NCBI GenBank assembly: GCA_963801605.1 | Contig: CAWDFP010000006.1 | Location: 992,001-1,056,000, forward strand | DNA length: 64,000 nt | From: an uncultured candidate division Zixibacteria bacterium | GTDB lineage: Bacteria > Zixibacteria > MSB-5A5 > UBA10806 | Reading direction: 5' to 3' | Translations under genes and position numbers: made by a program | Shown: piece after piece, positions 1-64,000 of the stretch | How the letters are laid out: every line of letters begins with the position of its first letter | Position numbering within the stretch: position 1 is the stretch's first letter | The notes under the pieces: generated by a model | The model's input: the letters and a program-made list of their open reading frames with translations, nothing else | Database searches by the model: none | Told to the model about the DNA's origin: nothing

Positions 1-958
1 CTTTTATGGTAACATCGGCGGCAATCTTTTTTGTAGTCGGTCCGCCATCCACCTCGAGCTTGAACGGCCTTGCGGGACGGCCCGATACGATGGGCACTTC
101 TAGCTCAAACGCTTGATTTTTATACCCATCCTGAAACCAAGGTAAGGTCTTTCCCAGTACCCGAAGGTGCCGATCCGGGCAAACTTGCCAATGATGAAAA
201 TCCTATTCGAACCGATTCCATTCAACCCGATAACTTTAATATGCCTGGCGTGCAGAGGGTTAATGAGAACATTAATAATGGTAAATTTTGATGAGGGCAT
301 TGAATGTAAATTGTTTTTTTTAGGTTTGTAATTATTTGAAGTAACATATTAGTAGATGGTGGCTAACGCGCGGCGGAATTCAACTTCCGATCATGAGTTA
401 GCCACTTTTAATTAGCGCGAAAAATTACCCCTCATGCTTTAATAATTCCGTTAGTTACATAATTGGTTTGCGTAATCGTTCATAATAACCCGCAGCACAT
501 TTTCATTGCAATTTAATACGATTTAATAGGTTGATATGGTTATTAGGAATAGTTGGCAATTTCGGAGAAAAATTACATTTCGTCACCCGAAGTTTACAAA
601 ATTTATTATAGCAAAAATGACATTAATTTTTCGCCTAACTTATCGCGTTTAGCTTGCTCATGACAAAATTTCAACAATTCGCGGTAATAAACATAAATGG
701 CATACTGCAATACCGTAGCACAAGCTTGATAACATGGGCATTGAGGATTAAATTGATGATTTTAAGCTGGCGAAAATGGAAGATTTACCATTAAATTCAT
801 CAATAAAAGAATAGCCCCGAGACATCGTTAACCCAAGTTAAGATAATATTTTATATAATTGTATTATTCCATCGATTTCCATGAGTAAATAATGGAACTC
901 GATTTTTTTCGATTTTGTTACCCTCATGTGATGCGGTATTGTCCGTGGGATATTTTCG

Positions 959-987
959 TTGACTGTCAATTGGGTGGTCACTATATT
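959..987 (+). promoter_or_regulatory. sigma70-like promoter upstream of pilin
   Basis: TTGACT (959-964), 17-nt spacer, TATATT (982-987). Confidence 0.55.
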
Positions 988-990
988 GCT

Positions 991-1006
991 TGGCGAGGAA
1001 ATTGCT
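991..1006 (+). promoter_or_regulatory. sigma54 (RpoN) -24/-12 promoter upstream of pilin
   Basis: TGGCGAGGAAATTGCT matches TGGCACG-N4-TTGCW with exact GG-N10-GC spacing, about 100 nt upstream of the pilin ATG. Confidence 0.7.
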
Positions 1007-1103
1007 TGAAGCAAGAGATACGGACTACTTTTTAATTCCATGCAGGTAGTTTTTTTTCGAAAACAATAATGAGTAAAATCAATAGACCCTTGAAGGAGGT
1101 ACT

Positions 1104-1502
1104 ATGCTAAACAAGCGACGCGACACCAAAGGATTCACCCTAGTAGAGGTATTGGTGGTGGTAGTAATTTTGGCAATTTTGGCCGCCATCGCCGTGCCAA
1201 TTTATCTGCACTATGTTGAGAGCGCCAGGGCCGGCGAGGCTCAGGAAGCAGTTGGAGCTGTTTGGGCTGCTTCTAAGGTTTACCACGCCGAGAATGGCCG
1301 TTGGCCGACAGACACCCGTCAGTTGACCCAGCTCAACCTCGATAAAATAGTTTCGGATAGATGGCAATTCACCATTACCCCCGGATCCAATGGTATCCAG
1401 AGAATCGCCGCTACCTCTACCGGTTTGATGCCCGGCGGAGCAGGTAAGATCGTGACTTTCAATGCGCAGACTGGCAAATGGAGCGGTTACGGTACCGATT
1501 AA
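1104..1502 (+). CDS. pilA: type IVa major pilin
   Basis: Prepilin site KG|FTLVE with E5, hydrophobic helix, P22; strong RBS aaggagg; first gene of operon. Confidence 0.88.
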   Translation: MLNKRRDTKGFTLVEVLVVVVILAILAAIAVPIYLHYVESARAGEAQEAVGAVWAASKVYHAENGRWPTDTRQLTQLNLDKIVSDRWQFTITPGSNGIQRIAATSTGLMPGGAGKIVTFNAQTGKWSGYGTD

Positions 1503-1517
1503 TAATTAACCCTTAAT

Positions 1518-2618
1518 TTGGATGTCGAATTGGATAATTTTGATGCAGTGAGCGGTATTTCCGCAACTGATAAATCGCTTAAAATAAACGACCTCTTGAA
1601 GTTCACCAAGGATCAGGGAGCTTCGGATTTACATCTTTCCGAAGGCTCGATCCCGATGATCCGCATAGACGGCCGTTTACATAAGCTTGATCTGCCCGGG
1701 CTGACTCGCCAGGGGATCAAGGATCTGGTTTTAAGTTCCATGACCAGCGAACAAATCAAGCGCTTTGAGCAGAGTTTCGAGGTCGACTTCGCTAAGGAGA
1801 TTGACGATAGCACCAGATTCCGCTGCAACGTCTATCGTCAAATTAACGGTATTGGCGGAGCTTTCAGAACCATTCCTGCCGATATTCGGACATTCGAGGA
1901 GCTTGGTCTTCCCGATATTATGAAGAGGTTGGCGCTTCTGGAGCGCGGATTGGTTCTTCTAACCGGTCCTACCGGTTCAGGCAAGACCACTTCGCTGGCC
2001 ACCATGGTCGACTGGATAAATCAGCACAAAGAATGCCATGTCATCACGATCGAAGATCCTGTGGAGTTTTTCCATCACAGCCGGCACAGCCTCATCAATC
2101 AGCGTGAGCTGGGAGCCTCGACCCAATCGTTCGGTAACGCCTTAAGAGCGGCACTGCGCGAGGACCCGGATGTTATTCTGGTGGGCGAGATGCGCGACCT
2201 GGAGACGGTATCGCTGGCCCTGACAGCGGCCGAAACCGGTCACCTGGTACTGGCGACTCTGCATACCTCATCGGCTACCAAAACGATCGACCGTATTCTC
2301 GATATCTTCCCATCAGAGCAGAAAGCGCAAGTGCGTTCAATGCTCTCTGAGTCGATTCAGGCGGTTGTCGCCCAATCGCTTTTGCCCCGCAAGGACAAAG
2401 GCCGGGTGGCGGCGCTCGAAGTTATGATAGCTACTGTTGCGGTGAGAAACCTGATTCGTGAAGACAAAATCTACCAGATCCCCTCAATCATTCAAGCCGG
2501 CGGTAAACAGGGAATGCAATCTCTCGATCAGCATCTTCTGACGCTGGTGGCTGAGGGCAAGATTGAGCGTTCCACGGCGGCTCAGCGCGCCGATAACCCG
2601 AAGCTCTTTTTGGATTAG
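1518..2618 (+). CDS. pilT: pilus retraction ATPase PilT
   Basis: GPTGSGKT, TIEDPVE, LREDPDVILVGEMRD, TGHLVLATLH, AVRNLIRE motif. Confidence 0.93.
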   Translation: MDVELDNFDAVSGISATDKSLKINDLLKFTKDQGASDLHLSEGSIPMIRIDGRLHKLDLPGLTRQGIKDLVLSSMTSEQIKRFEQSFEVDFAKEIDDSTRFRCNVYRQINGIGGAFRTIPADIRTFEELGLPDIMKRLALLERGLVLLTGPTGSGKTTSLATMVDWINQHKECHVITIEDPVEFFHHSRHSLINQRELGASTQSFGNALRAALREDPDVILVGEMRDLETVSLALTAAETGHLVLATLHTSSATKTIDRILDIFPSEQKAQVRSMLSESIQAVVAQSLLPRKDKGRVAALEVMIATVAVRNLIREDKIYQIPSIIQAGGKQGMQSLDQHLLTLVAEGKIERSTAAQRADNPKLFLD

Positions 2619-2624
2619 AGGAAC

Positions 2625-3068
2625 ATGAGATCTAAAATGAAGATTGCCCCGAACAGCGGCCGATCAAGCGGTTTTACGCTTGTTGAGCTTATGTTCGGGG
2701 TAGTCGTCGTTTCCATCGCCGTACTGGCGCTTTACCAGATGTTTATAACCGGCACGCTGATGATCACTCAAGAGTATCATCGGCGGGCGGGTCTGGAAAA
2801 AGCGCAGGCTAAGATGGAAATGGCGCGGTTTTTTAAAACCCAATTGGATACTGTGCCACGCAATTTAAGCGGGACATTTAGCGAGATGCTAATTCCGCCC
2901 GAAGAAGGCGAACATGATGGGATTGAAGCTGAATACACGATAATTGTCACTCCCAGCTCAGAACTCACCCGCAATGGATTACCGGTTTATAGCAGTATAG
3001 TCCTGAATTATACCTGGGTTGAGAAATCGGGCAAAGAACAAAAAATTGTCCTTCAAACTTATTTTTAG
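2625..3068 (+). CDS. minor pilin (PilV-like)
   Basis: SG|FTLVELM prepilin motif and hydrophobic helix. Confidence 0.8.
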   Translation: MRSKMKIAPNSGRSSGFTLVELMFGVVVVSIAVLALYQMFITGTLMITQEYHRRAGLEKAQAKMEMARFFKTQLDTVPRNLSGTFSEMLIPPEEGEHDGIEAEYTIIVTPSSELTRNGLPVYSSIVLNYTWVEKSGKEQKIVLQTYF

Positions 3069-3083
3069 GGTGGGCATAAAGCA

Positions 3084-3693
3084 ATGCTGATAAAAATAGC
3101 ACAAAGTCGTTTTGCGTCACGAGCCGGTGCAACTCTTGTGGAAATGGCGGCTACCTTATTTATCGCCGGTATCGCCATGAGCGGGATGGTGGTCGCATAT
3201 ACGGATGGGCTTCAGCACTGGCGTAAATCTTCTGAAAAGATGGTACTTTACAACGAGGGTGCGACAGTTTTATCTCTCATCGAGCGCTTTGTCAGGCAGT
3301 CCGATTATATCACTACTTATTCCGGCTATCGGGTTCCCAGCCACAAAATGGATTTGAAGGTTCTGGTATATACAGGGAACACGATTGCCGAACGGGATGC
3401 CCAATTTTTCTATTCCTCGTTCGACAACACGTTGCGTTGGAACAATATGACCGGCAACGATGGCGCTTTTAACGAAAGACTATTGCCGCAGTATAATTTC
3501 CGACTCGAGCGGGGCGAAAAACCCTATCTGGAGGTTCAGGAGGTTACGTTTACTCCGTTGGATACCATACCATCTCAAAGCCCGTCAACCGATGGCTGCA
3601 TTCTGGTGAAAATTGATCTTTTGTTGAACGATGCGACGTGGGGATACGTTATCATTATCGAGCATGATTGCAAGGCGAAATAAATCGGAATAA
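3084..3693 (+). CDS. minor pilin (PilW-like); probable frameshift near 3637
   Basis: AG|ATLVEM motif; ORF track ends at 3683 but the alternative frame reads RGDTLSLSSMIARRNKSE* to 3693, a typical minor-pilin C-terminus. Confidence 0.72.
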
Positions 3694-3695
3694 CT

Positions 3696-5153
3696 TTGAA
3701 ACTTCGCAATTCCAGCAAAAGGAGACCCAGGGTGGTACTCAAAAAATCAGAAGAAGGTAGTATCCTGGTGATGGCGGTGGTGCTTTCGTTTGTCACAATA
3801 CTTTTGGGTGTGACTTTTTTGACTTTTGCGGTAACACTCCATAACAATGTCAGCTATGAGATCGCCGACAAGCAGTCGTTGTACGATGTTAATGCTGGGT
3901 TGATGTGGGGATTGGCGGATAAGGTGGCCGGTCGTGATAGTCATGGCGTGATGCGCCCTTTTTATGACGACAATTGGATCGGCTATAGTTTTTCGGCTGA
4001 AGGCGGCCAGGATATCGATATCGGCACTCTCAATCAAATTGAAATTTATGGCCGCGGGCGTTCCGAATACGAGGGCTTGAATCTCAACAAGAGAATCTCG
4101 ATGAGTTACTCCTGGGAGACATACGCCGATTATCTTTATATTACAAGTTCTGAAAGAGACCCTCTGCGTCATGAGCCAATTTATTTTTGGACTCCTGACA
4201 CCTTGGATGGCAAAGTGCATTCCAACGATACCATCCGAATTATGGATTATGATGATCACCCGGTATTCAAAAAGCGTGTGACCAGCACTCGCAATGTGTT
4301 TTTGCCTCCCGGAAATCATGCCCGATTCGATCAGGGCAAGGGACCCCGGGCGAGAATCGTATTTCCCGATATGGCAACTGAGTTACGCAACACAGCCGGC
4401 TGGAGCACGGGTACCGGAGGTCACGATTCGTTGACGCAATTAGTTCTTTCAGACAATTATATTTATTATCGAAAATGCGGTAAGGTAAGAGTTGGGAGTG
4501 TCTGGAAAATTCATTGCGATCCGGCGGCAATAGGAGATCAATATATTTCTATTCCTGCCAGCGGCGTGATCTTCATTTATGGGAAATGCTGGGTATCAGC
4601 CTCGCGGGGAATGGTTGATATGATGGATGGCGCTTACCCGGAAAGTTCCATGGTCGATGGAATATTTACTTCCAACGGCTTCTCGGGACAGCTAACCATT
4701 GGATCGGCCGATACCATGATCATTCCCGATAATATTGTGTATAAACATGCCAGGCTGGATCATTCGGTACCGACCACCATGGATTCCTGCTCGGATGTCT
4801 TAGGATTAGTTTCAGAAAATTATATAATGATGGGTAAGCTAACGAGAGATACTCTCTACGTCAATGCAGCATTGGCCGCCGTTAGAGGTTCTATTTCGGT
4901 ACAGGATATTTATTCGAACTCCGATAACGAAAAGCAATCGCTTTTCATTTGGGGCAGCCTGGCGCAGCGCAATCGAGGTATCATCCATATAAATGATTTT
5001 TCTTCTCGGGGTTTCATTGAAAAGGATTATCACTACGATGTCAGGCTTATGGAACATCCCCCGCCGCATTACATGAAGACGGCTCAGGAGAAGGTTCGCT
5101 TTATAGAGCCTCTTTTTGGCAGCGGGGATAATACTGGCGGCGGAGGCGGTTGA
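3696..5153 (+). CDS. large PilX-type minor pilin, ComZ/DUF4900-like, copy 1
   Basis: EEG|SILVMAVV (no E5); GKVHSN; C-terminal GSLAQ..RG...KDYHYD.RL..PPPHY. Confidence 0.72.
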   Translation: MKLRNSSKRRPRVVLKKSEEGSILVMAVVLSFVTILLGVTFLTFAVTLHNNVSYEIADKQSLYDVNAGLMWGLADKVAGRDSHGVMRPFYDDNWIGYSFSAEGGQDIDIGTLNQIEIYGRGRSEYEGLNLNKRISMSYSWETYADYLYITSSERDPLRHEPIYFWTPDTLDGKVHSNDTIRIMDYDDHPVFKKRVTSTRNVFLPPGNHARFDQGKGPRARIVFPDMATELRNTAGWSTGTGGHDSLTQLVLSDNYIYYRKCGKVRVGSVWKIHCDPAAIGDQYISIPASGVIFIYGKCWVSASRGMVDMMDGAYPESSMVDGIFTSNGFSGQLTIGSADTMIIPDNIVYKHARLDHSVPTTMDSCSDVLGLVSENYIMMGKLTRDTLYVNAALAAVRGSISVQDIYSNSDNEKQSLFIWGSLAQRNRGIIHINDFSSRGFIEKDYHYDVRLMEHPPPHYMKTAQEKVRFIEPLFGSGDNTGGGGG

Positions 5154-5211
5154 GATCGGTCGCTCTACTAAAATTTATGGTTTGGCTACGGGAAACGCGA
5201 GGTTTTACGAG

Positions 5212-6636
5212 ATGATAGCAATCGGATCGAACACGGAAAAAGGAAGCATCCTGGTAATGGCGGTGGTGCTTTCGTTTGTCACAATTCTCTTAGGTGTGAC
5301 ATTTTTAACTTTTGCGGTGACGCTCCATAACAATGTCAGTTATGAGATCGCCGACAAGCAGTGTTTGTACGATGTTCATGCCGGGTTGATGTGGGGTCTG
5401 GCGGACAAAACGATGGGTCGTGATAGTCATGGTGTTATGCGCCCCTATTACGAGAACAATTGGATAGGTTATAGCTTCTCGGCCGTCGGGGGAGAGGATA
5501 TCGATATCGGCCAGCTCAGCGAGATCTCAGTTTATGGCCGCGGCCGCTCCGAATATGAAGGGCTCAATATCAGCCGCAAAATGTCGCTTAATTTCTCCTG
5601 GGAAACTTATGCCGATTATTTGTACATTTCGAATAAGGAACGAGATCCAGTCAGGGGCGATATAATCCGCTTTTGGACCCCGGATACACTGGATGGCAAA
5701 GTTCATTCCAATGACACTATTCATATTCAGGAAAGCGCGGATCGGCCGAGGTTTATGAAGCGTGTCACCAGCACCCGAAATTTTTATGATCCGCCGGGAA
5801 ACCATGCTCGTTTCGACCAAGGTAAAGGCCCCAGAGCTCCAATTTTCTTTCCGGATCAGGCAACCGAGCTGCGCAATGTGGCCGGCTGGACTACCGGGAC
5901 CGCGGGTCATGATTCGCTCACTCAGATAGTGCTTTCGGACGGATTTATTTTTTACAGAAAATGCGGTAGAATAGTAGTCAATAACGTCGTTAAAATTCAC
6001 TGCACTCCGGATTTTATGGGCGATCAGTATGTAACTATTCCAGCCAGCGGGGTTATCTTTATATACGGCAAATGCTGGGTTACGGCCCCGAGAGGCAGAA
6101 AAGACATGATGGATGGCCCATATCCAGAGAGTTCCATGACCGATGGTATTCTTGTTTCCAACGGTTTCGAAGGACAGCTCACCATTGGCTCATCGGATAC
6201 GATGATTATTCCCGATAATATTGTGTATAAACACGCCAGATCAAACTACTCGGTACCAACTACTATGGATTCCTGCCGTGATATTCTGGGGCTGGTTTCG
6301 GAAAATTATATCATGGTCGGCAGGCTGGTACGAGATACGGTTTATATTAACGCCGCTCTGGCTGCTGTGAGAGGCTCTATCTCGGTAGAGGATATTTACT
6401 GGTATAATCCGCCTCTATGGGATAATGAGAAGCAATCGCTGTTTATCTGGGGTAGCTTAGCGCAATACAATCGGGGAATAGTGCATACCAGCGAGCCCAG
6501 CGGTCACACGCGCGGTTTCGTTGAAAAAGATTACCACTACGATATCAGGCTTCAAAATAATCCTCCTCCGCATTTTATGCGTACGGCCAGAGAGAAGATT
6601 CAATATATCGAGACTCTGTTTAGCGATGGAGGCTGA
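5212..6636 (+). CDS. large PilX-type minor pilin, ComZ/DUF4900-like, copy 2
   Basis: Close paralog of 3696-5153; ATG 5212 follows gagg; EKG|SILVMAVV. Confidence 0.72.
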   Translation: MIAIGSNTEKGSILVMAVVLSFVTILLGVTFLTFAVTLHNNVSYEIADKQCLYDVHAGLMWGLADKTMGRDSHGVMRPYYENNWIGYSFSAVGGEDIDIGQLSEISVYGRGRSEYEGLNISRKMSLNFSWETYADYLYISNKERDPVRGDIIRFWTPDTLDGKVHSNDTIHIQESADRPRFMKRVTSTRNFYDPPGNHARFDQGKGPRAPIFFPDQATELRNVAGWTTGTAGHDSLTQIVLSDGFIFYRKCGRIVVNNVVKIHCTPDFMGDQYVTIPASGVIFIYGKCWVTAPRGRKDMMDGPYPESSMTDGILVSNGFEGQLTIGSSDTMIIPDNIVYKHARSNYSVPTTMDSCRDILGLVSENYIMVGRLVRDTVYINAALAAVRGSISVEDIYWYNPPLWDNEKQSLFIWGSLAQYNRGIVHTSEPSGHTRGFVEKDYHYDIRLQNNPPPHFMRTAREKIQYIETLFSDGG

Positions 6637-6694
6637 GAACGCTTCCAAGAGGTGAAGCGTTAGGGGGGTAAGCAGCGAGTTGGCGAGTTAAGGG

Positions 6695-8092
6695 ATGATG
6701 GCAGCAAAATTGAAAAAGCAGGGGGGGAGCGTACTGGTGATGGCGGTCGTGCTATCGCTGGTTACTATTTTCCTCGGCGTATCATTCCTTACTCTAGCAG
6801 TTACGTTACATAATCAAACAACTTATGAGATTGCTTCAGCGCAAGCGCTTTATGATAGTTTCGCGGGAGCCTTGAAGGGAGCTTGCGATTGGCAAAATGG
6901 CAGATATGAACGTGGCGCAATGCGCGAATTCTATAAGGATAATTTTAACGGATTCAAAATAATTGGATTTTCCAATATAGAAGGCAGCCCGCCAACGACC
7001 GCGAAGGTCATCGGTTATGGTCGCTCTACTTTTATGGAAAATGATATCACCAAAGAAGTAATTCTGAATATTGTTCCTTTCGAATCGTTCGCTGCTTTCG
7101 CTTATCTTTCCAATAGTGAACGTGATCCCATGAGGCTTGATCGCTTGCATTTTGCTACGCCCGATACATTTGATGGCAAAGTTCATTCCAATGATTCGCT
7201 CTATATATTAGGTCAAGCGGTGTTCAGAAAACGAGTAACCAGTTCCCATGCTGTGTTTACTGATAACCATGCCCGGTTCGATCAAGGCAAAGGCATTAGG
7301 CCACCGATTGAATTCCAGGGCCAATCACAGCGTATTAGATCACATTCCAAGTATGATTGGGGGACGCAGGGGCATGATTCGCTAACCCAAATAGCTCTAT
7401 CGGACAGCCTCATTTATATGAGGAAATGCGGTAAAATATTGGTTGATGGTATTTATAAAATCCACTGCTCGCCAGCCGAGCTTGGGGCAAATTCCTTTCC
7501 AATACCTTTAAACGGAGCGATCTTTGTGAAAGGCAAAGTCTGGATTTCGGCGGCCCGAGGCAGAGTAGATCGAATGGACGGAGAATTTCCGGAAGACTCC
7601 TTCACCGATGGCAATTTTATATCGCAAGGTTTTTCGGGACATTTAACATTTGGTACATCAGATACCATGATAATAGTTGATAATCTCGTTTATAAGCATT
7701 CGAGACCAAATTATACGATCCCAACCGTAATGGATTCCTGCTCTGATTTATTAGGGCTAGTTTCTGAAAACTATATAATGGTTGGCAAGCTTGTAAGCGA
7801 TACGGTTTATATTCATGCGGCGATGGCTGCACTTCGCGGGGCATTTTCAATACAAGATATTTACTATGGCCAACCACCGGGATGGGATAACGAAAAACAA
7901 TCGCTTTTTATTCGCGGATCAATAGCTCAATTTAACAGAGGCATACTGCATACAAGTGAACCGAATGGTCATCGACGAGGCTTTATTGAAAAAGAATACG
8001 ACTATGATACCAGACTAGAAAATCAAGTGCCACCATTCTATCCTATTGCTAGTGAAGGCGAAATGGTATATTTGGAATTGCACCAGAATTAG
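6695..8092 (+). CDS. large PilX-type minor pilin, ComZ/DUF4900-like, copy 3
   Basis: QGG|SVLVMAVV; same motifs (TPDTFDGKVHSND, GLVSENYI, DNEKQSLF), more diverged. Confidence 0.72.
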   Translation: MMAAKLKKQGGSVLVMAVVLSLVTIFLGVSFLTLAVTLHNQTTYEIASAQALYDSFAGALKGACDWQNGRYERGAMREFYKDNFNGFKIIGFSNIEGSPPTTAKVIGYGRSTFMENDITKEVILNIVPFESFAAFAYLSNSERDPMRLDRLHFATPDTFDGKVHSNDSLYILGQAVFRKRVTSSHAVFTDNHARFDQGKGIRPPIEFQGQSQRIRSHSKYDWGTQGHDSLTQIALSDSLIYMRKCGKILVDGIYKIHCSPAELGANSFPIPLNGAIFVKGKVWISAARGRVDRMDGEFPEDSFTDGNFISQGFSGHLTFGTSDTMIIVDNLVYKHSRPNYTIPTVMDSCSDLLGLVSENYIMVGKLVSDTVYIHAAMAALRGAFSIQDIYYGQPPGWDNEKQSLFIRGSIAQFNRGILHTSEPNGHRRGFIEKEYDYDTRLENQVPPFYPIASEGEMVYLELHQN

Positions 8093-8299
8093 ATGGTATA
8101 GGCAATGACGACAAACTTTGAAATTATGATGATTATGATCGCAGATAAATTATTGGGGATGATTGAATGTCGGAGGTAGTATTAATTTTAGGCACGATTC
8201 TTATATTTTATTCTCCCCTTTTGCACGCCAAAGAAAAGTTACAATTCGCAAAATATATGGAATCTTGAGGATAGATAGTTTCAATGGATAAGGAGTATT

Positions 8300-9349
8300 A
8301 TGGCAAAGACGACTCTGGGTCTTGACATCGGTTCCTACGCCGTCAAGATGGTCGAAATAGATATCGAGGAAAGCAGGCGCAAGCTGAAAAGCTTCGCCAT
8401 CGTCGATGTCTATGGAGATGGCGAGGAATATGATGCCGAGGGCGCCAGCTACAGCCGCCTGTCTGCGGCCCTGAAGAGCTGCTTTAAGCAAATCAAGGTT
8501 GCTCCCAAGCGGATCAAGAATCTAAACTGCGCATTAGGCGGTACGAGTGTGGCCGTCAAGCAGATAAGATCCATTCCCTTAGGCCCCGAGGAGCTCGAAT
8601 CCTCTCTGGCCTTTGAAGCCCGCAAACATCTGCCATTAGACGATACCGAGGCCATCCTGGATTTCCAGATCGTCGACGGCGGAGCGGAATCAACGTTCAT
8701 GGATATTCTCCTGGTGGCAACCACCAAGAAGGCATTCGACAACGAGCTCAAGCTATTGGCCGATTTTGGAGCCAAACCCAAGATCATCGACGCCAACTGC
8801 ACGGCCCTGGTTAATTCTTATCTTCTTACCAGAGGCAAGCCAGAGACCGAAGCCGCCCTGGTGTTCATTGACATCGGAGCTAAATCAACCAATCTCACGA
8901 TCTTTACCGACAAGAACATTCTCTTCTCGCGTGATATCCCGATCGGCGGATACAAAATCACCGAGGACGTCAAAACGGTTCGCAAGGTTGAATATGCCGA
9001 GGCCGAGGATCTCAAAAAGAGCCGCGGTATGGGCGCTTTGCTGGAAGGCCCGGATGAAGGTCCGGCCATCAGAGTGGCGCGCCGCATGTCTGTCGATGGT
9101 CTTATCGATGAGATCAGGCGTTCGCTGCGCTATTATACCAAGGAAACCAGCGTCCGCGATTTCGACAAGATTCTCCTTTGCGGCGGCACGGCCCTGATGC
9201 CGAATCTCAATTCTCACATGGCGCAGGCCCTTAATATGACGGTTGAGATTTATAATCCGTTCGAAATGTTTACAGTTCCGCCGGGCTTTAATGCTCCGAT
9301 GGGGGCGCAACTTGCTATCGCCTGCGGATTAGCCCTGAGGGAGGATTGA
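8300..9349 (+). CDS. pilM: type IV pilus assembly protein PilM
   Basis: LGLDIGSYAVK, IDIGAKST, LCGG, ACGLALR actin-like motifs. Confidence 0.92.
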   Translation: MAKTTLGLDIGSYAVKMVEIDIEESRRKLKSFAIVDVYGDGEEYDAEGASYSRLSAALKSCFKQIKVAPKRIKNLNCALGGTSVAVKQIRSIPLGPEELESSLAFEARKHLPLDDTEAILDFQIVDGGAESTFMDILLVATTKKAFDNELKLLADFGAKPKIIDANCTALVNSYLLTRGKPETEAALVFIDIGAKSTNLTIFTDKNILFSRDIPIGGYKITEDVKTVRKVEYAEAEDLKKSRGMGALLEGPDEGPAIRVARRMSVDGLIDEIRRSLRYYTKETSVRDFDKILLCGGTALMPNLNSHMAQALNMTVEIYNPFEMFTVPPGFNAPMGAQLAIACGLALRED

Positions 9350-9927
9350 TGAGAGCACAATCGTATAAAATCAACCTCAACAAGGCCTCCAATCGTCTGG
9401 ATCAGTTTGAAAATACCAGGAAGAGACGTAAATATATTACGCTGGCCCTGTTTTTCCTTTTGCTGATCGCCGGCTCCGGTTACGTGGTATATAAGACCTC
9501 CCTGGTTCAAAAGCAGATCGACAGGCAAAAGGCGGATTTGCAGGAGATACAGAACAAGATCGAGCGGCTCGAAGCCTCGACCGAGTATCTCTCACCCGAG
9601 GATATTTTCAGATTGGCTAACGTGGCTCGCGGCCGATTGACCTGGTCGCCCAAGCTATCTGTGATAGCCGATATTCTCCCCAAGGACATTGCCATAACAG
9701 AGCTCACCTACGACAGTAATCTCAAGGTTTTTATGATCAAAGGCGTATCCAAAGTCAGATCCGATATGAAGGATCTTGATCTGGTGGTTTCGATCATTGA
9801 TTTATTGAAGGCCCAACCGGAATTCAGCAAGGATTTCGCAGAGATTAAGTTCCAAAGCTCGCAACGCGTCAAGCACAACGAACAGGAGATCGTCAAATTC
9901 GAGATCGCCTGCTTGCTGAAGGCATGA
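9349..9927 (+). CDS. pilN: PilN-family protein
   Basis: KINL motif, TM helix, coiled coil, LP..I.I..L; follows pilM. Confidence 0.8.
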   Translation: MRAQSYKINLNKASNRLDQFENTRKRRKYITLALFFLLLIAGSGYVVYKTSLVQKQIDRQKADLQEIQNKIERLEASTEYLSPEDIFRLANVARGRLTWSPKLSVIADILPKDIAITELTYDSNLKVFMIKGVSKVRSDMKDLDLVVSIIDLLKAQPEFSKDFAEIKFQSSQRVKHNEQEIVKFEIACLLKA

Positions 9928-9940
9928 GGTTGGAGGGAAA

Positions 9941-10543
9941 ATGAAAGACAATCTGATAGTTTTAATTTTATTTTTGCTGCTTCTCGCGGGCAACTACTAT
10001 TACTATAACACCGTCATCGTGCCCCAGCCGGAGGAGATCAAATCTCTTCAGTCCCAGATCGAGGAGAAGAACAAACAGCTTCTGGCCGCCCAGATTCTGG
10101 CAGAAAAGCGCGAGGGTGTCACTCAGCTTATCCAGAACAACCTCATTACGAATCCGAACGATTCGCTGGCCGAGAAAGCTTCGGTGCCGTTTTTGCGCTA
10201 TCTAACACAGCATATGGATGAGCTTGATATCAGGCTGGTATCCATTACACCAATGGAAGTAATCGGCGCCGCTGATCCGGTTTCCGCGCAGCAAGCGAAA
10301 GAATATCTGGAAGTACCCTACGAACTAAAGGTCCTGGCCAGCTATGACGAGCTGGGCAAGTTTCTGGATGTTCTGGAGAAATCACCACATCTCATTAAGG
10401 TAGCCACATTTTCAGTCAGCAATGATCTGGACCAGGCATCGTTTTCCGAAGAGATCGCGGGCAAACCAAGACAGCATAGCATCAGCCTGCAAGTAAACAC
10501 CATAGCAATATTGAAAGCGAGTTTCAGAAGTGAACCGGGATAG
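9941..10543 (+). CDS. pilO: PilO-family protein
   Basis: TM plus coiled coil; EVPYELKVLASYDELGKFL..LE motif; synteny. Confidence 0.82.
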   Translation: MKDNLIVLILFLLLLAGNYYYYNTVIVPQPEEIKSLQSQIEEKNKQLLAAQILAEKREGVTQLIQNNLITNPNDSLAEKASVPFLRYLTQHMDELDIRLVSITPMEVIGAADPVSAQQAKEYLEVPYELKVLASYDELGKFLDVLEKSPHLIKVATFSVSNDLDQASFSEEIAGKPRQHSISLQVNTIAILKASFRSEPG

Positions 10544-11099
10544 CATAATAAAAGGGCTGGCCGTCCTTTCGGCCGTCGTATTGGTCCTCTTCGTGGGATT
10601 TCTGATCGTAAGGATCGTTCTGAACGATTATCGGAAAGATCTGAAAGCAGAACCCACCGAAGCGGTAACGCTTGACGCCAATGATGCCCTCAAGGCTACC
10701 ATCGATACTCTTGAGACATCCTGGCAGTCAATCCAGGCTTTCAACTTCAGAGCCCCTCAAGATCCGCTGCACCTTGGCAGAGTCATTAAGGACTTCACTT
10801 ACAGCAAGGCCGGTTTCCAGGAGACTGAGGAGGAAGATAATATCCGACTAACCGCAACGGTGGTCGATGATAATCCGAAAGCCATTATAAAATTTAGAAA
10901 TAAAAGTTACGTGGTACAGGTCGGCGAATCGATTGAAAACATTTACAGAGTCGTCAGCATCAGCAACAAACAAGTCGTCCTGGAAACCGCCAGTGGAAGA
11001 GTCGTGCTAAACAATAAACCCGTTCAGCAGTTGGAGAGCGAACCCGGGGGCGAATCGAATTTATCCAACAGTGGTGGTACGGAAGAAGGAAACTATTAG
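10530..11099 (+). CDS. PilP/GspC-like protein
   Basis: N-terminal TM, DP motif, AII...YVVQVGE.I...RVVSI....V fold; between pilO and secretin. Confidence 0.6.
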   Translation: MNRDSIIKGLAVLSAVVLVLFVGFLIVRIVLNDYRKDLKAEPTEAVTLDANDALKATIDTLETSWQSIQAFNFRAPQDPLHLGRVIKDFTYSKAGFQETEEEDNIRLTATVVDDNPKAIIKFRNKSYVVQVGESIENIYRVVSISNKQVVLETASGRVVLNNKPVQQLESEPGGESNLSNSGGTEEGNY

Positions 11100-11132
11100 C
11101 GTGAGATATCGCGGTATATTAAGGAGGACATC

Positions 11133-12656
11133 TTGATTAAAGCGTCCGTACAGGGATTGATTATGTGCCTGGTCATAGGAATCATCCTTTGGTTCGCCCC
11201 GGCAACATTCGGACAAGTCAAATCCCAGAATGTTACTACGCCGGAACAATTGCGAAGTGGGTTGACAAAAACCGTGACACTGGATGCTGACGATGCGTTT
11301 TTGCCGTCAATTTTAAGCATTCTGGCCGATAAATCCGGGTTTAATATTGTCACAGGCCCCGGAGTCAATACTCAGGAACGCATTTCTGTACATCTGAAAG
11401 ACACCCCTATCGAAGAAGCCATTAACCTCGTGGTTCGCGCCGCCGGTCTGGCTTATGAGATTGTGGGTAATTCGATTCTGGTGGCCGATGCCGCCGCTCT
11501 CCAACAGGAGATTGGTCTTGCGGCTCATGTAATCGATCTGAAATTTGCCAAAGCTGAAGAAGTCAAAGGCCTTCTTCAGGACCTTACTACCAAAGTTGAA
11601 ATTGATACTTCCGGCAATAAAATACTGGTTTTAGCCAGCCCTAAGGTCATTGCCGAGGTCAATAAAATCGTCGAGGCCATCGATGTCGCTCCGCCACAGA
11701 TCATGCTGGAAGCACGCTTGATCGAAGTTGCCACTGACGATCTCGATAAAGTTGGAATCGATTGGGAAAAGCTGTCTAACTTCACCACGGTTCTCGCCGA
11801 ATCACCGCTGGTTAAGGACGGTCTTACAGGCGCCACCGACGGTACTTCTCGGGCGCCAAACGAAAACGACTTTGGAGGCAACCTGCCTGATCTGGGTCAA
11901 TTGCCAGAGAAATACAGCTTCGAGAAGGTCGACGGTTTCGACAACACCTTTAAGTTCTCTCGTCAGCTTTATGCATTTGATATCGCTCTCGATTTCCTCA
12001 TGAAGAGAAATAAAGCCAAAGTTCTGGCTCATACACAGCTAACGACCCTGAACAATCGCGCTGCTACCATTTTGATCGGTGAGACGCTGCGCTGGGCGGT
12101 AACCTCGCAGCAGAACGCTATCGTTGTCACCGACTCGGTAGGTATCAAGTTGCAGATTACCCCAACCATCAATTCCGACGGCTACATTACGACCAGGGTA
12201 ACACCCGAGGTTTCCTCCATTACCGAGTTGGTTTTGGGTATCTATCCGCGCAAGAAGATCAGGACTGCTTCAACCACCGTGCTGGTAAAAGACGGTCAGC
12301 AAATCTTCATAGGCGGCCTGTTCTCAGTTCAGGATGCTAAAGTTGAGTTCAAGATGCCGTTGTTTGCCAATATTCCGCTTATTGGTAAGTTATTTACACA
12401 TACTTATAACTCTGTTCAGAAGACCGATCTCCTGATAGAAATCACTCCTCGGGTAGTTCGCGAAGGAGTGAGCTACAGCGATGCTCGCAATTTAACCAGC
12501 AACGGTGTACGTGTTCTCGATGAAGGCCAAACGACTAATTTACGAGGCCTGATGCCTGAATTGGATTCGCTGGATGCCAGCAAGTCGGAAGCCCTGGACA
12601 TAAAGAAAGATCAGAAGGAAATTGTAAAACCATATGAACAAAGAACAAAGAAATAG
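11133..12656 (+). CDS. pilQ: secretin (PilQ/GspD family), short N-terminus
   Basis: QIMLEARLIEV, GIKLQITPTI, VLVKDGQ, IPLIGKLF, LLIEITPRVV; TTG start after aaggagg. Confidence 0.9.
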   Translation: MIKASVQGLIMCLVIGIILWFAPATFGQVKSQNVTTPEQLRSGLTKTVTLDADDAFLPSILSILADKSGFNIVTGPGVNTQERISVHLKDTPIEEAINLVVRAAGLAYEIVGNSILVADAAALQQEIGLAAHVIDLKFAKAEEVKGLLQDLTTKVEIDTSGNKILVLASPKVIAEVNKIVEAIDVAPPQIMLEARLIEVATDDLDKVGIDWEKLSNFTTVLAESPLVKDGLTGATDGTSRAPNENDFGGNLPDLGQLPEKYSFEKVDGFDNTFKFSRQLYAFDIALDFLMKRNKAKVLAHTQLTTLNNRAATILIGETLRWAVTSQQNAIVVTDSVGIKLQITPTINSDGYITTRVTPEVSSITELVLGIYPRKKIRTASTTVLVKDGQQIFIGGLFSVQDAKVEFKMPLFANIPLIGKLFTHTYNSVQKTDLLIEITPRVVREGVSYSDARNLTSNGVRVLDEGQTTNLRGLMPELDSLDASKSEALDIKKDQKEIVKPYEQRTKK

Positions 12657-12699
12657 AGAATCTATGTCTCTGCCAACCCACCCATATAAGGAGGTGAAC

Positions 12700-15504
12700 A
12701 TGGCAACCAACAAATTCTACAAATTGGTTGTTTATGGCTGCATAGTAATGGCGATACTAATGGCTGCCGCTATGCTATCGTGTGACAAGAGAAACGCGGT
12801 AAGCAGTCCCGAAAATGGGGGAGGTGTACCCGGAATCAGCAATATTCTCGTATCGCTGAATCCTAATCAGCTCCGACTTGCATCGAGGGATGCCATCGAC
12901 ACGGTTCAGGTTTTAATTGCCGTGGTCGATTCCAACGGCGTTGGCGTGCCGAAAGTTCAGGTACACGTCACCCGTACTCCCAGCATCGGCTTTCTAACTC
13001 AACCTGACAGCACCGATGATATGGGCCAAACCAGAGCCCTCTTCGTTGCCGAACCTGGCGTGTATGATACCACCAGAATTAAAGTCAACGTCGGTAATAT
13101 TATCCAAACAGCGCTTTTGGCAATCAGCGGGCCGACACGTTACACTCTAAATTTGACGTTCTCCCCGCCGATTCCCAAACTGATCGACCATGAGGCCGCT
13201 CCCTATACAATCACAGGCAACCTGGTAGATTCAACTCAAAGAGGAGTTTCCGGTCAGCAGGTCATTTTCGCCGTGTTAAATCAAGTAGGCAGGATTGGAT
13301 TTTCCGATCCCAACACGACAGTTCCTGTAACGAACAGCCAGGGTCTTGTGGAAGCGCTCTTCTATAATACTGAAACCGATGAAATAATGCTTCCTGATAC
13401 CGCTGTTATTCAGGCTGTTACGCGCGCTCCATCCGGATCGGGATTCTTATCCGCCGATGTGAAGGTGCCGCTCAGGCCTGTTCATAACTCATTAACTCTT
13501 CAAGCCACTCCGTCAACTATTGTTGGTGACGGCGCCAGCAGCGTTTCCATCAGGGCTTTCCTGCTCGATACCGATGGTCATGGTATCGTGGGAGACACCG
13601 TAAAATTCAGCAATCCCACCCATGATGGTTACCTGTTAGCAAACGCAATCACTGATGCTAACGGTATTGCCACCAATAATTTTACTCCGTTCGCCGGCCG
13701 CGACACGACGATAATAACTCGAATCGTAGCCGATTATAAAGCCGGTTCACCCGTACATCAGGCAATCTCTACGGTGAATGTAACAGTGTCACCGATACGT
13801 TCGATAGGGTTTATCACCCTTTCGCTTCAGAAACAGAATGTCGTTGCCAACGCAGCTGATTCCTCGGCTATTTTTATCACAGTCCAGGATTCGACTGGCG
13901 GGCTTATCGCTGACGGCACGATTATACATCTTGAGCATAGCGGCATCGGCGTTCTCTCGGCGCCGCAAGTTACAACCACTGATGGTCAGGCCAGAGCCAA
14001 GATTACAGGACCTGCCAATATCAATGGTGGCCCCAGCACTAAGGTTGATACGATAACAGTTTGGGGAAATGTGACTGACTCAACTGTCATTAAAGCGTCG
14101 GCGGTAGTCAATTATATTCCGGGCAACATTTTCCAAATGGCTTTTGTAAGCCCTGATTCAACCGTTAATCTCGTTGCTGGGTCGGGCGATACGTGCTCAG
14201 TATGGGTTCTGGCTGTCGACGTCAACGGTAATCCAGTGGCCAACGGCACTCAGATTTCATTTCGTAATACGCCAGTTATCTCTTCGTCTCTAACTCCGCA
14301 GGCCGCAGGCACATTTGACGGATATGCCAGGAGCATATATCTGGTCGGCTCGGGCACCGGCGACGATAACGTTACCGCCTGGATTACTAATCCCACGAAC
14401 GCGAATGATACTATCAGAACAGTACATCCGATCGTCTTCCGCTGCCTTTCATCATCAGCAACTACTCTTGAACTTTCAGCCAGCCAGACCAATATCGAAG
14501 TTGGCGGAACTTCAACTCAGATCATTGCCACTCTTCAGGATGCTTATGGCAATCCGCTCTCCGAGGGCTATTGGGTGAGCTTTGATATAACTGTATCGCC
14601 AGGTGCAGATCCTATTGATAAACCATCTTTCGATACGCAACAACTCACCCAACACGATACGGTCGCAACCAACATTAACGGCCAGGCTATTCTGCAGTTA
14701 TATTCCGGACGTAGAGCTGGCGCGGTCTCTATCAGAGCCTGCACTGTCCCTCTGCCGCCGGAATCGCTATTTGTTTGCAACGAGAAATCGCTAGTGACCA
14801 TCTCTTCAGGTCCGCCCGATCACATCAATTTCGCTTTTTCCAGTAATGGCGAAGCCGAACCGCCGGCACGTTTCGTGCAGGTTGGCGCCGTGGTTGGCGA
14901 CCGTTTCAGTAACGATGTTCAATATGGGACAGCGGTTTATTTCAGCTTGATTCCCAATGACCGCGCAAATATCGAGGGTGATTCTTATACTGGAGGCGCC
15001 AGGCAGTATCATCCTGATTCCACTGCCGGTGTAGCATATACCAGGATCATATATGGCTGTCTTGCCACTTTTAAAGGCATCCAGGTTATTGCCTCTTCTG
15101 CTGGTGATTCTATCGAAGTTGTTGATACTTCCGGTACTTATACACTTCCGATTTTTGAGGGTGAGATAGGTCTCATGGCCAATCCGGGAGCGCTCTGGAC
15201 TCCTAACCAAAACCAAACTTCGACTGATACGGCTTTTATTACAGCCTCACTAATTGACGGCGGTGGTTGCGCGATTGAGGGTGGAATTATCACTTTCGTC
15301 GCTCAAGTAGCAGGAGAAATTCTGCCTCCGAGTACTGATACCACCGATGTCAACGGTTTAGCAACCTGTCGGTTCGTCATTCACGGTAATCAAATACCTC
15401 GCTTGCCGGACGGCCGTGCCACGATCGATGCTGGTGTCAAGGCAACCTTGATGCAAAAGACATCGGTCTTTAGCGTGATTAATATCACCTGTTCTACTCC
15501 TTAG
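12700..15504 (+). CDS. lipoprotein with tandem bacterial Ig-like (Big_1/invasin-type) domains
   Basis: ATG 12700 after aaggaggtg; lipobox MLSC; repeated D..G.PV..G..I.F and T..NG.A motifs. Confidence 0.8.
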   Translation: MATNKFYKLVVYGCIVMAILMAAAMLSCDKRNAVSSPENGGGVPGISNILVSLNPNQLRLASRDAIDTVQVLIAVVDSNGVGVPKVQVHVTRTPSIGFLTQPDSTDDMGQTRALFVAEPGVYDTTRIKVNVGNIIQTALLAISGPTRYTLNLTFSPPIPKLIDHEAAPYTITGNLVDSTQRGVSGQQVIFAVLNQVGRIGFSDPNTTVPVTNSQGLVEALFYNTETDEIMLPDTAVIQAVTRAPSGSGFLSADVKVPLRPVHNSLTLQATPSTIVGDGASSVSIRAFLLDTDGHGIVGDTVKFSNPTHDGYLLANAITDANGIATNNFTPFAGRDTTIITRIVADYKAGSPVHQAISTVNVTVSPIRSIGFITLSLQKQNVVANAADSSAIFITVQDSTGGLIADGTIIHLEHSGIGVLSAPQVTTTDGQARAKITGPANINGGPSTKVDTITVWGNVTDSTVIKASAVVNYIPGNIFQMAFVSPDSTVNLVAGSGDTCSVWVLAVDVNGNPVANGTQISFRNTPVISSSLTPQAAGTFDGYARSIYLVGSGTGDDNVTAWITNPTNANDTIRTVHPIVFRCLSSSATTLELSASQTNIEVGGTSTQIIATLQDAYGNPLSEGYWVSFDITVSPGADPIDKPSFDTQQLTQHDTVATNINGQAILQLYSGRRAGAVSIRACTVPLPPESLFVCNEKSLVTISSGPPDHINFAFSSNGEAEPPARFVQVGAVVGDRFSNDVQYGTAVYFSLIPNDRANIEGDSYTGGARQYHPDSTAGVAYTRIIYGCLATFKGIQVIASSAGDSIEVVDTSGTYTLPIFEGEIGLMANPGALWTPNQNQTSTDTAFITASLIDGGGCAIEGGIITFVAQVAGEILPPSTDTTDVNGLATCRFVIHGNQIPRLPDGRATIDAGVKATLMQKTSVFSVINITCSTP

Positions 15505-15532
15505 GAGTAAAGCGTGATTTAGGAGCAGCAAC

Positions 15533-15566
15533 GGTAGAAGCTTGCCTGCGAGGGCAAGCTTCTGCC
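15533..15566 (+). other. strong intergenic hairpin without U-tract
   Basis: AGAAGCTTGCC / GGCAAGCTTCT perfect 11-bp stem enclosing a GCGA tetraloop. Confidence 0.6.
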
Positions 15567-15673
15567 TAAACAAGGTAACAATTTGGAGAGCAGCAAAAGA
15601 CTGATGGAAGTTCCGTGGGCCGGGTTATGAGTTCTATATCCGCGCCAGAGCACCCTTAAATAAGGAAGTGGCC

Positions 15674-18166
15674 ATGGCTACCAAAGTCTTAAGGCTGAAA
15701 ATCGCGGGAAAAATCCCCGTAATAGTAGTAGCGATTCTGGCGCTGCTCTCATGCGATAGAAGGCATGTGACAAATCCGATTAATTTCCCGGTTCAAGTGG
15801 GAAATATTTTAGTATCATTATCACCGCCGCAGGTTCACCTACCTTCTACAGAGGCTATTGACTCAGTTCAGATTATGATTGCAGTATTGGATTCTCAGGG
15901 CGTAGGTATGCCCAATATTAATGTTCATGTAACGAGGACACCAGCGATCGGTTTTGTCTCCCAACCTGATTCAACTGATTCCCTGGGTATAACGAGCGCC
16001 TTGTATATTACGGATCCCGGTATTTTTGATAGTGTATGGATAAACGCCGCTGCGGGTAATAAATCAGATTCCGCGCTTTTGGTTATTAGCCCATCGGTTA
16101 ATTCACCCCGCAAGATAGTTGTCTCTCCGCATGAGGCCAATCTTATATCCGGCGAAATCGACACGTTCACCCTGTTTGTCACGGTATTAGATTCTCTTGG
16201 CTTGCCCGTTAACGAAAGCGATACTGTTTATTTGGAAAATACGGGCAGAGCCACGTTATCTTTAAACAATGTATTAACCATAGGCGGCCGCGGCCAGGCC
16301 TTGATTACTCTAACTCCTCCCGCAAATATGCCCGGTTACATCGGACCAGATACCATATTTGTTCGGGGTTCCGATAATGAACAAAGTCTTGAGCCAGATA
16401 CTGTGATTGCTCATTTTATAGCGGGAAATTCGCTTCACAGCATTGTGGTCTCACTACAAAAACCCAATCTGGTAGCCAATGGGCTCGATACAACATCTAT
16501 AAATGCTATCGTCACCGATCCTTCGGGTAATCCGGTTCCCGATGGCACTACAATCTATTTGAATAACACCGGTGTGGGACTTCTAAGCCAAACCCAATTG
16601 ACAACGATCAATGGACAGGCCAGGGGCAAGATAACTGCTCCGATTAATATTATACATCGCCCCAATGTCGATACAGTTTTCGTTCGCAATTTTCCCGGTG
16701 ATTCGGCTAACGTGGCTGATACGGCGATTGTACATTACATACCGGGCCCAATCCATCAAATGGCGTTCATTTATCCTGAAACTACGGTGACATTAGTTGC
16801 CGGTTCGGGCGATACCTGCTCAGTCATATTAAGCGCCACTGATGCCAACGGAAATCCGGTTTCCCCTGGCACACAGATTGTTTTCGGACACACTCTTCCA
16901 TGTTCGAACTTGATTCCCCAGCCCCAGGATACCGTAAATGGATACTTCAGAAATATCTATCAGGTGGGCGATTGCACCGGCGATGATAATGTCACCGCCT
17001 GGATTGTATAACCCCGTCAACCCCAACGATACTATTCGGACTGAACACCCGGTTGTTTTTCGCTGCATCGCTCCGAGCAGGCGAGCTTGGAGTTAAGCAC
17101 ACCGAATGACAGCATCCCGGTTGGAGGTGCATCCACGATGGTGATAGCCACGGTTTTGGATGAGAATGGCAATCCGTATGGCGGCGGAAACCCATATTGG
17201 GATGGAGTATTAGTAGCTTTTGGTATTATGGATTCCACTGGCGGTGCGTCGTTTGATTCTTTGAACCAAGTGCGGTATGATACGGTATGGACGAATATTA
17301 ACAGCCAGGCGATTGTCCAACTGTTTTCTGGCCATAGGGCAGGAACTGTCTCAATCAGGGCCTGCACAGTACCCGAACCGCCGGATTCGCTTTATCGTTG
17401 CGATCGAAAGGCCGCTGGTAACCATAACTCCCGGGCCGCCGGAACAGATCATGTATTCATTTATTGGGCCACCTGAGCGACTGCCTGGTGAACCGGCAAT
17501 ATATTGTGTTGTGGCCGCGAGCATAGTTGATGAATACTTAAATCCGGTTGAATATGGCACTCCTGTGTCATTTCAGCCTGATTCCAAATGATTTAGCAAA
17601 TATTGATGGCGACTCTTATACAGGAGGCGGCAGACCTTATTATCCTGATTCGTGCGCCGGAACGGCTTATTCCGGTAATATATGGCTGCTTACTACATTT
17701 AGGTCTGTCAGAATTGTAGCCCAGTGCCGGAGATTCCGCTCAGATCGTAGATACATCAACAGTGTTTTCGCTTCCGATTTGCGAAGGGCGGATAGGTATT
17801 ATGGCCAATCCCGGCAGCCTTCATACAGCAAATGATAGTTGTGACTGCCATCAAGCGCCATACTTGGGTTGCCGTGATACATCGTTTATTACAGCAACTT
17901 TGATATGCATGGATGGATGCCCTGTTGCAGGCGGAATTGTGACTTTTACTGCCGAAGTAGCCGGGCAAATCCTTCCCTATAACGTCGATACAACCGATGT
18001 CAACGGGCAGGCGGCTTGTCGCTATATGATTCGCGGATGTGATATACCTTGCGATGATAATGGATGCAGTGTTGTAACAATTGTAAGGGCGGCTCTTGTA
18101 CAAAATCCCTCCATATTTAGTACGGTTGAGATTACCTGTTCAAGACCACCAAATAGAATGAGGTAG
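15674..18166 (+). CDS. paralogous Ig-like repeat lipoprotein, broken by at least five frameshifts (17000-17760)
   Basis: Lipobox LLSC; ORFs 15668-17011, 17087-17476, 17277-17591, 17548-17835 and 17762-18166 align collinearly with 12700-15504. Confidence 0.75.
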
Positions 18167-18168
18167 TA

Positions 18169-19872
18169 ATGCAGTTATTAGGAGAAGTGCTCCTTAAGGA
18201 GAAGCTTATCGCCGAAGATAAGCTGCAGTTAGGGCTGAAAAAACAGAAGGAGAACGGCAAGAGACTCGGCGAAGTTTTGCTCTCCGAAGGTTTGATTACC
18301 GACGAAAAACTGGCGTTTGGCCTGTCCCGTCAGCTTGGCGTACCGCTTATGACTACCGAGAGTTTGATGAAAGTCGATAAAGCGGCGCTGGAATTAATTC
18401 CCGAGTTTTTCGCCCGCGAATATCACTGTATGGCGTATGGCAAAGAAGATGATACTATTCAGGTAGTTTTAGTGGACCCGGAAGATATCGTGGTCCTCGA
18501 CAACCTGCATAAAATCACTTCTTACCAGCTTAGCATCAGCATTGCCCCGCAACTGATTATCGATGAAGCTATCGAGCGTCATTATAAAGAGTTGCGTACT
18601 ACGGGTGAGGTTTCCGAGGCCTTGTCAGGCATGGATTTTATCATCTCATCCGATGGCCACGAAATCGATGATATCGATGTCAACAAGCTTAAAGCCGAGC
18701 TCGATGAAGCGCCGATCGTAAAGTTGGTCAATCTTATCATCTCCGAGGCTATTAAAAGCCGGGCCACGGATATTCACATCGAGCCGCTGTTCGATGCGCT
18801 TCTTATCAGGTACAGAATTGATGGCGCCTTGCAGGAGATCATGACTGCTCCGCAGAAATCGGCAATGGCTATAATCTCCCGTATCAAGATTATGGCCAAC
18901 CTTAATATTGCTGAGCGGCGCTTACCTCAGGATGGTCGTATTACAATCAAGACTCCGGATAAGGAAGTCGACGTCCGTGTATCGCTTCTGCCGACAGTGC
19001 GCGGTGAAAAGATCGTGATGAGGTTGCTCGATAAAAAGGGATTTGAGTTTACTCTGACCAATCTTGGTTTCGAAAACGATATGCTTCAGATCTTCCGCAA
19101 GTGGATCACGATGCCCTACGGTATGATTATCGTATCAGGTCCTACCGGAAGCGGTAAATCCACCACGTTGCATGCCGCTTTGAAGTCCGTGCAAAATGAG
19201 GAAGACAATATCGTTACCGTAGAAGATCCGGTAGAGTATCAGATCGATAAGATCAACCAGGTTGCGACCAACGATTCAATCGGATTGACTTTCGGAACCA
19301 CCCTGAGACATATCTTAAGACAGGACCCTGATAAGATTCTAATCGGAGAAATTCGCGACCAGGAGACTGCCGATATCGCGGTGAAATTCTCTCTAACCGG
19401 TCACCTGGTGTTTACTACCCTGCACGCCAACGATGCACCATCAACTATTACCAGGCTTCTGGATATCGGGATGCCGCGCTATCTAACCGGCTCGGTGACA
19501 AACCTGGTCATGGCTCAGCGCTTGGTAAGAACAATCTGCAAGGCCTGCAAATATGAATATCCCGCTACCGTCGAAGAGTTAAAAACTCTCAAGATGGATC
19601 CTGATAAGTACAAAGGCGCCACCTTCTTTAAGGGCAAAGGATGTGTCCGCTGTCGTAATACCGGCTCCTTTGGCCGTACCGCCCTGTTCGAACTCATGGA
19701 GATGAAGCTTCCGCTCAGAAAGGTAATTTTCGAGGGCAAGAATGAGGACGATGTCAGGTTGGAAGCTATCAGAAATGGTATGGTCACACTAAGAGATGCC
19801 GGTATCAGAAAAGCTCTGGCGGGCGTCGTCTCAGCCGAGGAAATCCTTAAGAAGACTGTGAATGAGGATTAA
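18169..19872 (+). CDS. pilB: pilus extension ATPase PilB/GspE family
   Basis: MshEN-like N-terminus, ERRLPQDG, GPTGSGKS, LRQDPD, CxxC..CxxC. Confidence 0.9.
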   Translation: MQLLGEVLLKEKLIAEDKLQLGLKKQKENGKRLGEVLLSEGLITDEKLAFGLSRQLGVPLMTTESLMKVDKAALELIPEFFAREYHCMAYGKEDDTIQVVLVDPEDIVVLDNLHKITSYQLSISIAPQLIIDEAIERHYKELRTTGEVSEALSGMDFIISSDGHEIDDIDVNKLKAELDEAPIVKLVNLIISEAIKSRATDIHIEPLFDALLIRYRIDGALQEIMTAPQKSAMAIISRIKIMANLNIAERRLPQDGRITIKTPDKEVDVRVSLLPTVRGEKIVMRLLDKKGFEFTLTNLGFENDMLQIFRKWITMPYGMIIVSGPTGSGKSTTLHAALKSVQNEEDNIVTVEDPVEYQIDKINQVATNDSIGLTFGTTLRHILRQDPDKILIGEIRDQETADIAVKFSLTGHLVFTTLHANDAPSTITRLLDIGMPRYLTGSVTNLVMAQRLVRTICKACKYEYPATVEELKTLKMDPDKYKGATFFKGKGCVRCRNTGSFGRTALFELMEMKLPLRKVIFEGKNEDDVRLEAIRNGMVTLRDAGIRKALAGVVSAEEILKKTVNED

Positions 19873-19920
19873 TATAATAGTTCAAACGGGGAGCAAATGC
19901 CCCGCAGGAGAGAGTCATAA

Positions 19921-21174
19921 ATGGCAACTTTTTCTTATGTAGTAAAAGACAGCAAGGGTAATAAGCACGAAGGAACCATTTCGGCAAACTCCCTCGATGC
20001 TGCCCTGAATAAGCTCCGGGAGTCGGGCCAGACTGTAATTTCGGTGCTCGATACCAAGCTGACGGAAGCGGGCAGGCAGCGGGGCCTGATCGACGAAATA
20101 ACTCTTTATATCTATAAGCTTCGGACTCGTGTTCCGCTGGGAACGCTGGTATTTTTTACCAGCCAGATGGCTACCATGTTTTCAGCCGGTTTGACGATTG
20201 AAAAAGCTCTGAATAACCTGCTTTATGAAGAGTCAAACAAGAAGTTCAAAAAAATCGTAGCCCAACTTCTCAACGATGTTAAAAAGGGTTTCTCGATGTC
20301 GGATGCTATGGAACGGCATCCCGGCGTATTTTCGCCTCTCTATATTGCGTTAGTGCGCTCGGGTGAAATTTCAGGCTCCTTGCACGGTGTACTGGAAGAA
20401 CTCGCCGACTATTTGGAGTTTATCCAGGATACCAAGCGTAAAATCCTTTCGGCCATGTCATATCCCGCCTTCGTGGTTATGGTGTTGACAGGCCTGACTA
20501 TCGTGTTGATGACCTGGGTAGTGCCGATGTTCGAAGGAGTATATGCCAAATTTAACGCCAAGCTTCCCGTTCCGACCCAGGTTCTTATTCATGTTTCTGA
20601 TGTAATTACCGCCAACTTTTTCTATACGCTAATTGGTGTTATTCTTCTGACGGCGGGATTTATTGTAGTCAGCTTGACCGAAACCGGGCGAAAAGTAATC
20701 GACAGAATTAAACTTAAAATTCCAATTATTAATACCATCATCACCAACTCCCTGATGAGTAAATTCTGCCGAACCTTTGGAATGCTTTTGGGCGCGGGCG
20801 TGCCGGTGGTGGATTCCATGAACCTGGTATACAGGGTTATGGATAATGTTCATTATAAGGCGGCGGTGCGCGAGGCGACGGGCTTGGTTAGAGATGGTTA
20901 CTCAATCGCAGCCTCTCTTAAGAAAACCGACGCTTTCCCCAATACTCTGATTTCCCTGGCGGCCACGGGCGAGGAAACCGGAGATATGGATAAGATGCTT
21001 ACCAAAGCCGCGCAGTTTTATGACAAACAACTCGAAGCGGTTATTACCCGTTTGACATCGCTGATCGAGCCGATGCTGATCGTGCTGATCGCCATTGTCA
21101 TCGGGACTATCGTTATCATCATTTATCTGCCGGTGTTTTATCTCGGTTTTGCCTTCAGAAAAGGTATCAGTTAA
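19921..21174 (+). CDS. pilC: platform protein PilC/GspF
   Basis: FTSQMATMFSAG, GEISGSL, MSYP, GEETGDM, LIEP. Confidence 0.9.
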   Translation: MATFSYVVKDSKGNKHEGTISANSLDAALNKLRESGQTVISVLDTKLTEAGRQRGLIDEITLYIYKLRTRVPLGTLVFFTSQMATMFSAGLTIEKALNNLLYEESNKKFKKIVAQLLNDVKKGFSMSDAMERHPGVFSPLYIALVRSGEISGSLHGVLEELADYLEFIQDTKRKILSAMSYPAFVVMVLTGLTIVLMTWVVPMFEGVYAKFNAKLPVPTQVLIHVSDVITANFFYTLIGVILLTAGFIVVSLTETGRKVIDRIKLKIPIINTIITNSLMSKFCRTFGMLLGAGVPVVDSMNLVYRVMDNVHYKAAVREATGLVRDGYSIAASLKKTDAFPNTLISLAATGEETGDMDKMLTKAAQFYDKQLEAVITRLTSLIEPMLIVLIAIVIGTIVIIIYLPVFYLGFAFRKGIS

Positions 21175-21198
21175 AAAAGCGTTGATACTTTAAGATTG

Positions 21199-21236
21199 AA
21201 CCACCGTTTCGGCTTGCCGAGACGGTGGTTTTTTTT
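21199..21236 (+). terminator. intrinsic terminator ending T4P locus 1
   Basis: AACCACCGTTTCGGC-TT-GCCGAGACGGTGGTT followed by T-run. Confidence 0.88.
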
Positions 21237-21546
21237 ATTTGTTCCAGCGACCCTATAAGGATGCACTAAAGCATTGCTCATAAAGCCCGAATATTCTTAA
21301 ATAGGAATCAGGATAAATTTGAAAAAATTTCAACAAAATAGGTGCACTTTTGGCTTACTTGGAGTATTAAATAGCTGTGAAAAGGCGTCTGAAGGTATTT
21401 ATTGGGCCGGATACCGATTGGCTTGTGGGGGAGCCCATCGCGGATGCGTTTCTATCGGTAGATTACCTGATTTCCTGTATCGTTTTTCCCGTCGGGAAAC
21501 GCCTATCAGCAGGGAAAATGGGCACAAAATGAGCGTATAAATAGAT

Positions 21547-24500
21547 ATGAAGAAGATTCTGACATTGCCCTTATATTTTCTGCTTCTCGCTGTTGTGATT
21601 GTCGGGGCGATTGTTTATATCTATTATTTTACTACTCTGCCTGAAACTGAGGCTAATAGCTGGTTAAGAAGTTTTTCTGAAAAGAGCCTGGGAGTGAATA
21701 TTAGCTTTCAGAAAATCAATCGCGACATCTGGAACGGGCTGAAGCTCGAGGGAGTTGAGGTTTTCCCACGGGGCGGGGCAGGCATGCCATTAATATATAT
21801 ATCGCAGCTCGAAGCCGGATACGATATTATGAATTTGGCTCGAGGGAATTATCGCTTTTCTTATATTAAAATTGACTCAATTTATGCCCATCCGCTTCCT
21901 GATGGTTTTAAGTTTCCGTCATCATCGCAAGGCGTGACAACTAAGCCATCGAAATTATCGCTTGCAATAGATCAGATAGCGTTAACCAAAGCCGTTATCG
22001 TGCTTAAAAACGGAAATACCCTGAATTTTGATTCCCTCAGATCGTCGCTTTCTATCAAAGATGGGAAACCCGATTTAAAGATTGATCATCTGGCAGGAGA
22101 CTGGCCGGCTCGCGATATTAGTCTTAATTCTCTTTCCGGCAGGCTAAGTGCAGAGAAAGATGGTTATCGAATTGATTCGCTTGAAATTTCGGCCGGTCAG
22201 ACAAGGGTTTCGCTTTCGGGCGCCGTTGGCAAGGAATTTACGAAGAATCTTAATTTAAGTTTCGCGACGAGATCCTTTGATTTCGATGATATTACTAAAT
22301 TAACCGGTACGCGGCTTTTTGGGGTTCTCGTCGGGAACGGAACTATTCGCGGCTCAATTGCTGATCTTTGGGGTGAAGCGAACCTTAACGGAACTTTTCT
22401 GGGCAAACCCTTTGAAAACTTCAAATGCAGTTATGCTTTTTCTAATAAGATACTCCAACTCAACTCGGTTACCGGTAAAATTGTTGAAGCTCCTTTTAAT
22501 GGCTCGGCAAAGTTTAATTTCGGAGTCAGGCCGGAGGAATATTCCCTTTCCGGAAAAGTCGAGCATTTGGATTTGAGAAATATTGGGCCCAAGCTTAAAA
22601 CCGATTTCAGCGGTACAGTTCACTTAAGCGGCGTAGGTTTCAAAGAAGAAAATATGGCTATGTCGCTTGAGGCCGATCTCGATTCGGTAAGAATCGAAAA
22701 TTATTATTTCGATCAGGTTTCCGGTCCGGTAACATTTGATCTTAAAAAGATAAATTTCCTACCGGGTTTTACTGCCAGATATAAAAATACGACTGTCTCC
22801 GGAACAGGTTATTTGGAATATATGGGAGACCTTGATATCACCGGAGACGTTGATTTTCAGGATCTTACCAATTTTACAGGTCAGATATTTCTTAAGGAGT
22901 TGGGTGGAAGGGGTACCGCCCAATTTCATGTCACCGGACCGACTCTCGATTTTAATGTTCATGCATCGTTCCAATCCGATTCCGTCTGGACCTATGGGCT
23001 CTATCCAAAACATCTTAATGTTAACACCGAACTGAAAACATTTATTACCCATCCCGTCGGAGAAGTTAACGCCGATTGGAATGGGGGAACACTTTATTCG
23101 CTGGACACCGATTCCGGTTATTTTCACGCGGCGGTTTCCGGAGTGCAGGTCTTCATTGATACGGTGTCGGCTAAAGGACCGCTTGGCTATCTGGCCATGA
23201 AAGGCCAGTACAATGGCACTACGGTTCCACCCGTATTCAGAGCCGATACGGCTTACGGGAGCGCGGCGGGGAATACGTTTTTCACACGCGAGCCGATTAT
23301 GCTTAATGTCCGTCCAACTACGACCGAATTCGAACGTTTTGTAGTGGGGATTGGCGGCGGCACGATCCAGGCGACCGGAGATGTTTCCAACGATCTAAAT
23401 CTCAATTTGGACGTCGTAGCCACCGGATTTGAAATCAAACCAATAGTCAATCAGTTTTACAAAGATAAAATCATAAGCGGTATCTGGTGGGGCCAGGCGA
23501 AGTTACGGGGCAATTTTACCGATCCTCAAATGGATTTCAATTTGGAAATCGACAGCCTGGCGGTAAACGATACGGTGCTTGGCGATCTGCATGCTCAGTT
23601 TATCTATCGCGATAAATACTTAAGTACCGATTCCACCCATCTGGCATCTAAATACGGGGATTATAATTTTTCCGGGAAAATACCGATTGATCTCTCTTTC
23701 AGCGAAGTGAAAAATAGATTTCCCGATAGCCTCATCGATCTGCGGATGACGGCGACAGGCAACCGGCTGCTGCTATCGGAGGTGTTTATTCCCTCTGTAG
23801 AACGGTTTCAAACCGATTTTACCGTCGGGATGCGCCTGGGAGGAACTTATTCCAAGCCAACCATCAGGGGTCAGGGCGCCCTGACCAACGGTACCCTAAA
23901 AGTTCTCGATTTGGTGGATCCCCTGACTAATGTCCGTGCTTATCTCAGGATGGAAAACGAGACAATCTATATTGATAGCATGACCGCTACTGCTCAAGGC
24001 GGCCAGGAACTGATTAAGCCGATTAGCGAAATCCTTTCGGTTGGCCGGAAAGGGGGCAAAGCGGTTCAGGTGGTAAGCGCCTCGGGAACTATCAAACTGC
24101 TTACCCTGGGCAATTTCGATTATAATATCGATGTTGCCGGTAAAAATTTTTATTTTCAAAGCGATGCTTATGATATCAGCGGCCTGGCGGATCTCAATGT
24201 GAAAGTCGTCGGCGCCAAAATTCCCACAATCCAGGGCATTGTAACTTTGAAGAGGCTTGATGTTCGTGACGAATTTGACAGATTTGTTACGCCCGAATAT
24301 AATCCCAGCGTGGTACTTGAAGACTCAACCATTTGGAATCTCGATCTGGCAATCAGCGCCGTAAACAATATTTGGATAAACAACAGCGATTTAAACGCCG
24401 AGCTAAAAGGCGATCTGCACGTAGAACGCCAATTAGGAATTCTGACTATTCTGGGCGAACTCGACATTATCAGGGGAACGTATAATTTGCTGGGCCAGAG

Positions 24501-25074
24501 ATTCCAATTTACATCGGGAACGATGCAGTTTCAAAATGTTTCCACTGTAAACCCCAATATTAACTTTGTAATATCGACCAGGTTGCGCAGCCAGGCGAAC
24601 CAGGCATCAACTGATGTTGATCTGAATATCACCGGCACTTTACTTGAACCTAAAATCGGAGTATCGTCGGCATCGGCAGTTTCTAATGAAGATCTTCTGA
24701 AATACCTGGTGACTGGCAGTCAGGTAAATCCATTAGGCACATCGACATCTAATTTTTCCCGGAGCCTGGTTAGTAGTCTATCATCTACAATACCAACTTT
24801 TTTCCCGGGCCTAAGGGGGGCAGGCCTATTCGAAGAACTGGATATTTACCCAACTCCGAGCGGCACCCAGCTTTCACTGGCAAAATATCTTTCCAGGAGC
24901 TTGTCGATAAGCTATTCGCAAACGATAACCAGTCAGCAGCAGGCAGGCAGGACAATTGGAGTGGAATACTATTTAAATAATAATGTATCGCTAAACGTCA
25001 CACAGGGCCTCCAGGGCACATCGCAAAGCAATGAAGGAATATCTTTCGACCTTAATCTTAATTTCGAGTATTAG
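21547..25074 (+). CDS. tamB: translocation and assembly module TamB (DUF490)
   Basis: N-terminal TM anchor, long beta-rich repeats, C-terminal GTLLEPKI..S / D.L.YL..G / KYLS, ends FEY. Confidence 0.8.
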   Translation: MKKILTLPLYFLLLAVVIVGAIVYIYYFTTLPETEANSWLRSFSEKSLGVNISFQKINRDIWNGLKLEGVEVFPRGGAGMPLIYISQLEAGYDIMNLARGNYRFSYIKIDSIYAHPLPDGFKFPSSSQGVTTKPSKLSLAIDQIALTKAVIVLKNGNTLNFDSLRSSLSIKDGKPDLKIDHLAGDWPARDISLNSLSGRLSAEKDGYRIDSLEISAGQTRVSLSGAVGKEFTKNLNLSFATRSFDFDDITKLTGTRLFGVLVGNGTIRGSIADLWGEANLNGTFLGKPFENFKCSYAFSNKILQLNSVTGKIVEAPFNGSAKFNFGVRPEEYSLSGKVEHLDLRNIGPKLKTDFSGTVHLSGVGFKEENMAMSLEADLDSVRIENYYFDQVSGPVTFDLKKINFLPGFTARYKNTTVSGTGYLEYMGDLDITGDVDFQDLTNFTGQIFLKELGGRGTAQFHVTGPTLDFNVHASFQSDSVWTYGLYPKHLNVNTELKTFITHPVGEVNADWNGGTLYSLDTDSGYFHAAVSGVQVFIDTVSAKGPLGYLAMKGQYNGTTVPPVFRADTAYGSAAGNTFFTREPIMLNVRPTTTEFERFVVGIGGGTIQATGDVSNDLNLNLDVVATGFEIKPIVNQFYKDKIISGIWWGQAKLRGNFTDPQMDFNLEIDSLAVNDTVLGDLHAQFIYRDKYLSTDSTHLASKYGDYNFSGKIPIDLSFSEVKNRFPDSLIDLRMTATGNRLLLSEVFIPSVERFQTDFTVGMRLGGTYSKPTIRGQGALTNGTLKVLDLVDPLTNVRAYLRMENETIYIDSMTATAQGGQELIKPISEILSVGRKGGKAVQVVSASGTIKLLTLGNFDYNIDVAGKNFYFQSDAYDISGLADLNVKVVGAKIPTIQGIVTLKRLDVRDEFDRFVTPEYNPSVVLEDSTIWNLDLAISAVNNIWINNSDLNAELKGDLHVERQLGILTILGELDIIRGTYNLLGQRFQFTSGTMQFQNVSTVNPNINFVISTRLRSQANQASTDVDLNITGTLLEPKIGVSSASAVSNEDLLKYLVTGSQVNPLGTSTSNFSRSLVSSLSSTIPTFFPGLRGAGLFEELDIYPTPSGTQLSLAKYLSRSLSISYSQTITSQQQAGRTIGVEYYLNNNVSLNVTQGLQGTSQSNEGISFDLNLNFEY

Positions 25075-26998
25075 TTTAATTCTTCTTTTTCCGAATCTAC
25101 TGTTGGCGCAGCGGGTGGTGGAACGTATTGATCAGCAGCCATCCTACAAACGTCCGCTCGTGGAAAGGGTAGAGTTGAAAGGCGTTCGTGCGTTCAGTTC
25201 GGGAGATATAAAAAAGCTTCTCTACACTAAACCCAATCATTGGTTTAATTTTCTCCAAAAACGGTATCTATCCAAATCGAATGTCAGGATCGACGAAGAA
25301 ACGATAAGACGTTTCTATATGCGCAGAGGCTATCTTTTTACTCAGGTTCAATCCGATATAACCTATCCGAAACAGAATAAAGCCGATGTTACCTTTTTTA
25401 TAGATGAGGGAAAGCAAACCTATCTAAAAGCAGTATCTATCGAGGGAGGCCTCGATTATATAAATCGCAAGTTTGGTGTGCCGCTCTCAATCCTCAAAAT
25501 TGGCAAGCCTATCAACGCCGAGGATGTGACCTCTAATGGTTTCAAACTGCGCGATCTCTATGCCGATAACGGATATCCCTATGCAATTGATTCGAGCCGT
25601 TATGAATTTTACGGCGATAGCACTCAGGCTTCATTAACTTATGCTGTGGCGGAATCCGTCTTTACGGTTAACGATACGACCAGATTGGTAACCAAAGCCA
25701 GAACCAGAACTCACGTCATTTACAGGGAAATCGTCGCCAAACCCGGCAGGATGTATCGCCAGAAAGATATCACCGATTCCGAACAAAGGCTCTATACATC
25801 GGGCCTGTTTAAATTCGTAAGTATGCGTCGAAACGATTCCACGGCCGTGATTAAAAATGATACCTGCCATGTGGGTTTCGATTTAGGGATCGATGAGCGA
25901 AAGCCATATTTCTGGGGCTTGGGTTTGGGTTTGGGAAGTCAACAGAATTCGCCGGTGGTCTTGCGCACGTCCGCTCAATGGGGGATTAGAAATATTGCCG
26001 GAACAGGCCGCGGATTTGTTTTCAGCGTTAAACCCTATTTTCAGGTGGCCAATACCAAAAATGGAAGTTTGTCCAGCGTGCATCTCTCCAATCTTGTTAA
26101 AAAAATATATTTAACAATGATCAGTTCCAATATCGAACTCGATTATGTGGCTCCCTGGATGTTGAAATATAGAGTACCGGTCACTGCCAAGATAATTTAT
26201 GAGCCCTATACGCTTTTTCCGGGAGTGCCCAAAGGTCAGGGTGTCGATACTGTCAGTGTGCCGGCCTACAGATTCGATCGATTTTCGGGAGAGGTAGTCT
26301 TTTCCAGAGAAATTGATCGCTTTACTACTACACAGCTCACAGCCAGCGCCGACTATGTAAAAATTAGAAAAGTTCCTCCCGACTCGGCGGCCTTCTATAG
26401 AGATCAGGGAAATAATCAGATCAGAAGGAGACTTCTGCTTTACACTCAGCGCGATACCAGAGACAATTTCCTTGTGCCCCAAAAAGGCTCATATTCATTT
26501 GGCGGTATAGAATATGTCGGCGGAATTTTGGGCGGCGATTTTACATATTATAAACTGCAATTTTCCTGGAGCCGTTATCAATCATTAATAGGTTCGAATA
26601 TTCTTGCCACCCGCATCTGGTTAGGATGGCTTAACGATAATTTCCATAATGGCCGTTCCGCAATCGCTGACAGATTCTTGATCGGAGGCTCAACCACCAT
26701 CAGAGGTTATCTCGAAAACAGCATCAATCCCGATGGTGGCCGCTATCTAATGTTAGGCAATGCCGAAATCCGGAGGCCTTTGTTCTGGAGATTTGGAGGC
26801 ACCGCTTTTATCGATGCCGGTAACGCCTATTCTCGGCTTAAAGAGTTTGACGCCATGTCCATCCGTTTTTCGACCGGCCTTGGTGTACAGTTCTTCACGC
26901 CCGTTGGACCCATAAGACTCGATTACGCGGTCCGGCTGAAAAAACAGTTTGACTTATCTGCGGGGCTTTTCCATTTTGCGATATTATATGCATACTAA
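25031..26998 (+). CDS. Omp85 family protein (TamA/BamA-like)
   Basis: POTRA repeats, IGG.TTIRGY, TPVGPIRLDYA; adjacent to tamB. Confidence 0.85.
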   Translation: MKEYLSTLILISSISLILLFPNLLLAQRVVERIDQQPSYKRPLVERVELKGVRAFSSGDIKKLLYTKPNHWFNFLQKRYLSKSNVRIDEETIRRFYMRRGYLFTQVQSDITYPKQNKADVTFFIDEGKQTYLKAVSIEGGLDYINRKFGVPLSILKIGKPINAEDVTSNGFKLRDLYADNGYPYAIDSSRYEFYGDSTQASLTYAVAESVFTVNDTTRLVTKARTRTHVIYREIVAKPGRMYRQKDITDSEQRLYTSGLFKFVSMRRNDSTAVIKNDTCHVGFDLGIDERKPYFWGLGLGLGSQQNSPVVLRTSAQWGIRNIAGTGRGFVFSVKPYFQVANTKNGSLSSVHLSNLVKKIYLTMISSNIELDYVAPWMLKYRVPVTAKIIYEPYTLFPGVPKGQGVDTVSVPAYRFDRFSGEVVFSREIDRFTTTQLTASADYVKIRKVPPDSAAFYRDQGNNQIRRRLLLYTQRDTRDNFLVPQKGSYSFGGIEYVGGILGGDFTYYKLQFSWSRYQSLIGSNILATRIWLGWLNDNFHNGRSAIADRFLIGGSTTIRGYLENSINPDGGRYLMLGNAEIRRPLFWRFGGTAFIDAGNAYSRLKEFDAMSIRFSTGLGVQFFTPVGPIRLDYAVRLKKQFDLSAGLFHFAILYAY

Positions 26999-27728
26999 TA
27001 AGCCCAAAATAGGGATAACACTCTCCGAAACCGTTTATTCGGAAAACTATCGCTGGCCGGCGCGTAAGCGCTTCGACTACCTTAAACGCGAGTATTATGA
27101 GGCTATCCTTAAAGTTGGTGGCATGCCAATCCTCCTGCCCAATGTTGAACCCCCAACCGCTATAGACGAGGTCATCGATACACTTAATGGCCTCCTTGTT
27201 ACCGGGGGAGGCGACCTGGAGCCGGCGACCTATGGTCAGGCCCCGCTTTCCGGGAGCACCGAAACAAACGCCAGAGACACTTTTGAATTGACTCTACTCG
27301 AAAAGGCAATATCCAGAAAATGGCCGGTTTTAGGCATCTGTCGAGGCCACCAGGCGCTAAACGTGGCTCTGGGCGGGACTTTGTACCAGGACCTTACCTG
27401 TATACCATTTAAGACCTTACCTCATGCCGACCCCCAGCAAACCGGCAGGATTTTCCATGATGTTACTATCGATTCCGATAGTAAGCTTTTTGCGGTAATA
27501 GGGGCAGAATCGATCCAAACTAATTCCAGCCATCATCAAACGATTGATAGGCTTGGACGAGGGCTAAAAGCGGTTGCCTTTGCCCCTGATGGTGTGATCG
27601 AAGCCATCGAGCATACTGCCTCGGAGTTTGTATTAGGGGTCCAATGGCATCCCGAGGGGATATTTGAAAGCGAACACAGCCTCAAAATATTTACCGCTTT
27701 TGTCGAAAATGCCCGCCGATTAATGTAG
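26988..27728 (+). CDS. gamma-glutamyl-gamma-aminobutyrate hydrolase family (peptidase C26)
   Basis: LGICRGHQ, NSSHHQ, GVQWHPE. Confidence 0.88.
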   Translation: MHTNKPKIGITLSETVYSENYRWPARKRFDYLKREYYEAILKVGGMPILLPNVEPPTAIDEVIDTLNGLLVTGGGDLEPATYGQAPLSGSTETNARDTFELTLLEKAISRKWPVLGICRGHQALNVALGGTLYQDLTCIPFKTLPHADPQQTGRIFHDVTIDSDSKLFAVIGAESIQTNSSHHQTIDRLGRGLKAVAFAPDGVIEAIEHTASEFVLGVQWHPEGIFESEHSLKIFTAFVENARRLM

Positions 27729-27731
27729 ACC

Positions 27732-27773
27732 ATAAAACTCTCTATTGACAGTTTTATCGCTCCTAACTATATT
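27732..27773 (+). promoter_or_regulatory. sigma70 promoter of iscS with overlapping inverted repeat
   Basis: TTGACA (27745-50), 17 nt, TATATT (27768-73); ATAAAACT-N10-AGTTTTAT at 27732-27757. Confidence 0.7.
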
Positions 27774-27800
27774 TGCATGGTTAATTATTGGGAGAAATTG

Positions 27801-28970
27801 ATGAGAAACGTTTACCTTGATCATAATGCCACTACTCCAGTTCACCCGGATGTTCTGGAAGCTATGTTGCCATTTTTTAGCGAGAGATTTGGCAATGCCA
27901 GCTCTATCCATACCAGCGGACGCGACGCCAAAGCGGCCTTAGAGGACGCTCGAAATAAAATCGCGGAGCTTCTTGCCTGCAAATCATCGGAAATTTATTT
28001 TACATCGGGCGGCACCGAATCGGACAACTTCGCAATTAAAGGCACAGCCTTTGCCAATAGAAGCAAAGGTAAGCATATAATCACGTCACCAATAGAGCAT
28101 CATGCCGTCACAAGATCCTGCGAATTCCTTCAAAAAGAGGGATTCGAGATCACTTACTTGCCGGTCGATTCCGTAGGTTTGGTTGATCCTGATGAGCTTC
28201 GACGTGCCATAAAAAGCAATACTACTCTGGTTACAATAATGTATGCGAACAATGAGACCGGTATCATTCAAGATCTCAAGGAACTTGTCTCGGTGGCACA
28301 TCAAAGTGGTGTATACTTTCATACCGATGCCGTCCAGGCTACCGGTAAGATGGCATATAAAATCCCCGAATTGGGATGTGATTTGCTTTCGATTTCGGCT
28401 CATAAGCTTTACGGTCCTAAGGGAGTCGGTCTTCTTTATGTTAAATCCGGCACAAAAATCCAACCCTGGAACGAAGGAGGCGGCCACGAGCGAGGCCGTC
28501 GCGCCGGTACCGAAAATGTCGCTGGAATAGTCGGCCTGGCCAAAGCCCTTGAAATTGCTTATCGCGATATGGAGAAGGAAACAACCAAGCTTCTATCATT
28601 AACTCACCGTTTTTATGAATTAATCAAGGAGCGGATTCCGGATATCCGTCTTAACGGAAGTTTTGAACGGCGCGTCCCCAATACGTTGAATATCTCCTTT
28701 AAAGCAATCGAGGGAGAATCGATGATCCTTTCTCTTGATATGAAAGGTGTTTCCGTATCATCCGGCTCAGCATGCACTTCTGGAGCGACGGAACCTTCGC
28801 ATGTTCTCTTAGCTATGAAAGTACCGCCGGAATTAGCGCATGGTTCGCTGCGCTTTTCATTCGGCCGAAGTAATAGCGACGAGGATATTGATTATGTGGT
28901 TGACGTATTGGCCAAAGAAGTGCAACGTTTAAGGAATATCTCCCCGCTTTACGTTAAATCGGGGAATTAA
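27801..28970 (+). CDS. iscS: cysteine desulfurase IscS/NifS
   Basis: YLDHNATT, SAHKLYGPKG, SSGSACTS. Confidence 0.93.
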   Translation: MRNVYLDHNATTPVHPDVLEAMLPFFSERFGNASSIHTSGRDAKAALEDARNKIAELLACKSSEIYFTSGGTESDNFAIKGTAFANRSKGKHIITSPIEHHAVTRSCEFLQKEGFEITYLPVDSVGLVDPDELRRAIKSNTTLVTIMYANNETGIIQDLKELVSVAHQSGVYFHTDAVQATGKMAYKIPELGCDLLSISAHKLYGPKGVGLLYVKSGTKIQPWNEGGGHERGRRAGTENVAGIVGLAKALEIAYRDMEKETTKLLSLTHRFYELIKERIPDIRLNGSFERRVPNTLNISFKAIEGESMILSLDMKGVSVSSGSACTSGATEPSHVLLAMKVPPELAHGSLRFSFGRSNSDEDIDYVVDVLAKEVQRLRNISPLYVKSGN

Positions 28971-28991
28971 TTATAATTAATATTTTCGAGG

Positions 28992-29017
28992 AGCCCCGGT
29001 CGCTCCGGGGCTTTTTT
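28992..29017 (+). terminator. terminator-like hairpin between iscS and mnmA
   Basis: AGCCCCGG-TCGCT-CCGGGGCT followed by T-run. Confidence 0.65.
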
Positions 29018-29022
29018 CATAG

Positions 29023-30096
29023 ATGAAAGTACTTGTAGGAATGTCAGGCGGTGTGGATAGCTCGGTCGCTGCCGCTTTATTGTTGGAGCAGGGATATGAT
29101 GTCGTTGGTGTCACCCTGAAGCTCTATGACTATGCCGAGCTTGATTTCGAGCCACCCGATGGTGGTTGCTGTTCGCTCGATCACATTAACGATGCGCGTG
29201 CCGTGTGTGCAAAACTGGGAGTCCCGCACTATGTCATCGATCTACAGGAATCATTCCGTAAAAATGTAATTGATAAATTTGCTGATCAATACAGCAGGGG
29301 CAGAACGCCAAACCCATGTATCGATTGCAATCGTTTCTTGAAATGGGGCGAGATGCTTTCGGTTGCCGACAAGCTTGGATGCGAATTTGTTGCGACCGGA
29401 CACTACGCCAGAATTGAGAGAATGGGCCAATCCGTGAATCTGTTCAAAGCGCGTGATAATAATAAGGATCAATCGTACGCACTTTGGGGAATCGGATCAG
29501 TGGCGTTAGCGCGCACGCTTTTGCCAGTAGGCGAGTTTACCAAGCCCGAAATACGCGATATTGCTCAAAAGCATGGCTTCCGCAACGCCAACAGGCCGGA
29601 TAGCCAGGATATCTGTTTTGTGCCAGCGGGAGACTATGCGTCAATTGTTAAAAAATATCGTCAAGCTTCTGATGGATCGCTGCAGCCAGGCCCAATCTTG
29701 GATAGCAATGGCAAAAAGATCGGCGAGCATAAAGGGTATGCCTATTATACGATCGGACAAAGACGGGGATTTGGTATCGCCGCTAAGGAACCGCTGTATG
29801 TTACGAAAATAAATCCTACGGATCGCAGCATAACCGTGGGTAGGGATGAGGATCTTTTTCGGAAGCGATTCTCTGTCGTCGATATCAATCTTCTGACATC
29901 CGAAATGCCGGAAATCGTGACCGTAAAAATCAGGTATAAGCACCAGGGAAGCAAGGCGATTGTGGAGCTATCGCCAGATGGCGCTATGGTATCATTTTTA
30001 GAACCGGAACGCGCCATTACTTCAGGGCAATCGGCGGTATTCTATGATGGAGATCGTGTCCTGGGGGGCGGGGTAATCGATAAATTACTGGACTGA
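29023..30096 (+). CDS. mnmA: tRNA 2-thiouridylase MnmA
   Basis: MSGGVDSS, TPNPCIDCN, ATGHYA, KDQSY, DSQDICF, YTIGQR. Confidence 0.96.
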   Translation: MKVLVGMSGGVDSSVAAALLLEQGYDVVGVTLKLYDYAELDFEPPDGGCCSLDHINDARAVCAKLGVPHYVIDLQESFRKNVIDKFADQYSRGRTPNPCIDCNRFLKWGEMLSVADKLGCEFVATGHYARIERMGQSVNLFKARDNNKDQSYALWGIGSVALARTLLPVGEFTKPEIRDIAQKHGFRNANRPDSQDICFVPAGDYASIVKKYRQASDGSLQPGPILDSNGKKIGEHKGYAYYTIGQRRGFGIAAKEPLYVTKINPTDRSITVGRDEDLFRKRFSVVDINLLTSEMPEIVTVKIRYKHQGSKAIVELSPDGAMVSFLEPERAITSGQSAVFYDGDRVLGGGVIDKLLD

Positions 30097-30111
30097 ATTG
30101 GTAATAATTTA

Positions 30112-30140
30112 TTGACAGCTTCAATCAGTAGAAATAGATT
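30112..30140 (+). promoter_or_regulatory. sigma70-like promoter
   Basis: TTGACA, 17 nt, TAGATT upstream of 30167. Confidence 0.6.
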
Positions 30141-30166
30141 TCGTAAACGATAGAAGGGAGGTTGGT

Positions 30167-30853
30167 ATGGTCAATGTAACCTTTATCGGGCATTCCTGCT
30201 TTTTGCTGGATAATGGCACTCACAAGATCCTCATCGACCCATTTATTTCCGGAAATCCGATAGCCAAAATATCCGCGGAACAAAAGAAAGCTGATTTCAT
30301 ACTGATATCTCATGGTCACGGCGATCATTTGGGTGACGCCATCGAATTGGCTAAAACCAACGAGGCGACTATCATCGCCAATAATGAAATAGCCAATTAT
30401 TGTGGCAGTAAAGGCGTAAAAAAGGTTCACCCGCTCCATATCGGAGGCGGGCACACATTTCCTTTTGGATCGGTTAAGCTTACCATAGCTCATCACGGCT
30501 CAACTTTGGGAAACGAGTTCGCTTACGGCGGCGAGCCTGCCGGAATACTGATACGTACAGATGGCATGGTTATTTATCACGCCGGCGATACTGGACTTTT
30601 CCTGGATATGAAGCTAATCGGTGAACTCGATAAAATCGATTTGGCCCTTTTGCCTATCGGAGGCAATTTTACTATGGATGTATCGGATGCTGCCAAGGCT
30701 GTGGAATTCTTACGTCCGCGCTATGCTATACCTATGCACTATAATACCAACCATTTTATTACCGCCGATCCCCATGATTTTGTAAGTAAAATAAAACCCT
30801 TAGGAGCCGAGGGTATTATCTTAAATCCCGGCGAAAACTTCGAGCTAAAGTGA
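30167..30853 (+). CDS. UPF0173 metal-dependent hydrolase (MBL fold)
   Basis: SHGHGDH, YHAGDT, LLPIGGNFTM, IPMHYNT. Confidence 0.9.
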   Translation: MVNVTFIGHSCFLLDNGTHKILIDPFISGNPIAKISAEQKKADFILISHGHGDHLGDAIELAKTNEATIIANNEIANYCGSKGVKKVHPLHIGGGHTFPFGSVKLTIAHHGSTLGNEFAYGGEPAGILIRTDGMVIYHAGDTGLFLDMKLIGELDKIDLALLPIGGNFTMDVSDAAKAVEFLRPRYAIPMHYNTNHFITADPHDFVSKIKPLGAEGIILNPGENFELK

Positions 30854-31818
30854 TACTGGCGAATTGCAGAAAATTAGAAGCCCGGATACGAGTTCTGGGC
30901 TTTTTATTTCTGTTGTTTTTAATTTCAGGTAATTCACATTCGGCCCAGGTCACTTCTTCTTTTCAGGTTCTACCATCCAACGATATTTACGTCGATTCAG
31001 CCCGCTACTTCCTTGATTTTTTTGAACAGAGGCTTTCAAAAACACTTGGATTTACCCTGGATACAACGGTAACGCTTTTTCTGGCAACTAACGATGCTGA
31101 GTTTGTAAAGGATGCCGGTGTTACTCCTCCTGATTGGGGAGCAGGTCTGGCCCTTCTGGATCAGGCTCGCATTGTAATTAAATCACCTAAATACATGCCA
31201 ATTAATCGATCATTTCGTGAGCTTATTGGCCATGAACTGGCTCATATTATGCTTTATCGCGCCGCTGGTGGCCGTTGGCTGCCCCGCTGGCTGCAGGAGG
31301 GGTTTGCCATGTATTCCTCAGGCGAATGGCATATCGGGCAGGATATCCTCGTTGCCCGGGCCGCCTGGACCGGCCGATTGATCCCTCTTCATAAAATGGA
31401 AGACCTGATTACTTTTAAAGGAGGCCAGGCGCAGCTTTCCTATACCGAATCATATCTGGCGGTAAATCATCTCCTTACGAAAGCTGATCCATACTTGCTC
31501 TCCGATTTTTTGACGATGTACAGATCCAACGGCGATTTTTACGCTGATTGGAAAAAGATGGTCGGTCAGGATTATGTGGCTTGGATAACAAGCTGGCTGA
31601 CCGGTACGTCAAGGGAATATCATTTTTTCATCTTTTTACTGGATAACGAAATGTTTTGGATAATTTTGGCCGCACTGTTTATACTGCTGTTTGTCCTTAA
31701 GAAAAGGCAGAATGCCAGGACGAAAAGACGCTGGGAGATCGAGGAGAAACTTAATCCTCCTGATGACAGCTATAAAAGCTATTACGATGGATATTATGAT
31801 GAAGAAGATAAGGTATGA
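30850..31818 (+). CDS. peptidase MA-like zinc metalloprotease, membrane anchored
   Basis: HELAH (HExxH), PRWLQEG, C-terminal TM. Confidence 0.75.
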   Translation: MILANCRKLEARIRVLGFLFLLFLISGNSHSAQVTSSFQVLPSNDIYVDSARYFLDFFEQRLSKTLGFTLDTTVTLFLATNDAEFVKDAGVTPPDWGAGLALLDQARIVIKSPKYMPINRSFRELIGHELAHIMLYRAAGGRWLPRWLQEGFAMYSSGEWHIGQDILVARAAWTGRLIPLHKMEDLITFKGGQAQLSYTESYLAVNHLLTKADPYLLSDFLTMYRSNGDFYADWKKMVGQDYVAWITSWLTGTSREYHFFIFLLDNEMFWIILAALFILLFVLKKRQNARTKRRWEIEEKLNPPDDSYKSYYDGYYDEEDKV

Positions 31819-32680
31819 AATAGAATATATCGCCGTAAAAGGAATACTATTTCTGGTCAACCTCATACCCTATAGAATGGCGCTTTGTTTAGGAAACATC
31901 ATCGGCTTTCTGGCCTTTTCAGTATTTAGAATCAGACGAGAGGTAACGCTTACCAACCTAAAAAAGTCTTTTGGAGATCGTTTTACAGATCGACAATATA
32001 GAAGACTTGGTCTTCGAGCCTACAATAATATCTGTAAAAGCATGATAGAGTATGGTTTGTTTCCCTCTTTTAATAAAAATAAGCTGGAAAGAATTATCAC
32101 AATTGAGGGAGCCGAGCATTTCCAGAAAATCAAAAATGCCGGGAAAGGGGCAGTGCTGGTTACCGGGCATTTTGGTAGCTGGGAACTCATGGGAGCTTAT
32201 GTTGCCCAGCATGACTGGCCTATCGATTATTTGGTGGGAGAGCAGCATAACCTTAAAGTAAATAAAATCATGAACGATCATCGCCGTATGTTCGGCATTG
32301 GGCTTATCGAATTAGGTGTGGCGGCTCGAGGAGTTATTAAGGCTGTTCGCGAGGGGCGTATGGTTGCTATGCTTTCTGATCAGGATGCGGGAAGCGACGG
32401 AGTCATCGTAGAATTTCTGGGCCGACCCGCCTCCACGCCTAAAGGACCGGCAGCATTCTCGCTCAAAACTGGCGCGCCGCTGCTTTGTGGTGTAATTATC
32501 CGTGAAGGTTTGCGTCAGCGAATAGTTGTTGAGCCGCCGATAAATATCACGCCAAGCGTCGATAAAAATGAAGATATCAGGGCCTTAACACAAGCCTATA
32601 CCTCAATTCTTAGTAAATATATAAAGGAGTACCCCGATCATTGGTTTTGGCCGCATCGGCGCTGGAAATCAACCTCATGA
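31796..32680 (+). CDS. lipid A / lysophospholipid acyltransferase (LpxL/HtrB family)
   Basis: GHFGSWE, LSDQD, FLGRPA, WFWPHRRWK. Confidence 0.88.
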   Translation: MMKKIRYEIEYIAVKGILFLVNLIPYRMALCLGNIIGFLAFSVFRIRREVTLTNLKKSFGDRFTDRQYRRLGLRAYNNICKSMIEYGLFPSFNKNKLERIITIEGAEHFQKIKNAGKGAVLVTGHFGSWELMGAYVAQHDWPIDYLVGEQHNLKVNKIMNDHRRMFGIGLIELGVAARGVIKAVREGRMVAMLSDQDAGSDGVIVEFLGRPASTPKGPAAFSLKTGAPLLCGVIIREGLRQRIVVEPPINITPSVDKNEDIRALTQAYTSILSKYIKEYPDHWFWPHRRWKSTS

Positions 32681-35001
32681 GAGAGCACTCTCTTTTTACG
32701 GGACGGCCCGGACTGGTGGCCATTCTTCTATTTATTCTTGGTATTTTCGTCGCGCTATTTATTCAGTTTCCTTATTCAATCCCATTGACATTTCTTATCA
32801 TTACTTTTTTTGCACTTACTTATACCTATCTCAAGGGGTGGATGCGAACATCCGCCTGGATAACTGCGATTCTTATTATTATAACAGGTTGGTATCTTAC
32901 GCGGCTTTCCAGCGGCCCGTTTGCCCCCAATCATATCGAAAATCTCGCAAAAAATGGCGGGCGGGTAGAGCTGGTGGGAAGGATTATTGAAGAGCCGGAT
33001 ATCAGAAGAGATAAGACTTATTTGGTTGTCGAAGCTGATTCGATTTTTATGGGCCGAGTTTGGATTCCCACATTCGGCAGGGTACGCGCCGGCATTAAAG
33101 ATGGCGGTTCCCATTATGAGCATTCTGATATCATAAACCTTAACGGATATATCTATCAGCCCGAGGGTCCTCGAAATCCGGGCGGCTTTGACTATCGGGC
33201 TTATCTACGTAATAAGGATATTTCCGCAGCTATTTCAGTTTCGGGGCCAAATCAAGTTATTATTTTGGAAAAAGGAAGATCATTTCTTTCTGCGGTAATA
33301 TCGCCGCTCCGAACCTGGCTGGTTTCAAAAACGAGGGAGTACCTATCACCCCTATCAGCGGCGCTCCTATCCGGATTTATACTTGGCGAGCAACGTGATA
33401 TCCCCGATGAATGCCAGGAACTTTTTCGCAACACCGGAACGCTTCACCTGATGGCAGTCTCCGGATCCAACGTAGGGGTCGTACTGGCGCTCTTTGCATT
33501 CCCTTTAACGCTTTTGAAAGTGCCGCGCAAAATTAAAGTCGTTATCCTGTTTTTGGTAATACTATTCTTTGCCATCTTAACCCGGCTTCAGCCATCCGTG
33601 GTACGTGCCTCAATAATGGCGACGATTGGATTAATCGCTTATGGCTGGATACGAAAACCCGATTATATCAACCTGCTTTCATTTTCCGGACTTCTAATGC
33701 TGCTCTGGCGCCCCCTGCAATTATTCGATGTTGGAGTTCAACTTTCTTTTGCCGCCACGTTTGGCATCATATATGCGCTGCCCAAAATAAATGGCGAGCT
33801 CGCGTTTTTAAAAGGTCGAGTCGGTGGATGGTTGCGAAATTTCCTGCTTGTAGTGGCAAGCACCTTAGCGGCTCAATTGGCCGTTCTGCCGCTTATGGCT
33901 CATTATTTTCAAAATATCCCACTTTCAGGCGTTCTTGCTAATATCCCCATGATACTTTTAGCGGGCCTGGCAAGCACCCTGGGGATCGCATTTTATTTTT
34001 CGCCAATTTTAGGCGGATGGCTATCGACACTGATTTCAATTCCTCTTGGTTGGTGCCTGGATATTATTGTGATAATCCTTCGCTTTTTTGCCTCTCTGCC
34101 TTATGCCAATATCGCGGTAGCTTCGCCGGGCTGGCTCTTGATAATCATTTTTTGGCTTCTTCTATACTTTGGTTTCGAACTTTTGGCCAACCGAAGATTC
34201 AGCAAACTTACATTAATTATGGTCTTGATGGCATCCAACATTTTGATATTCAGCCAAATTTTCCAAACGCGAGACGATTGGAGATTGGAGTTTCTCGATC
34301 TGGGCAGAAACCACGCCTGGATCTATTCTAATAAAGGAGCACCAACTGTCGCCTGCTTAGATTTTTTCGTTCCACAAGAGGATGCTGCCAACGTCATCAT
34401 TCCGCACATTCTTAATCATCATGGAGGAAATCTTAATTATCTTATTACCAGCACTCCTGAAGCAAATGACGTTACTACGATAGCCACAATTTTTAATCCA
34501 AAAATAATTTCATTTTCAAAAATAGATACTATCTTAAAAGATACAGCCATAAGTGATACGGACATAGAGCCTTACAGCAGCCAAAGCAATTTTCCGGCCA
34601 ACATAAAGGTTATATGGGAAAGCTCCGATAATAAGGAAGGGCGCCAGGAGTCTCTCCCGGCGTTTGAGATCGATATAGGGAAAGGTTCGATTGTTTTGGC
34701 TGACTGGACTGGAGCGGAAATTTTGAATGGGCTTGATCAAAAGCGTGTAAGCCTTCTCGAACTGCCGTGGGGCGTCTATGCCCAATCAAGCTGCAAGAAC
34801 GCAATCGAAAAGATCGCTCCGGAGTGTGTAGTTTTCTCCCCCGACCGCTTCACTCAGGCCATGCCTCGGAAGCGGGACGAGTTGACATACTCGGCTGATC
34901 GAATTCTTTCTACATCGATCTTTGGTGGAATCTCATTTAGCAGCGTTGATAGCACTATGAGAATTGAAACCATGAAACCAATTTTCAACGAGAGGAAATA
35001 A
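32677..35001 (+). CDS. comEC: DNA internalization competence protein ComEC/Rec2
   Basis: RNPGGFDY, HLMAVSGSNV, PSVVRASIM, QLSFAAT; ATGA overlap with upstream stop. Confidence 0.9.
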   Translation: MREHSLFTGRPGLVAILLFILGIFVALFIQFPYSIPLTFLIITFFALTYTYLKGWMRTSAWITAILIIITGWYLTRLSSGPFAPNHIENLAKNGGRVELVGRIIEEPDIRRDKTYLVVEADSIFMGRVWIPTFGRVRAGIKDGGSHYEHSDIINLNGYIYQPEGPRNPGGFDYRAYLRNKDISAAISVSGPNQVIILEKGRSFLSAVISPLRTWLVSKTREYLSPLSAALLSGFILGEQRDIPDECQELFRNTGTLHLMAVSGSNVGVVLALFAFPLTLLKVPRKIKVVILFLVILFFAILTRLQPSVVRASIMATIGLIAYGWIRKPDYINLLSFSGLLMLLWRPLQLFDVGVQLSFAATFGIIYALPKINGELAFLKGRVGGWLRNFLLVVASTLAAQLAVLPLMAHYFQNIPLSGVLANIPMILLAGLASTLGIAFYFSPILGGWLSTLISIPLGWCLDIIVIILRFFASLPYANIAVASPGWLLIIIFWLLLYFGFELLANRRFSKLTLIMVLMASNILIFSQIFQTRDDWRLEFLDLGRNHAWIYSNKGAPTVACLDFFVPQEDAANVIIPHILNHHGGNLNYLITSTPEANDVTTIATIFNPKIISFSKIDTILKDTAISDTDIEPYSSQSNFPANIKVIWESSDNKEGRQESLPAFEIDIGKGSIVLADWTGAEILNGLDQKRVSLLELPWGVYAQSSCKNAIEKIAPECVVFSPDRFTQAMPRKRDELTYSADRILSTSIFGGISFSSVDSTMRIETMKPIFNERK

Positions 35002-35002
35002 A

Positions 35003-36169
35003 GTGAGTTTCGCGGGCAACCTGAAAACCGTATCTCCGGCTGATATTTTCCAGCTTATTGTCACTTCCAAAAAAACAGGTGCCCTGTCTATAGTTAAAAG
35101 CGATTCCCGCCGCTTCATTTACTTCCAGGATGGTCTTCTCACATTTGCCTCATCCTCCGACAAACAGGATATGTTCGGAAGCCTGCTGCTTAAAAAAGGA
35201 AGAATTTCCAAACCTGAGCTTGATGCCATTCTTAAAGAAAAACATGATGGCAAGAAAATCGGCCAGGTATTGGTTGAAAAAGGAATCCTAACCCGGGATG
35301 AGGTTTTCGACTGTCTCAAGATGCAGATCGATGAGATAGTCTATAGTCTTTTCGGATGGAAAGACGGCGACTTCGAATTCATCGAGGGAAAGGCGCCGCC
35401 GCCCGATGTCATTCTTACCGAGCTCAATCCCATGAATATGATCATGGAGGGGATGCGGCGTATTGATGAATGGACCGAACTAAAAAAGATTCTGCCCTCC
35501 GATGATGCCCAAATCGAGCTGGTGGTTGATCCGGTCATGAGAAACGAAGAGATGAGACTTACCAAGGATGAGTTTATCGCCCTGGCGTTGATCGGATCTG
35601 GCAAGAGATTCTCGAAAGTTGTGGAAGAAAGTTACCTGGACCAGTTCCAAACCTGCAAGGCGCTGGCTAATTTGTTACAGATGGGGCTTATCAAGGTCGG
35701 GAAAATTCTTCCGGTAATTAAAAACTCAGAGCAGGAACAGAAAAATTTAGTCGAACTATTAGCCCAGGTTTATATCAGCAATCTGGCGCTTATCTTCTCC
35801 GGATTAAAAGAAAAGCTGGGTAACAAAGGCGACCGGGTGATATTCGAGACGTTCGAAGAAAATAAAATGTTTTATCCGATCTTAAGCCAGTTTTTTACCG
35901 CTCGCGATGGTACCATTAATTTTGAGCACTTCCTTGAATTCTATAAAAGATTGCCGGAAGAGGCTCGAATCTGGCGCATTGTTTCAAATTTCAACTCCCT
36001 CCTCAACGATTACCTCGTGGCTGTCCAAAGGCATCTCGGAAATAAGATTTACCGTCGAGTGGTTTCCGAAATTAAAATAAATATCCAAAACAGTATTAAT
36101 CGCAATCGCCAATTGGCCTTAAAGTACGGGCTCGAAGAAGAATTTTCGCGAGCCTTGCGAGATAGATAA
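35003..36169 (+). CDS. DUF4388 domain protein with MshEN-like helices
   Basis: FAGNLKTVS..DIFQLI...KKTG.L, LFGWKDGDFEF, MEGMRRIDEW. Confidence 0.8.
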   Translation: MSFAGNLKTVSPADIFQLIVTSKKTGALSIVKSDSRRFIYFQDGLLTFASSSDKQDMFGSLLLKKGRISKPELDAILKEKHDGKKIGQVLVEKGILTRDEVFDCLKMQIDEIVYSLFGWKDGDFEFIEGKAPPPDVILTELNPMNMIMEGMRRIDEWTELKKILPSDDAQIELVVDPVMRNEEMRLTKDEFIALALIGSGKRFSKVVEESYLDQFQTCKALANLLQMGLIKVGKILPVIKNSEQEQKNLVELLAQVYISNLALIFSGLKEKLGNKGDRVIFETFEENKMFYPILSQFFTARDGTINFEHFLEFYKRLPEEARIWRIVSNFNSLLNDYLVAVQRHLGNKIYRRVVSEIKINIQNSINRNRQLALKYGLEEEFSRALRDR

Positions 36170-36173
36170 TTTC

Positions 36174-36539
36174 ATGAAGAAATCCTTCGTTGTTCTTATT
36201 ACCGGGCTTGTCCTGGCGGATCATGGACACGCTAATGCCATGACATCCACAGGATATGCTATACTGGGCGAGTCATTTTCGCTGGTATTGTTATTGGCCT
36301 GTCTCATTATTGCATCGCTTATTATAACGGAGCTTCGAGGCGGGAAATTTGGCCAGCCCTGGATTTTTATGGCCGCCGGATTTGCCGTTGCTCTGGCAGC
36401 CAGCGTAATCCATTTACTCGATCTGAAGGCAATTATCTTTGGCGATTATGATCTCAGGCCTATTTACCTCGCGGCCCGAACTGCTTCAATGCTTTTAATC
36501 CTGGTTGGCCTTTTTTTCTATAAGAAGGGGCTGCAATAA
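36174..36539 (+). CDS. small integral membrane protein
   Basis: Hydrophobic N-terminus plus three TM segments; tightly coupled to upstream gene. Confidence 0.6.
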   Translation: MKKSFVVLITGLVLADHGHANAMTSTGYAILGESFSLVLLLACLIIASLIITELRGGKFGQPWIFMAAGFAVALAASVIHLLDLKAIIFGDYDLRPIYLAARTASMLLILVGLFFYKKGLQ

Positions 36540-36554
36540 TCGTTTGATTGGCTC

Positions 36555-36581
36555 TAAACATCTTCGCGGCCTTGTCGATAA
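36555..36581 (+). promoter_or_regulatory. sigma28-like promoter
   Basis: TAAA-N15-GTCGATAA versus consensus TAAA-N15-GCCGATAA. Confidence 0.5.
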
Positions 36582-36614
36582 CATTATTAGTTGGTTTGAC
36601 CTGAGAGGTCCTAT

Positions 36615-37439
36615 ATGATTGATGTCATTGAAATAGACGAACGTATCGCCAAGTGCGAAAAGATTCTCGATATGAATCCGCAAAGCCAGATTTTTGCGGC
36701 TTTGGCCGATGCCTATCGCAAAAGGGGAGATTTGGCCAGAGCTCAGGAAATTTGCAATGATGGGCTGAAACTTCACCCGTCTTACGCATCGGCTCGAGTC
36801 GTCATGGCTAAAATTCAATTGGCCAGAGGGAATTATGATTTGGCCTCCGATGAACTTAAAATGGCCATCCTCTCAACCGGACGCACCAGGGCGATCGATG
36901 TTTTAGAAGCTGAGATATTAATCAGACGCGGCCAGAAAGCCGAGGCCTGCCTTATCCTCCAGGGACTCGAGGCAACTGACCCCGATGACGAAAATGTAAA
37001 GAATCTCAAAGCGCTTCTCGATGAAAAACCGAACCCGGATAAGATCGAACTGCCTGCGGATTTATCGCTTAAGCTCGAAAGAGCCGATCAAAAGAGCCTT
37101 ACGCTTGCTCATGCCTTAAGTGTTCTTAAAGTTATGCCGCGCGTTATGGGCGTGATTGCAGTTGGATCTAACGGGCTTCTCCTTGATGGCCGTTTCGACA
37201 GCCATAATGTTAAAGAGGAATTTGCGGCTCTTTCAAAAGGCTTTGTTGATTGGGCAACACAGGGAAGCCAGCGCATCGATTTCGGGGCGGTAAATGAGGT
37301 GCTGATTGAAACCACTTCGTCGAAAATCTGGATTTTCGATAAAATAAAGTATCTGCTCGTAGTTTTTACCAGAGATGATGTCAGCATGGGTGCTCTTAAA
37401 CTGAAAATAGATGATCTCTTTAGAGACATTGTTATTTGA
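36615..37439 (+). CDS. TPR protein with C-terminal roadblock/LC7 domain
   Basis: FAALADAYRKRG..A...C..GL..HP.Y TPR; C-terminal GVIAVG.NGLLL...FAALS. Confidence 0.75.
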   Translation: MIDVIEIDERIAKCEKILDMNPQSQIFAALADAYRKRGDLARAQEICNDGLKLHPSYASARVVMAKIQLARGNYDLASDELKMAILSTGRTRAIDVLEAEILIRRGQKAEACLILQGLEATDPDDENVKNLKALLDEKPNPDKIELPADLSLKLERADQKSLTLAHALSVLKVMPRVMGVIAVGSNGLLLDGRFDSHNVKEEFAALSKGFVDWATQGSQRIDFGAVNEVLIETTSSKIWIFDKIKYLLVVFTRDDVSMGALKLKIDDLFRDIVI

Positions 37440-37448
37440 GGAATCGAT

Positions 37449-37898
37449 ATGGCCCGAGCAAAAGCAGTTAAAAAAAACCAGGACAAATTTCAAATGGCTG
37501 TCAACTATTTGATCGAGTACGATGGGGTAAGGGGAGTCGCTATCGCCGATCCCGAAGGGCTGGTTATAGCTCGCGGCGGAAACGATTTCGATGCCGAGCT
37601 CCATTGTGCCCTGGCGCAGCAAATTACAGCATCCTTAGATGCTATATTGCCGAAATTAATAACTCCGGGAATCGAACATCTTATTGTCAAAACCCCGCAG
37701 GATTGGCTGACCGTGGCTCGCTCGGCAACCTTTCTTCTGATTGTGGTGGCCAAACGAAATGCCGATGAGCTTCTTAATATCCGAATCGGCAAAGCGCTTG
37801 AAATGATTTCATCTCATCTAAAAGGCAAATATCAACCGGCCTTTTCGACTGACCCATCCGGAGTCAAGGCGAAAAAAATGGAGGCTATAAATGTATGA
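37449..37898 (+). CDS. roadblock/LC7 domain protein
   Basis: GVRGVAIADPEGLVIA. Confidence 0.78.
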   Translation: MARAKAVKKNQDKFQMAVNYLIEYDGVRGVAIADPEGLVIARGGNDFDAELHCALAQQITASLDAILPKLITPGIEHLIVKTPQDWLTVARSATFLLIVVAKRNADELLNIRIGKALEMISSHLKGKYQPAFSTDPSGVKAKKMEAINV

Positions 37899-38229
37899 TG
37901 TTTTAGGCGATCTCAACAAGACCTCCGGAGTCAAAGGCTCTATGCTGGTCGGCAACGACGGTATCATTATCGCCGCAGATCTCGATGCCAAGCTCGAAGA
38001 CGAAACCGTAGGCGCGATGGCAGCTTCGATTATGACCAACATCGGCAAAGCTCTGGGTCGGCTTAAACAACATAACCTGGAAAGAGTAACCATCGAGGCT
38101 GATGCAGGAAAAATATTCCTATGCGAGGCCGGAGTTGGGATCCTGGCAGTTGTAACTGAGCCGCAGGTTAATGTCGGATTAGTCAGGTTGGAGATTAAAA
38201 ACGCCGTTTCGCAAATTAAGGGGATGTAG
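37891..38229 (+). CDS. roadblock/LC7 domain protein (MglB/MglC-like)
   Basis: GVKGSMLVGNDGIIIA, GAMAA, NVGLVRLEIK. Confidence 0.85.
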   Translation: MYDVLGDLNKTSGVKGSMLVGNDGIIIAADLDAKLEDETVGAMAASIMTNIGKALGRLKQHNLERVTIEADAGKIFLCEAGVGILAVVTEPQVNVGLVRLEIKNAVSQIKGM

Positions 38230-38242
38230 AGAGGAATTTGGG

Positions 38243-39451
38243 ATGGTATCCATTAATTACGCTTTCAGGGAGATTATCTCCAAAATAGTTTACTATGGTC
38301 CGGGCCTCTCAGGGAAGACTACTAACCTTCAGTATGTCTTTAAAAAGATTCCCAGTGAAACCCGCGGCGAGCTCATCAGCCTGGCAACTGACGCCGACAG
38401 GACTCTATATTTCGATTTTCTGCCTGTCAATGTTGGAACGATACAGGGTTTTGCCACCAAATTCCAACTCTATACGGTTCCCGGCCAGGTGTATTACAAC
38501 GCCACGCGCAAGCTTGTTCTACGGGGCGTGGATGGCTTGGTATTCGTGGCAGATAGCCAACTGGCCAAGATGGATGAGAATCTTGAATCGCTCCATAATC
38601 TAAAAGACAACCTCGAGGAATATGGGTACGATATGTGCCAGATTCCTTTGGTTATACAATACAATAAACGTGATTTACCGGATATCGTATCAATCGCCGA
38701 CCTTGAGAAAGCTCTTAACCCGGGCGGCTTGCCGTACTTTGAGGCCGTGGCCGTCACGGGCGATGGAGTGTTTAAGACACTTAAAGCCATAAGTAAAATC
38801 GTTCTGGATCAGGTAAAGGCCAAAAGAATGGAACCGGCCAAGGTTATTAAAACGCAAACGCAACCTCAACCAGCGCCCAAGGTGCCCGTGGGAGTAGCCC
38901 CGGCCGCCAGCCCGCGAGCAGTTAATAATGAAGTACTTGTTGCTCAACCAAAACCTGAGATTATTAGCCGGGGAGTCGAGGTGCCGGAATCTAAGCTAAA
39001 ATCCGATGATAAGATTGGTACCAGCCAGGTTGAATCTGCAATCATTTCCGATATACCGGGCAGAGTGGTGGTATCTGACGCGCAGGATGATAAACCGCAG
39101 CCTCATGAGGAATCAGTGCATCAGACAGCCACCGAAGAGACAACCGAAAAGGCTGTCATTCGGGATGAAGCACCAGAGCACGGTACGAAGAGCATCGTTG
39201 TTAGCCAGGATTTTGGTCTTACCAACGAATATAGCGTGGTTGACACCAAAGAAGAGGCTTCCCAGGGCAAGGGATGGCTTTCGTATAATGACAACAAATC
39301 AGTCAGCGAAGATGATAATGACGAAATAGAAGACATTAGTCTAAAAAGCGCTTTGCCGTTACGCAAACCGCAAATGGCTGAGAGCCGTAAGGTAAAGAAT
39401 AAAACAGGGAAGTTTAATATCTTCGGCTGGTTCAAGAAATCGAAAAAATAA
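38243..39451 (+). CDS. mglA: small Ras-like GTPase MglA with ~210-aa C-terminal extension
   Basis: KIVYYGPGLSGKTTNL, DRTLYFDFLP, YTVPGQVYY, DGLVFVADSQ, QYNKRDLP as in Myxococcus MglA. Confidence 0.93.
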   Translation: MVSINYAFREIISKIVYYGPGLSGKTTNLQYVFKKIPSETRGELISLATDADRTLYFDFLPVNVGTIQGFATKFQLYTVPGQVYYNATRKLVLRGVDGLVFVADSQLAKMDENLESLHNLKDNLEEYGYDMCQIPLVIQYNKRDLPDIVSIADLEKALNPGGLPYFEAVAVTGDGVFKTLKAISKIVLDQVKAKRMEPAKVIKTQTQPQPAPKVPVGVAPAASPRAVNNEVLVAQPKPEIISRGVEVPESKLKSDDKIGTSQVESAIISDIPGRVVVSDAQDDKPQPHEESVHQTATEETTEKAVIRDEAPEHGTKSIVVSQDFGLTNEYSVVDTKEEASQGKGWLSYNDNKSVSEDDNDEIEDISLKSALPLRKPQMAESRKVKNKTGKFNIFGWFKKSKK

Positions 39452-39477
39452 TACCTGGCGATAAAAGGAGGTTTAAG

Positions 39478-39963
39478 TTGTCTCAAGAACAACAGGTCCT
39501 CTATGAGGATCAAATTCAGCAGATCGATCAGGTCCTGAGCCGGATCATCAGGGAAGCGGAGGCTAAATGCGCGCTCCTGGTGGATAAGGACGGGCACCTC
39601 ATCACGCGGCAGGGGTTTACCCATACTCTCGATACCACGGCCCTGGCTGCTCTTCTGGCGGGAAGCTTCGCCTCCACGAAGGAGATTGCTCGCCTGGTTG
39701 GCGAACCGGAGTTTTCGGTTCTTTTCCATCAGGGGAAAAAAGATCATATCCATATCTCACTTATCGACGAGCGCACCATTATGGTGGTGATTTTCGACGA
39801 CCGCACCACGATCGGTATGATCAGGCTCTATGCCAAAGAAATCGGAGAGACTTTAAAAACTATTCTGTCTGGCACATCGGAAAGCAAACATGATGATCTT
39901 GAATTGGGCAAGGATTTCTCGGATAGCGCTGAAGCTAAACTCAACGATATTTTCCAGGAATAG
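39478..39963 (+). CDS. mglB: MglB GTPase-activating protein
   Basis: LVDKDGHLI, DTTALAALLAG, LVGEPEF..LFHQG, VVIFDDRTT.G..RL, acidic C-terminal helix. Confidence 0.88.
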   Translation: MSQEQQVLYEDQIQQIDQVLSRIIREAEAKCALLVDKDGHLITRQGFTHTLDTTALAALLAGSFASTKEIARLVGEPEFSVLFHQGKKDHIHISLIDERTIMVVIFDDRTTIGMIRLYAKEIGETLKTILSGTSESKHDDLELGKDFSDSAEAKLNDIFQE

Positions 39964-39970
39964 ATTCGAT

Positions 39971-39986
39971 TGGCATATTTGTGGCT
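39971..39986 (+). promoter_or_regulatory. candidate sigma54 promoter upstream of second pilB
   Basis: TGGCATATTTGTGGCT, GG-N10-GC spacing, one mismatch in the -12 box. Confidence 0.45.
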
Positions 39987-40011
39987 GTATAGAAATTAAG
40001 GATTCAGAAGA

Positions 40012-41706
40012 ATGGCAATAGAGCTCGGTAAGATACTTGTCAAAGCCGGCAAAATCACAGAAGTCCAACTTCAAAAGGCGCTGGAAATGCAAAAAAACGG
40101 CGCCGGTAAGCTGGGTGAGATCTTGGTTAAAATTGGCGCTATTACCGATGAAAATGTCATCTCGGAATTTATCGGAAAGCAGCTTAATATTGGTGCGTTA
40201 CGCTTAACCGATATTGAGCTCAATCCCGATATTGTTAAGCTTATCCCTCAGGATATCGCCCGTAAATTTAACGTTATTGCCGTTTCCAAACTTGGCAAGA
40301 CCCTGATTGTCGCCATTTCCGATCCTAATAATATTTATGTTCTCGATGCCATTAAATTTATCACCGGCTGCAATATTCAGCCGGTCATTTCGCCCGAAAA
40401 TACCATCCAGAGCGCTATCGAAACTTATTATGGTGATACCAGCGGCATCAATGAAATCATTAAGGGGATGAGCGCGAACTGGAGGTAGTCGAGGAGGCGG
40501 AAGATGACCCCATCGGAACAGGATCTGCAATCGCAGGTTCAGGATAAGCCTCTGGTGAAATTGGTCGATGGTATCATCGCCGATGCCATCAGAAAAGGCG
40601 CCTCAGATATTCATTTCGAAAGTTATGAAAAGCGCGTTCGGGTCCGTTATCGTATCGACGGCGTACTGCAGGAGATGGCTCCTATTCCGTTTAAATACCG
40701 GGCAGCCATCATTTCACGTATTAAGATTATGGCCGATCTCGATATTTCCGAGCGTCGATTACCGCAGGATGGCAGAATCAAGGTGAAGTTGGGCGAGCGC
40801 ACCATCGATCTTCGTGTTTCGGTTTTGCCAACAATTTTCGGCGAAAAGATCGTCATGAGAATTTTGGATCCCAAATCACTTATGATCGATCTGACCAAAC
40901 TTGGTTTTCCCGAGCTGGCGCTTGATAATTTTAGCAAAGCTATCAGTCTGCCTTATGGCATGATTCTGGTTACGGGGCCTACCGGATCCGGTAAAACTAC
41001 GACCCTGTATTCGGCCTTAAAGACGTTGAATACGATTGATGTTAATATTATGACTGCCGAAGATCCGGTCGAGTTCAATTTCGACGGTATTAATCAGGTA
41101 TTGGTTAGATCCGATATTGGCCTTACTTTTGCCGCCGCGCTACGCTCCTTCTTACGCCAGGACCCCGATATCATCATGGTGGGCGAGATTCGCGACGGCG
41201 AAACTGCCGATATTGCCATCAAGGCCGCCTTAACCGGTCACCTCGTATTTTCAACTCTGCATACCAATGACGCACCTTCGACCATCAACAGGCTGGTGGA
41301 TATGGGCGTACCCAGCTACCTGGTAGCGGCTTCTACAAAGTTAATCATGGCTCAAAGAATGGTGCGTAAAATCTGCACCTTCTGTAAACAGGAAGTGGCC
41401 ATTGACGCCCAAAATCGCCGATATACTTCGATTGGATACCGAAGAAACTAAATCAATGAAGCTATTCGAGGGAAAAGGCTGCAATCAATGTAATGGTACC
41501 GGGTTATTCCGGAAGAACCGGCCTTTTCGAAGTTATGCCGATATCACCGGCTATTGAAAAGATGATCGTCCTGAACGCGTCGACGGCCGAAATAAGGGCT
41601 CAGGCCATGAGCGAAGGGATGCTGACTCTTGCGTCACGCCGGGTTTGAAAAACTTCGCCTGGGGATCTCCTCGCTGGAAGAAATAGTAGCCGAGACTGCG
41701 GTATAA
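40012..41706 (+). CDS. pilB: type IVa pilus extension ATPase PilB, frameshifted near 40475-40512 and 41410-41640
   Basis: ORFs 40012-40488 and 40504-41451 plus downstream fragments (GKGCNQCNGTG, FEVMPI, EEIVAETAV*); LRSFLRQDPD. Confidence 0.88.
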
Positions 41707-41710
41707 AAAC

Positions 41711-41737
41711 TATAGTAGTTAAATTTATTGTCGATAA
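41711..41737 (+). promoter_or_regulatory. sigma28-like promoter upstream of second pilT
   Basis: TATA-N15-GTCGATAA; same -10 octamer as 36574-36581. Confidence 0.42.
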
Positions 41738-41759
41738 TAAGTAAAGAGGTATAATTGAA

Positions 41760-42891
41760 ATGGTTACACTACGCGAATTACTCGAATTGATGGTTAAGCG
41801 CCGAGCCTCCGATCTTCATCTTACGGTTGGCGCTCCACCGGTTATTAGAATAGATGGCAAGCTCGTCAGAACCGACTACGAGATATTGACGCCTGATTTA
41901 ACCAAGAAGCTGGCTTATTCGATCATGAACGAAAGGCAGCGCCAGAAATTTGAGGAAAATTCGGAGCTCGATTTGTCTTTTGGAATTGAGCATCTATCTC
42001 GTTTCCGCTGTAACGTTTTCATGCAGCGAGGCAACGTAGCGGTAGCTTTGCGTCAGATTCCGTTCAAGGTTCTGACTTTTGAGGAACTTGGGTATTCCCG
42101 ATACGATTGTTAAATTAGCCGAACTGCCTCGTGGTCTGGTTCTTGTAACAGGTCCTACGGGCTCAGGCAAATCTACAACTCTTGCGGCTCTGATGGATAA
42201 AATAAATACCGAACGGCAACTGCACATAATAACCGTAGAAGATCCAATTGAGTATCTTCACCGCCATAAATCATCGCTTGTCAATCAGCGCGAAGTCCAT
42301 TCAGATACGAAGAGCTTTGCAGCTTCGCTTAAATATGCTCTTCGCCAGGATCCCGATGTGGTTCTGATCGGAGAAATGCGCGATCTGGAAACGATGGAAG
42401 CAGCCCTGACGATTTCCGAAACGGGCCACCTGGCGTTCGCCACGTTGCATACCAACTCCACCGCCGAAGCCATTAATCGTATTGTTGACGTATTTCCTCA
42501 TACGCAGCAGGAACAAGTACGAATCCAGCTTTCCTTTGTCTTGCAGGGAATTGTTACCCAGCAGCTTATCCCCAGGGTAAACGAGGGACGAGTTCTGGCC
42601 ATGGAAGTACTGATTGCTACACCTGCCGTCCGTGCCGTCATTCGTGATGATAAGATTCATCAGATTTATTCATTGATTCAGGCCGGACATAAGTATGGTA
42701 TGAAGACCATGAACCAATCGCTACTAGAGCTTTATACGAAAAAGAAAATAACATATAGTGATGCCCTTGCCAGATCGACAAACGCCTCAGAGTTCGAGGA
42801 GATGGCGCGGCAGGGTAATCTTCGTGGCGATGCTACCAGCAGAAACTTGGATGCCACGGGTAGAAACTTAGCTGAACAGATTGAGAGGTAA
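41760..42891 (+). CDS. pilT: pilus retraction ATPase PilT, frameshift near 42092
   Basis: ORFs 41760-42113 and 42079-42891 join as FEELG-IPD; GPTGSGKS, LRQDPD, GHLAFATLH. Confidence 0.9.
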
Positions 42892-42894
42892 GGC

Positions 42895-44094
42895 ATGCCT
42901 GTCTACGATTACAAAGGCAAATCCCTCGGAGGCAAGCAGGTCCAGGGTGAACTCAAGGCCAAAAACAGAGTTGAGCTCGAGAGGCTCCTGCGCTCCAATA
43001 AGATCTTAGTAACGAGCATTTCCAAAAGGCCGTCGCAAATTAAGATTCGCTTTGGAAGCGGTATTAAGAAGATCGACATCTCACGCTTTACTCGCCAGTT
43101 TGCCACTATGATCTCAGCCGGTCTTCCTATGGTGCAGTGCCTGGAAATACTTGCAACCCAGATGGAGTCTCCCGAATTTCGAAAAATAATTAACGAGGTT
43201 AAGGAGTCTGTGCAGTCGGGCTCAACCTTATCGGAGGCTATGAGCAGGCATAAGAAAGCCTTCGACGATCTCTACGTCAATATGGTAGAGGCCGGTGAGG
43301 TCGGTGGTGCTCTCGATACCATCTTGATACGTCTCGCCTCTTACCGCGAAAAAGCCGATAGGCTGGTTCGCAAAGTAAAAGGCGCCATGGTTTATCCTGT
43401 GGTGGTTATGATCGTAGCCATAGGCGTGACATTCGCGATGTTGCGATTCATCGTACCTGTATTCGCCAAAATGTTTTCCGGATTAAATGCCGCTTTGCCG
43501 GCGCCTACTCAATTCGTATTGAATATTTCCAATTTTCTGCGGGATAACTCCCTGATTCTTCTGGCAGGAGTCGCCGGCATCATCATAGCATATAAGCTTT
43601 TTGTTAGGAAACCAAACGGCCGACTGGCGGTTGATAAATTTAAACTTCGCATGCCGCTTCTTGGAGATCTCATCAGGAAAAGTTCGGTCTCGCGTTTTAC
43701 CCGGACTCTGGCGACACTGCTTTCTTCGGGTGTTTCAATTCTGGACGCCTTAAACATCACTGCAAAAACATCGGGCAATATGGTCCTGCAAAATGCTATC
43801 AAGCAGGCCATGCTCTCTATCGCCGAAGGTGAAACGATTACCGCTCCCCTTAAGGATTCCGGAGTATTCCCGCCAATGGTAACCCAGATGATTTCGGTTG
43901 GTGAGAAGACGGGCGGAATGGATGAGATGCTGACCAAGATCGCCGACTTCTACGATGAAGAAGTCGATGCGTCAGTGGCGGCTTTGACATCAATTATCGA
44001 GCCGGTCATTATTGTATTCATGGGCGGTATGATAGGCGCTATTTTGATAGCCATGTATCTACCCATGTTCGATATCGTCGGAAAGATTAACTAG
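42895..44094 (+). CDS. pilC: type IVa pilus platform protein PilC
   Basis: FTRQFATMISAGLP, GEVGGALD, AMVYP, GEKTG, AMYLPMF. Confidence 0.93.
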   Translation: MPVYDYKGKSLGGKQVQGELKAKNRVELERLLRSNKILVTSISKRPSQIKIRFGSGIKKIDISRFTRQFATMISAGLPMVQCLEILATQMESPEFRKIINEVKESVQSGSTLSEAMSRHKKAFDDLYVNMVEAGEVGGALDTILIRLASYREKADRLVRKVKGAMVYPVVVMIVAIGVTFAMLRFIVPVFAKMFSGLNAALPAPTQFVLNISNFLRDNSLILLAGVAGIIIAYKLFVRKPNGRLAVDKFKLRMPLLGDLIRKSSVSRFTRTLATLLSSGVSILDALNITAKTSGNMVLQNAIKQAMLSIAEGETITAPLKDSGVFPPMVTQMISVGEKTGGMDEMLTKIADFYDEEVDASVAALTSIIEPVIIVFMGGMIGAILIAMYLPMFDIVGKIN

Positions 44095-44116
44095 AGGATT
44101 TCGGCCTCTTACTTAC

Positions 44117-44150
44117 AAAGGGCTTCTTTTTCCAATGAAAGAAGCCCTTT
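44117..44150. terminator. 13-bp inverted repeat between pilC and pilS
   Basis: AAAGGGCTTCTTT-N8-AAAGAAGCCCTTT. Confidence 0.6.
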
Positions 44151-44156
44151 CTTAAT

Positions 44157-45869
44157 ATGAAACTATCATCCAAATATTTCCAAATTGAGCCTATCGATAA
44201 ACGGGCCTGGTTTCTAATACTTCGCCTGATAATCCCGGCATTATTGGTCGGCTCAGGGCTGGAGTTTTTACGTCCTATCGCCTTCAATTATGCACTCCTG
44301 GTGATCTATGGTTTATTGGCAATAGTGCTGTTTATCTACACGCTCGCTACCCGAAATACTACCGGGACTTTTATCAGGTCGCTTATTATTGCCCTGATAT
44401 CGGGAGAACTGTTAATTGAAGGATTACTGGTCAATCAGGTCGGCGCCAACTTCTCGCCGTTTATTCTGTTTTTTATTATCACCATTGTCACGGCTGCCAT
44501 GTTTTTCCATCTGATCGGCTCTATCGTGGTTGCATCTCTGGCCGGGCTCCTATATTCGCTTCCGATATTTTTTAATCTATCTACAATCTATGAGGGCTTG
44601 ATTGAACCCGCGAGGTTGGCTGGAATCGGACTTTCATCGGACGAAGCTTTCTATACGGTATTCCTGCACCTTTGTTTATTCTATATCTCCGCCTTTATTG
44701 CCGGATATTTGGCGCAAAACTTGTTACTTGCTTCACGCGAATTAAGCCAGGTTCGACTTGAGACCAATGAAATTTTGGAGCAGATGCACTCCGGCCTGTT
44801 AACCATCGATGGCGAAGGCCGCATAATATATTTTAATCGGGCCGCCAGCGAAATATTGGCAGTAGATCACCTGCGTGCCAAGGGGACCTATGTTGAGGAT
44901 ATATTTCATTCCGGCCTGACCGATTTTTCTCAAAAGATATTAAATGCCCTGCAAAATGGCCGTTCTGAGATTCGCGCCGAAATAAATATCAAGCATCCAA
45001 CCAAGGGCATCATTCCCATCGGTCTGACATCATCAGTGCTGCGGGATGATGATGGGCATACTCGCGGGGTGATTGCCGTTTTCCAGGATCTGACCGAAGC
45101 TAAAAAACTCGAGGCTCGTCTTCGGGCGTCCGATAGACTGGCGGCGGTTGGACGCCTGGCCGCGGGGATCGCACACGAGATTCGAAATCCGCTGGCATCG
45201 ATTTCGGGATCGGTAGAGGTCTTGAAAGATGATCTTCATCTAACTGATGGTGATGATCTCAGACTACTCGAACTTATCCTGAAAGAGTCCTCACGTTTGA
45301 ATACCATCCTGACAGATTTTCTCAACTTCGCCCGTGTCAGCAGAGTATCATCCGGTCAGTGCAATCTATCGTCGGCAATCCTTGAAGTCGTGGCGCTCGC
45401 GTCGGCGCATCAACAACCGGGCCAGAAGATTTGCATTACCCAGGAAATTCATCGTCCTAACATCTTCATTCAGGGAGGCGAGGATCAGATCAAGCAGATT
45501 CTCTGGAATTTAATTCTAAACGCATTTCAGGCTCTCAATGAAAACGGCGGCGAAATCTGCGTGGCCACCCGCGAATTGCGCTCCCATGAGGGTTCTCCAA
45601 TAGTGCGCCTGGAAGTAGCCGACAACGGCCCCGGGATACCTTCCGATCTTAAAGAAAAGATTTTCGAACCCTTCTTCTCGACAAAAGATGACGGCACCGG
45701 CCTGGGATTGCCAATGGTAGGACGAATCGTCGATTGCCTGGGCGGGCGAGTCGAGTTAGAATCGTCGCCTCTATGGAAAACAATATTCGCAATTTATCTC
45801 CCCGTGACAACCGGCAACATATCGAGCCAGGAAACGGCTCAACAAGAAGTATCAGCTTTAATAAACTGA
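44157..45869 (+). CDS. pilS: PilS-like membrane PAS histidine kinase
   Basis: About six TM helices, PAS, AHEIRNPL, DNGPGI, FEPFFSTK, GTGLGL; follows pilBTC. Confidence 0.8.
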   Translation: MKLSSKYFQIEPIDKRAWFLILRLIIPALLVGSGLEFLRPIAFNYALLVIYGLLAIVLFIYTLATRNTTGTFIRSLIIALISGELLIEGLLVNQVGANFSPFILFFIITIVTAAMFFHLIGSIVVASLAGLLYSLPIFFNLSTIYEGLIEPARLAGIGLSSDEAFYTVFLHLCLFYISAFIAGYLAQNLLLASRELSQVRLETNEILEQMHSGLLTIDGEGRIIYFNRAASEILAVDHLRAKGTYVEDIFHSGLTDFSQKILNALQNGRSEIRAEINIKHPTKGIIPIGLTSSVLRDDDGHTRGVIAVFQDLTEAKKLEARLRASDRLAAVGRLAAGIAHEIRNPLASISGSVEVLKDDLHLTDGDDLRLLELILKESSRLNTILTDFLNFARVSRVSSGQCNLSSAILEVVALASAHQQPGQKICITQEIHRPNIFIQGGEDQIKQILWNLILNAFQALNENGGEICVATRELRSHEGSPIVRLEVADNGPGIPSDLKEKIFEPFFSTKDDGTGLGLPMVGRIVDCLGGRVELESSPLWKTIFAIYLPVTTGNISSQETAQQEVSALIN

Positions 45870-45996
45870 CATATAAGTTTTTCACGGTTCCCCAATAATA
45901 TCGTTCATTCATATTGCTTTTTGAATAGCGGTTAGCGATAATATCGTTGTATTTATTTATTAGCCGCTATTCTTTTTTTACAGCGAAATTGACCGG

Positions 45997-47710
45997 ATGA
46001 AACGTATCGATTACAAACATTCAAATATATATCCAAATATCGCAATCACTCTTACGGTTGCATTATGGCTTTTTACTGTAATTTTTCATCCCCGGCCGAT
46101 TTTGGGGTATGGGGCAGCTTGCATATTTCCCGATAGTATGGTCATTGATATATATCGCTGGTCTGATATTCCTGTTTGCTTATCTATCGAAAATAATTCA
46201 ATCGGCTGTTCTCACCAATATTTTAGCTTCAGTTTCATCCTTGTGGAAACGGTGTCCGGAATGGTTAAAATTTTCAATAACTGGGATTACCGCACTTGCC
46301 TTGTTTATCATATTAAGGGATCGGACCATGCTGCTGGGTGACAGCATTATTCGAATCGGAGAATTGGGCGATAAAGGCCTCGACAGAATACTCAGCACTT
46401 CAGCGGCTGAACCACTCGATTATGTCATTCACCGTGTATTTTATAAATATCTTTGTCTTCCGCTTGGCCTCAACGCTACTATTTGTTACGAATTGATCTC
46501 ATACGCAGCCGGCTTGATATATCTTTGGGTGGCTTGCATGATTGCACGGCAGATTAAAAGCGATGAGTCCGGTTTCTGGCTGCCATTTTTATATCTGTTA
46601 GGATGGGGTGGAGTTTTTATGCTTTTCGGTTATGCCGAGGAATATGGCCTGGCGGCCTCGGCTTTGTTGCTGTTTGTTTACTACTCGATAAAATATTTTA
46701 ATAAAAAAGGAAGTATCATTCCTGTTGCGATTGTCTTTCTAATCGGCTTTTTTTTGCATAATCTGTTATTGATATTACTGCCGTCAATTCTCTATTTGCT
46801 TTTTATCGAATATAAATCGAGCAGCAAAAAAGCGATTGCGGTATTTATGGGATTAGCGATTCCTATTGCGGGTTGGCTTCTGATAAGCTACACGAAAAAA
46901 GAAACCGGGGCATTTCTTTTACCTGAAAGCGGAACCGAGCCGGGATATATGCTCTGGAGCGGCAAACATCTTCTTGATATTATTAACGAGCTGCTATTAA
47001 TCTGTCCGGCAATTTTGGTAATGCTATCGCTCCAGGAAAGAGGTAAGATGCCAACCGCCAGACGCAATAGCATGCGTCAGGCTATCGGACTCGCGGCCAT
47101 CTCCAGTTTGATCGTACTGATCTTCGTTGATCCCCAACTTAGCATGGTGCGCGATTGTGACCTCTTTGCGCTGCCCCTTCTGGCTTTTAATGTGGCGCTG
47201 TTTTTGGGAGTCGATTGGTCTAAAGTGGGGACCATTCTAAAAAATGCTATCATAATCATTACGCTGGGATTCACTTTCTCCTGGATTATGATTAATGCCA
47301 GCGAAGATCTGGCGTTGGCGCGCTATGAGAAATTACTCCCTTTAGATCCTGCCAGAGCGCGCTTGGGATATGACCGTCTCGGTTTCTATTATACGTCGCA
47401 AAAGAAATATCCTGAAGCCGAAGCCGCTTATAAGAAATCGATTGAGATAAAGCCAAATTTCCGCACTATTTTAAATCTGGCTTATTTGCAGGAAGATATG
47501 GGGAAAAACACTGAGGCTGCCGCAAACCTGAGGGAATTGCTAAAAAAGGAACCCATGAACGCGATAGTACTCTATGAATTGGGATGGCTTTACTATAATA
47601 CCGGTCAACCCAAAGAAGCACTTGAGATTTTCCGTCAATTTGAGCGAACCGGCGAGTATGCCCCTGATATCGACCAGGCAATTATCAAGCTCGAGAAAAA
47701 GGCGCTTTGA
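45997..47710 (+). CDS. polytopic membrane protein with C-terminal TPRs, probable frameshift near 46100
   Basis: ORF 45997 N-terminus joins ORF 46109-47710; more than ten TM segments then TPRs. Confidence 0.65.
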
Positions 47711-47813
47711 TAGCGATATATGTGATTTCTATCCATATTTTCAATTTATTAGCCAGGTAAACCTTTTACCTATAACGTATTATCAGATTTTGTGCGGGGC
47801 TTCTTTTTTCCGC

Positions 47814-47842
47814 TTGACATGAACAAATGAACAGTATATTTT
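47814..47842 (+). promoter_or_regulatory. lexA promoter with candidate LexA operator
   Basis: TTGACA (47814-19); TGAAC-AAAT-GAACA (47820-33) in the spacer; AT-rich -10. Confidence 0.6.
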
Positions 47843-47908
47843 TATGCAGCAAAACAGATTTAACGATTTTGATAATTGAAGAACTGGTTTTATAGATTGG
47901 AGGCTCCT

Positions 47909-48536
47909 ATGGCCAAAGACTTAACCGCCCGGCAGACGGGAAATATTCGAATTCATCAAGAATATGATCCGCAGTAAAGGCCGTCCGCCATCCATACGAG
48001 AGATCGGCGAAAGCTTTAAGATTCATTCTACAAACGGTGTTCGCGCTGTGCTGGAGGCTCTGGAACGCAAGGGGTATATCAAACGTGACCGCTACACCTC
48101 GCGCGGCATAGAGCTTCTCAAGGAGGCTCTCGATCAGACCATCTCCGATCGCCTTCGGGAAGTACCCTGGGTAGGCCGGGTGGCCGCCGGTACCCCTATT
48201 TGGGCGGAGCAGAATATCGAGGGCAGCTTTTTGTTGGATCGCGATTTTGTGCCCGGTGAGGAGGTATTCTCGCTCAAGGTGCGCGGCGATTCGATGATCG
48301 ATGCCGGTATTTTCGACGGCGATTATGTGCTGGTCAAACGTCAGGATATGGCCAACGCCGGTGATGTGGTGGTGGCACAAATCGGCGACGAGGCTACGGT
48401 CAAAAAGTTCTTTCCGGAGCGGCTGCGTATTCGTCTGGAGCCTGCCAATTCCGACTATGGTCCGATCGTGGTGGAGAGAAACACACCCGGTTTTGCCATT
48501 GCGGGCAAGGTAATTGGGCTGTTAAGGAAGATGTGA
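47909..48536 (+). CDS. lexA: SOS repressor LexA, frameshift near 47936
   Basis: MAKDLTARQ then REIFEFIK..GRPPSIREIG; VAAG cleavage site, GDSM Ser, TVKK Lys. Confidence 0.93.
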
Positions 48537-48541
48537 TAACC

Positions 48542-48682
48542 GTAGGTCAGGCGCCCTGGCGCCTGACATTGCGTGTCACAATTTATTGTGACCGCAAATA
48601 TTGCCTCAGGATGTGCCCCGATTCATGATCGGAGTATCCTGAGGCATAAAAACAATGTGTTTGGGGCACGACAACCGTACCC
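48542..48682. repeat. cluster of REP-like palindromes
   Basis: GTAG+GTCAGGCGCC-CT-GGCGCCTGAC (48542-67); GTCACAAT-TT-ATTGTGAC (48575-92); TGCCTCAGGAT...ATCCTGAGGCA (48602-46). Confidence 0.6.
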
Positions 48683-48704
48683 CATGGAAATAAATATCAT
48701 TCCC

Positions 48705-48953
48705 ATGTACCAGGACATCGAAGAATCAGTTGACGTAATCGCCGTCTTTGAATCGGGACGGCTGCAGCCGATCAAGTTCCGCTGGAAAGGCCGCTCGATC
48801 AAGATTAAGCAGATCACCGGTTCCTGGAAATCGGATGTCGGCGCCCACAAGATACGTTTTTATGCGGTGCTCGATAGTGCCTCCAACTTTTTCCAACTCG
48901 CTTACGATGAGAAGAACACAGCCTGGGTACTCAATAAAATATGGGTGGAGTAA
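48705..48953 (+). CDS. small beta-rich protein, DUF6504-like
   Basis: P.KFRWKGR..KI..I...W....FQL.YD.....W.L.KIW pattern; between lexA and Y-family polymerase; start could be 48684. Confidence 0.6.
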   Translation: MYQDIEESVDVIAVFESGRLQPIKFRWKGRSIKIKQITGSWKSDVGAHKIRFYAVLDSASNFFQLAYDEKNTAWVLNKIWVE

Positions 48954-48964
48954 TAGAAAATAGT

Positions 48965-48993
48965 GATGGCACACGAGGACGTGCGCCATCCAC
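48965..48993 (-). repeat. REP-like palindrome
   Basis: Minus strand reads GTG-GATGGCGCACG-TCCT-CGTGTGCCATC. Confidence 0.5.
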
Positions 48994-48997
48994 GGGC

Positions 48998-50191
48998 ATG
49001 TTGGATTGGGGCAACAGCCCGGTCATCATGCATCTCGATATGGATGCTTTCTTCGCCGCAATCGAGCAGACCATCCATCCCAGTCTCAGGGGCAAGCCGG
49101 TAATTGTGGGGGGAGACCCCGATTCGCGCGGCGTGGTCTCCACCTGTTCTTACGAAGCCAGAAATTACGGAGTCCACTCTGCGATGCCGATGAAAGAGGC
49201 ATACAGGCTTTGTCCCGATGCGGTCTATGTCAATACATCTGGCGACAAATACTCCTATATGTCGGCCCAGGTAGTATCGATCATGAGACGATATTCACCG
49301 TCGATTGAACCTGTCTCTATCGATGAAGCTTTCGCTGATATCACCGGTATATACAAACGTTACGGCGGACCTGAACAGGTTGCCAGAGCTATCAAAAAAG
49401 ATATATTAGATGAGATCAATCTAACCTGTTCTATCGGAATCGGACCGAATAGATCAGTAGCCAAGATCGCCTCAGGTTCAAATAAACCGGATGGGTTGGT
49501 GATAATTCCGCCGGCTGATGTGAAACAATTTCTCTGGGTGAGGCCTGTCGATCATCTCTGGGGTGTGGGAAAGAAATCTGCCGAGGCTCTTGGCAGAATC
49601 GGAATCAAAACAATCGGCGATCTGGCGCAGACTCCGGAGAAAACCTTAAAGACGATGTTTGGTATCATGGGGCCGGGCCTGGTGCGTATGGCCAACGGCG
49701 AGGGTGAAACTGATGTCAGAGCCAGCCATATCGAGTACGAAGCAAAATCGATGGGGCATGAGCATACGTTCGATAAAGACACTAACGACCAGGAAAAAGT
49801 ATTAGGTCTTCTTTTGTATCTGTCAGACCGGGTTTCCCGTCGGCTCAGGCAGTCCGGATGTATTGCTCGAACGGTGACCCTGAAAGTTAGAAGATCAGAT
49901 TTCAAACTTCTCACCAGGGCAAAATCCCTCAATGTCTATATCGATACTGAAAAAGATATATTCCGCGCTGCCCGCAAGCTGTTGCTTGACAACCGCTTTC
50001 TCGATGAGCCTATCAGGCTGATTGGAGTCAACGTTTCAAATCTGAAAAATAACGGAGGCGAGACATTTGACGATTACTTAATTGATTACGATCCCCTGAA
50101 GAAACGCAGGCAGCTCGATAAAGTCCTGGATAACCTCAGGGACAAACATGGGGAAGAGTCAATCTTTTTTGCCGCTTCGCAGATATTTTAG
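48998..50191 (+). CDS. dinB: Y-family DNA polymerase (Pol IV/DinB-like)
   Basis: HLDMDAFFA, SYEARNYGV, SIDEAF, AKIAS..NKPDG, LWGVGKK. Confidence 0.92.
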   Translation: MLDWGNSPVIMHLDMDAFFAAIEQTIHPSLRGKPVIVGGDPDSRGVVSTCSYEARNYGVHSAMPMKEAYRLCPDAVYVNTSGDKYSYMSAQVVSIMRRYSPSIEPVSIDEAFADITGIYKRYGGPEQVARAIKKDILDEINLTCSIGIGPNRSVAKIASGSNKPDGLVIIPPADVKQFLWVRPVDHLWGVGKKSAEALGRIGIKTIGDLAQTPEKTLKTMFGIMGPGLVRMANGEGETDVRASHIEYEAKSMGHEHTFDKDTNDQEKVLGLLLYLSDRVSRRLRQSGCIARTVTLKVRRSDFKLLTRAKSLNVYIDTEKDIFRAARKLLLDNRFLDEPIRLIGVNVSNLKNNGGETFDDYLIDYDPLKKRRQLDKVLDNLRDKHGEESIFFAASQIF

Positions 50192-50291
50192 TATCGAATT
50201 ATACTTGACTTATACTTCCATCTTTTTATTATTAAGAGCGTATTATATGATGTTTAGGGTTTGACGGATTTTCATTTAAGGTGGGTGCACT

Positions 50292-51504
50292 ATGTCGGAT
50301 ATTCTGGAACACGTGGGGCAACTTGTGGACCGTTGGCAATTTTCAAACAGAGCTAGAGCACAGAAAAGTTCTATTATCAGAGAGATCCTCAAGGATTCCT
50401 CCAAGCCTGGCGTAATCAACCTCGCAGGTGGACTTCCCGCTCCCGAGCTATTCCCGGTTGAGGCCATCAAGCAAGCCTGCATTCGAGTGCTCGACAAGTA
50501 TGGACCCGATTCTCTCCAGTATTCTCTCACAACAGGTGTGCCGCTTTTAAAGAAATTTTTGGCAGATCGAATCAGCGCCAGCGGCCTGGAGTTTTCTCCC
50601 GATTCTATCCAGATTACTGGGCGGCTCTCAGCAAGGCCTCGATATCGTCGGAAGAGTATTTATCAATCCCGGCTCCGTAGTTCTTACCGAAGAGCCTACT
50701 TATCTGGGAGCGCTTCAAGCATTCTCATTCTACGATGCTAATTTTGTTTCGGTTAAGACCGATGAAAACGGCATTATCCCCTCCGATCTCGAATACAAAA
50801 TCAAGGAGTTTAATCCAGTTTTTGTATACCTGGTGCCGAATTTCCAAAACCCATCAGGGGTTACCCTTTCAGCGGAGCGTCGCGAGGCGGTAATTGCCCT
50901 GGCAAAAAAATATGATGTTCCTATTATTGACGACAACCCCTATGGGGAGCTTCGTTTCTTTGGGCAGCCCGTGCCATCTCTTAAGGCTTTGGGCGGCCAG
51001 CATGTCATCCAGCTCGGGACATTTTCCAAGATCATTTCGCCCGGCCTTCGCATTGCCTGGATTGCCGCCGACAAAGAGTTTATCAGAATGTGCGAACTAA
51101 TGAAACAAGCTTGCGATTTGCACACCACCACATTCTCACAATATGTCGTATATGAGTTTGCCAAGGATGGCGCCTTAGAGGACTATATCGAGGTCCTGAA
51201 AAAGGCTTACAGGCGCCGCCGCGATGTGATGATCGAGACGCTTTCCCGCGAGCTAAAAAATCGGGCCACCTGGTCGGAGCCTGAGGGCGGGCTTTTCCTC
51301 TGGGTTAAGCTGCCTGACGGGATCTCGTCCTCCGAGCTTTTACCCAAAGCCATTAGTTCCGGATTTGCCTACGTGCCCGGTAAATATTTCTATAGTCAAA
51401 AACCTGACGATACGACCTTGCGCCTGAATTTCTGTAATGCCAGCGAGGAAAATATTGTCGAAGGCATAAAGCGTCTGGCCGCCGTGGTCAAGGCAGCAAT
51501 GTAG
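50292..51504 (+). CDS. class I/II PLP aminotransferase (LysN-like), frameshift near 50620
   Basis: INLAGGLPAPELFP, ITG-GSQQGLD, PNFQNPSG, DNPYGEL, GTFSKIISPGLR. Confidence 0.85.
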
Positions 51505-51515
51505 ATATTCGAAAA

Positions 51516-52352
51516 GTGGATATACCTTTTATAAAGATCGAGGGCCTCGGGAACGATTATATCTTTGTCGATGATAGCGTTTTTCGCGGCCGAAAGATGC
51601 GTTTTCCCTCTTTAGCGCGTGCCATTTCCCATAGAAGATTCGGCGTCGGCTCCGATGGATTAATAATCGTAAAAAAAATCGATTCTAAATCAGCTTCCAT
51701 GACAATTTACAATTCAGATGGCTCGCAAGCAGAATTTTGCGGCAATGGACTTCGTGGAACTGCACTTTATATCAAATCTGTTTATAAGGCTAAGGGTAAC
51801 GAGTTTTCCGTTTCCACGAAGTGGAGAGAGTATCGCACGAATATTGTTAAAACCTATGGTAATTCGGCCATGATAAGAGCCTCTTTGGGAGCGCCTTCGT
51901 TCGATTCCAAAGATGTGGGTTTCAATGGCCCCAATTGTCTGGGGGTTGAGGTTACTCCGGCGGGAATTCCACGGCAACTTTACTGCGTCGCTATGCCCAA
52001 TCCTCACGCCGTGATTTTTGTCGATGATTTCGATTTTAGCTGGCAAAATGAAGGCATGATTCTCGAAAAGAGCAAACTCTTCAAAAACGGCATTAATGTC
52101 ATGTTTGCCAGGGTCGATTCGCCAAAGAGGATCTCGCTGATGCCATGGGAACGCGGGTCGGGACCGACCATGGCGTGCGGTTCCGGAGCTGCCGGTGCAA
52201 CTGTGATTTCTAATCTTCTTGAGATGACTAAAGGCCCGGTTACGGTTCAGATGCCGGGTGGGACTCTATTAACCCGTTGGGATATCGCTGAAAATCAGGT
52301 CTACCAGGCCGGACCTGCACGAATAGCATTTTCGGGAACTTATAAAATTTGA
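51516..52352 (+). CDS. dapF: diaminopimelate epimerase
   Basis: GLGNDY, CGNG, PNPH, WERGSG.T.ACGSG. Confidence 0.92.
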   Translation: MDIPFIKIEGLGNDYIFVDDSVFRGRKMRFPSLARAISHRRFGVGSDGLIIVKKIDSKSASMTIYNSDGSQAEFCGNGLRGTALYIKSVYKAKGNEFSVSTKWREYRTNIVKTYGNSAMIRASLGAPSFDSKDVGFNGPNCLGVEVTPAGIPRQLYCVAMPNPHAVIFVDDFDFSWQNEGMILEKSKLFKNGINVMFARVDSPKRISLMPWERGSGPTMACGSGAAGATVISNLLEMTKGPVTVQMPGGTLLTRWDIAENQVYQAGPARIAFSGTYKI

Positions 52353-54061
52353 AGTCTCTAAAAAACGATATAGCAGAAAAAATCTCGGCCGTTGTCGGAG
52401 TCGATAAGGCCCAGCTAATCGATTTGTTTGAAACCCCGCCATCCGAGGATATGGGCGATCTTGCACTGCCATGTTTCCATTTTTCCAAGATGCTGAGGAA
52501 ATCCCCTTTAGCTGTTGCTATCGATCTGGCAGCCAAAATCCATCCGGACGAACTTTTGGAACGCGCCGAAGCCAAAGGGCCTTATCTCAACTTTTATTAT
52601 CGCCATGATAAAGTTATATCGGATATTCTTGCGGAGATTTCCGAAAAGAAAGAGAAATACGGTCGAGATAATTATGGGGCCGGCAAGACCGTTGTAATCG
52701 ACTATTCGTCTCCAAATATTGCCAAACCATTTGGAATCGGGCATCTGCGATCTACCGTTATTGGCGCGTCACTCAAACGGATTTTCGAACACCGCGGATA
52801 TAAAGTTATCGGCATTAATCATCTCGGTGACTGGGGAACGCAGTTCGGCAAAGTCATCCTGGCATATAAGCTCTGGGGAGATGAAAAGAAACTTGGCATA
52901 AATCCGATCGAGTATCTTTACGATCTGTATGTCAGAATACATCAGGAAGAGGAAAAAGACCTTGCGCTTAAGGAACGAACTCGCGAGGAGTTTAAGAAGC
53001 TCGAATCCGGAGACCCGGAGAATCTTGCTTTATGGAAAAAGTTTTCCGAGCTAAGCCGCCAGGAATTTGACAAAATATATGGCATTTTGGGTATTACGTT
53101 CGAAAGCGTGGCGGGCGAATCGTTTTATAACGATAAAATTGCCTCAACCGCGGAACTTCTCGATAAGAGCGGTCTTCTCTCAGAAAGCCGGGAGGCCACT
53201 ATTGTCGATCTCGAAAAGTATAATCTTCCTCCCCTGCTGATTAAAAAGAGTGATGAGACCACTCTATATGCTACCCGCGATCTGGCCGCGGCTATTTATC
53301 GTCAGAAAACATACAATTTCGATAAAATGCTGTATGTGGTCGGTGTAGCGCAATCTCTTCACTTTAAACAGTTTTTCAAGGTTCTGGAGCTTCTGGGATT
53401 TGATTGGGTAAAAAAATGCCACCATATAAGCTTTGGATGGGTAAAACTTGGCGATGAAATGATGTCGACCCGGAAGGGAAATATCGTTTTTCTGGAAGAT
53501 GTTATTTCAAAGGCAGTGGAGCTGGCCCAAAAAATAATAAAGCAGGGTAGCCCCGATCTTCCCGATCCCGAAAAAACCGCTCGTGACGTGGGAATCGGCG
53601 CGGTGGTATTCACCGATCTTGCTTTCAGGAGAGATACCGATATTTCTTTTGATTGGGATCGAATGCTCGATTTCTCGGGTAACAGCGGACCTTACCTGCA
53701 ATACAGCTACGCTCGCATATCGAGCATATTTAGAAAATATGGCAAGCCGATGCCATTGAATTATTCACCGAACGAACTAACGCTTCCCGAAGAATATTCA
53801 TTGGTTAAAAAACTAAGCTATTATCCCGAGATTATCGCAAAAGCGGCGGAGGAGTGTGAACCATTTTATATTTCAACTTTTCTTCTTGAACTTTGCGGAC
53901 TTTTTAACACATATTATCAAAAATACAAATCCGCGGAGGATAGAGTTCTTTCAAATAATAATGATAAAACCGAAGCTCGACTGGCACTGGTAAATTCAGT
54001 AAGATATGTGCTTGGCTCCGGTTTATCCATTCTGGGCCTCACGGCTCCGGAGATGATGTAA
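52349..54061 (+). CDS. argS: arginine--tRNA ligase
   Basis: DYSSPNIAKPF.IGHLRST, GDWGTQFG, MSTRKG, GPYLQYSYAR, ends PEMM. Confidence 0.95.
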   Translation: MKSLKNDIAEKISAVVGVDKAQLIDLFETPPSEDMGDLALPCFHFSKMLRKSPLAVAIDLAAKIHPDELLERAEAKGPYLNFYYRHDKVISDILAEISEKKEKYGRDNYGAGKTVVIDYSSPNIAKPFGIGHLRSTVIGASLKRIFEHRGYKVIGINHLGDWGTQFGKVILAYKLWGDEKKLGINPIEYLYDLYVRIHQEEEKDLALKERTREEFKKLESGDPENLALWKKFSELSRQEFDKIYGILGITFESVAGESFYNDKIASTAELLDKSGLLSESREATIVDLEKYNLPPLLIKKSDETTLYATRDLAAAIYRQKTYNFDKMLYVVGVAQSLHFKQFFKVLELLGFDWVKKCHHISFGWVKLGDEMMSTRKGNIVFLEDVISKAVELAQKIIKQGSPDLPDPEKTARDVGIGAVVFTDLAFRRDTDISFDWDRMLDFSGNSGPYLQYSYARISSIFRKYGKPMPLNYSPNELTLPEEYSLVKKLSYYPEIIAKAAEECEPFYISTFLLELCGLFNTYYQKYKSAEDRVLSNNNDKTEARLALVNSVRYVLGSGLSILGLTAPEMM

Positions 54062-54103
54062 GGTCAATTAACATTTAATCTTCAAGATAAAGCATTAATT
54101 AGT

Positions 54104-55485
54104 ATGGATAAAATTATAAATCCCGTTCGCAAACTTCAGGGAGTTATTAAAGTCCCCGGGGATAACCCAATCTCGCATCGTATCGCTTTTCTTTCGGCGG
54201 TATGCGAGGGGCCGGTTGAGATAACCAACTACTCGTCAGGAATGGAAGCCCAATCCGCCTTAATCTGTCTTTCTCAATTGGGAGTTGAAATTGAGCGCCC
54301 GGAGGGATAAAACCATCATCCACGGCAGGGGCATGCATAATATTAAAAAGCCCGATCAGCCAATCAATGTCGGGACCTCAGTGATTGCCGCACGCATTAT
54401 TTGCGGAATCCTTGCCACCTGCGATTTTGAATCCGAACTTATTTGCGATGATATCATATCTAATTTGCCCATGAGGAGAATAATCGAACCCCTGGAGCAA
54501 ATGGGAGCCAAAATCGAATCCAATAATTATCGCTTTCCTCTTAAGATTAAAGGCGGGAAACTAAAGGGTATCCGGTACGCTATGCCCGTTCCCTCCTCGC
54601 AGGTGAAAGGCGCTCTGCTTATTGCCGGGATGACCGCCGATGGAGTTACCGAAATTATCGAACGCATGCCCAGCCGCGACCATTTGGAGCGCTTGTTGAC
54701 ATACTTTGGAGTTCGTTTGCGCAAGAGCAGAGTCGAACCTAAAGCATCCAACGAAGATCCGCTCGCCAAACGATTCAAAAAGGCAGCGGGAATTGTCTCG
54801 CCCGACATCAAAGGAGATATGATTTCAATCCGCGGCGGGCAAAAGGCAATCCCTAAAGCGGTGATAGTCCCTGGCGATCTATCTGCCGCCTCCTATTTTA
54901 TTATCGCCGGTCTACTTGGTGGATGGCTCAGAAATTCGAGTAGATGATGTCGGCTTAAATCCTACCAGGCTGGGATTTGTCGAAGTTCTTAAAAAGATGA
55001 AAGCCCCCATCACGGTCAAGCAAACCGGTGAATACGGATTCGAACCAGTGGGCAGCATCGAGATAAAATCGGCCAATATCAAAGGGCGACGAATGGTTGG
55101 AGAGCTTATCCCCAGCATTATTGATGAACTTCCTGTAATGGCCATAGTTGCCGCTGCTGCTCAGGGCACATCCGTCATTCGCGATGCCTATGAGCTTCGC
55201 CATCAGAAAACCGATCGCATTAAAACTATCGCCGGTAATCTTCGCAAAATGGGAGTTAAAGTCGGCGAGCTCGAGGACGGCCTGGCAATCGATGGTGGTA
55301 CTGAGCTTGAAGGGGCCGAAATCGAAACTTTCGGCGATCACCGCATTGCCATGTCATTTGCTATTGCGGCGTTAATTGCCAAGGGCCAGTCGGTGATTAA
55401 AGATGCGGAATGCGTCGAGGTCAATTATCCCGGCTTCTGGGACGATTTCGACATGCTTGTCAACGGGGAGCTTCCCAGGGCTTAG
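54104..55485 (+). CDS. aroA: EPSP synthase (AroA) homologue with degenerate active site; frameshifts near 54298 and 54912
   Basis: PGD..ISHR, PMRRI..PL, SSQVK, SRDH.ER, LNPTR.G, IDELP, DHRIAMS across three ORFs. Confidence 0.8.
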
Positions 55486-55937
55486 CGCTCCCGAGGCATA
55501 ATCTCATCGAAAAGCGGTTTATCCATGCAGCAAGCGAGGGGTTCCGAAGCGGAATCCGCGCTTTCTACAAGCTTTCGACCATTATGATACCGGTATATCT
55601 GGTTGTTGCTCTCCTGAAATTAACTCCATTATTCGATATCTTGAGTAGATTTTTTCAGCCCTTTATGACCTACTTTGGTCTTCCGGGAAACTCGGCTCTA
55701 GCCTATGTCACGGGCACCTTCGTAAATCTATATGCCGCGCTTGCCATAGTTGCAGGAATCGATATAACCGGCCGTCAGGTTACCATTCTGGCAATCATGC
55801 TGGGGATATCGCATTCGCAAATTATGGAAGGAGCCGTTCTGGCCAAGATGAAGGCTCGTCCGGTTATAGTCACCATAGCGCGAGTCGTGTTTTCGCTGCT
55901 CTGCGGGTTCGTCCTTAATTTGGTGATGCCGGAATAA
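55482..55937 (+). CDS. nucleoside-recognition (Gate) domain membrane protein, first half; start uncertain
   Basis: PFM..FGLPG..AL, NLYAA, SHSQIME. Confidence 0.65.
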   Translation, partial: LALPRHNLIEKRFIHAASEGFRSGIRAFYKLSTIMIPVYLVVALLKLTPLFDILSRFFQPFMTYFGLPGNSALAYVTGTFVNLYAALAIVAGIDITGRQVTILAIMLGISHSQIMEGAVLAKMKARPVIVTIARVVFSLLCGFVLNLVMPE

Positions 55938-55939
55938 GT

Positions 55940-56378
55940 ATGGATTTTGCCCTCGATACTCTGATGGGACTTGGCAGCCTTCTTTTGAAGGTCTTTCTAA
56001 TTGTGGTTCCTCTCATGGTGCTTCTCGAGGTTTCCCGCGAGTACAAAGTACCTCGATAAGTTGATTCACGGCAGTTACCCTATTACCCGCCGGATGGGAT
56101 TAAAGCGCGATTCAATTTATCCTCTTATCGCCGGAATTATATTTGGAATTTCATACGGCGCCGGAGTCTTAATTGGTGAATCCGATTCAGGGCGTATCAA
56201 GGGCAATCAAATGTTTTTGGTGGCGCTATTTCTTGGAATATGTCATTCTATACTCGAGGATACGCTGTTGTTTGCAGCGCAGGGCGCCAATGGTTTTGTC
56301 ATTCTCGGGGTGCGGATTCCATTGGCCATAATTATTGTATTTTTTGCGTCATTAATACTGCGGGAGAAATCCGATTAG
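55940..56378 (+). CDS. nucleoside-recognition (Gate) domain membrane protein, second half; frameshift near 56048
   Basis: MDFALD..VPLMVLLEVSREY joins KYLDKL..GISYGAGVL..CHSILEDTLLF. Confidence 0.7.
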
Positions 56379-56745
56379 CACCAGATCCAAAGGCGCCAGG
56401 GCAGAGCAAGTTGCGGTCTCATACCTGAAATCGCAAGGCTATATCATTATCGCCACCAATTGGCGGAAGAAAACATTCGAGATCGATATCGTTGCCCGCT
56501 TAGGGGATGACCTTATTTTCGTGGAAGTGAAATCATCCCGAAACACCGCGTTTGGGCCTCCGGAATTAAGAGTTAATAAAACCAAGCAAAAGCGCCTGAT
56601 TACCGCCGGATGGGAATATCTTTCACAAATTGATTGGGAGCCGGTCGGCGTCAGGTTTGACGTTATCGCCATTACGTGGCCATTTGGCAAATCTCCTGAA
56701 ATCTGCCACTTGGAATCGGCTTTTACGGCTGATGTTGATGACTGA
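56374..56745 (+). CDS. yraN: YraN / UPF0102 family protein
   Basis: KG.RAE..A..YL...GY.I...NWR....EIDIVA......FVEVK, RFDVIAI; open frame from ATT 56374. Confidence 0.88.
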   Translation: MSTRSKGARAEQVAVSYLKSQGYIIIATNWRKKTFEIDIVARLGDDLIFVEVKSSRNTAFGPPELRVNKTKQKRLITAGWEYLSQIDWEPVGVRFDVIAITWPFGKSPEICHLESAFTADVDD

Positions 56746-57097
56746 TAGTAAGAGTATCAGGCTCCTTTACTTTTCTTAGCGAATCGAGCCTGCCGGTAAT
56801 ATTATTCCAAACTTGAACGCTTTTATTCAGATCTTTCGATAGCTTGTTCCCATAGTTGGCCATCCAAATAGAATCGGTTCCGTACTTAATATATATTTTG
56901 TCGATTGCCAATTTTAGAGAATCAGATGCGTTATATTTTTCTTTGGCGATTGAAATAGCCAAATAGGTCAGGATGAAACGGTTATCATTGGATTTACGAT
57001 AATTTAAAAACCGGGACCTGGCGCCAATGGCCGCCGCGATCCCGGCTAAAATTATTATCAGGATTATCGTTAACTTCGCAAACGGCTTAACTGCCAT
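56723..57097 (-). CDS. hypothetical membrane-anchored protein
   Basis: N-terminal TM; overlaps the end of the upstream minus-strand gene. Confidence 0.6.
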   Translation of the reverse strand: MAVKPFAKLTIILIIILAGIAAAIGARSRFLNYRKSNDNRFILTYLAISIAKEKYNASDSLKLAIDKIYIKYGTDSIWMANYGNKLSKDLNKSVQVWNNITGRLDSLRKVKEPDTLTISHQHQP

Positions 57098-58961
57098 AGT
57101 ACGTTGAACGGAAATCCTCTATCTTCGAATTTTGTTTAAGGCTGTTGATCCACTTGCTCCAGATATCTTTTCTCTTGGTGTTGATCATCTCGTTTGTCAG
57201 TGAATCAGCCGCCACCGTAAACTGTGTGGTATCTGCCGGTTGATGATCGACGAATTTCAGTAAGAATGAACCGGTACGCGAACTAACCGCTTTCGAATAT
57301 GGTTTTGACGGTGAAAGGGCGAAGGCCGCACCTATAAAATCTGGATCACTGCCGATTTTGGGTACGAATTGAGAGCGGCTGAAAAGTCCGGTTTCCAATA
57401 TCGGTTTCCCGGTTTCGAGAGCGATTTCCTGGAAAGTTTTGCCGCGAGACATTTGCTCGGCAAGTTCCTCGCCTCTCTTATGAGCCATATCAACTCGCTT
57501 TTCGCGCAGAATTGTATTCTGGAGACGATCCTTAATATCGGCGTATGGCGCAATGCCGGCCGGAGTCCTGCGTTCGATCTGAACCAGGAAATAGCCGTTT
57601 CTGGTGGAAACGACATCGGAAAGCTCACCCGGTTTGCCGATAAAAGCAAAATCGTTGAGTTGCTGATTCTGTCCGATTGCCGGTACACTTGGGCCTTTGG
57701 GAAAAGGCCTGCTTTCAGTTACGGTTAGCCCATACTGCTCAGCCGCTTTTTTAAGACCGAGATTTTCGGCGTCGGCTTTGAGGTTGTTCATCTTTTGTTC
57801 AAGATCGGCCAGCGTTTGAGAGGATGCCTGGGACAATATCAATATATGGCTGGCCATGTATTCGACTTTATCTTTACCATCCGGACCCTTGGTTGAGCGC
57901 TTGCCCGTCAGCTTTACTATATGCCATCCAAACTGCGATTTAAACGGAGCTGAGATATCGTTAATGTTTTTAAGGCTCGCGGTCGCATCCCAGAATTCCT
58001 TGACCATTCGGCCTTCGCCAAACCAGCCTAGATCGCCTCCCTTTTTACCGGAACCGGGATCCTCGGAGCGCGCCATTGCCAGGGTCGCGAAATCAGCGCC
58101 GCCTAATAACTGCTGATAGATGCTATCGATCACGACTTTGGATTCCTTCGAGTCGGCCTCGCTGGGTGTTTTCGGCATCTGAACGTAACTGATAATTGCC
58201 ATTTCCGGCTGTTTGAATTGGTCTTTGTCCTTTTCATAACGGGCTTTAATCTCATCCTCCGGTACCTTAGTGATGGTAGAGTCATAATCGCCGCCGGGGA
58301 TAAAGATATACTGAACGTTGATCTTGTCGTTTTTATCGACATAGTCGTTCTTGGCATCATCCTGGGTAATTCTCACATTGGAGAGCACAAAATCCTGAAG
58401 TCTGGAGACCAGAAGTTGCTGACGAATCTGAGTTTCGAAATCGGTGATGATGGTTTGGGCTCGCGGGTCTTGCGATGCTGCCAACTGCTGCAGCCACATC
58501 TGGTATTTGCTGAGATCGAACTTACCGTCGGTGGCGAAATCTTTCGACTGCTGGATATCTCTGGGAGGCGATTGCCTCATATAATCGGCGACTTCGGGGT
58601 CGGTAACCGCGATACCATGCTTCTTGGCCTCCTGTTCCAGAAGGGCCAGGGTGGTCATGCTATTCCAGATATCGTTGCGGGCCTGCTCCAGCTCGGCGTC
58701 GGTTGGCTCGATAATTTCCTTGGTCAGGGAATCTTCTTTGGTCAGGGCCTGCATCCGTCTGCGGTAGCTTTCGTCGAAGGTATTGTGGCTGAGTTGTTCG
58801 CCATTGACAATGCCAATAACTCCGGGGGGCGCTGCGCCTCCCTGTGCCCGGTTTTTGCCAGAAAGAAGGGAGACCACTCCGCCATAGGCCATAAAGCCCA
58901 CAAAGGTGACCAGGACTATGAAGAAGATGATCTTGGCTGAATTTCGCATTGTCTGCATCAT
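57087..58961 (-). CDS. SurA/PpiD-like parvulin peptidyl-prolyl isomerase
   Basis: N-terminal TM, SurA-N helices, FATLA..SEDPGS..KGGDLGWF..G.MV.EF, SQFGWHIVK. Confidence 0.88.
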   Translation of the reverse strand: MMQTMRNSAKIIFFIVLVTFVGFMAYGGVVSLLSGKNRAQGGAAPPGVIGIVNGEQLSHNTFDESYRRRMQALTKEDSLTKEIIEPTDAELEQARNDIWNSMTTLALLEQEAKKHGIAVTDPEVADYMRQSPPRDIQQSKDFATDGKFDLSKYQMWLQQLAASQDPRAQTIITDFETQIRQQLLVSRLQDFVLSNVRITQDDAKNDYVDKNDKINVQYIFIPGGDYDSTITKVPEDEIKARYEKDKDQFKQPEMAIISYVQMPKTPSEADSKESKVVIDSIYQQLLGGADFATLAMARSEDPGSGKKGGDLGWFGEGRMVKEFWDATASLKNINDISAPFKSQFGWHIVKLTGKRSTKGPDGKDKVEYMASHILILSQASSQTLADLEQKMNNLKADAENLGLKKAAEQYGLTVTESRPFPKGPSVPAIGQNQQLNDFAFIGKPGELSDVVSTRNGYFLVQIERRTPAGIAPYADIKDRLQNTILREKRVDMAHKRGEELAEQMSRGKTFQEIALETGKPILETGLFSRSQFVPKIGSDPDFIGAAFALSPSKPYSKAVSSRTGSFLLKFVDHQPADTTQFTVAADSLTNEMINTKRKDIWSKWINSLKQNSKIEDFRSTYYGS

Positions 58962-59188
58962 AATTTTATCTCTCCACTAATTATTTCGATCAATCGGACT
59001 TTCCCGAAAACCAAGTAAAATATATGGTTTGAGGGGTAGAAGCAAGGAGAAAATGGGGGCGAAAATAGGAGCCTGAGTTTCGGATTAAGCATACATTATT
59101 TCCATTTTTAACTTGACAAAGGCGACCCGCGCCCCCATTATTTTAGTGCATACATTGTTTTGCCTTCTTTGAAAGAATTTTTCTGGAG

Positions 59189-60409
59189 GTGCCCTTGAAA
59201 GCGCCAATCAAGATTATTGGGATAATCGTTTTGCTTCTACCAGCCATATATTTATTGGCATACGCCGGTTGGACCGAGCCGGTGCCGGTTCAAGAGCTTA
59301 ATATGAGCGGCGATGAATTGACCGCCCTATCTTTCAGCAGACGGTCAGATAATGATGTTTTCGGCGCCAAGGTACCGTTACAATGAGCCATTGGAATGGA
59401 ACTTCGTGGGGGCCAAGAGAATACTTGCCCGCGCCAATTAACTATGAAGGTCTACAGCGGCAAGCCGCAATAACACCCGACCTACATTGGATTTACTGGG
59501 TTTCGTGGAGGGCGGGTGGAATGGGGATGTGGGATATCTGGCGAGCGAGTTGGGATGATAGCAGCCATACATGCGGACCGGCTGAATGCCTAGGACCGAA
59601 TGTGAATTCAGTCGGATATAGAATGGAGCATTTGCTTTACATTCGAGCGGCAATCGTATGTATTTCGTAACCGATACCTATCAAAAGAATGGACAATATG
59701 GCTTTGGATCAATGGATATTTGGTACGCCGATTGGGATAGTACGCTCGGAGATTGGGGAGAACCATCTAATCTAGGTCCGCTGATTAATACTACCGATAT
59801 AGAACAATCCCCATATTTATCGGCAAACGATTCTACGCTTATATTTTGTATGCGCCGGTGGCCATAGAGCTTCCAGGCTGGCAAGGGGGTGATGATATTT
59901 ACGTAGCATTTGGTAATGGTTCGGTTTGGGATAGCGTTCAAAATATAGGACCGCCAATTAATTCACCCACTTGGGAATGGGGTCCGACAATAACGCCGGA
60001 CAATCTTAAGCTATATTTTTGTACGCATCGCAATAGGGATCCTAATGCGGATTATGAATTAATGGTATCTACTTGGGAGCCAGAGGGAATAGAGGATGAT
60101 AATATAGAACCCGAGGGATAATACAATTAAGCGTTGATTGTATACCCCAATCCGTTTAACGAACAAGTTGAAATTCGAATAGAAGCCTTAGGTCAGAAAC
60201 GGAAAGCACAGCCGAAATCGCGATTTATGACATAGGTGGGCAGAAAGTGAGGGAGTATGTCATAGCACTATAAGAGCGATGGCCGTGGAAGAGCAACATG
60301 GGACAGCAAGAATCGACAGGGCCAAAAGGTAGGAACCGGAAATTACATACTTACAGCTCGTATACCGGGCGGGCAAAAGACACAAAAAATAGTTACCCTG
60401 CTTAAATAA
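59189..60409 (+). CDS. secreted PD40-type beta-propeller protein with T9SS/FlgD-like C-terminal domain, copy 1, multiply frameshifted
   Basis: Fragments collinear with 60498-61686; NLGPLINT, YPNPFN, ends KIVTLLK. Confidence 0.65.
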
Positions 60410-60497
60410 TGCATTTTTTATTGACAACTTTATCTGTGTATATTTGGAATAACGATGTATCAATATTAATCCGGTCGCTTTTAGGAAAATCAATAAT

Positions 60498-61686
60498 ATG
60501 AAACGAATTCTTCTGACAATTATTTTGGCTCCATTGTTGAGTCTTTTGGCCTCCCCCGCCTTTGCCGGTTGGACAGAGCCGGTGCCGGTTCAAGAGCTAA
60601 ATATGAGCGGCGATGAACTATTACCGAATCTTTCTGCAGACGGTCAAATTATGATGTTTTCTGCTCAAGGTACGGTTACAATGAGCCATTGGAATGGAAC
60701 TTCATGGGGGCCGAGAGAATATTTGCCATCGCCAATTAATTATATCGGCTTACAAGATGAGGCCGCAATTACCCCGGATAAGCGTTGGATATATTGGGTT
60801 TCCTGGCGTGAGGGCGGAATAGGAATGTGGGATATCTGGCGGGCAAGTTGGGATGATAGCAGCCATACTTGCGGGCCAGCGGAGTGTTTGGGACCTAATA
60901 TCAATTCATCAGATATTGAGTGGGGATTATGTTTTTCCTCGGACGGCGAACGCATATTTTTTGTCACCGATACGCGTAACAAAAATGGGCAATATGGTTT
61001 TGGATCAATGGATATTTGGTATTCCAACTGGGATACAGTAATTAATGATTGGGGCGAGGCGTATAATTTGGGACCACTTATTAATACAACCGATACGGAA
61101 GAAACCCCGTATATTTCTGCAACAGGAGATACTCTTTATTTTTCATGCGCTGGGGGTCATCATTTGCCCGGCTGGCAAGGGGGATACGATATATATATAG
61201 CGGTCGCGAGTAATAATGAATGGATATATGCCGAAAATATCTTGCCTCCAATTAATTCGCAAACCTGGGATTTCGGTCCGACAATAACTCCCAATGGACT
61301 ATATTTATATTTTACTTCGCCTCGGGAAAGAAATCCAAATTTTGATTATGAATTGATGGTGTCCTATTGGGAACCTGATGGTATAGATGACGATAAAGAA
61401 CCGAGAGACAATTCAATTAGGGTAGAATGTTATCCTAATCCGTTTAACGAACAGATAGAAATACAGGCTTATTCTACTGGACGAAAGCACTGCCGAAATT
61501 TCTATTTATGACATAAATGGCCAGAAAGTGAGGGAATATGGTCTAAGTATCAGTAATGGCTATGGAAGGACAACATGGGATAGTAAAAATCAACAGGGCC
61601 AAAAGGTAGCAACGGGGAATTATATAGTAAGGGCTGATTTCCCAGATGGCAAAGAGATTAGAAAATTAATTACTTTGTTGAAATAA
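60498..61686 (+). CDS. secreted PD40-type beta-propeller protein with T9SS/FlgD-like C-terminal domain, copy 2, frameshift near 61480
   Basis: Signal peptide, LGP.IN / DIW repeats, YPNPFN, IYDINGQKV, ends KLITLLK. Confidence 0.75.
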
Positions 61687-62044
61687 TGTATCTAGACAAG
61701 GAGGCCAAATTGAAACGGCTGTTTATTGCTGTAGCCCCAATATTACTATTCCTTAGCCTGTCTCAAACGGTTTCCATTCTGAAAATAAAAATTCGACGAA
61801 AACTCTAAAGTGTTTTCGCGCAAACGGGTATTTATAAGAGCATGGGGCGATGTTGCGGTGGTTGGATTGCCGATATAGGCACTAAACAGATTAAGTAAAA
61901 TACCGTAAGCCTCAGTCGCTTTGATTTGCCAGATGCCAAGTGGCTATGGACTCGGAGGGAAGGAGGGGGGATAAAGAATATCAATGCGCGGAAAGCGACT
62001 GGTGCCAAACTGGCTTAAAAAAGGAGTGGCTACCTCCCCCGAAT

Positions 62045-62437
62045 CTACGTAGTAGCGGTTGAGGCGGATGGTTTAACGGCCAGGAAATATCCGAATCCGA
62101 GAGTAAAGAAAAGATAGAGCGCGACAACGAGCCAGCCCAATGGATTTAAAATCCCCTTAATTATTGCCATTATCGACATAATGACGCCAACGCCATCATA
62201 TACAAAAAGGGCTCGGATAATGGCCAGTCGAGCTTCAGATGCACCCGCATTACGGGCAAACCAAGTGAGCACAAGATTACCAAAGAGGGCGGCACCATAT
62301 TCCCATGCGGGAAATACCGCCTCTGGGCTCAATACGACTCCAAAGATTGACAACAATTTAATGGGGGAGAAGATAAAGGCGATGCCGAAAAAAAGGCATA
62401 CGACCGCCTTAATGATCATCAATGTTTTGAATCTCAT
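62045..62437 (-). CDS. small four-TM membrane protein
   Basis: Four hydrophobic helices, RBS aggag upstream. Confidence 0.7.
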   Translation of the reverse strand: MRFKTLMIIKAVVCLFFGIAFIFSPIKLLSIFGVVLSPEAVFPAWEYGAALFGNLVLTWFARNAGASEARLAIIRALFVYDGVGVIMSIMAIIKGILNPLGWLVVALYLFFTLGFGYFLAVKPSASTATT

Positions 62438-62616
62438 GGCAATTTCTCCTTTGATAGTAATGCCCGGGTTAATATTACCGGTTGATTTTATTATAAGGCC
62501 TTTGGCGCGGTTTAGTTAATTGAGATAATCAATTAAGGCTTATCGGCATGTTATTTCAAATGAACTGAAGCAAATGATAGAATAGAATTTGGGAATTTAC
62601 AATAAATAAGTTAGCG

Positions 62617-62652
62617 AAATAAGAAAGCGGTCAGGTTCGGGGACCTGACCGC
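62617..62652 (-). terminator. probable gyrA terminator (REP-like stem)
   Basis: Minus strand GCGGTCAGGT-N6-ACCTGACCGC followed by TTTCTTATTT. Confidence 0.65.
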
Positions 62653-62716
62653 ACAGATTGATATGAGCATTGCGAGTCCGGCATGTGTCCTCACATGCCC
62701 GACCTCTTGCAAATAT

Positions 62717-64000
62717 TTATTCCCCTACCTTTTCCCCGGCCGGAACGCGGGCTACGTCGATGACCTTGTCGTCGTCGGTCATGCTCATCAGATGCACACC
62801 CTGCGTGGCGCGGCCAATCGAGCGGATCGAATTAACCGCCAGACGGTTGACGATTCCCTTCTGCGTAATCAGCAGAATCTCATCGCCATCGACAACTTCC
62901 TTAATCGAAATCACCTCGCCGTTGCGCTCGGAGACACGGATATTAATCACGCCCTTGCCGCCGCGGTTGGTGATCCGGTAATCGGATATATCGGAACGCT
63001 TACCGTAGCCGTTCTCGGTCACGGTCAGCAGAGTCGATTCGCGTCGAATAACCACCATGCCAACCACTAGGTCGCCCTCGGCTAAGGTAATACCCCTGAC
63101 ACCATAAGCGGCGCGGCCCATGTCGCGTACCTTGCTCTCGGGGAAACGGACCGCCTGCCCCTGACGAGTAGCCATGACGATATCGCTGCTGCCATCGCAC
63201 AACGCGGCTTCGATCAAATCATCGTCGTTGGGCAACGTCATGGCGATAATGCCGTCACGGCGCGGATTGGAAAACATCTTGATCTCCGTCTTTTTGATCT
63301 GGCCTTGCTTGGTGCAGAGGATAATAAACTCGTTGGTATCGAAACTGCGCACCGGCACAAAGGCCGCGATTGAATCGTTCTTTTCGATTCCAATCATGTT
63401 GATAATCGCTTTGCCCTTGGCCAGTCGTCCGCCCTGGGGGATCTCATGCACTTTGAGCCAGTGGCATCGTCCCTGGCGCGTGAAGAAGAGGATATAGTTG
63501 TGGGTCGAGGCTACGAACATATGTTCGCAGAAATCCTCGTCCTTGGTTTCCATGCCGATAACGCCCTTGGTGCCGCGGTTTTGCTTTCGATACGATGTGA
63601 TCGCCAGGCGCTTGATATAACCGGTATGGGAGATCGTCACGATCATATCCTCTTCGGCGATCAGGTCCTCGATATTGAAATCCTCGTTAATCTCTTCCTC
63701 GATTATTTGGGTGCGACGGACATCACCGAATCTATCTTTGAGTTCGATGAGCTCATCTTTGATAATCCTCATGCGCTTCGCCTTAGAGGCCAATATGCTG
63801 TTTAGCTCTTCTATCAGCTTGATCGTTGCTTCATACTCCTCGATAATCTTGGTGCGCTCCAGGCCTGTAAGACGTTGAAGACGAAGATCGAGGATTGCCT
63901 GCGCCTGAATCTCAGAGAGCTTGAAATTTTTAATCAAACCGGCTTTAGCTTCAGCCGGGTCTTTGGACGAGCGAATCAGCTTGATAACCGCATCGAGATT
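62717..64000 (-). CDS. gyrA: DNA gyrase subunit A (3' part; runs off window)
   Basis: QAQAILDLRLQRLTGLE, GyrA-box QNRGTKG, pinwheel repeats GRAAYGVRGI and NRGGKGV. Confidence 0.95.
   Translation of the reverse strand, partial: NLDAVIKLIRSSKDPAEAKAGLIKNFKLSEIQAQAILDLRLQRLTGLERTKIIEEYEATIKLIEELNSILASKAKRMRIIKDELIELKDRFGDVRRTQIIEEEINEDFNIEDLIAEEDMIVTISHTGYIKRLAITSYRKQNRGTKGVIGMETKDEDFCEHMFVASTHNYILFFTRQGRCHWLKVHEIPQGGRLAKGKAIINMIGIEKNDSIAAFVPVRSFDTNEFIILCTKQGQIKKTEIKMFSNPRRDGIIAMTLPNDDDLIEAALCDGSSDIVMATRQGQAVRFPESKVRDMGRAAYGVRGITLAEGDLVVGMVVIRRESTLLTVTENGYGKRSDISDYRITNRGGKGVINIRVSERNGEVISIKEVVDGDEILLITQKGIVNRLAVNSIRSIGRATQGVHLMSMTDDDKVIDVARVPAGEKVGE

What the first reader, a model, noticed from the sequence alone, without database searches (positions are those of the whole stretch)
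3696..8092. Three tandem large PilX-type pilins resembling the ComZ DNA receptor, with no PilY1
Seen: three paralogs of about 465-485 aa, each with an E5-less prepilin helix and a large C-terminal domain, following two minor pilins; no PilY1-like gene in the window. Known: Thermus thermophilus ComZ is a pilin-like tip protein with an inserted beta-solenoid that binds DNA. Inference: the motifs (G.VHSN, GS.AQ..RG, YD.RL...PP) resemble that family, so this pilus could use interchangeable tips for DNA uptake or adhesion. comEC lies about 25 kb downstream.
Basis: partly seen in the sequence, partly recalled or inferred. Interest (0 to 1): 0.7.

Follow-up and report, generated by a model that had tools for sequence, protein, structure and literature searches.

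The report
Three alternative ComZ-like pilus caps
Three neighbouring genes in a type IV pilus operon of an uncultured, Zixibacteria-like bacterium encode related pilins predicted to fold like the Thermus pilus-tip protein ComZ, and they likely serve as alternative caps for one pilus, more likely for sticking to surfaces than for taking up DNA, which is a design already known from cyanobacteria.

Summary
Three intact tandem paralogs (473, 474, 465 aa; 53-75% identical) with E5-less prepilin helices follow pilV and pilW in a complete type IVa pilus operon. They are too divergent to be an assembly artefact and recur in independent metagenome records. An AlphaFold model (pLDDT 90) matches ComZ best (Foldseek E 3e-7; Z 15.4): a pilin fold with an inserted ice-binding-protein-like beta-solenoid. 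No PilY1 domain was found in 24 of 24 genomes of the order. The operon is conserved across the order with 1-3 copies, from at least four separate duplications. The DNA-uptake reading is weak: comEC belongs to a second, phylum-wide pilus system with its own large PilX pair; the proteins are acidic; the apparent counterpart of ComZ's DNA-binding K98 is not basic; and the solenoid also occurs detached from pilins on secreted proteins. Interchangeable solenoid caps replacing PilY1 are already reported in Synechocystis (PMC13759059), and this scan noted tandem ComZ-like pilins before in other genomes. Verdict: a new member of a known kind; ligand untested.

The parts
1104..1502 (+). major pilin pilA (G|FTLVE)
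   Evidence: N_methyl over cut-off; 53-75% identical in relatives, same position
1518..2618 (+). pilT-like retraction ATPase
   Evidence: T2SSE; 69-99% identical at the same position in relatives; PilT label from my reading of the sequence and position
2625..3068 (+). PilV-like minor pilin, single copy
   Evidence: N_methyl, weak PilV model hit, alignment of 34 orthologs
3084..3693 (+). PilW-like minor pilin, single copy; frameshifted near 3635 as assembled (ORF stops at 3683; the family C-terminus is in another frame ending at 3693)
3732..5153 (+). X1: E5-less PilX/GspK-type pilin with beta-solenoid, 473 aa (ORF opens at 3696)
   Evidence: 53% identical to the modelled X3
5212..6636 (+). X2: paralog, 474 aa, 75% identical to X1 (ORF opens at 5116)
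6695..8092 (+). X3: most divergent paralog, 465 aa; modelled: helix 13-67, pilin sheet 74-127, solenoid about 130-444, last pilin strand 456-461
8300..12656 (+). pilM, pilN, pilO, pilP-like, pilQ secretin
   Evidence: Pfam and NCBIfam
12634..15504 (+). 956-aa predicted lipoprotein with Big_1 Ig-like repeats, conserved between pilQ and pilB
   Evidence: lipobox read from the sequence
15668..18166 (+). second Big_1 paralog, in frameshifted pieces; not seen in relatives' loci
18169..21174 (+). pilB extension ATPase and pilC platform of this operon
32641..35001 (+). comEC; first gene of the block DUF4388-TPR-roadblock-mglA-mglB-pilB2-pilT2-pilC2-histidine kinase of the second pilus system

Best explanation
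The three genes encode E5-less pilins predicted to carry a ComZ-like beta-solenoid, and each likely docks as the single capping subunit on the one PilV/PilW priming complex of this operon's type IVa pilus, likely replacing PilY1, so the cell would make pili with three alternative tips that probably differ in what surface they grip. Shown: gene order, three intact diverged copies under purifying selection, no PilY1 domain, a full machine (PilA, T, V, W, M, N, O, P, Q, B, C) in one operon, repeated independent duplication. Predicted: the fold. Inferred: PilD cleavage at the Gly, assembly first so that the bulky solenoid sits at the tip and cannot enter the fibre (as argued for ComZ), one cap per pilus, and an adhesive role, with DNA uptake left mainly to the second, phylum-wide pilus system.
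For: Fold: pLDDT 90, pTM 0.81; only ComZ chains pass E 0.001 in Foldseek; Z 15.4 ComZ, 11.8-13.2 ice-binding proteins over model residues 130-444, 8.5 GspK, 7.0 tapirin. Selection: dN 0.18-0.42 with synonymous sites near saturation; strain-level orthologs 90-98% identical for all three. One pilV and one pilW per locus whatever the copy number; 14 of 23 genomes have one copy, so one cap suffices. The first helix is the least variable part among strains (0.09 variable sites per column against 0.24-0.43 elsewhere) and paralogs differ in solenoid loops. Precedent: any one of three Synechocystis PilX paralogs caps the pilus (PMC13759059). For adhesion: family restricted to one order while comEC travels with the other motor and another large PilX family is in 213 of 285 genomes; the solenoid also occurs without a pilin, behind apparent signal peptides or fused to cadherin/Ig, beta-helix and secretion-tail domains.
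Against: No binding or assembly data. Four genomes of the order (88-96% complete) have this operon and comEC but no match to the second PilX family, so there this tip could be the DNA-uptake tip. In Synechocystis the three interchangeable paralogs are the competence caps. The pilin sheet, part of the presumed docking domain, is the least conserved region across the order (0.36 against about 0.70 in the solenoid core), and X3 shares only 20-46% identity with X1 there, so full interchangeability is not assured. pilW is frameshifted in this assembly. The second PilX family's fold could not be modelled.
Confidence: 0.55

Rival explanations
1. The three are redundant caps of a DNA-uptake pilus, acting as DNA receptors like ComZ or as the Com-type PilX trio of Synechocystis.
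For: ComZ is the best fold match; genome has comEC, a ComEA-like HHH_3 gene and DprA matches; comEC 21-25 kb away in 12 of 13 genomes; several Arg/Lys columns are conserved in 80% or more of 93 relatives; ComZ itself shows no positive patch on its solenoid (PMC6561018); four genomes lack a match to the other PilX family.
Against: comEC is adjacent to the second motor in 5 of 5 genomes of other families; the family has strong matches in only 25 of 285 genomes; the profile column that I map to ComZ K98 holds Lys/Arg in none of 94 aligned rows (weak alignment, numbering offset inferred); soluble parts are acidic, pI 4.6-6.7 in 88 of 93 rows that could be computed; the solenoid is reused off the pilus.
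Confidence: 0.25
2. Only one copy matters; the extra copies are dispensable birth-and-death duplicates (dosage, drift, or escape from pilus-binding phages) with no distinct ligand.
For: 14 of 23 genomes have one copy; broken or shortened extra copies exist (G259 second copy in two pieces, a 5' remnant in L117, relatives in the X3 clade lacking part or all of the pilin sheet).
Against: All three frames are intact here and in strain-level relatives, dN is far below dS, and a second-copy clade is kept across two genera.
Confidence: 0.13
3. The three assemble together into one hetero-oligomeric tip.
For: They are co-located and probably co-transcribed (58-nt gaps from the likely starts); a trimeric tip is proposed for CofB (passage in bioRxiv 2021.01.27.428410).
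Against: Copy number is 1 in most relatives and varies freely; recombinant ComZ is monomeric and its solenoid lies on the fibre axis, blocking further subunits (PMC6561018).
Confidence: 0.06
4. Assembly artefact: one gene multiplied by mis-assembly.
For: The assembly has several frameshifts (pilW, pilB2, pilT2, aroA, second Big_1 gene).
Against: 56-72% DNA identity, longest exact match 29 nt; each copy has its own 90%-identity cluster with members from other records, PilW, X1, X2 and X3 all listed with a 6497-base contig; short contigs of two other runs lie on pieces of all three.
Confidence: 0.01

Closest known systems
PilX(Com) paralogs PilX1/2/3 and PilX(EPS) of Synechocystis PCC 6803 (PMC13759059)
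   Same: Pilin fold interrupted by a triangular beta-solenoid before the last strand; similar size (482-611 aa); no PilY1; several paralogs for one core minor-pilin set; two tip families in one genome.
   Different: Here the paralogs are tandem inside a self-contained operon with its own motor and secretin, not in separate transcription units sharing one machine; no FimT/FimU gene in the operon; sequence kinship with cyanobacterial PilX not tested; function untested.
ComZ of Thermus thermophilus HB27 (PDB 6QVI; PMC6561018)
   Same: Top structural match; same insertion point; E5-less; next to PilV/PilW-like minor pilins.
   Different: 9-12% identity, rmsd 7.8 over 322 residues, shorter solenoid (about 315 against about 380 residues); three copies; the K98 position appears not basic; no evidence of DNA binding.
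GspK of the type II secretion pseudopilus tip (PDB 3CI0) and proteobacterial PilX
   Same: E5-less capping pilin of the I-J-K (V-W-X) trio; pilin domain matches at Z 8.5.
   Different: Insert is a beta-solenoid at another position, not an alpha-domain; no PilY1 partner.
Tapirins of Caldicellulosiruptor (bioRxiv 10.1101/359786)
   Same: Beta-helix proteins encoded as one or two paralogs beside a type IV pilus locus; weak fold match (Z 5.6-7.0); a model for an adhesive role.
   Different: Z under 8 may be only a common arrangement; no sign of homology or of cellulose binding here.

Membership tests
ComZ-like / solenoid PilX tip pilins | N-terminal type IV pilin helix with prepilin Gly and no Glu5 | tested here: met
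   G|SILVM, G|SILVM, G|SVLVM; helix 13-67 in the model
ComZ-like / solenoid PilX tip pilins | [quoted passage not shown] | tested here: met
   Predicted model of X3: IBP matches span 128/130-444, pilin matches span 41-465, ComZ Z 15.4, E 3e-7; X1 and X2 by 53-55% identity
ComZ-like / solenoid PilX tip pilins | Encoded with PilV- and PilW-like pilins, PilY1 absent | tested here: met
   (genome 87% complete; 0 of 24 in the order, search rang in 4 of 285)
ComZ-like / solenoid PilX tip pilins | Binds the PilV-like partner (ComZ-PilA2) | not testable with these tools
   needs a binding assay; see Tried and rejected for the one prediction job
ComZ (DNA receptor) | Binds DNA; K98 and K233 between the domains | tested here: inconclusive
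   Column mapped to K98 has no Lys/Arg in 94 rows, but the alignment is weak (E 0.026) and K233 could not be mapped; binding itself not testable
ComZ (DNA receptor) | Required for natural transformation | not testable with these tools
   uncultured organism; genomic context points to a second pilus system
Pfam DUF4900 (PF16241) | Score over the 29.4-bit cut-off | tested here: not met
   15.9, none, 22.6 bits; distant relatives do pass (9 of 23 scanned)
Pfam PilX_N (PF14341) | Score over the 25.5-bit cut-off | tested here: not met
   no hit at E 0.05; 2 of 23 distant relatives and both members of the genome's second PilX pair pass
PilY1/PilC tip adhesin | C-terminal PF05567 beta-propeller, non-pilin | tested here: not met

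The most novel reading that the evidence does not exclude
One order of Zixibacteria-like bacteria carries an extra, self-contained pilus machine whose cap gene is a birth-and-death cassette: it duplicates again and again to give alternative adhesive tips with different ligands, swaps its last slot between close relatives, and spins off pilin-sheet-less and freely secreted solenoids, making the solenoid a portable binding module with a still unknown ligand.
Probability: 0.25. Interest if true: 0.5.

Novelty: new member of a known kind. Interest (0 to 1): 0.3.

Why it matters
It extends the PilY1-free, solenoid-capped pilus tip from Thermus and cyanobacteria to an uncultured phylum and shows that such caps duplicate repeatedly. 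Three natural paralogs, plus pilin-less relatives, are a ready set for asking what these solenoids bind (DNA, polysaccharide, mineral, other cells), which is still open. The principle of interchangeable solenoid caps is already reported, so the surprise is modest.

Tried and rejected
Sequence searches of solved structures with X2 and the close-relative profile found nothing meaningful; only the deeper profile touched ComZ, E 0.026. Gene conversion of the 5' helix between X1 and X2 was suspected from 91% DNA identity in one 30-codon window but a permutation test gave p 0.07; 1 of 23 pairs fell under 0.05, an ortholog pair: rejected. No inverted repeats of note around the genes and promoter/terminator counts at chance level: no sign of an inversion switch. 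Complex prediction of X3 with PilV gave no verdict (score 0.01); not used either way. A single-sequence model of the second PilX family failed (pLDDT 34), so its fold is unconfirmed. No RNA holder was listed; the two DNA runs covered only short pieces and none spans the array or the pilW frameshift. The ESM Atlas gave feature neighbours with minority PilX_N/DUF4900 labels and no structure search. Paper searches: 'DUF4900' 1 unrelated paper; 'Zixibacteria' + 'type IV pil' 3 papers, none on this by title; 'solenoid, minor pilin, ComZ, tip' 4 listed; a PilX paralog/tandem search, 15 listed; none of the listings describes this operon.
Full report
Observation. The window holds three + strand ORFs at 3696-5153, 5116-6636 and 6695-8092. 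The likely starts are GTG 3732 (AAGGAG upstream; the 473-aa form is in the protein collection), ATG 5212 (474 aa) and ATG 6695 (465 aa). I call them X1, X2, X3. Each has a basic leader, a Gly, a hydrophobic helix and Met at +5, whereas the two small pilins before them have Glu5. The motifs GKVHSN, GS[LI]AQxNRG and YDxRLxxxxPP are in all three. Identities are 75, 53 and 55% for protein and 72, 56 and 59% for DNA, with at most 29 identical bases in a row, so these are old paralogs and not a mis-assembly. Each has its own 90%-identity cluster with members from other metagenome records; PilW, X1, X2 and X3 members are all listed with a 6497-base contig, which I take to be one contig. Contigs of two other sediment runs lie on short pieces of all three, none spanning the array. 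dN is 0.18-0.42 while synonymous sites are near saturation.

Surroundings. The genes sit in a complete type IVa pilus operon: pilA, pilT, pilV, pilW, X1-X3, pilM, N, O, P, Q, a Big_1 lipoprotein, a broken second copy of it, pilB, pilC. Named homologs are labelled Zixibacteria. The genome is 3.06 Mb, 87% complete. pilW is frameshifted near 3635: three near-identical proteins from other records are 202 aa and end in the family C-terminus, which lies in another frame here. Other frameshifts in the window, including aroA, pilB2 and pilT2, suggest assembly indels; this is inference.

Fold. AlphaFold2 with 93 sequences gave X3 a mean pLDDT of 90: helix 13-67, four long strands to 127, a beta-rich insert, and a last strand at 456-461. 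Foldseek returned three matches under E 0.001, all ComZ chains (best 3e-7, TM about 0.32, 9% identity), then ice-binding proteins. The wide search ranked ComZ first (Z 15.4, rmsd 7.8, 322 aligned), four ice-binding proteins next (Z 11.8-13.2, model 128/130-444), then GspK (8.5), Thermus PilA2 (7.5) and tapirins (about 7). Pilin matches run from residue 41 to 465, so the solenoid is inserted before the last pilin strand, as described for ComZ. By sequence the link is faint: DUF4900 is under its cut-off, PilX_N is absent, and only a 127-sequence profile reached 6QVI, at E 0.026, over the pilin part. The family is large: 3546 representatives under E 0.001; of 23 scanned, 9 pass DUF4900 and 2 pass PilX_N.

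PilY1. PF05567 found nothing in the genome (that call's controls were silent), nothing in 24 genomes of the order, and matches in 4 of 285 genomes of the phylum, 3 over the cut-off, so the search can ring.

Copy number. The close-family profile matched 28 of 285 genomes, 25 strongly, 23 of 24 in the order. In loci fetched for 22 relatives in the order plus two outside it, gene order is conserved wherever contigs reach, always with one pilV and one pilW (pilW was not detected by tblastn in three divergent loci, and pilV not in one of them). Of the 23 genomes of the order, 14 have one copy in the slot and 9 have two or more; only this genome and G240 (inferred across a contig break) have three. 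A tree of 31 genome-derived rows (left out: one broken copy, two long-branch rows from outside the order, two pilin-less copies) shows separate duplications: X3 against X1/X2, X1 against X2, a G240 triplet, a G243 pair, and a second-copy clade shared by G251, G252 and G258. One clade for all last-slot copies is rejected, p-AU 1e-9; I named that group after seeing the larger 107-row tree, which shows more pairs among metagenome proteins. Relatives in the X3 clade have lost part or all of the pilin sheet but keep helix and solenoid (P0025, P0029; P0036, P0038, P0040, P0043). A 9182-base record lists X1 and X2 at over 90% identity but a 50%-identical P0029 and no X3 (shared contig inferred from length). 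Two copies in G249 lie away from the operon, with no pilin domain and an apparent signal peptide, among secretion-tail proteins, and distant relatives join the solenoid to beta-helix and Por_Secre_tail domains or to cadherin/Ig repeats.

A second system. The genome has another minor-pilin cluster at G000:C6:346536-352109 (pilV, two pilW, two PilX_N proteins of 558 and 550 aa), a second pilMNOPQ with a FimU-like pilin on contig C7, three more major-type pilins with pilD, and a second motor in the window. This second PilX family matches 213 of 285 genomes and resembles the first over its N-terminal 159 columns (probability 97%); its fold could not be modelled. A ComEA-like gene and DprA are present elsewhere. 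Against my reading, G243, G248, G249 and G255 have the X operon and comEC but no match to the second PilX query.

DNA binding. From the 6QVI alignment I infer that chain residue K100 is the paper's K98; the matching profile column is mostly Gly and has no Lys or Arg in 94 aligned rows. The alignment is weak and K233 could not be placed. Soluble parts have pI 5.6-6.0, the family 4.6-6.7 (88 of 93 rows), the second family 4.7-4.9. Charge does not decide, since the ComZ solenoid has no positive patch either, and about 13 basic columns are conserved here alongside about 19 acidic ones.

Mechanism. By analogy with ComZ and GspK, the E5-less subunit would be assembled first with PilV and PilW, its solenoid on the fibre axis capping the pilus in place of PilY1. 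With one PilV and one PilW per operon and one copy in most relatives, three copies most simply give three alternative caps. Among strains the first helix is the most constant part and differences fall in solenoid loops; across the order the pilin sheet is the most variable part, so X3 may dock less well than X1 and X2. I put adhesion with alternative caps at 0.55, DNA uptake at 0.25, dispensable duplicates at 0.13, a joint tip at 0.06.

What is known. PMC13759059 (seen: abstract, sections 6, 7, 8, 11, 12 and passages) reports that all cyanobacterial PilX carry this solenoid, proposes that it replaces PilY1, and shows that any one of three Synechocystis PilX paralogs supports transformation while the triple mutant does not. 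PMC6561018 (seen: first two of eight parts and passages) gives the ComZ structure and DNA binding. bioRxiv 2021.01.27.428410 (passages) calls modular pilins widespread; PMC9956873 (passages) shows divergent functions of pilus paralogs; bioRxiv 10.1101/359786 (abstract and section 6) covers tapirins. Supplements were not read; ComZ Fig. S7 and the cyanobacterial S1/S2 data may bear on charge and on tandem copies. This scan holds 22 earlier findings with the same words, 8 shown, several on tandem ComZ-like pilins in other phyla; these are unchecked notes.

Verdict. Real, correctly recognised in architecture, and a new member of a known kind. What is particular is the order-restricted extra machine, the repeated duplication of its cap gene and the release of the solenoid from the pilin. 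Interest 0.3.

Noticed in passing
G000:C6:346536-352109 (L063:8537-14110): Second minor-pilin cluster: pilV, two pilW, two large PilX_N proteins (558, 550 aa, 67% identical); this family is in 213 of 285 genomes of the phylum and is also often in more than one copy. A better candidate for the competence tip.
   Followed up: partly
window 12634-15504 and 15668-18166: A 956-aa predicted lipoprotein with Big_1 Ig-like repeats sits between pilQ and pilB in relatives' loci that reach that far; role unknown (adhesin or secretin partner). A second, frameshifted copy is seen only here.
   Followed up: partly
L037:10690-12996 (G249); P0061, P0067, P0082, P0054, P0057, P0058; P0199, P0225, P0248, P0226: The solenoid occurs without a pilin domain, behind apparent signal peptides or fused to beta-helix, secretion-tail or cadherin/Ig domains; such forms arise at several places in the tree.
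   Followed up: partly
P0036, P0038, P0040, P0043 (X3 clade): Proteins that keep the prepilin-like helix but lack about 60 residues of the pilin sheet, so the helix runs straight into the solenoid.
   Followed up: partly
window 3084-3693, 40012-41451, 41769-42891, 54285-55485: Frameshifts in pilW, pilB2, pilT2 and aroA; likely assembly indels.
   Followed up: partly
window 32641-45869: comEC followed by DUF4388, TPR, roadblock, mglA- and mglB-like genes, pilB2, pilT2, pilC2 and a PAS histidine kinase; the core of the block is conserved in five other families, suggesting polarity control of the second pilus.
   Followed up: partly
G000:C6:1725015-1727283: Three tandem major-type pilin genes, two nearly identical, followed by a prepilin peptidase-like gene.
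   Followed up: no
G000:C6:12149-12943: Orphan pilW-like gene, 46% identical to the second cluster's pilW.
   Followed up: no
window 47964-50191: lexA-like repressor next to a DinB/ImuB-type (IMS) polymerase gene.
   Followed up: no

Follow-up and report, generated by a model that had tools for sequence, protein, structure and literature searches.

The MglA/MglB and roadblock gene block beside the type IVa pilus motor genes of Zixiibacteriota

A window of 64,000 nucleotides from an uncultured Zixibacteria bacterium (GCA_963801605.1; genome G000, 87% complete) was analysed, and the run of genes from PATAN (DUF4388) to pilS was found to be a core block of the Zixiibacteriota. The seven genes in front of pilB would form an expanded MglA/MglB switch, in which MglA is hung from the inner membrane by its tail and which sets where the adjacent PilB/PilT/PilC type IVa motor acts; a probability of about 60% was given to this reading. 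It was directly supported by the gene order, the domains, the group-1 motifs and the tail of MglA, the fusion of one roadblock protein (RB2) to a membrane domain, and the absence of the set from one family (f3). Gene adjacency can outlast function, which counts against it. No paper describing the block was found in the literature.

Gene order and conservation of the block

All genes of the block were on the + strand in the window annotation, in the order DUF4388(PATAN)-membrane protein-TPR/roadblock-roadblock-roadblock-mglA-mglB-pilB-pilT-pilC-pilS, with intergenic gaps of -8 to 75 bases (Table 1). This co-oriented run, with mglB after mglA, agreed with the initial annotation, which had also called the module fused to the pil cluster; that wording holds for neighbouring genes and fails as a protein fusion. 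A promoter and terminator scan of the locus gave counts like those of shuffles (32 vs 28.1; 23 vs 18.6) and was uninformative.

Table 1. Features of the block and related genes (window positions, except for the RomR-like protein)
Feature	Position	Strand	Evidence or remark
comEC, DNA uptake channel; upstream neighbour outside the deletable module	32641..35001	+	Pfam Competence, DUF4131
PATAN (DUF4388): MshEN-like alpha-clip (aa 55-113), winged-helix-like part, helical C-terminal domain	35003..36169	+	PF14332 E 2e-32
Small membrane protein, 121 aa, three predicted hydrophobic segments	36174..36539	+	hydropathy; without known family
TPR (aa ~8-135)-linker-roadblock (aa ~160-274) fusion	36615..37439	+	TPR_19 E 2e-12; roadblock E 0.003
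Roadblock RB2, soluble here	37449..37898	+	family comparison
Roadblock RB3, MglC-type Asp-Gly signature	37891..38229	+	PF03259 E 2.5e-14
mglA, whole gene	38243..39451	+	402 aa product
MglA G domain, group 1 (aa 1-196)	38243..38830	+	E 1e-78 to M. xanthus MglA
MglA tail: disordered linker of ~180 aa, rich in Pro/Glu/Ala/Ser, then a basic-aromatic C-terminal end that is a likely membrane anchor	38831..39451	+	composition, model
MglB, coupled-clade GAP with acidic C-terminal helix region	39478..39963	+	E 2e-32 to M. xanthus MglB
pilB, extension ATPase, MshEN-type N-terminus	40012..41706	+	frame interrupted by several single-base indels (this assembly)
pilT, retraction ATPase	41760..42891	+	TIGR01420 on both pieces; one frameshift near 42088
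pilC, platform protein	42895..44094	+	PF00482; NF052606 512 bits, below cut-off 700
PilS-like membrane PAS histidine kinase	44157..45869	+	PAS, HisKA, HATPase_c
RomR-like REC-linker-helix pseudo-receiver protein	G000:C6:976990-978066		~50 kb from the block

As had been proposed with the initial annotation, domains were assigned to the named genes by Pfam and NCBIfam profiles, and the neighbourhood was compared among relatives. An MglA match was found in 243 of 251 genomes, in nearly all of them as a single match. The adjacencies from PATAN to pilB were kept in 70/70, 75/75, 80/80, 80/80, 80/80 and 80/80 testable named loci, which are kin and not independent; because they were unbroken in all of these loci, the gene order is not due to chance. 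The order mglA-mglB-pilB occurred in 35/35, 80/80 and 44/44 loci of three sets, the third from metagenomes, and mglB lay directly 5' of pilB in all 80 named loci. Judged by sequence, the host, a non-myxobacterial member of the Zixiibacteriota, carries a genuine MglA of group 1 and a genuine MglB, which are locked to pilB-pilT-pilC-pilS phylum-wide, in line with the earlier claim of MglA/MglB outside the myxobacteria.

The frameshifts in pilB and pilT are probably assembly errors; pilB was intact (at least 555 aa) in 65 of 68 named loci. The PilS-like kinase was named from its position and architecture, and the gene after it encodes a membrane TPR protein, not pilR. The genome has a second pilB/pilC/pilT set (window positions 1104-21174). 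The pilus that the module would serve was read from adjacency.

In family f3 (G024 and G033), comEC was directly followed by intact pilB-pilT-pilC-pilS, and exactly the seven module genes were lacking. No match to MglA, roadblock, DUF4388 or RomR-like proteins was found in these genomes, and PilQ was kept. Family f3 is represented by two genomes from a single genus, 96% and 88% complete; it keeps comEC and the motor without the seven genes, and the module is therefore an optional regulator.

Upstream of the module, comEC ended 1 base 5' of the PATAN gene and was its immediate upstream neighbour in 34/34, 57/63 and 27/44 of the testable loci in the three sets. This arrangement would suit a switch that gates DNA-uptake pili, coupling extension to ComEC in time or place instead of steering movement. 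Such a role was considered quite improbable: in f3, comEC and the motor genes stay side by side although the module is missing, comEC was not adjacent in 17 of the 44 metagenome loci, and the group-1 MglA proteins that have been characterised affect motility and the position of pili (PMC7519303).

The tail of MglA

MglA of the window was more than a single small G domain, with 402 aa and not ~195 aa. Among 95 distinct full-length copies, the length was 311-511 aa (median 364), exceeding the 150-240 aa of such a domain; all 95 copies were long, which ruled out a read-through artefact. The arginine finger next to the G2 threonine and TVPGQ (G3) were present in 95/95 copies each, the P-loop (G1) in 94/95 and NKRD (G4) in 90/95. 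Group-1 MglA is defined by an intrinsic arginine finger and other features, and longer members are also listed in that clade (PMC4316618).

The last 20 aa of MglA had a median net charge of +8 and three Phe/Trp. By a criterion that was fixed after the tails had been seen, a basic-aromatic end was found in 93/95 copies and 46/47 metagenome copies, in 0-1 members of nine control families, and in 1 of 639 linker windows. A short basic and hydrophobic C-terminal segment, as in the MinD-type membrane-targeting sequence, was likewise present in 93/95. The hydrophobic moment of the tail end (0.46) did not separate it from control C-termini (0.45-0.74), and the predicted model had no secondary structure past residue 196 and no terminal helix.

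Among 150 relatives of the G domain, a C-terminal motif like this one was seen in 48 and a terminal hydrophobic helix in 19. Of these 19, 17 sat in a single 20-row clade, in which the members with a name are Planctomycetota. In the related Planctomycetota-named clade, MglA ended in a predicted transmembrane helix in 110 of 115 proteins. Because this related clade carries a transmembrane helix instead, the tail end of MglA is supported as a membrane anchor, which is its likely function; alternatively, the binding partner of this basic end could be DNA or the acidic helix of MglB. The tail is the most unusual feature of the system. To our knowledge, the MglA proteins studied so far are short and are recruited by partners. 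The initial annotation had missed the tail, together with the RB2 membrane fusion in other families, the f3 absence and the pilB/pilT frameshifts.

MglB, the extra roadblocks and the PATAN protein

MglB aligned with M. xanthus MglB over its full length, with the C-terminal helix and the last residue included; DKDG was present in 90/92 copies, and the last 20 aa had a median net charge of -5. RB3 was the most conserved extra roadblock (mean column identity 58%) and carried Asp-Gly in 92/93 copies. The consensus of the TPR-roadblock was also DG, with NG in this window, and RB2 had D-x-E-G. MglC binds MglB and RomR and is not known to have GAP activity. In coupled-clade MglB, an Asp stands three positions ahead of the invariant Gly (D36/G39); in MglC (MglB_orphan1), it stands immediately ahead of that Gly (D26/G27) (PMC4719450). 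The best solved matches of RB3 were the roadblock proteins 7yh1 and 7f8m; M. xanthus MglC (7ct3) ranked 36 of 39 (E 0.58), after archaeal-type roadblocks, MglB and LAMTOR2. A homolog search for longer forms of RB3 returned 2 hits, which is weak evidence. In a quick tree, the three extra roadblocks were nearer to one another than to MglB.

RB2 was 133-171 aa in 22/22 loci of families f1 and f2 and 296-345 aa in 12/12 loci of other families, and 61 of 63 long forms had at least two predicted membrane segments. Outside the order of the host, in most families, RB2 is predicted to be fused to an N-terminal multi-pass membrane domain. The small membrane protein had a conserved GG-x-x-x-x-W motif and was recognised by its pattern in 64 of 70 loci, with a variant visible in 5 of the 6 misses; no Pfam family was common to two members.

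The roadblock of the TPR-roadblock protein was short of the Pfam cut-off alone, and its family profile matched solved roadblocks with E 4e-12. Clusters with the same architecture in Gemmatimonadota and Methylomirabilota are a lead; the lists from profile homolog searches were filled by Zixibacteria-like proteins and loci. The protein has 274 aa, with a single TPR block followed by the roadblock, whereas SgmX has ~1,060 aa and carries five TPRs at its N-terminus and three at its C-terminus (PMC7519303); orthology of the two was rejected.

The PATAN protein was the only DUF4388 match of the genome (NF053729 38.2 bits, cut-off 38). Its predicted model (pLDDT 81) matched MshE 5htl with Z 8.6 over 59 residues (rmsd 2.9); the helical C-terminal domain, as part of the model of the whole protein, gave no clear match in a fold search (best Z 6.6). 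The Arg of the first RLG motif in the MshEN c-di-GMP consensus was found in 6/87 PATAN and 0/89 PilB copies, the pattern being unfit for 12 PATAN and 28 PilB copies. The MshEN fold and the NCBIfam motif do match, although this Arg is mostly missing, and c-di-GMP sensing by PATAN was rejected as an established feature.

DUF4388 (IPR025497) equals PATAN with its alpha-clip insert, and Synechocystis PATAN domains bind the PilB1 N-terminus and PilC (bioRxiv 2021.06.11.447907). The Synechocystis regulators PixE, PixG and LsiR likewise have DUF4388 with the alpha-clip insert and a proposed output on the PilB N-terminus and PilC; unlike them, the protein described here has a helical C-terminal domain instead of REC, and its input is likely a GTPase, not photoreceptors. 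By analogy, the PATAN protein is likely an adaptor to PilB/PilC and is better supported in this role than the TPR-roadblock, which the initial annotation had put forward as a possible adaptor between GTPase and motor.

A target other than the adjacent motor (division site, cell shape, secretion or the second pilus system), with the place beside pilB as inherited gene order, was judged very unlikely. MinD-like tail ends are typical of membrane-patterning proteins for other cargo (PMC11407121), PatA-type PATAN proteins also have non-pilus roles (bioRxiv 2021.06.11.447907), and mglB-pilB was never broken whereas pilB-pilT was in 4/72 loci, a matter of linkage, not of target. Against this, the mglB-pilB linkage extends over all sampled families, and the PATAN and TPR partners both have pilus-motor precedents.

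Comparison with known systems and proposed mechanism

CheW, a chemosensory marker, was not found in G000, nor in 41 of 121 phylum genomes, nearly all of the phylum's genomes carrying the module; in the other 80 it was found, whatever the type of pathway. The "pole-switching" controller of the initial annotation was not supported as worded. Its word "self-contained" did not survive either: the RomR-like protein, with REC domain, unstructured linker and helical C-terminal domain, lies outside the block, occurred in 34/41 relatives and was missing from both module-less genomes of f3. RomR-C has invariant Trp and Pro, is Glu-rich, and RomR has a phosphorylatable Asp (PMC3441718); the terminal helix region here was without conserved Trp/Pro, and Gly stood at the usual phospho-Asp position, so that RomR orthology was rejected. 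Candidates for a RomR-like gene in G033, G031 and G040 proved to be CpaE-like or OmpR-type regulators and were rejected.

A full Myxococcus-type oscillator, in which MglA and MglB, together with a counterpart of MglC and the RomR-like protein, move piliation to the opposite pole to reverse twitching, is unlikely. The MglB helix needed for polarity in M. xanthus, the MglC signature of RB3, the distribution of the REC-linker-helix protein and CheW in many genomes speak for it; the CheW absences, the deviating RomR-like residues, a tethered MglA that would move more slowly than a soluble one, and the fixed polarity proposed for MglA/MglB/RomR without Frz (Keilberg 2012) speak against it.

The M. 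xanthus MglA/MglB/MglC/RomR-RomX/RomY and SgmX system shares group-1 MglA (Arg finger, TVPGQ), the MglB C-terminal helix, an extra roadblock with the MglC signature, a TPR protein and the PilB link. It differs in that the block has an MglA tail of 120-310 aa with a basic-aromatic end, the order mglA-mglB, three extra roadblocks (one TPR-fused, one usually membrane-fused), and PATAN and a membrane protein together with pilB-pilT-pilC; CheW was not found in this genome, and no SgmX-sized TPR protein is present. Table S2 of Wuichet and Sogaard-Andersen (PMC4316618), a set from which Zixibacteria are absent, lists PATAN beside mglA in Chloroflexus, Syntrophobacter, Gemmatimonas and others, two mglB beside one mglA in Chloroflexi, group-1 GTPases of 270-433 aa in Geobacter, Anaeromyxobacter and Myxococcales, and one mglA-before-mglB case (313-aa MglA, Fibrobacter Fisuc_0226). 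None of its 112 group-1 rows has four roadblock domains, and the table is without pil genes or tail descriptions.

In the proposed membrane-hung switch, the tail end would bind anionic lipids like the MinD membrane-targeting sequence and thus be MglA's own anchor. MglB would act as GAP, and possibly through its acidic C-terminal helix as GEF, as in M. xanthus. The three extra roadblocks would pair into a scaffold positioning or tuning MglA and MglB; RB3 would play a part like that of MglC, and RB2 and the small membrane protein would provide the link to the membrane. PATAN, and secondly the TPR domain, may pass the GTP state on to PilC or the N-terminus of PilB; in M. xanthus, MglA-GTP drives PilB localisation through a TPR protein (PMC7519303). 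The output would be a polar or otherwise local piliation site, not fast Frz-driven oscillation.

Ragulator-Rag and Rab/Ras of eukaryotes also combine four roadblock domains round a small GTPase with membrane attachment and a variable C-terminal tether. This is a design analogy only: the protein belongs to the MglA family and is without lipid modification. A eukaryote-like, membrane-docked platform, with tethered MglA, a Ragulator-like three-roadblock heteromer held through RB2 and the small membrane protein, and PATAN as direct GTP-dependent PilB activator, is rather doubtful. If true, tethered MglA, with a basic-aromatic end in Zixibacteria and other clades and a transmembrane helix in Planctomycetota, would make up a class found widely, and the soluble protein of Myxococcus would be only one of its forms.

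The conserved block lists candidate parts and the natural deletion lineage f3 marks its borders; therefore, purification and tests of the parts do not require a culture of the host. The finding bears on the route by which MglA-GTP gets to the pilus motor in bacteria other than Myxococcales, and on the way in which small GTPases of bacteria are brought to membranes. The origin of C-terminal membrane tethers on small GTPases has been placed with the eukaryotes (PMC10933270, on Rab); a class of bacterial GTPases that is anchored by two different kinds of tail would demonstrate that the tether design arose in bacteria too.

Conservation of the eleven-gene block

Gene calls and Pfam searches of the window bore out the eleven genes of the initial annotation in the claimed order, all on the plus strand, with intergenic gaps of -8 to 75 bases; comEC ended 1 base ahead of the first gene. 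The first seven genes (PATAN, membrane protein, TPR-roadblock, RB2, RB3, mglA, mglB) are referred to as the module; DUF4388 is the PATAN domain. The four claimed roadblock domains were also present: three passed the Pfam cut-off, and that of the TPR protein was weak by itself (E 0.003), though its family profile clearly matched a solved roadblock (E 4e-12). Genome search showed that the sole DUF4388 match and the sole cut-off-passing roadblock matches of the genome were inside the block.

The nearest named loci were from Zixiibacteriota, and MglA was detected in 243 of the 251 genomes of the phylum, including 195 of the 198 of high quality. Conservation of the neighbourhood in related genomes was confirmed, the adjacencies from PATAN to pilB being unbroken in every testable named locus (n = 80; 70/70, 75/75, 80/80, 80/80, 80/80, and 80/80). 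The pilB-pilT adjacency was found in 68 of 72 testable named loci, and comEC-PATAN in 57/63 named, 34/34 handle, and 27/44 metagenome loci that were testable. The handle (n = 37) and metagenome (n = 80) loci gave the same adjacency picture; the three sets overlap, were selected through module queries and consist of related loci, which makes their counts non-independent. Three MglA-negative genomes outside family f3 were checked: in two, mglB-pilB lay close to the end of a contig, and the third likewise had no comEC or orthologous pilC match; these absences look like assembly gaps.

Compared with close relatives, pilB of this assembly contained about five small indels and pilT one. Either the two genes were recently lost or the indels are artefacts. 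The in-frame pieces were still 93-95% identical to the relatives. Among the named loci, pilB was whole in 65 of 68, and of the 46 genes that could be tested in this assembly, 7 were broken. Assembly error is likely, and a real, recent loss is the less likely explanation.

MglA and the roadblock proteins

The MglA G domain was of group 1, matching M. xanthus MglA at E 1e-78, with the arginine finger and TVPGQ each in 95/95 distinct complete copies. All 95 copies were 311-511 aa long, and the added part was rich in Pro/Glu/Ala/Ser, unalignable, and unstructured in the structure model. The longest MglA match among the phylum matches listed was in a 661-aa open frame (G166:C165:65373). A basic-aromatic end was scored, by a rule set after the tails were seen, where the last 20 residues carried a net charge of +3 or more and two Phe/Trp. 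The rule picked out 93 of 95 copies and 46 of the 47 from metagenomes; nine control families gave 0-1, and a single one of 639 linker windows fitted. We take this end to be comparable to the MinD targeting sequence. For MinD-like ATPases, the use of an amphipathic helix at the C-terminus is described (PMC11407121). The hydrophobic moment of the tail end was not above that of controls and no terminal helix was predicted in the tail, both of which count against a membrane anchor.

Among the best 150 50%-cluster representatives for the MglA G domain, 149 were longer than 240 aa, long forms being over-counted because variable tails split 50% clusters. By pattern, their ends were Zixibacteria-like (48), hydrophobic helix (19), beta-strand motif (42), other (40), and short (1). 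The conserved beta-strand end marks a third long-MglA type (P0151, P0157, P0171, and others). A FastTree phylogeny included 121 of these rows and 8 Zixibacteria rows (29 were left out, as they missed the anchor pattern or were themselves aberrant); 14 of the 48 Zixibacteria-like-ended rows fell inside the Zixibacteria clade and 34 outside, and 17 helix-ended rows came together in a single clade of 20. Searching with a member of this clade gave at least 120 relatives, and among those listed, all 10 with an organism name were Planctomycetota; 5 short ones were skipped, and none of the helices was in the G domain. The best indirect evidence for a membrane anchor at the tail end is that two different hydrophobic ends occur on the same tether.

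MglB aligned with M. xanthus MglB up to the last residue, had the coupled-clade Asp in 90/92 copies, and ended in an acidic stretch resembling the helix responsible for GEF activity (PMC6785124). RB3 had the MglC-type Asp-Gly in 92/93 copies (signature from PMC4719450) and matched solved MglC at E 0.58 only; seven loci in which one gene of the MglB type and one of the MglC type lie next to mglA are on record (PMC4719450). RB2 was short in 22/22 loci of the window's order and 296-345 aa in the 12/12 other loci called, and 61 of 63 long forms had at least two predicted membrane segments. A quick tree gave one group each for MglB, RB3, and RB2; it did not resolve the fast-evolving TPR-fused roadblock. 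Profile comparison showed that the three extra roadblocks were closer to each other than any was to MglB.

Relation of the module to the pilus motor

The PATAN insert matched the fold of the MshE N-domain (Z 8.6 over 59 residues). The key Arg of the RLG motif was found in 6/87 PATAN and 0/89 PilB copies; c-di-GMP binding by the PATAN insert or the PilB N-terminus is therefore doubtful. The PilB1 N-terminus and PilC are binding partners of PATAN in Synechocystis, according to a study that also remarked on MglA/MglB genes near PATAN genes (bioRxiv 2021.06.11.447907). The TPR-roadblock protein, proposed initially as a possible adaptor, was rejected as an SgmX orthologue, being 274 aa vs 1,060 aa (PMC7519303); it may act like SgmX. 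As a lead only, similar fusions in the ESM Atlas cluster in Gemmatimonadota.

In both genomes of f3, a family represented by one genus (G024, 96% complete; G033, 88% complete), no match to MglA, roadblock, or DUF4388 was found. About 290 bases separated comEC from intact pilB, pilT, pilC, and pilS, with no remnants of the seven module genes, and a PilQ orthologue was retained. The module is thus a separable regulator and no part of the pilus motor. A short secretin frame, as in the two-gene PilQ of the table, was present in f3 too.

Pilus and polarity genes outside the block, and precedents

Other features are listed in the table; minor pilins lay elsewhere in the genome. The RomR-like protein was detected at E 1e-28 in 34 of the 41 relatives, and a further one had a split match; no match was found in f3, G031, G040, G036, or G039. 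Its linker had conserved acidic aromatic motifs, and the RomR-C Trp/Pro (signature from PMC3441718) was absent. CheW had no match in the window's genome and was present in 80 of 121 phylum genomes. RomRX has been described as an effector rather than a GEF (2026 paper, PMC13408092), so the lack of a RomRX GEF does not stand in the way of cycling.

Features noted in the window, in its genome (G000) and in other genomes
Feature	Location	Remark
comEC-pilB-pilT-pilC-pilS junction without module (f3)	L190:10048-14720, L191:9745-13910	
pilM-N-O and secretin	C7 of G000	
PilQ secretin as two genes	L152:5990-8511	367-aa periplasmic part, 467-aa secretin
Three tandem similar major-pilin genes	L153:9016-10430	then likely prepilin peptidase, second PAS kinase
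Second pilus or type II secretion-like cluster	window 1104-21174	self-contained; pilin, pilT, minor pilins, three pilX-like, pilM-N-O-P, secretin, large adhesin-like proteins, pilB, pilC
RomR-like pseudo-receiver (REC-linker-helix)	G000:C6:976990-978066 (L151:4991-6067)	after rhomboid-like gene; RomR layout
Group-1 MglA clade with C-terminal transmembrane helix after Pro-rich linker	P0222, P0275-P0392	hydrophobic helix in 110/115 full-length relatives listed; named members Planctomycetota
lexA, DUF6504, dinB in a row	window 47964-50191	SOS mutagenesis-like cassette; 3' of pilS in loci of the window's order
Aminotransferase gene	window 50292-51504	split in this assembly
Apparent aroA-like gene (by eye)	window 54285-55485	split in this assembly

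No description of the eleven-gene block or of a tethered MglA was found in the literature covered, which largely excluded subscription journals. The group-1 set of Wuichet and Sogaard-Andersen (PMC4316618, supplementary file 3; all 112 rows compared) contains mglA neighbourhoods with PATAN, neighbourhoods with two MglB, long GTPases, and one mglA-mglB order (313-aa protein, Fibrobacter); the parts are thus precedented and the assembly is not. The block is a real, phylum-wide expansion of the MglA/MglB switch, apparently undescribed so far. Where a self-contained pole-switching controller had been proposed, the expanded switch is likely membrane-tethered and likely controls where type IVa pili form.

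Follow-up and report, generated by a model that had tools for sequence, protein, structure and literature searches.

An MglA GTPase with a Predicted C-Terminal Membrane Anchor in Zixibacteria

The mglA gene found in the window (the whole 64,000-nucleotide stretch of Zixibacteria DNA analyzed here) encodes a Ras-like GTPase of 402 aa. Its conserved last ~20 residues probably bind the cytoplasmic membrane directly from the inside, keeping the switch on a flexible leash from which it would regulate the adjacent type IV pilus motor. Phylum-wide conservation of the end, purifying selection acting on it, and the presence of a transmembrane helix in related proteins make membrane binding the most likely role of this end. 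The tailed MglA is real, is distributed throughout the phylum Zixibacteria, and has apparently not been described previously.

The mglA Gene and Its Neighborhood

The mglA gene was represented by a single open frame (38243..39451, + strand). Residues 1–192 (38243..38818, +) formed a G domain of the group-1 type with GPGLSGKTT, the R53 arginine finger, TVPGQ including Q82, and NKRD. PDB chains of Myxococcus xanthus MglA matched residues 3–192 with an E value of 1e-78 (phmmer). R53, which adjoins the G2 threonine, was aligned to M. xanthus MglA, and both R53 and Q82 have identical numbering in the two proteins; an intrinsic arginine finger is described as a feature of group-1 MglA (PMC4316618). 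Judging by these motifs, the window protein is a group-1 MglA with intact catalytic residues, in line with the initial annotation, which had reported a complete GTPase domain retaining the arginine finger and PGQ. It is a variant rather than a canonical member of the group because of its length (402 aa; 311–649 aa in homologues).

The tail begins with residue 193 at position 38819 and comprises 210 aa, confirming the earlier estimate of ~210 aa. A Pfam search of the tail gave zero matches. Residues 193–372 (38819..39358, +) made up a variable linker, predicted to be disordered from pLDDT values, the lack of Pfam matches, composition, and low identity. This linker had been described as Pro/Gln-rich and then acidic. 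Its acidic part was evident (net charge of −16 in residues 251–370), while the 55 residues from 196 to 250 contained 10 Pro and 4 Gln and were Pro/Val-rich more than Gln-rich. The C-terminal end (residues 371–402) had a net charge of +10. It included the conserved P-x-M-A-[PE]-S motif (residues 376–381; 39368..39385, +) and a polybasic stretch (residues 383–390; 39389..39412, +), both located by column counts over 87 homologues. They were followed by the predicted membrane anchor, which consisted of the aromatic/hydrophobic block F391–F397 and the basic end K398–K402 with the stop codon (39413..39451, +). K390 begins at 39410, K402 finishes at 39448, and TAA occupies 39449–39451. As had been noted, the frame ends just ahead of the ribosome-binding site of mglB, the AGGAGG sequence 3' of the mglA stop (39466..39471, +); the mglB start codon is TTG at 39478.

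Upstream of mglA, genes encoding a DUF4388 protein (35003..36169, +; Pfam DUF4388; 60 of 60 loci), a small hydrophobic protein, a TPR–roadblock fusion protein, and two roadblock proteins were found. The DUF4388 protein gave an MshE-type c-di-GMP motif match (NF053729) of 38.2 bits, just over the cut-off of 38, and may feed a c-di-GMP signal into the module. The small hydrophobic protein (121 aa; 36174..36539, +) had no family match and had orthologues in loci of the same family. The TPR–roadblock fusion protein (274 aa; 36615..37439, +) matched Pfam TPR_19 and, weakly, Robl_LC7, and was encoded in all 60 loci. Roadblock protein 1 (149 aa; 37449..37898, +; Pfam Robl_LC7) was detected in 56 of the 60 loci and had no membrane domain here. 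It is longer in other families, where 54 of 58 long orthologue matches (L043–L102) reached a hydropathy of 1.9 or more over 19 residues; their hydrophobic N-terminal domain is probably multi-pass, with the short form found in the window's order. Roadblock protein 2 (112 aa; 37891..38229, +; Pfam Robl_LC7) was present in 60/60 loci.

The mglB gene (39478..39963, +), located downstream of mglA in 60/60 loci, encodes a predicted GAP with a C-terminal helix region; its residues 5–161 matched the PDB entry of M. xanthus MglB with an E value of 2e-32. It was followed by genes of the type IVa pilus motor: the extension ATPase gene pilB (40012..41700, +; TIGR02538 matches on two pieces), the retraction ATPase gene pilT (41760..42891, +; frames 3 and 1; TIGR01420), and the gene of the inner-membrane platform protein pilC (42895..44094, +; NF052606, E value of 1e-153). 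The gene order DUF4388, TPR–roadblock, roadblock 2, mglA, mglB, and pilB was kept in 60/60 loci, with pilT found in 54 and pilC in 53 of them. Scans for promoters and terminators remained at chance level, and a plasmid search gave one short match of the Deinococcus type. Further PilT-like, PilB/GspE-like, and PilC/GspF-like genes were located earlier in the window (1578–2609, 18178–21138).

The window mglA was the sole MglA gene detected in its genome (87% complete). A protein with a RomR-like layout (receiver, long disordered linker, and C-terminal helix) was encoded elsewhere in the genome (L185:91-1167, i.e., G000:C6:976990-978066). At E ≤ 1e-12, matches to this protein came from 44 of the 61 class genomes, many of them via the receiver domain alone, and its C-terminal helix lacked the Trp and Pro described as invariant in RomR-C (PMC3441718). 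The idea that the MglA tail substitutes for RomR was dropped as unsupported.

Conservation of the C-Terminal End in Zixibacteria

For the comparison within the phylum, 90 loci were taken, 30 from matches in related genomes and 60 hand-picked to span families. Two loci running off contig ends and one duplicate were dropped, leaving 87 complete homologues that represent 16 families; f14 and f17 lay outside the sample, and f3 gave no match. All 87 homologues were tailed, with a total length of 311–649 aa and tails of 119–457 aa, and all contained the G1–G4 motifs (GPGLSGKTT, TVPGQ/Q82, and NKRD). The mean identity to the window MglA for the G domain, the linker, and the last 28 residues was 85, 31, and 71% in its own family, 79, 24, and 58% in the sister family, and 74, 23, and 32% in other families. 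The linker was thus only 23–31% identical to those of homologues, and it was net negative in 79 of the 87; families f1 and f2 retain short internal motifs within it.

Synonymous and non-synonymous codon differences from a same-genus gene numbered 107 and 12 in the G domain, 52 and 81 in the linker, and 13 and 2 in the last 30 codons. By these counts, the last 30 codons are under purifying selection and are about as strongly conserved as the G domain, while the linker drifts.

The initial annotation proposed aligning homologues to see if conservation is confined to the last ~13 residues. Conservation of the terminus was indeed found, but its extent was larger: about 28 terminal residues, including P376 and M378, were conserved. 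A length of 13 residues is too short because conservation covers three segments: P-x-M-A-[PE]-S (376–381), the basic run (383–390), and the hydrophobic block (391–397) with the lysines that follow it. P376 was kept in 76 of the 87 homologues, M378 in 61, the alanine in 53, and the serine in 59. Columns 383, 385, 389, and 390 were basic in 71–89% of the homologues, and columns 393, 394, and 397 were hydrophobic in 99–100%.

A basic-plus-aromatic rule, framed after the homologue sequences had been inspected, was applied to the last 25 residues: a net charge of at least +4, at least two F/W, and two hydrophobic pairs separated by 1–2 residues. It was satisfied by 86 of the 87 Zixibacteria homologues and by 115 of 120 database matches, against a background of 25/2278 crude ORFs of this genome, 0/483 linker 25-mers, and 17/17400 tail shuffles. 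A lack of conservation of the terminal motif, which had been named as a ground for rejecting the anchor, was therefore not observed. The chemistry of the end is kept across families while its letters are not (32% identity), as expected of a lipid-binding surface. The highest 19-residue hydropathy in the 87 tails was 1.27, indicating no transmembrane helix.

The window pilB and pilT genes were frameshifted in this assembly, as seen from tblastn span and frames. The assembly thus carries indel errors, and the MglA tail had to be checked as a possible artefact of error-prone assembly or a product of neutral read-through. The pilB gene was whole in 57 of 60 relatives and pilT in 52 of 54; the breaks in the window (40012–41700 and 41760–42891) are probably sequencing indels, and ORF breaks in this genome call for caution. 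The mglA frame behaved differently. A same-genus gene aligned in frame across residues 1–402, and 38 of 41 related genomes matched the window MglA, many of them across residues 1–402 without stops. Independent database proteins with 97%, 87%, and 74–77% identity had equal length and an equal end. In a scan of the phylum, 197 of 201 genomes gave matches; among the 150 matches listed, open frames were 238–661 aa in length, the two shortest running off their contigs. Together with the tails of all 87 complete homologues and the purifying selection on the end, these data refute an artefactual origin of the tail, to which we assign practically no probability.

Tailed MglA Proteins outside Zixibacteria

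We compared 81 complete MglA proteins from other lineages, encoded by 80 metagenome loci and one Nitrospiraceae paralogue. Tails of at least 40 aa were found in 20 of them: 15 satisfied the basic-plus-aromatic rule, 3 had a transmembrane helix, 1 had a short basic-aromatic run off the rule, and 1 (L120) had no visible anchor. The transmembrane-tailed proteins were encoded at L138:1242-2195, L181:3043-4020, and L136:151-1224. Among 120 relatives of the L138 protein, 118 ended in a 19-residue hydrophobic helix (hydropathy of at least 1.8) followed by a median of 8 residues. These proteins are referred to as Planctomycetota on the basis of the 7 of 120 relatives carrying an organism name, all of which belonged to Planctomycetota; Atlas clusters agree. 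Their linkers were net positive in 118/118, opposite to those of Zixibacteria. Two loci of the Planctomycetota type kept the TPR–roadblock/roadblock/mglA order, and one of them also had mglB downstream.

In a 77-row tree, the Zixibacteria proteins and the transmembrane forms were each recovered with high support (100/99 and 100/98, respectively). By their G domains, Zixibacteria, the transmembrane forms, L120, and L144 were placed on one side of a branch supported by 97/97; this tree is unrooted, and the group was named once a first tree had been seen. An AU test of Zixibacteria plus Planctomycetota alone as a clade (p 0.32) neither rejects nor shows such a grouping. The transmembrane helix at the equivalent position in related MglA proteins, an anchor of different chemistry, is the best indirect support for a membrane-binding end.

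A broader set consisted of 150 representatives at 50% identity, 147 of which were placed in a quick tree, with tail classes assigned by crude rules. A basic/aromatic motif was found in 35, a beta-like segment in 65, neither in 31, and a hydrophobic helix in 1; the other 15 were short. The Zixibacteria plus Planctomycetota group had 87% support in this tree, 23 of the 35 motif-bearing representatives fell outside the Zixibacteria clade, and 16 gains or losses are required to account for the anchor label. Long MglA proteins of the Myxococcus/Nitrospira type with tails of at least 30 aa did not pass the rule (0/85), and many resemble frameshift chimeras. A long MglA tail does not imply an anchor, and many long MglA proteins are without any.

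Several individual loci differed from the main types. L104:1294-2328 encodes a second MglA copy of 344 aa in a Nitrospiraceae genome; a coiled-coil-like segment is followed by a short basic-aromatic run, and there is no adjacent roadblock gene. The MglA encoded at L144:3838-4542 has a tail of 40 aa with a short amphipathic segment at its end and lies downstream of a CheA-like kinase, a receiver–DUF4388 protein, and a roadblock-like gene. L120:4001-5422, where the gene order is similar, encodes an MglA whose Pro-rich tail of 280 aa shows no anchor; the tree neighbors of this MglA do carry a terminal basic/aromatic motif.

Predicted Membrane Binding and Comparison with Known Systems

The initial annotation likened the end of the window MglA to an amphipathic motif of the MinD type. 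A basic/aromatic C-terminal motif was found, but the motif of the window protein itself was weakly amphipathic and not particularly MinD-like. It had 3/9 identities to the E. coli MinD anchor, the sequence of which is quoted in PMC5471200 and served as the reference for the 9-position comparison; 21 of the 87 homologues, all from other families, matched it at 7 or more of the 9 positions. The window motif is short and contains one Gly. Its hydrophobic moment was 0.43 versus a shuffle mean of 0.37 (p 0.38), with values of 0.43–0.60 depending on the placement of the calculation window. The moment exceeded the protein's own shuffle mean in 74 of the 87 homologues, in 8 of them at p < 0.05; this shuffle test is weak because the MinD motif itself gives p 0.14. 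In 85 of the 87 homologues, the moment was larger at 100 than at 170 degrees. The interfacial energy calculated by the Wimley–White scale, before electrostatics, was about −3.0 kcal/mol for the window block versus −0.56 kcal/mol for the E. coli MinD motif. In the AlphaFold2 model of the window MglA, residues 198–389 had pLDDT < 50 and no helix was predicted at the C-terminal end. The model of the tail alone contained no secondary structure, P-x-M-A-[PE]-S being its most confident part.

The likeness to the membrane-targeting sequence of MinD consists in the C-terminal position and in basic residues preceding hydrophobic pairs, seen in 86/87 homologues. MinD is an unrelated enzyme; compared with its motif, that of the window protein has another register (pair, one residue, pair) and more basic residues in a row, and it sits on a leash of 180 residues. 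A single E. coli MinD helix is reported to be too weak to bring GFP to the membrane while the B. subtilis helix suffices (PMC13537761), and E. coli MinD needs dimerization for stable binding (PMC5471200, PMC13537761).

In the mechanism that we propose, lysines and arginines at positions 383–390 and 398–402 would be attracted to anionic lipids, and F391, I393, F394, W396, and F397 would become buried in the interface, the segment probably turning into a short helix as it binds. With about 180 disordered residues between the anchor and the G domain, this binding probably does not depend on the nucleotide state, unlike that of E. coli MinD. The acidic linker, with a crudely estimated reach of about 14 nm as a coil and 64 nm fully stretched, would hold the G domain off the membrane surface and within reach of MglB, the roadblock proteins, and PilB/PilT/PilC. 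The site or timing of pilus extension would be decided by GTP/GDP cycling under the control of MglB and the additional roadblock proteins, as with MglA in M. xanthus, and MglB would turn the tethered switch off. Recruitment from the cytoplasm would be replaced by confinement to two dimensions. The action of MglA on the pilus motor is inferred here from gene order and analogy.

Lipid binding leaves the sequence conservation of P-x-M-A unexplained. The conservation of P-x-M-A-[PE]-S in sequence and its top confidence within the model of the tail alone would fit an end serving mainly as a docking peptide for an operon partner (the TPR/roadblock proteins, MglB, the DUF4388 protein, or PilB) or for a polar scaffold, membrane association then being indirect. 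TPR grooves commonly bind C-terminal peptides, a TPR protein is encoded in 60/60 loci, and relatives of the L144 protein end in a short amphipathic, weakly basic helix. However, the hydrophobic block varies freely between families while its chemistry is kept, and a true transmembrane helix replaces the end in related MglA proteins whose loci retain the TPR–roadblock gene; docking as the main function is thus unlikely. The two functions are compatible, and P-x-M-A may dock while the end binds lipid; alternatively, P-x-M-A-[PE]-S may form the beginning of the segment that binds the membrane.

The tail could also act within the molecule, the end folding onto the acidic linker or the G domain and gating nucleotide exchange or MglB access, or a disordered tail could drive polar condensates, with membrane binding being minor in both cases. 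A net negative linker in 79/87 homologues facing a strongly positive end, as well as the short internal motifs kept in families f1 and f2, would agree with such regulation. At the same time, AlphaFold2 gives the tail no confident structure, the linker length spans 119 to 457 residues, and the Planctomycetota linkers, net positive in 118/118, end in a transmembrane helix, which makes this explanation improbable. Beyond the direct membrane binding that we favor in Zixibacteria, the broad subfamily of tailed MglA proteins might have its own design of a G domain, a hypervariable linker, and a membrane anchor, with interchangeable anchors: a basic/aromatic helix in Zixibacteria and other lineages and a transmembrane helix in Planctomycetota. 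The Zixibacteria GTPase with four roadblock domains would then form a membrane-bound, Ragulator-like platform, docked via P-x-M-A, on the PilB/PilT/PilC motor. This extended proposal is speculative, and we consider it rather doubtful.

The window system shares the G domain, R53, TVPGQ with Q82, an adjacent MglB, and a link, here by gene order, to type IV pili with the group-1 MglA/MglB systems of M. xanthus and Thermus thermophilus (PDB 6h17, 6izw, and 3t12; PMC4316618). It differs from them in the length of MglA (402 aa versus 195–197 aa) and in the tail with the predicted anchor; in the locus, mglB lies downstream, and three more roadblock proteins and pilB–pilT–pilC are encoded in one gene row. 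In lipid droplets, the tail-less MglA of M. xanthus remains diffuse and is found at the interface only with MglB (PMC13408092).

The tail had also been compared to the membrane-anchoring tail of eukaryotic Ras. This analogy to a lipidated tail fails: Cys was found among the last 10 residues in 0/87 homologues, i.e., the CAAX motif is absent. RIT1 and RIT2 are better eukaryotic analogues because the homologues have no CAAX cysteine. These unprenylated Ras-family GTPases are described as targeted by a basic C-terminal extension without CAAX (PMC13565119). A small GTPase, a basic C-terminal extension, and the lack of a CAAX motif are common to both. RIT1/RIT2 belong to another GTPase family, and their extension of ~35 aa, described as unstructured and polybasic, adjoins the G domain, while the window MglA, unlike them, has an aromatic block and is spaced from it by a long acidic linker. 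Prokaryotic Ras-superfamily GTPases binding membranes directly are represented by ArcoA/DipA and, reportedly, the Asgard Arf GTPases (PMC11914678). ArcoA and DipA are archaeal; ArcoA, which positions division, binds the membrane via an N-terminal amphipathic helix, and the MglA family is called cytosolic in the same preprint (bioRxiv 10.64898/2026.07.23.738820).

No bacterial Ras-like switch has been studied better than MglA, which is described as a cytosolic protein brought to the pole by its partners. Should the anchor prove real, entire phyla would run the MglA switch tethered to the membrane, and polarity would be patterned via two-dimensional diffusion and membrane dwell time in place of cytoplasmic exchange. 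It would also provide a bacterial parallel to membrane-anchored eukaryotic GTPases. The weight of this finding is limited because archaea are already known to have Ras-superfamily GTPases that bind membranes directly and because bacteria commonly use basic/aromatic anchors at the C-terminus.

A literature search, with most subscription papers outside its coverage, revealed no paper on a C-terminally anchored MglA. Wuichet and Søgaard-Andersen, who screened proteins of 150–240 aa, listed 488 sequences of the MglA subclade, 449 of them shorter than 240 aa and 39 longer; the main-text parts covering this subclade do not mention membrane anchors (PMC4316618). Fremgen et al. (2010) described "Group II/MglA2" proteins of 225–327 aa, including a 313-aa protein of Fibrobacter succinogenes, with a C-terminal extension designated as a domain of unknown function; these are mostly second copies without MglB directly upstream, and no anchor is proposed in the section covering them (PMC3000849). 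Compared by description only, MglA2 resembles the window protein in being an MglA with a C-terminal extension, and the window protein differs in having a longer extension, roadblock genes on both sides, and the status of sole MglA in its genome. A real anchor would supply the function that the 2010 study could not give for the C-terminal extension. A beta-rich terminal segment was observed in a large class of long MglA proteins (P0402–P0525; 65/147 by a crude rule), and this beta-rich end may be what was called a "domain of unknown function" in 2010. In MglA proteins of 224–225 aa (L128, L133, L135, and similar loci), the extra length is an internal insertion of ~30 residues after G4 and not a tail.
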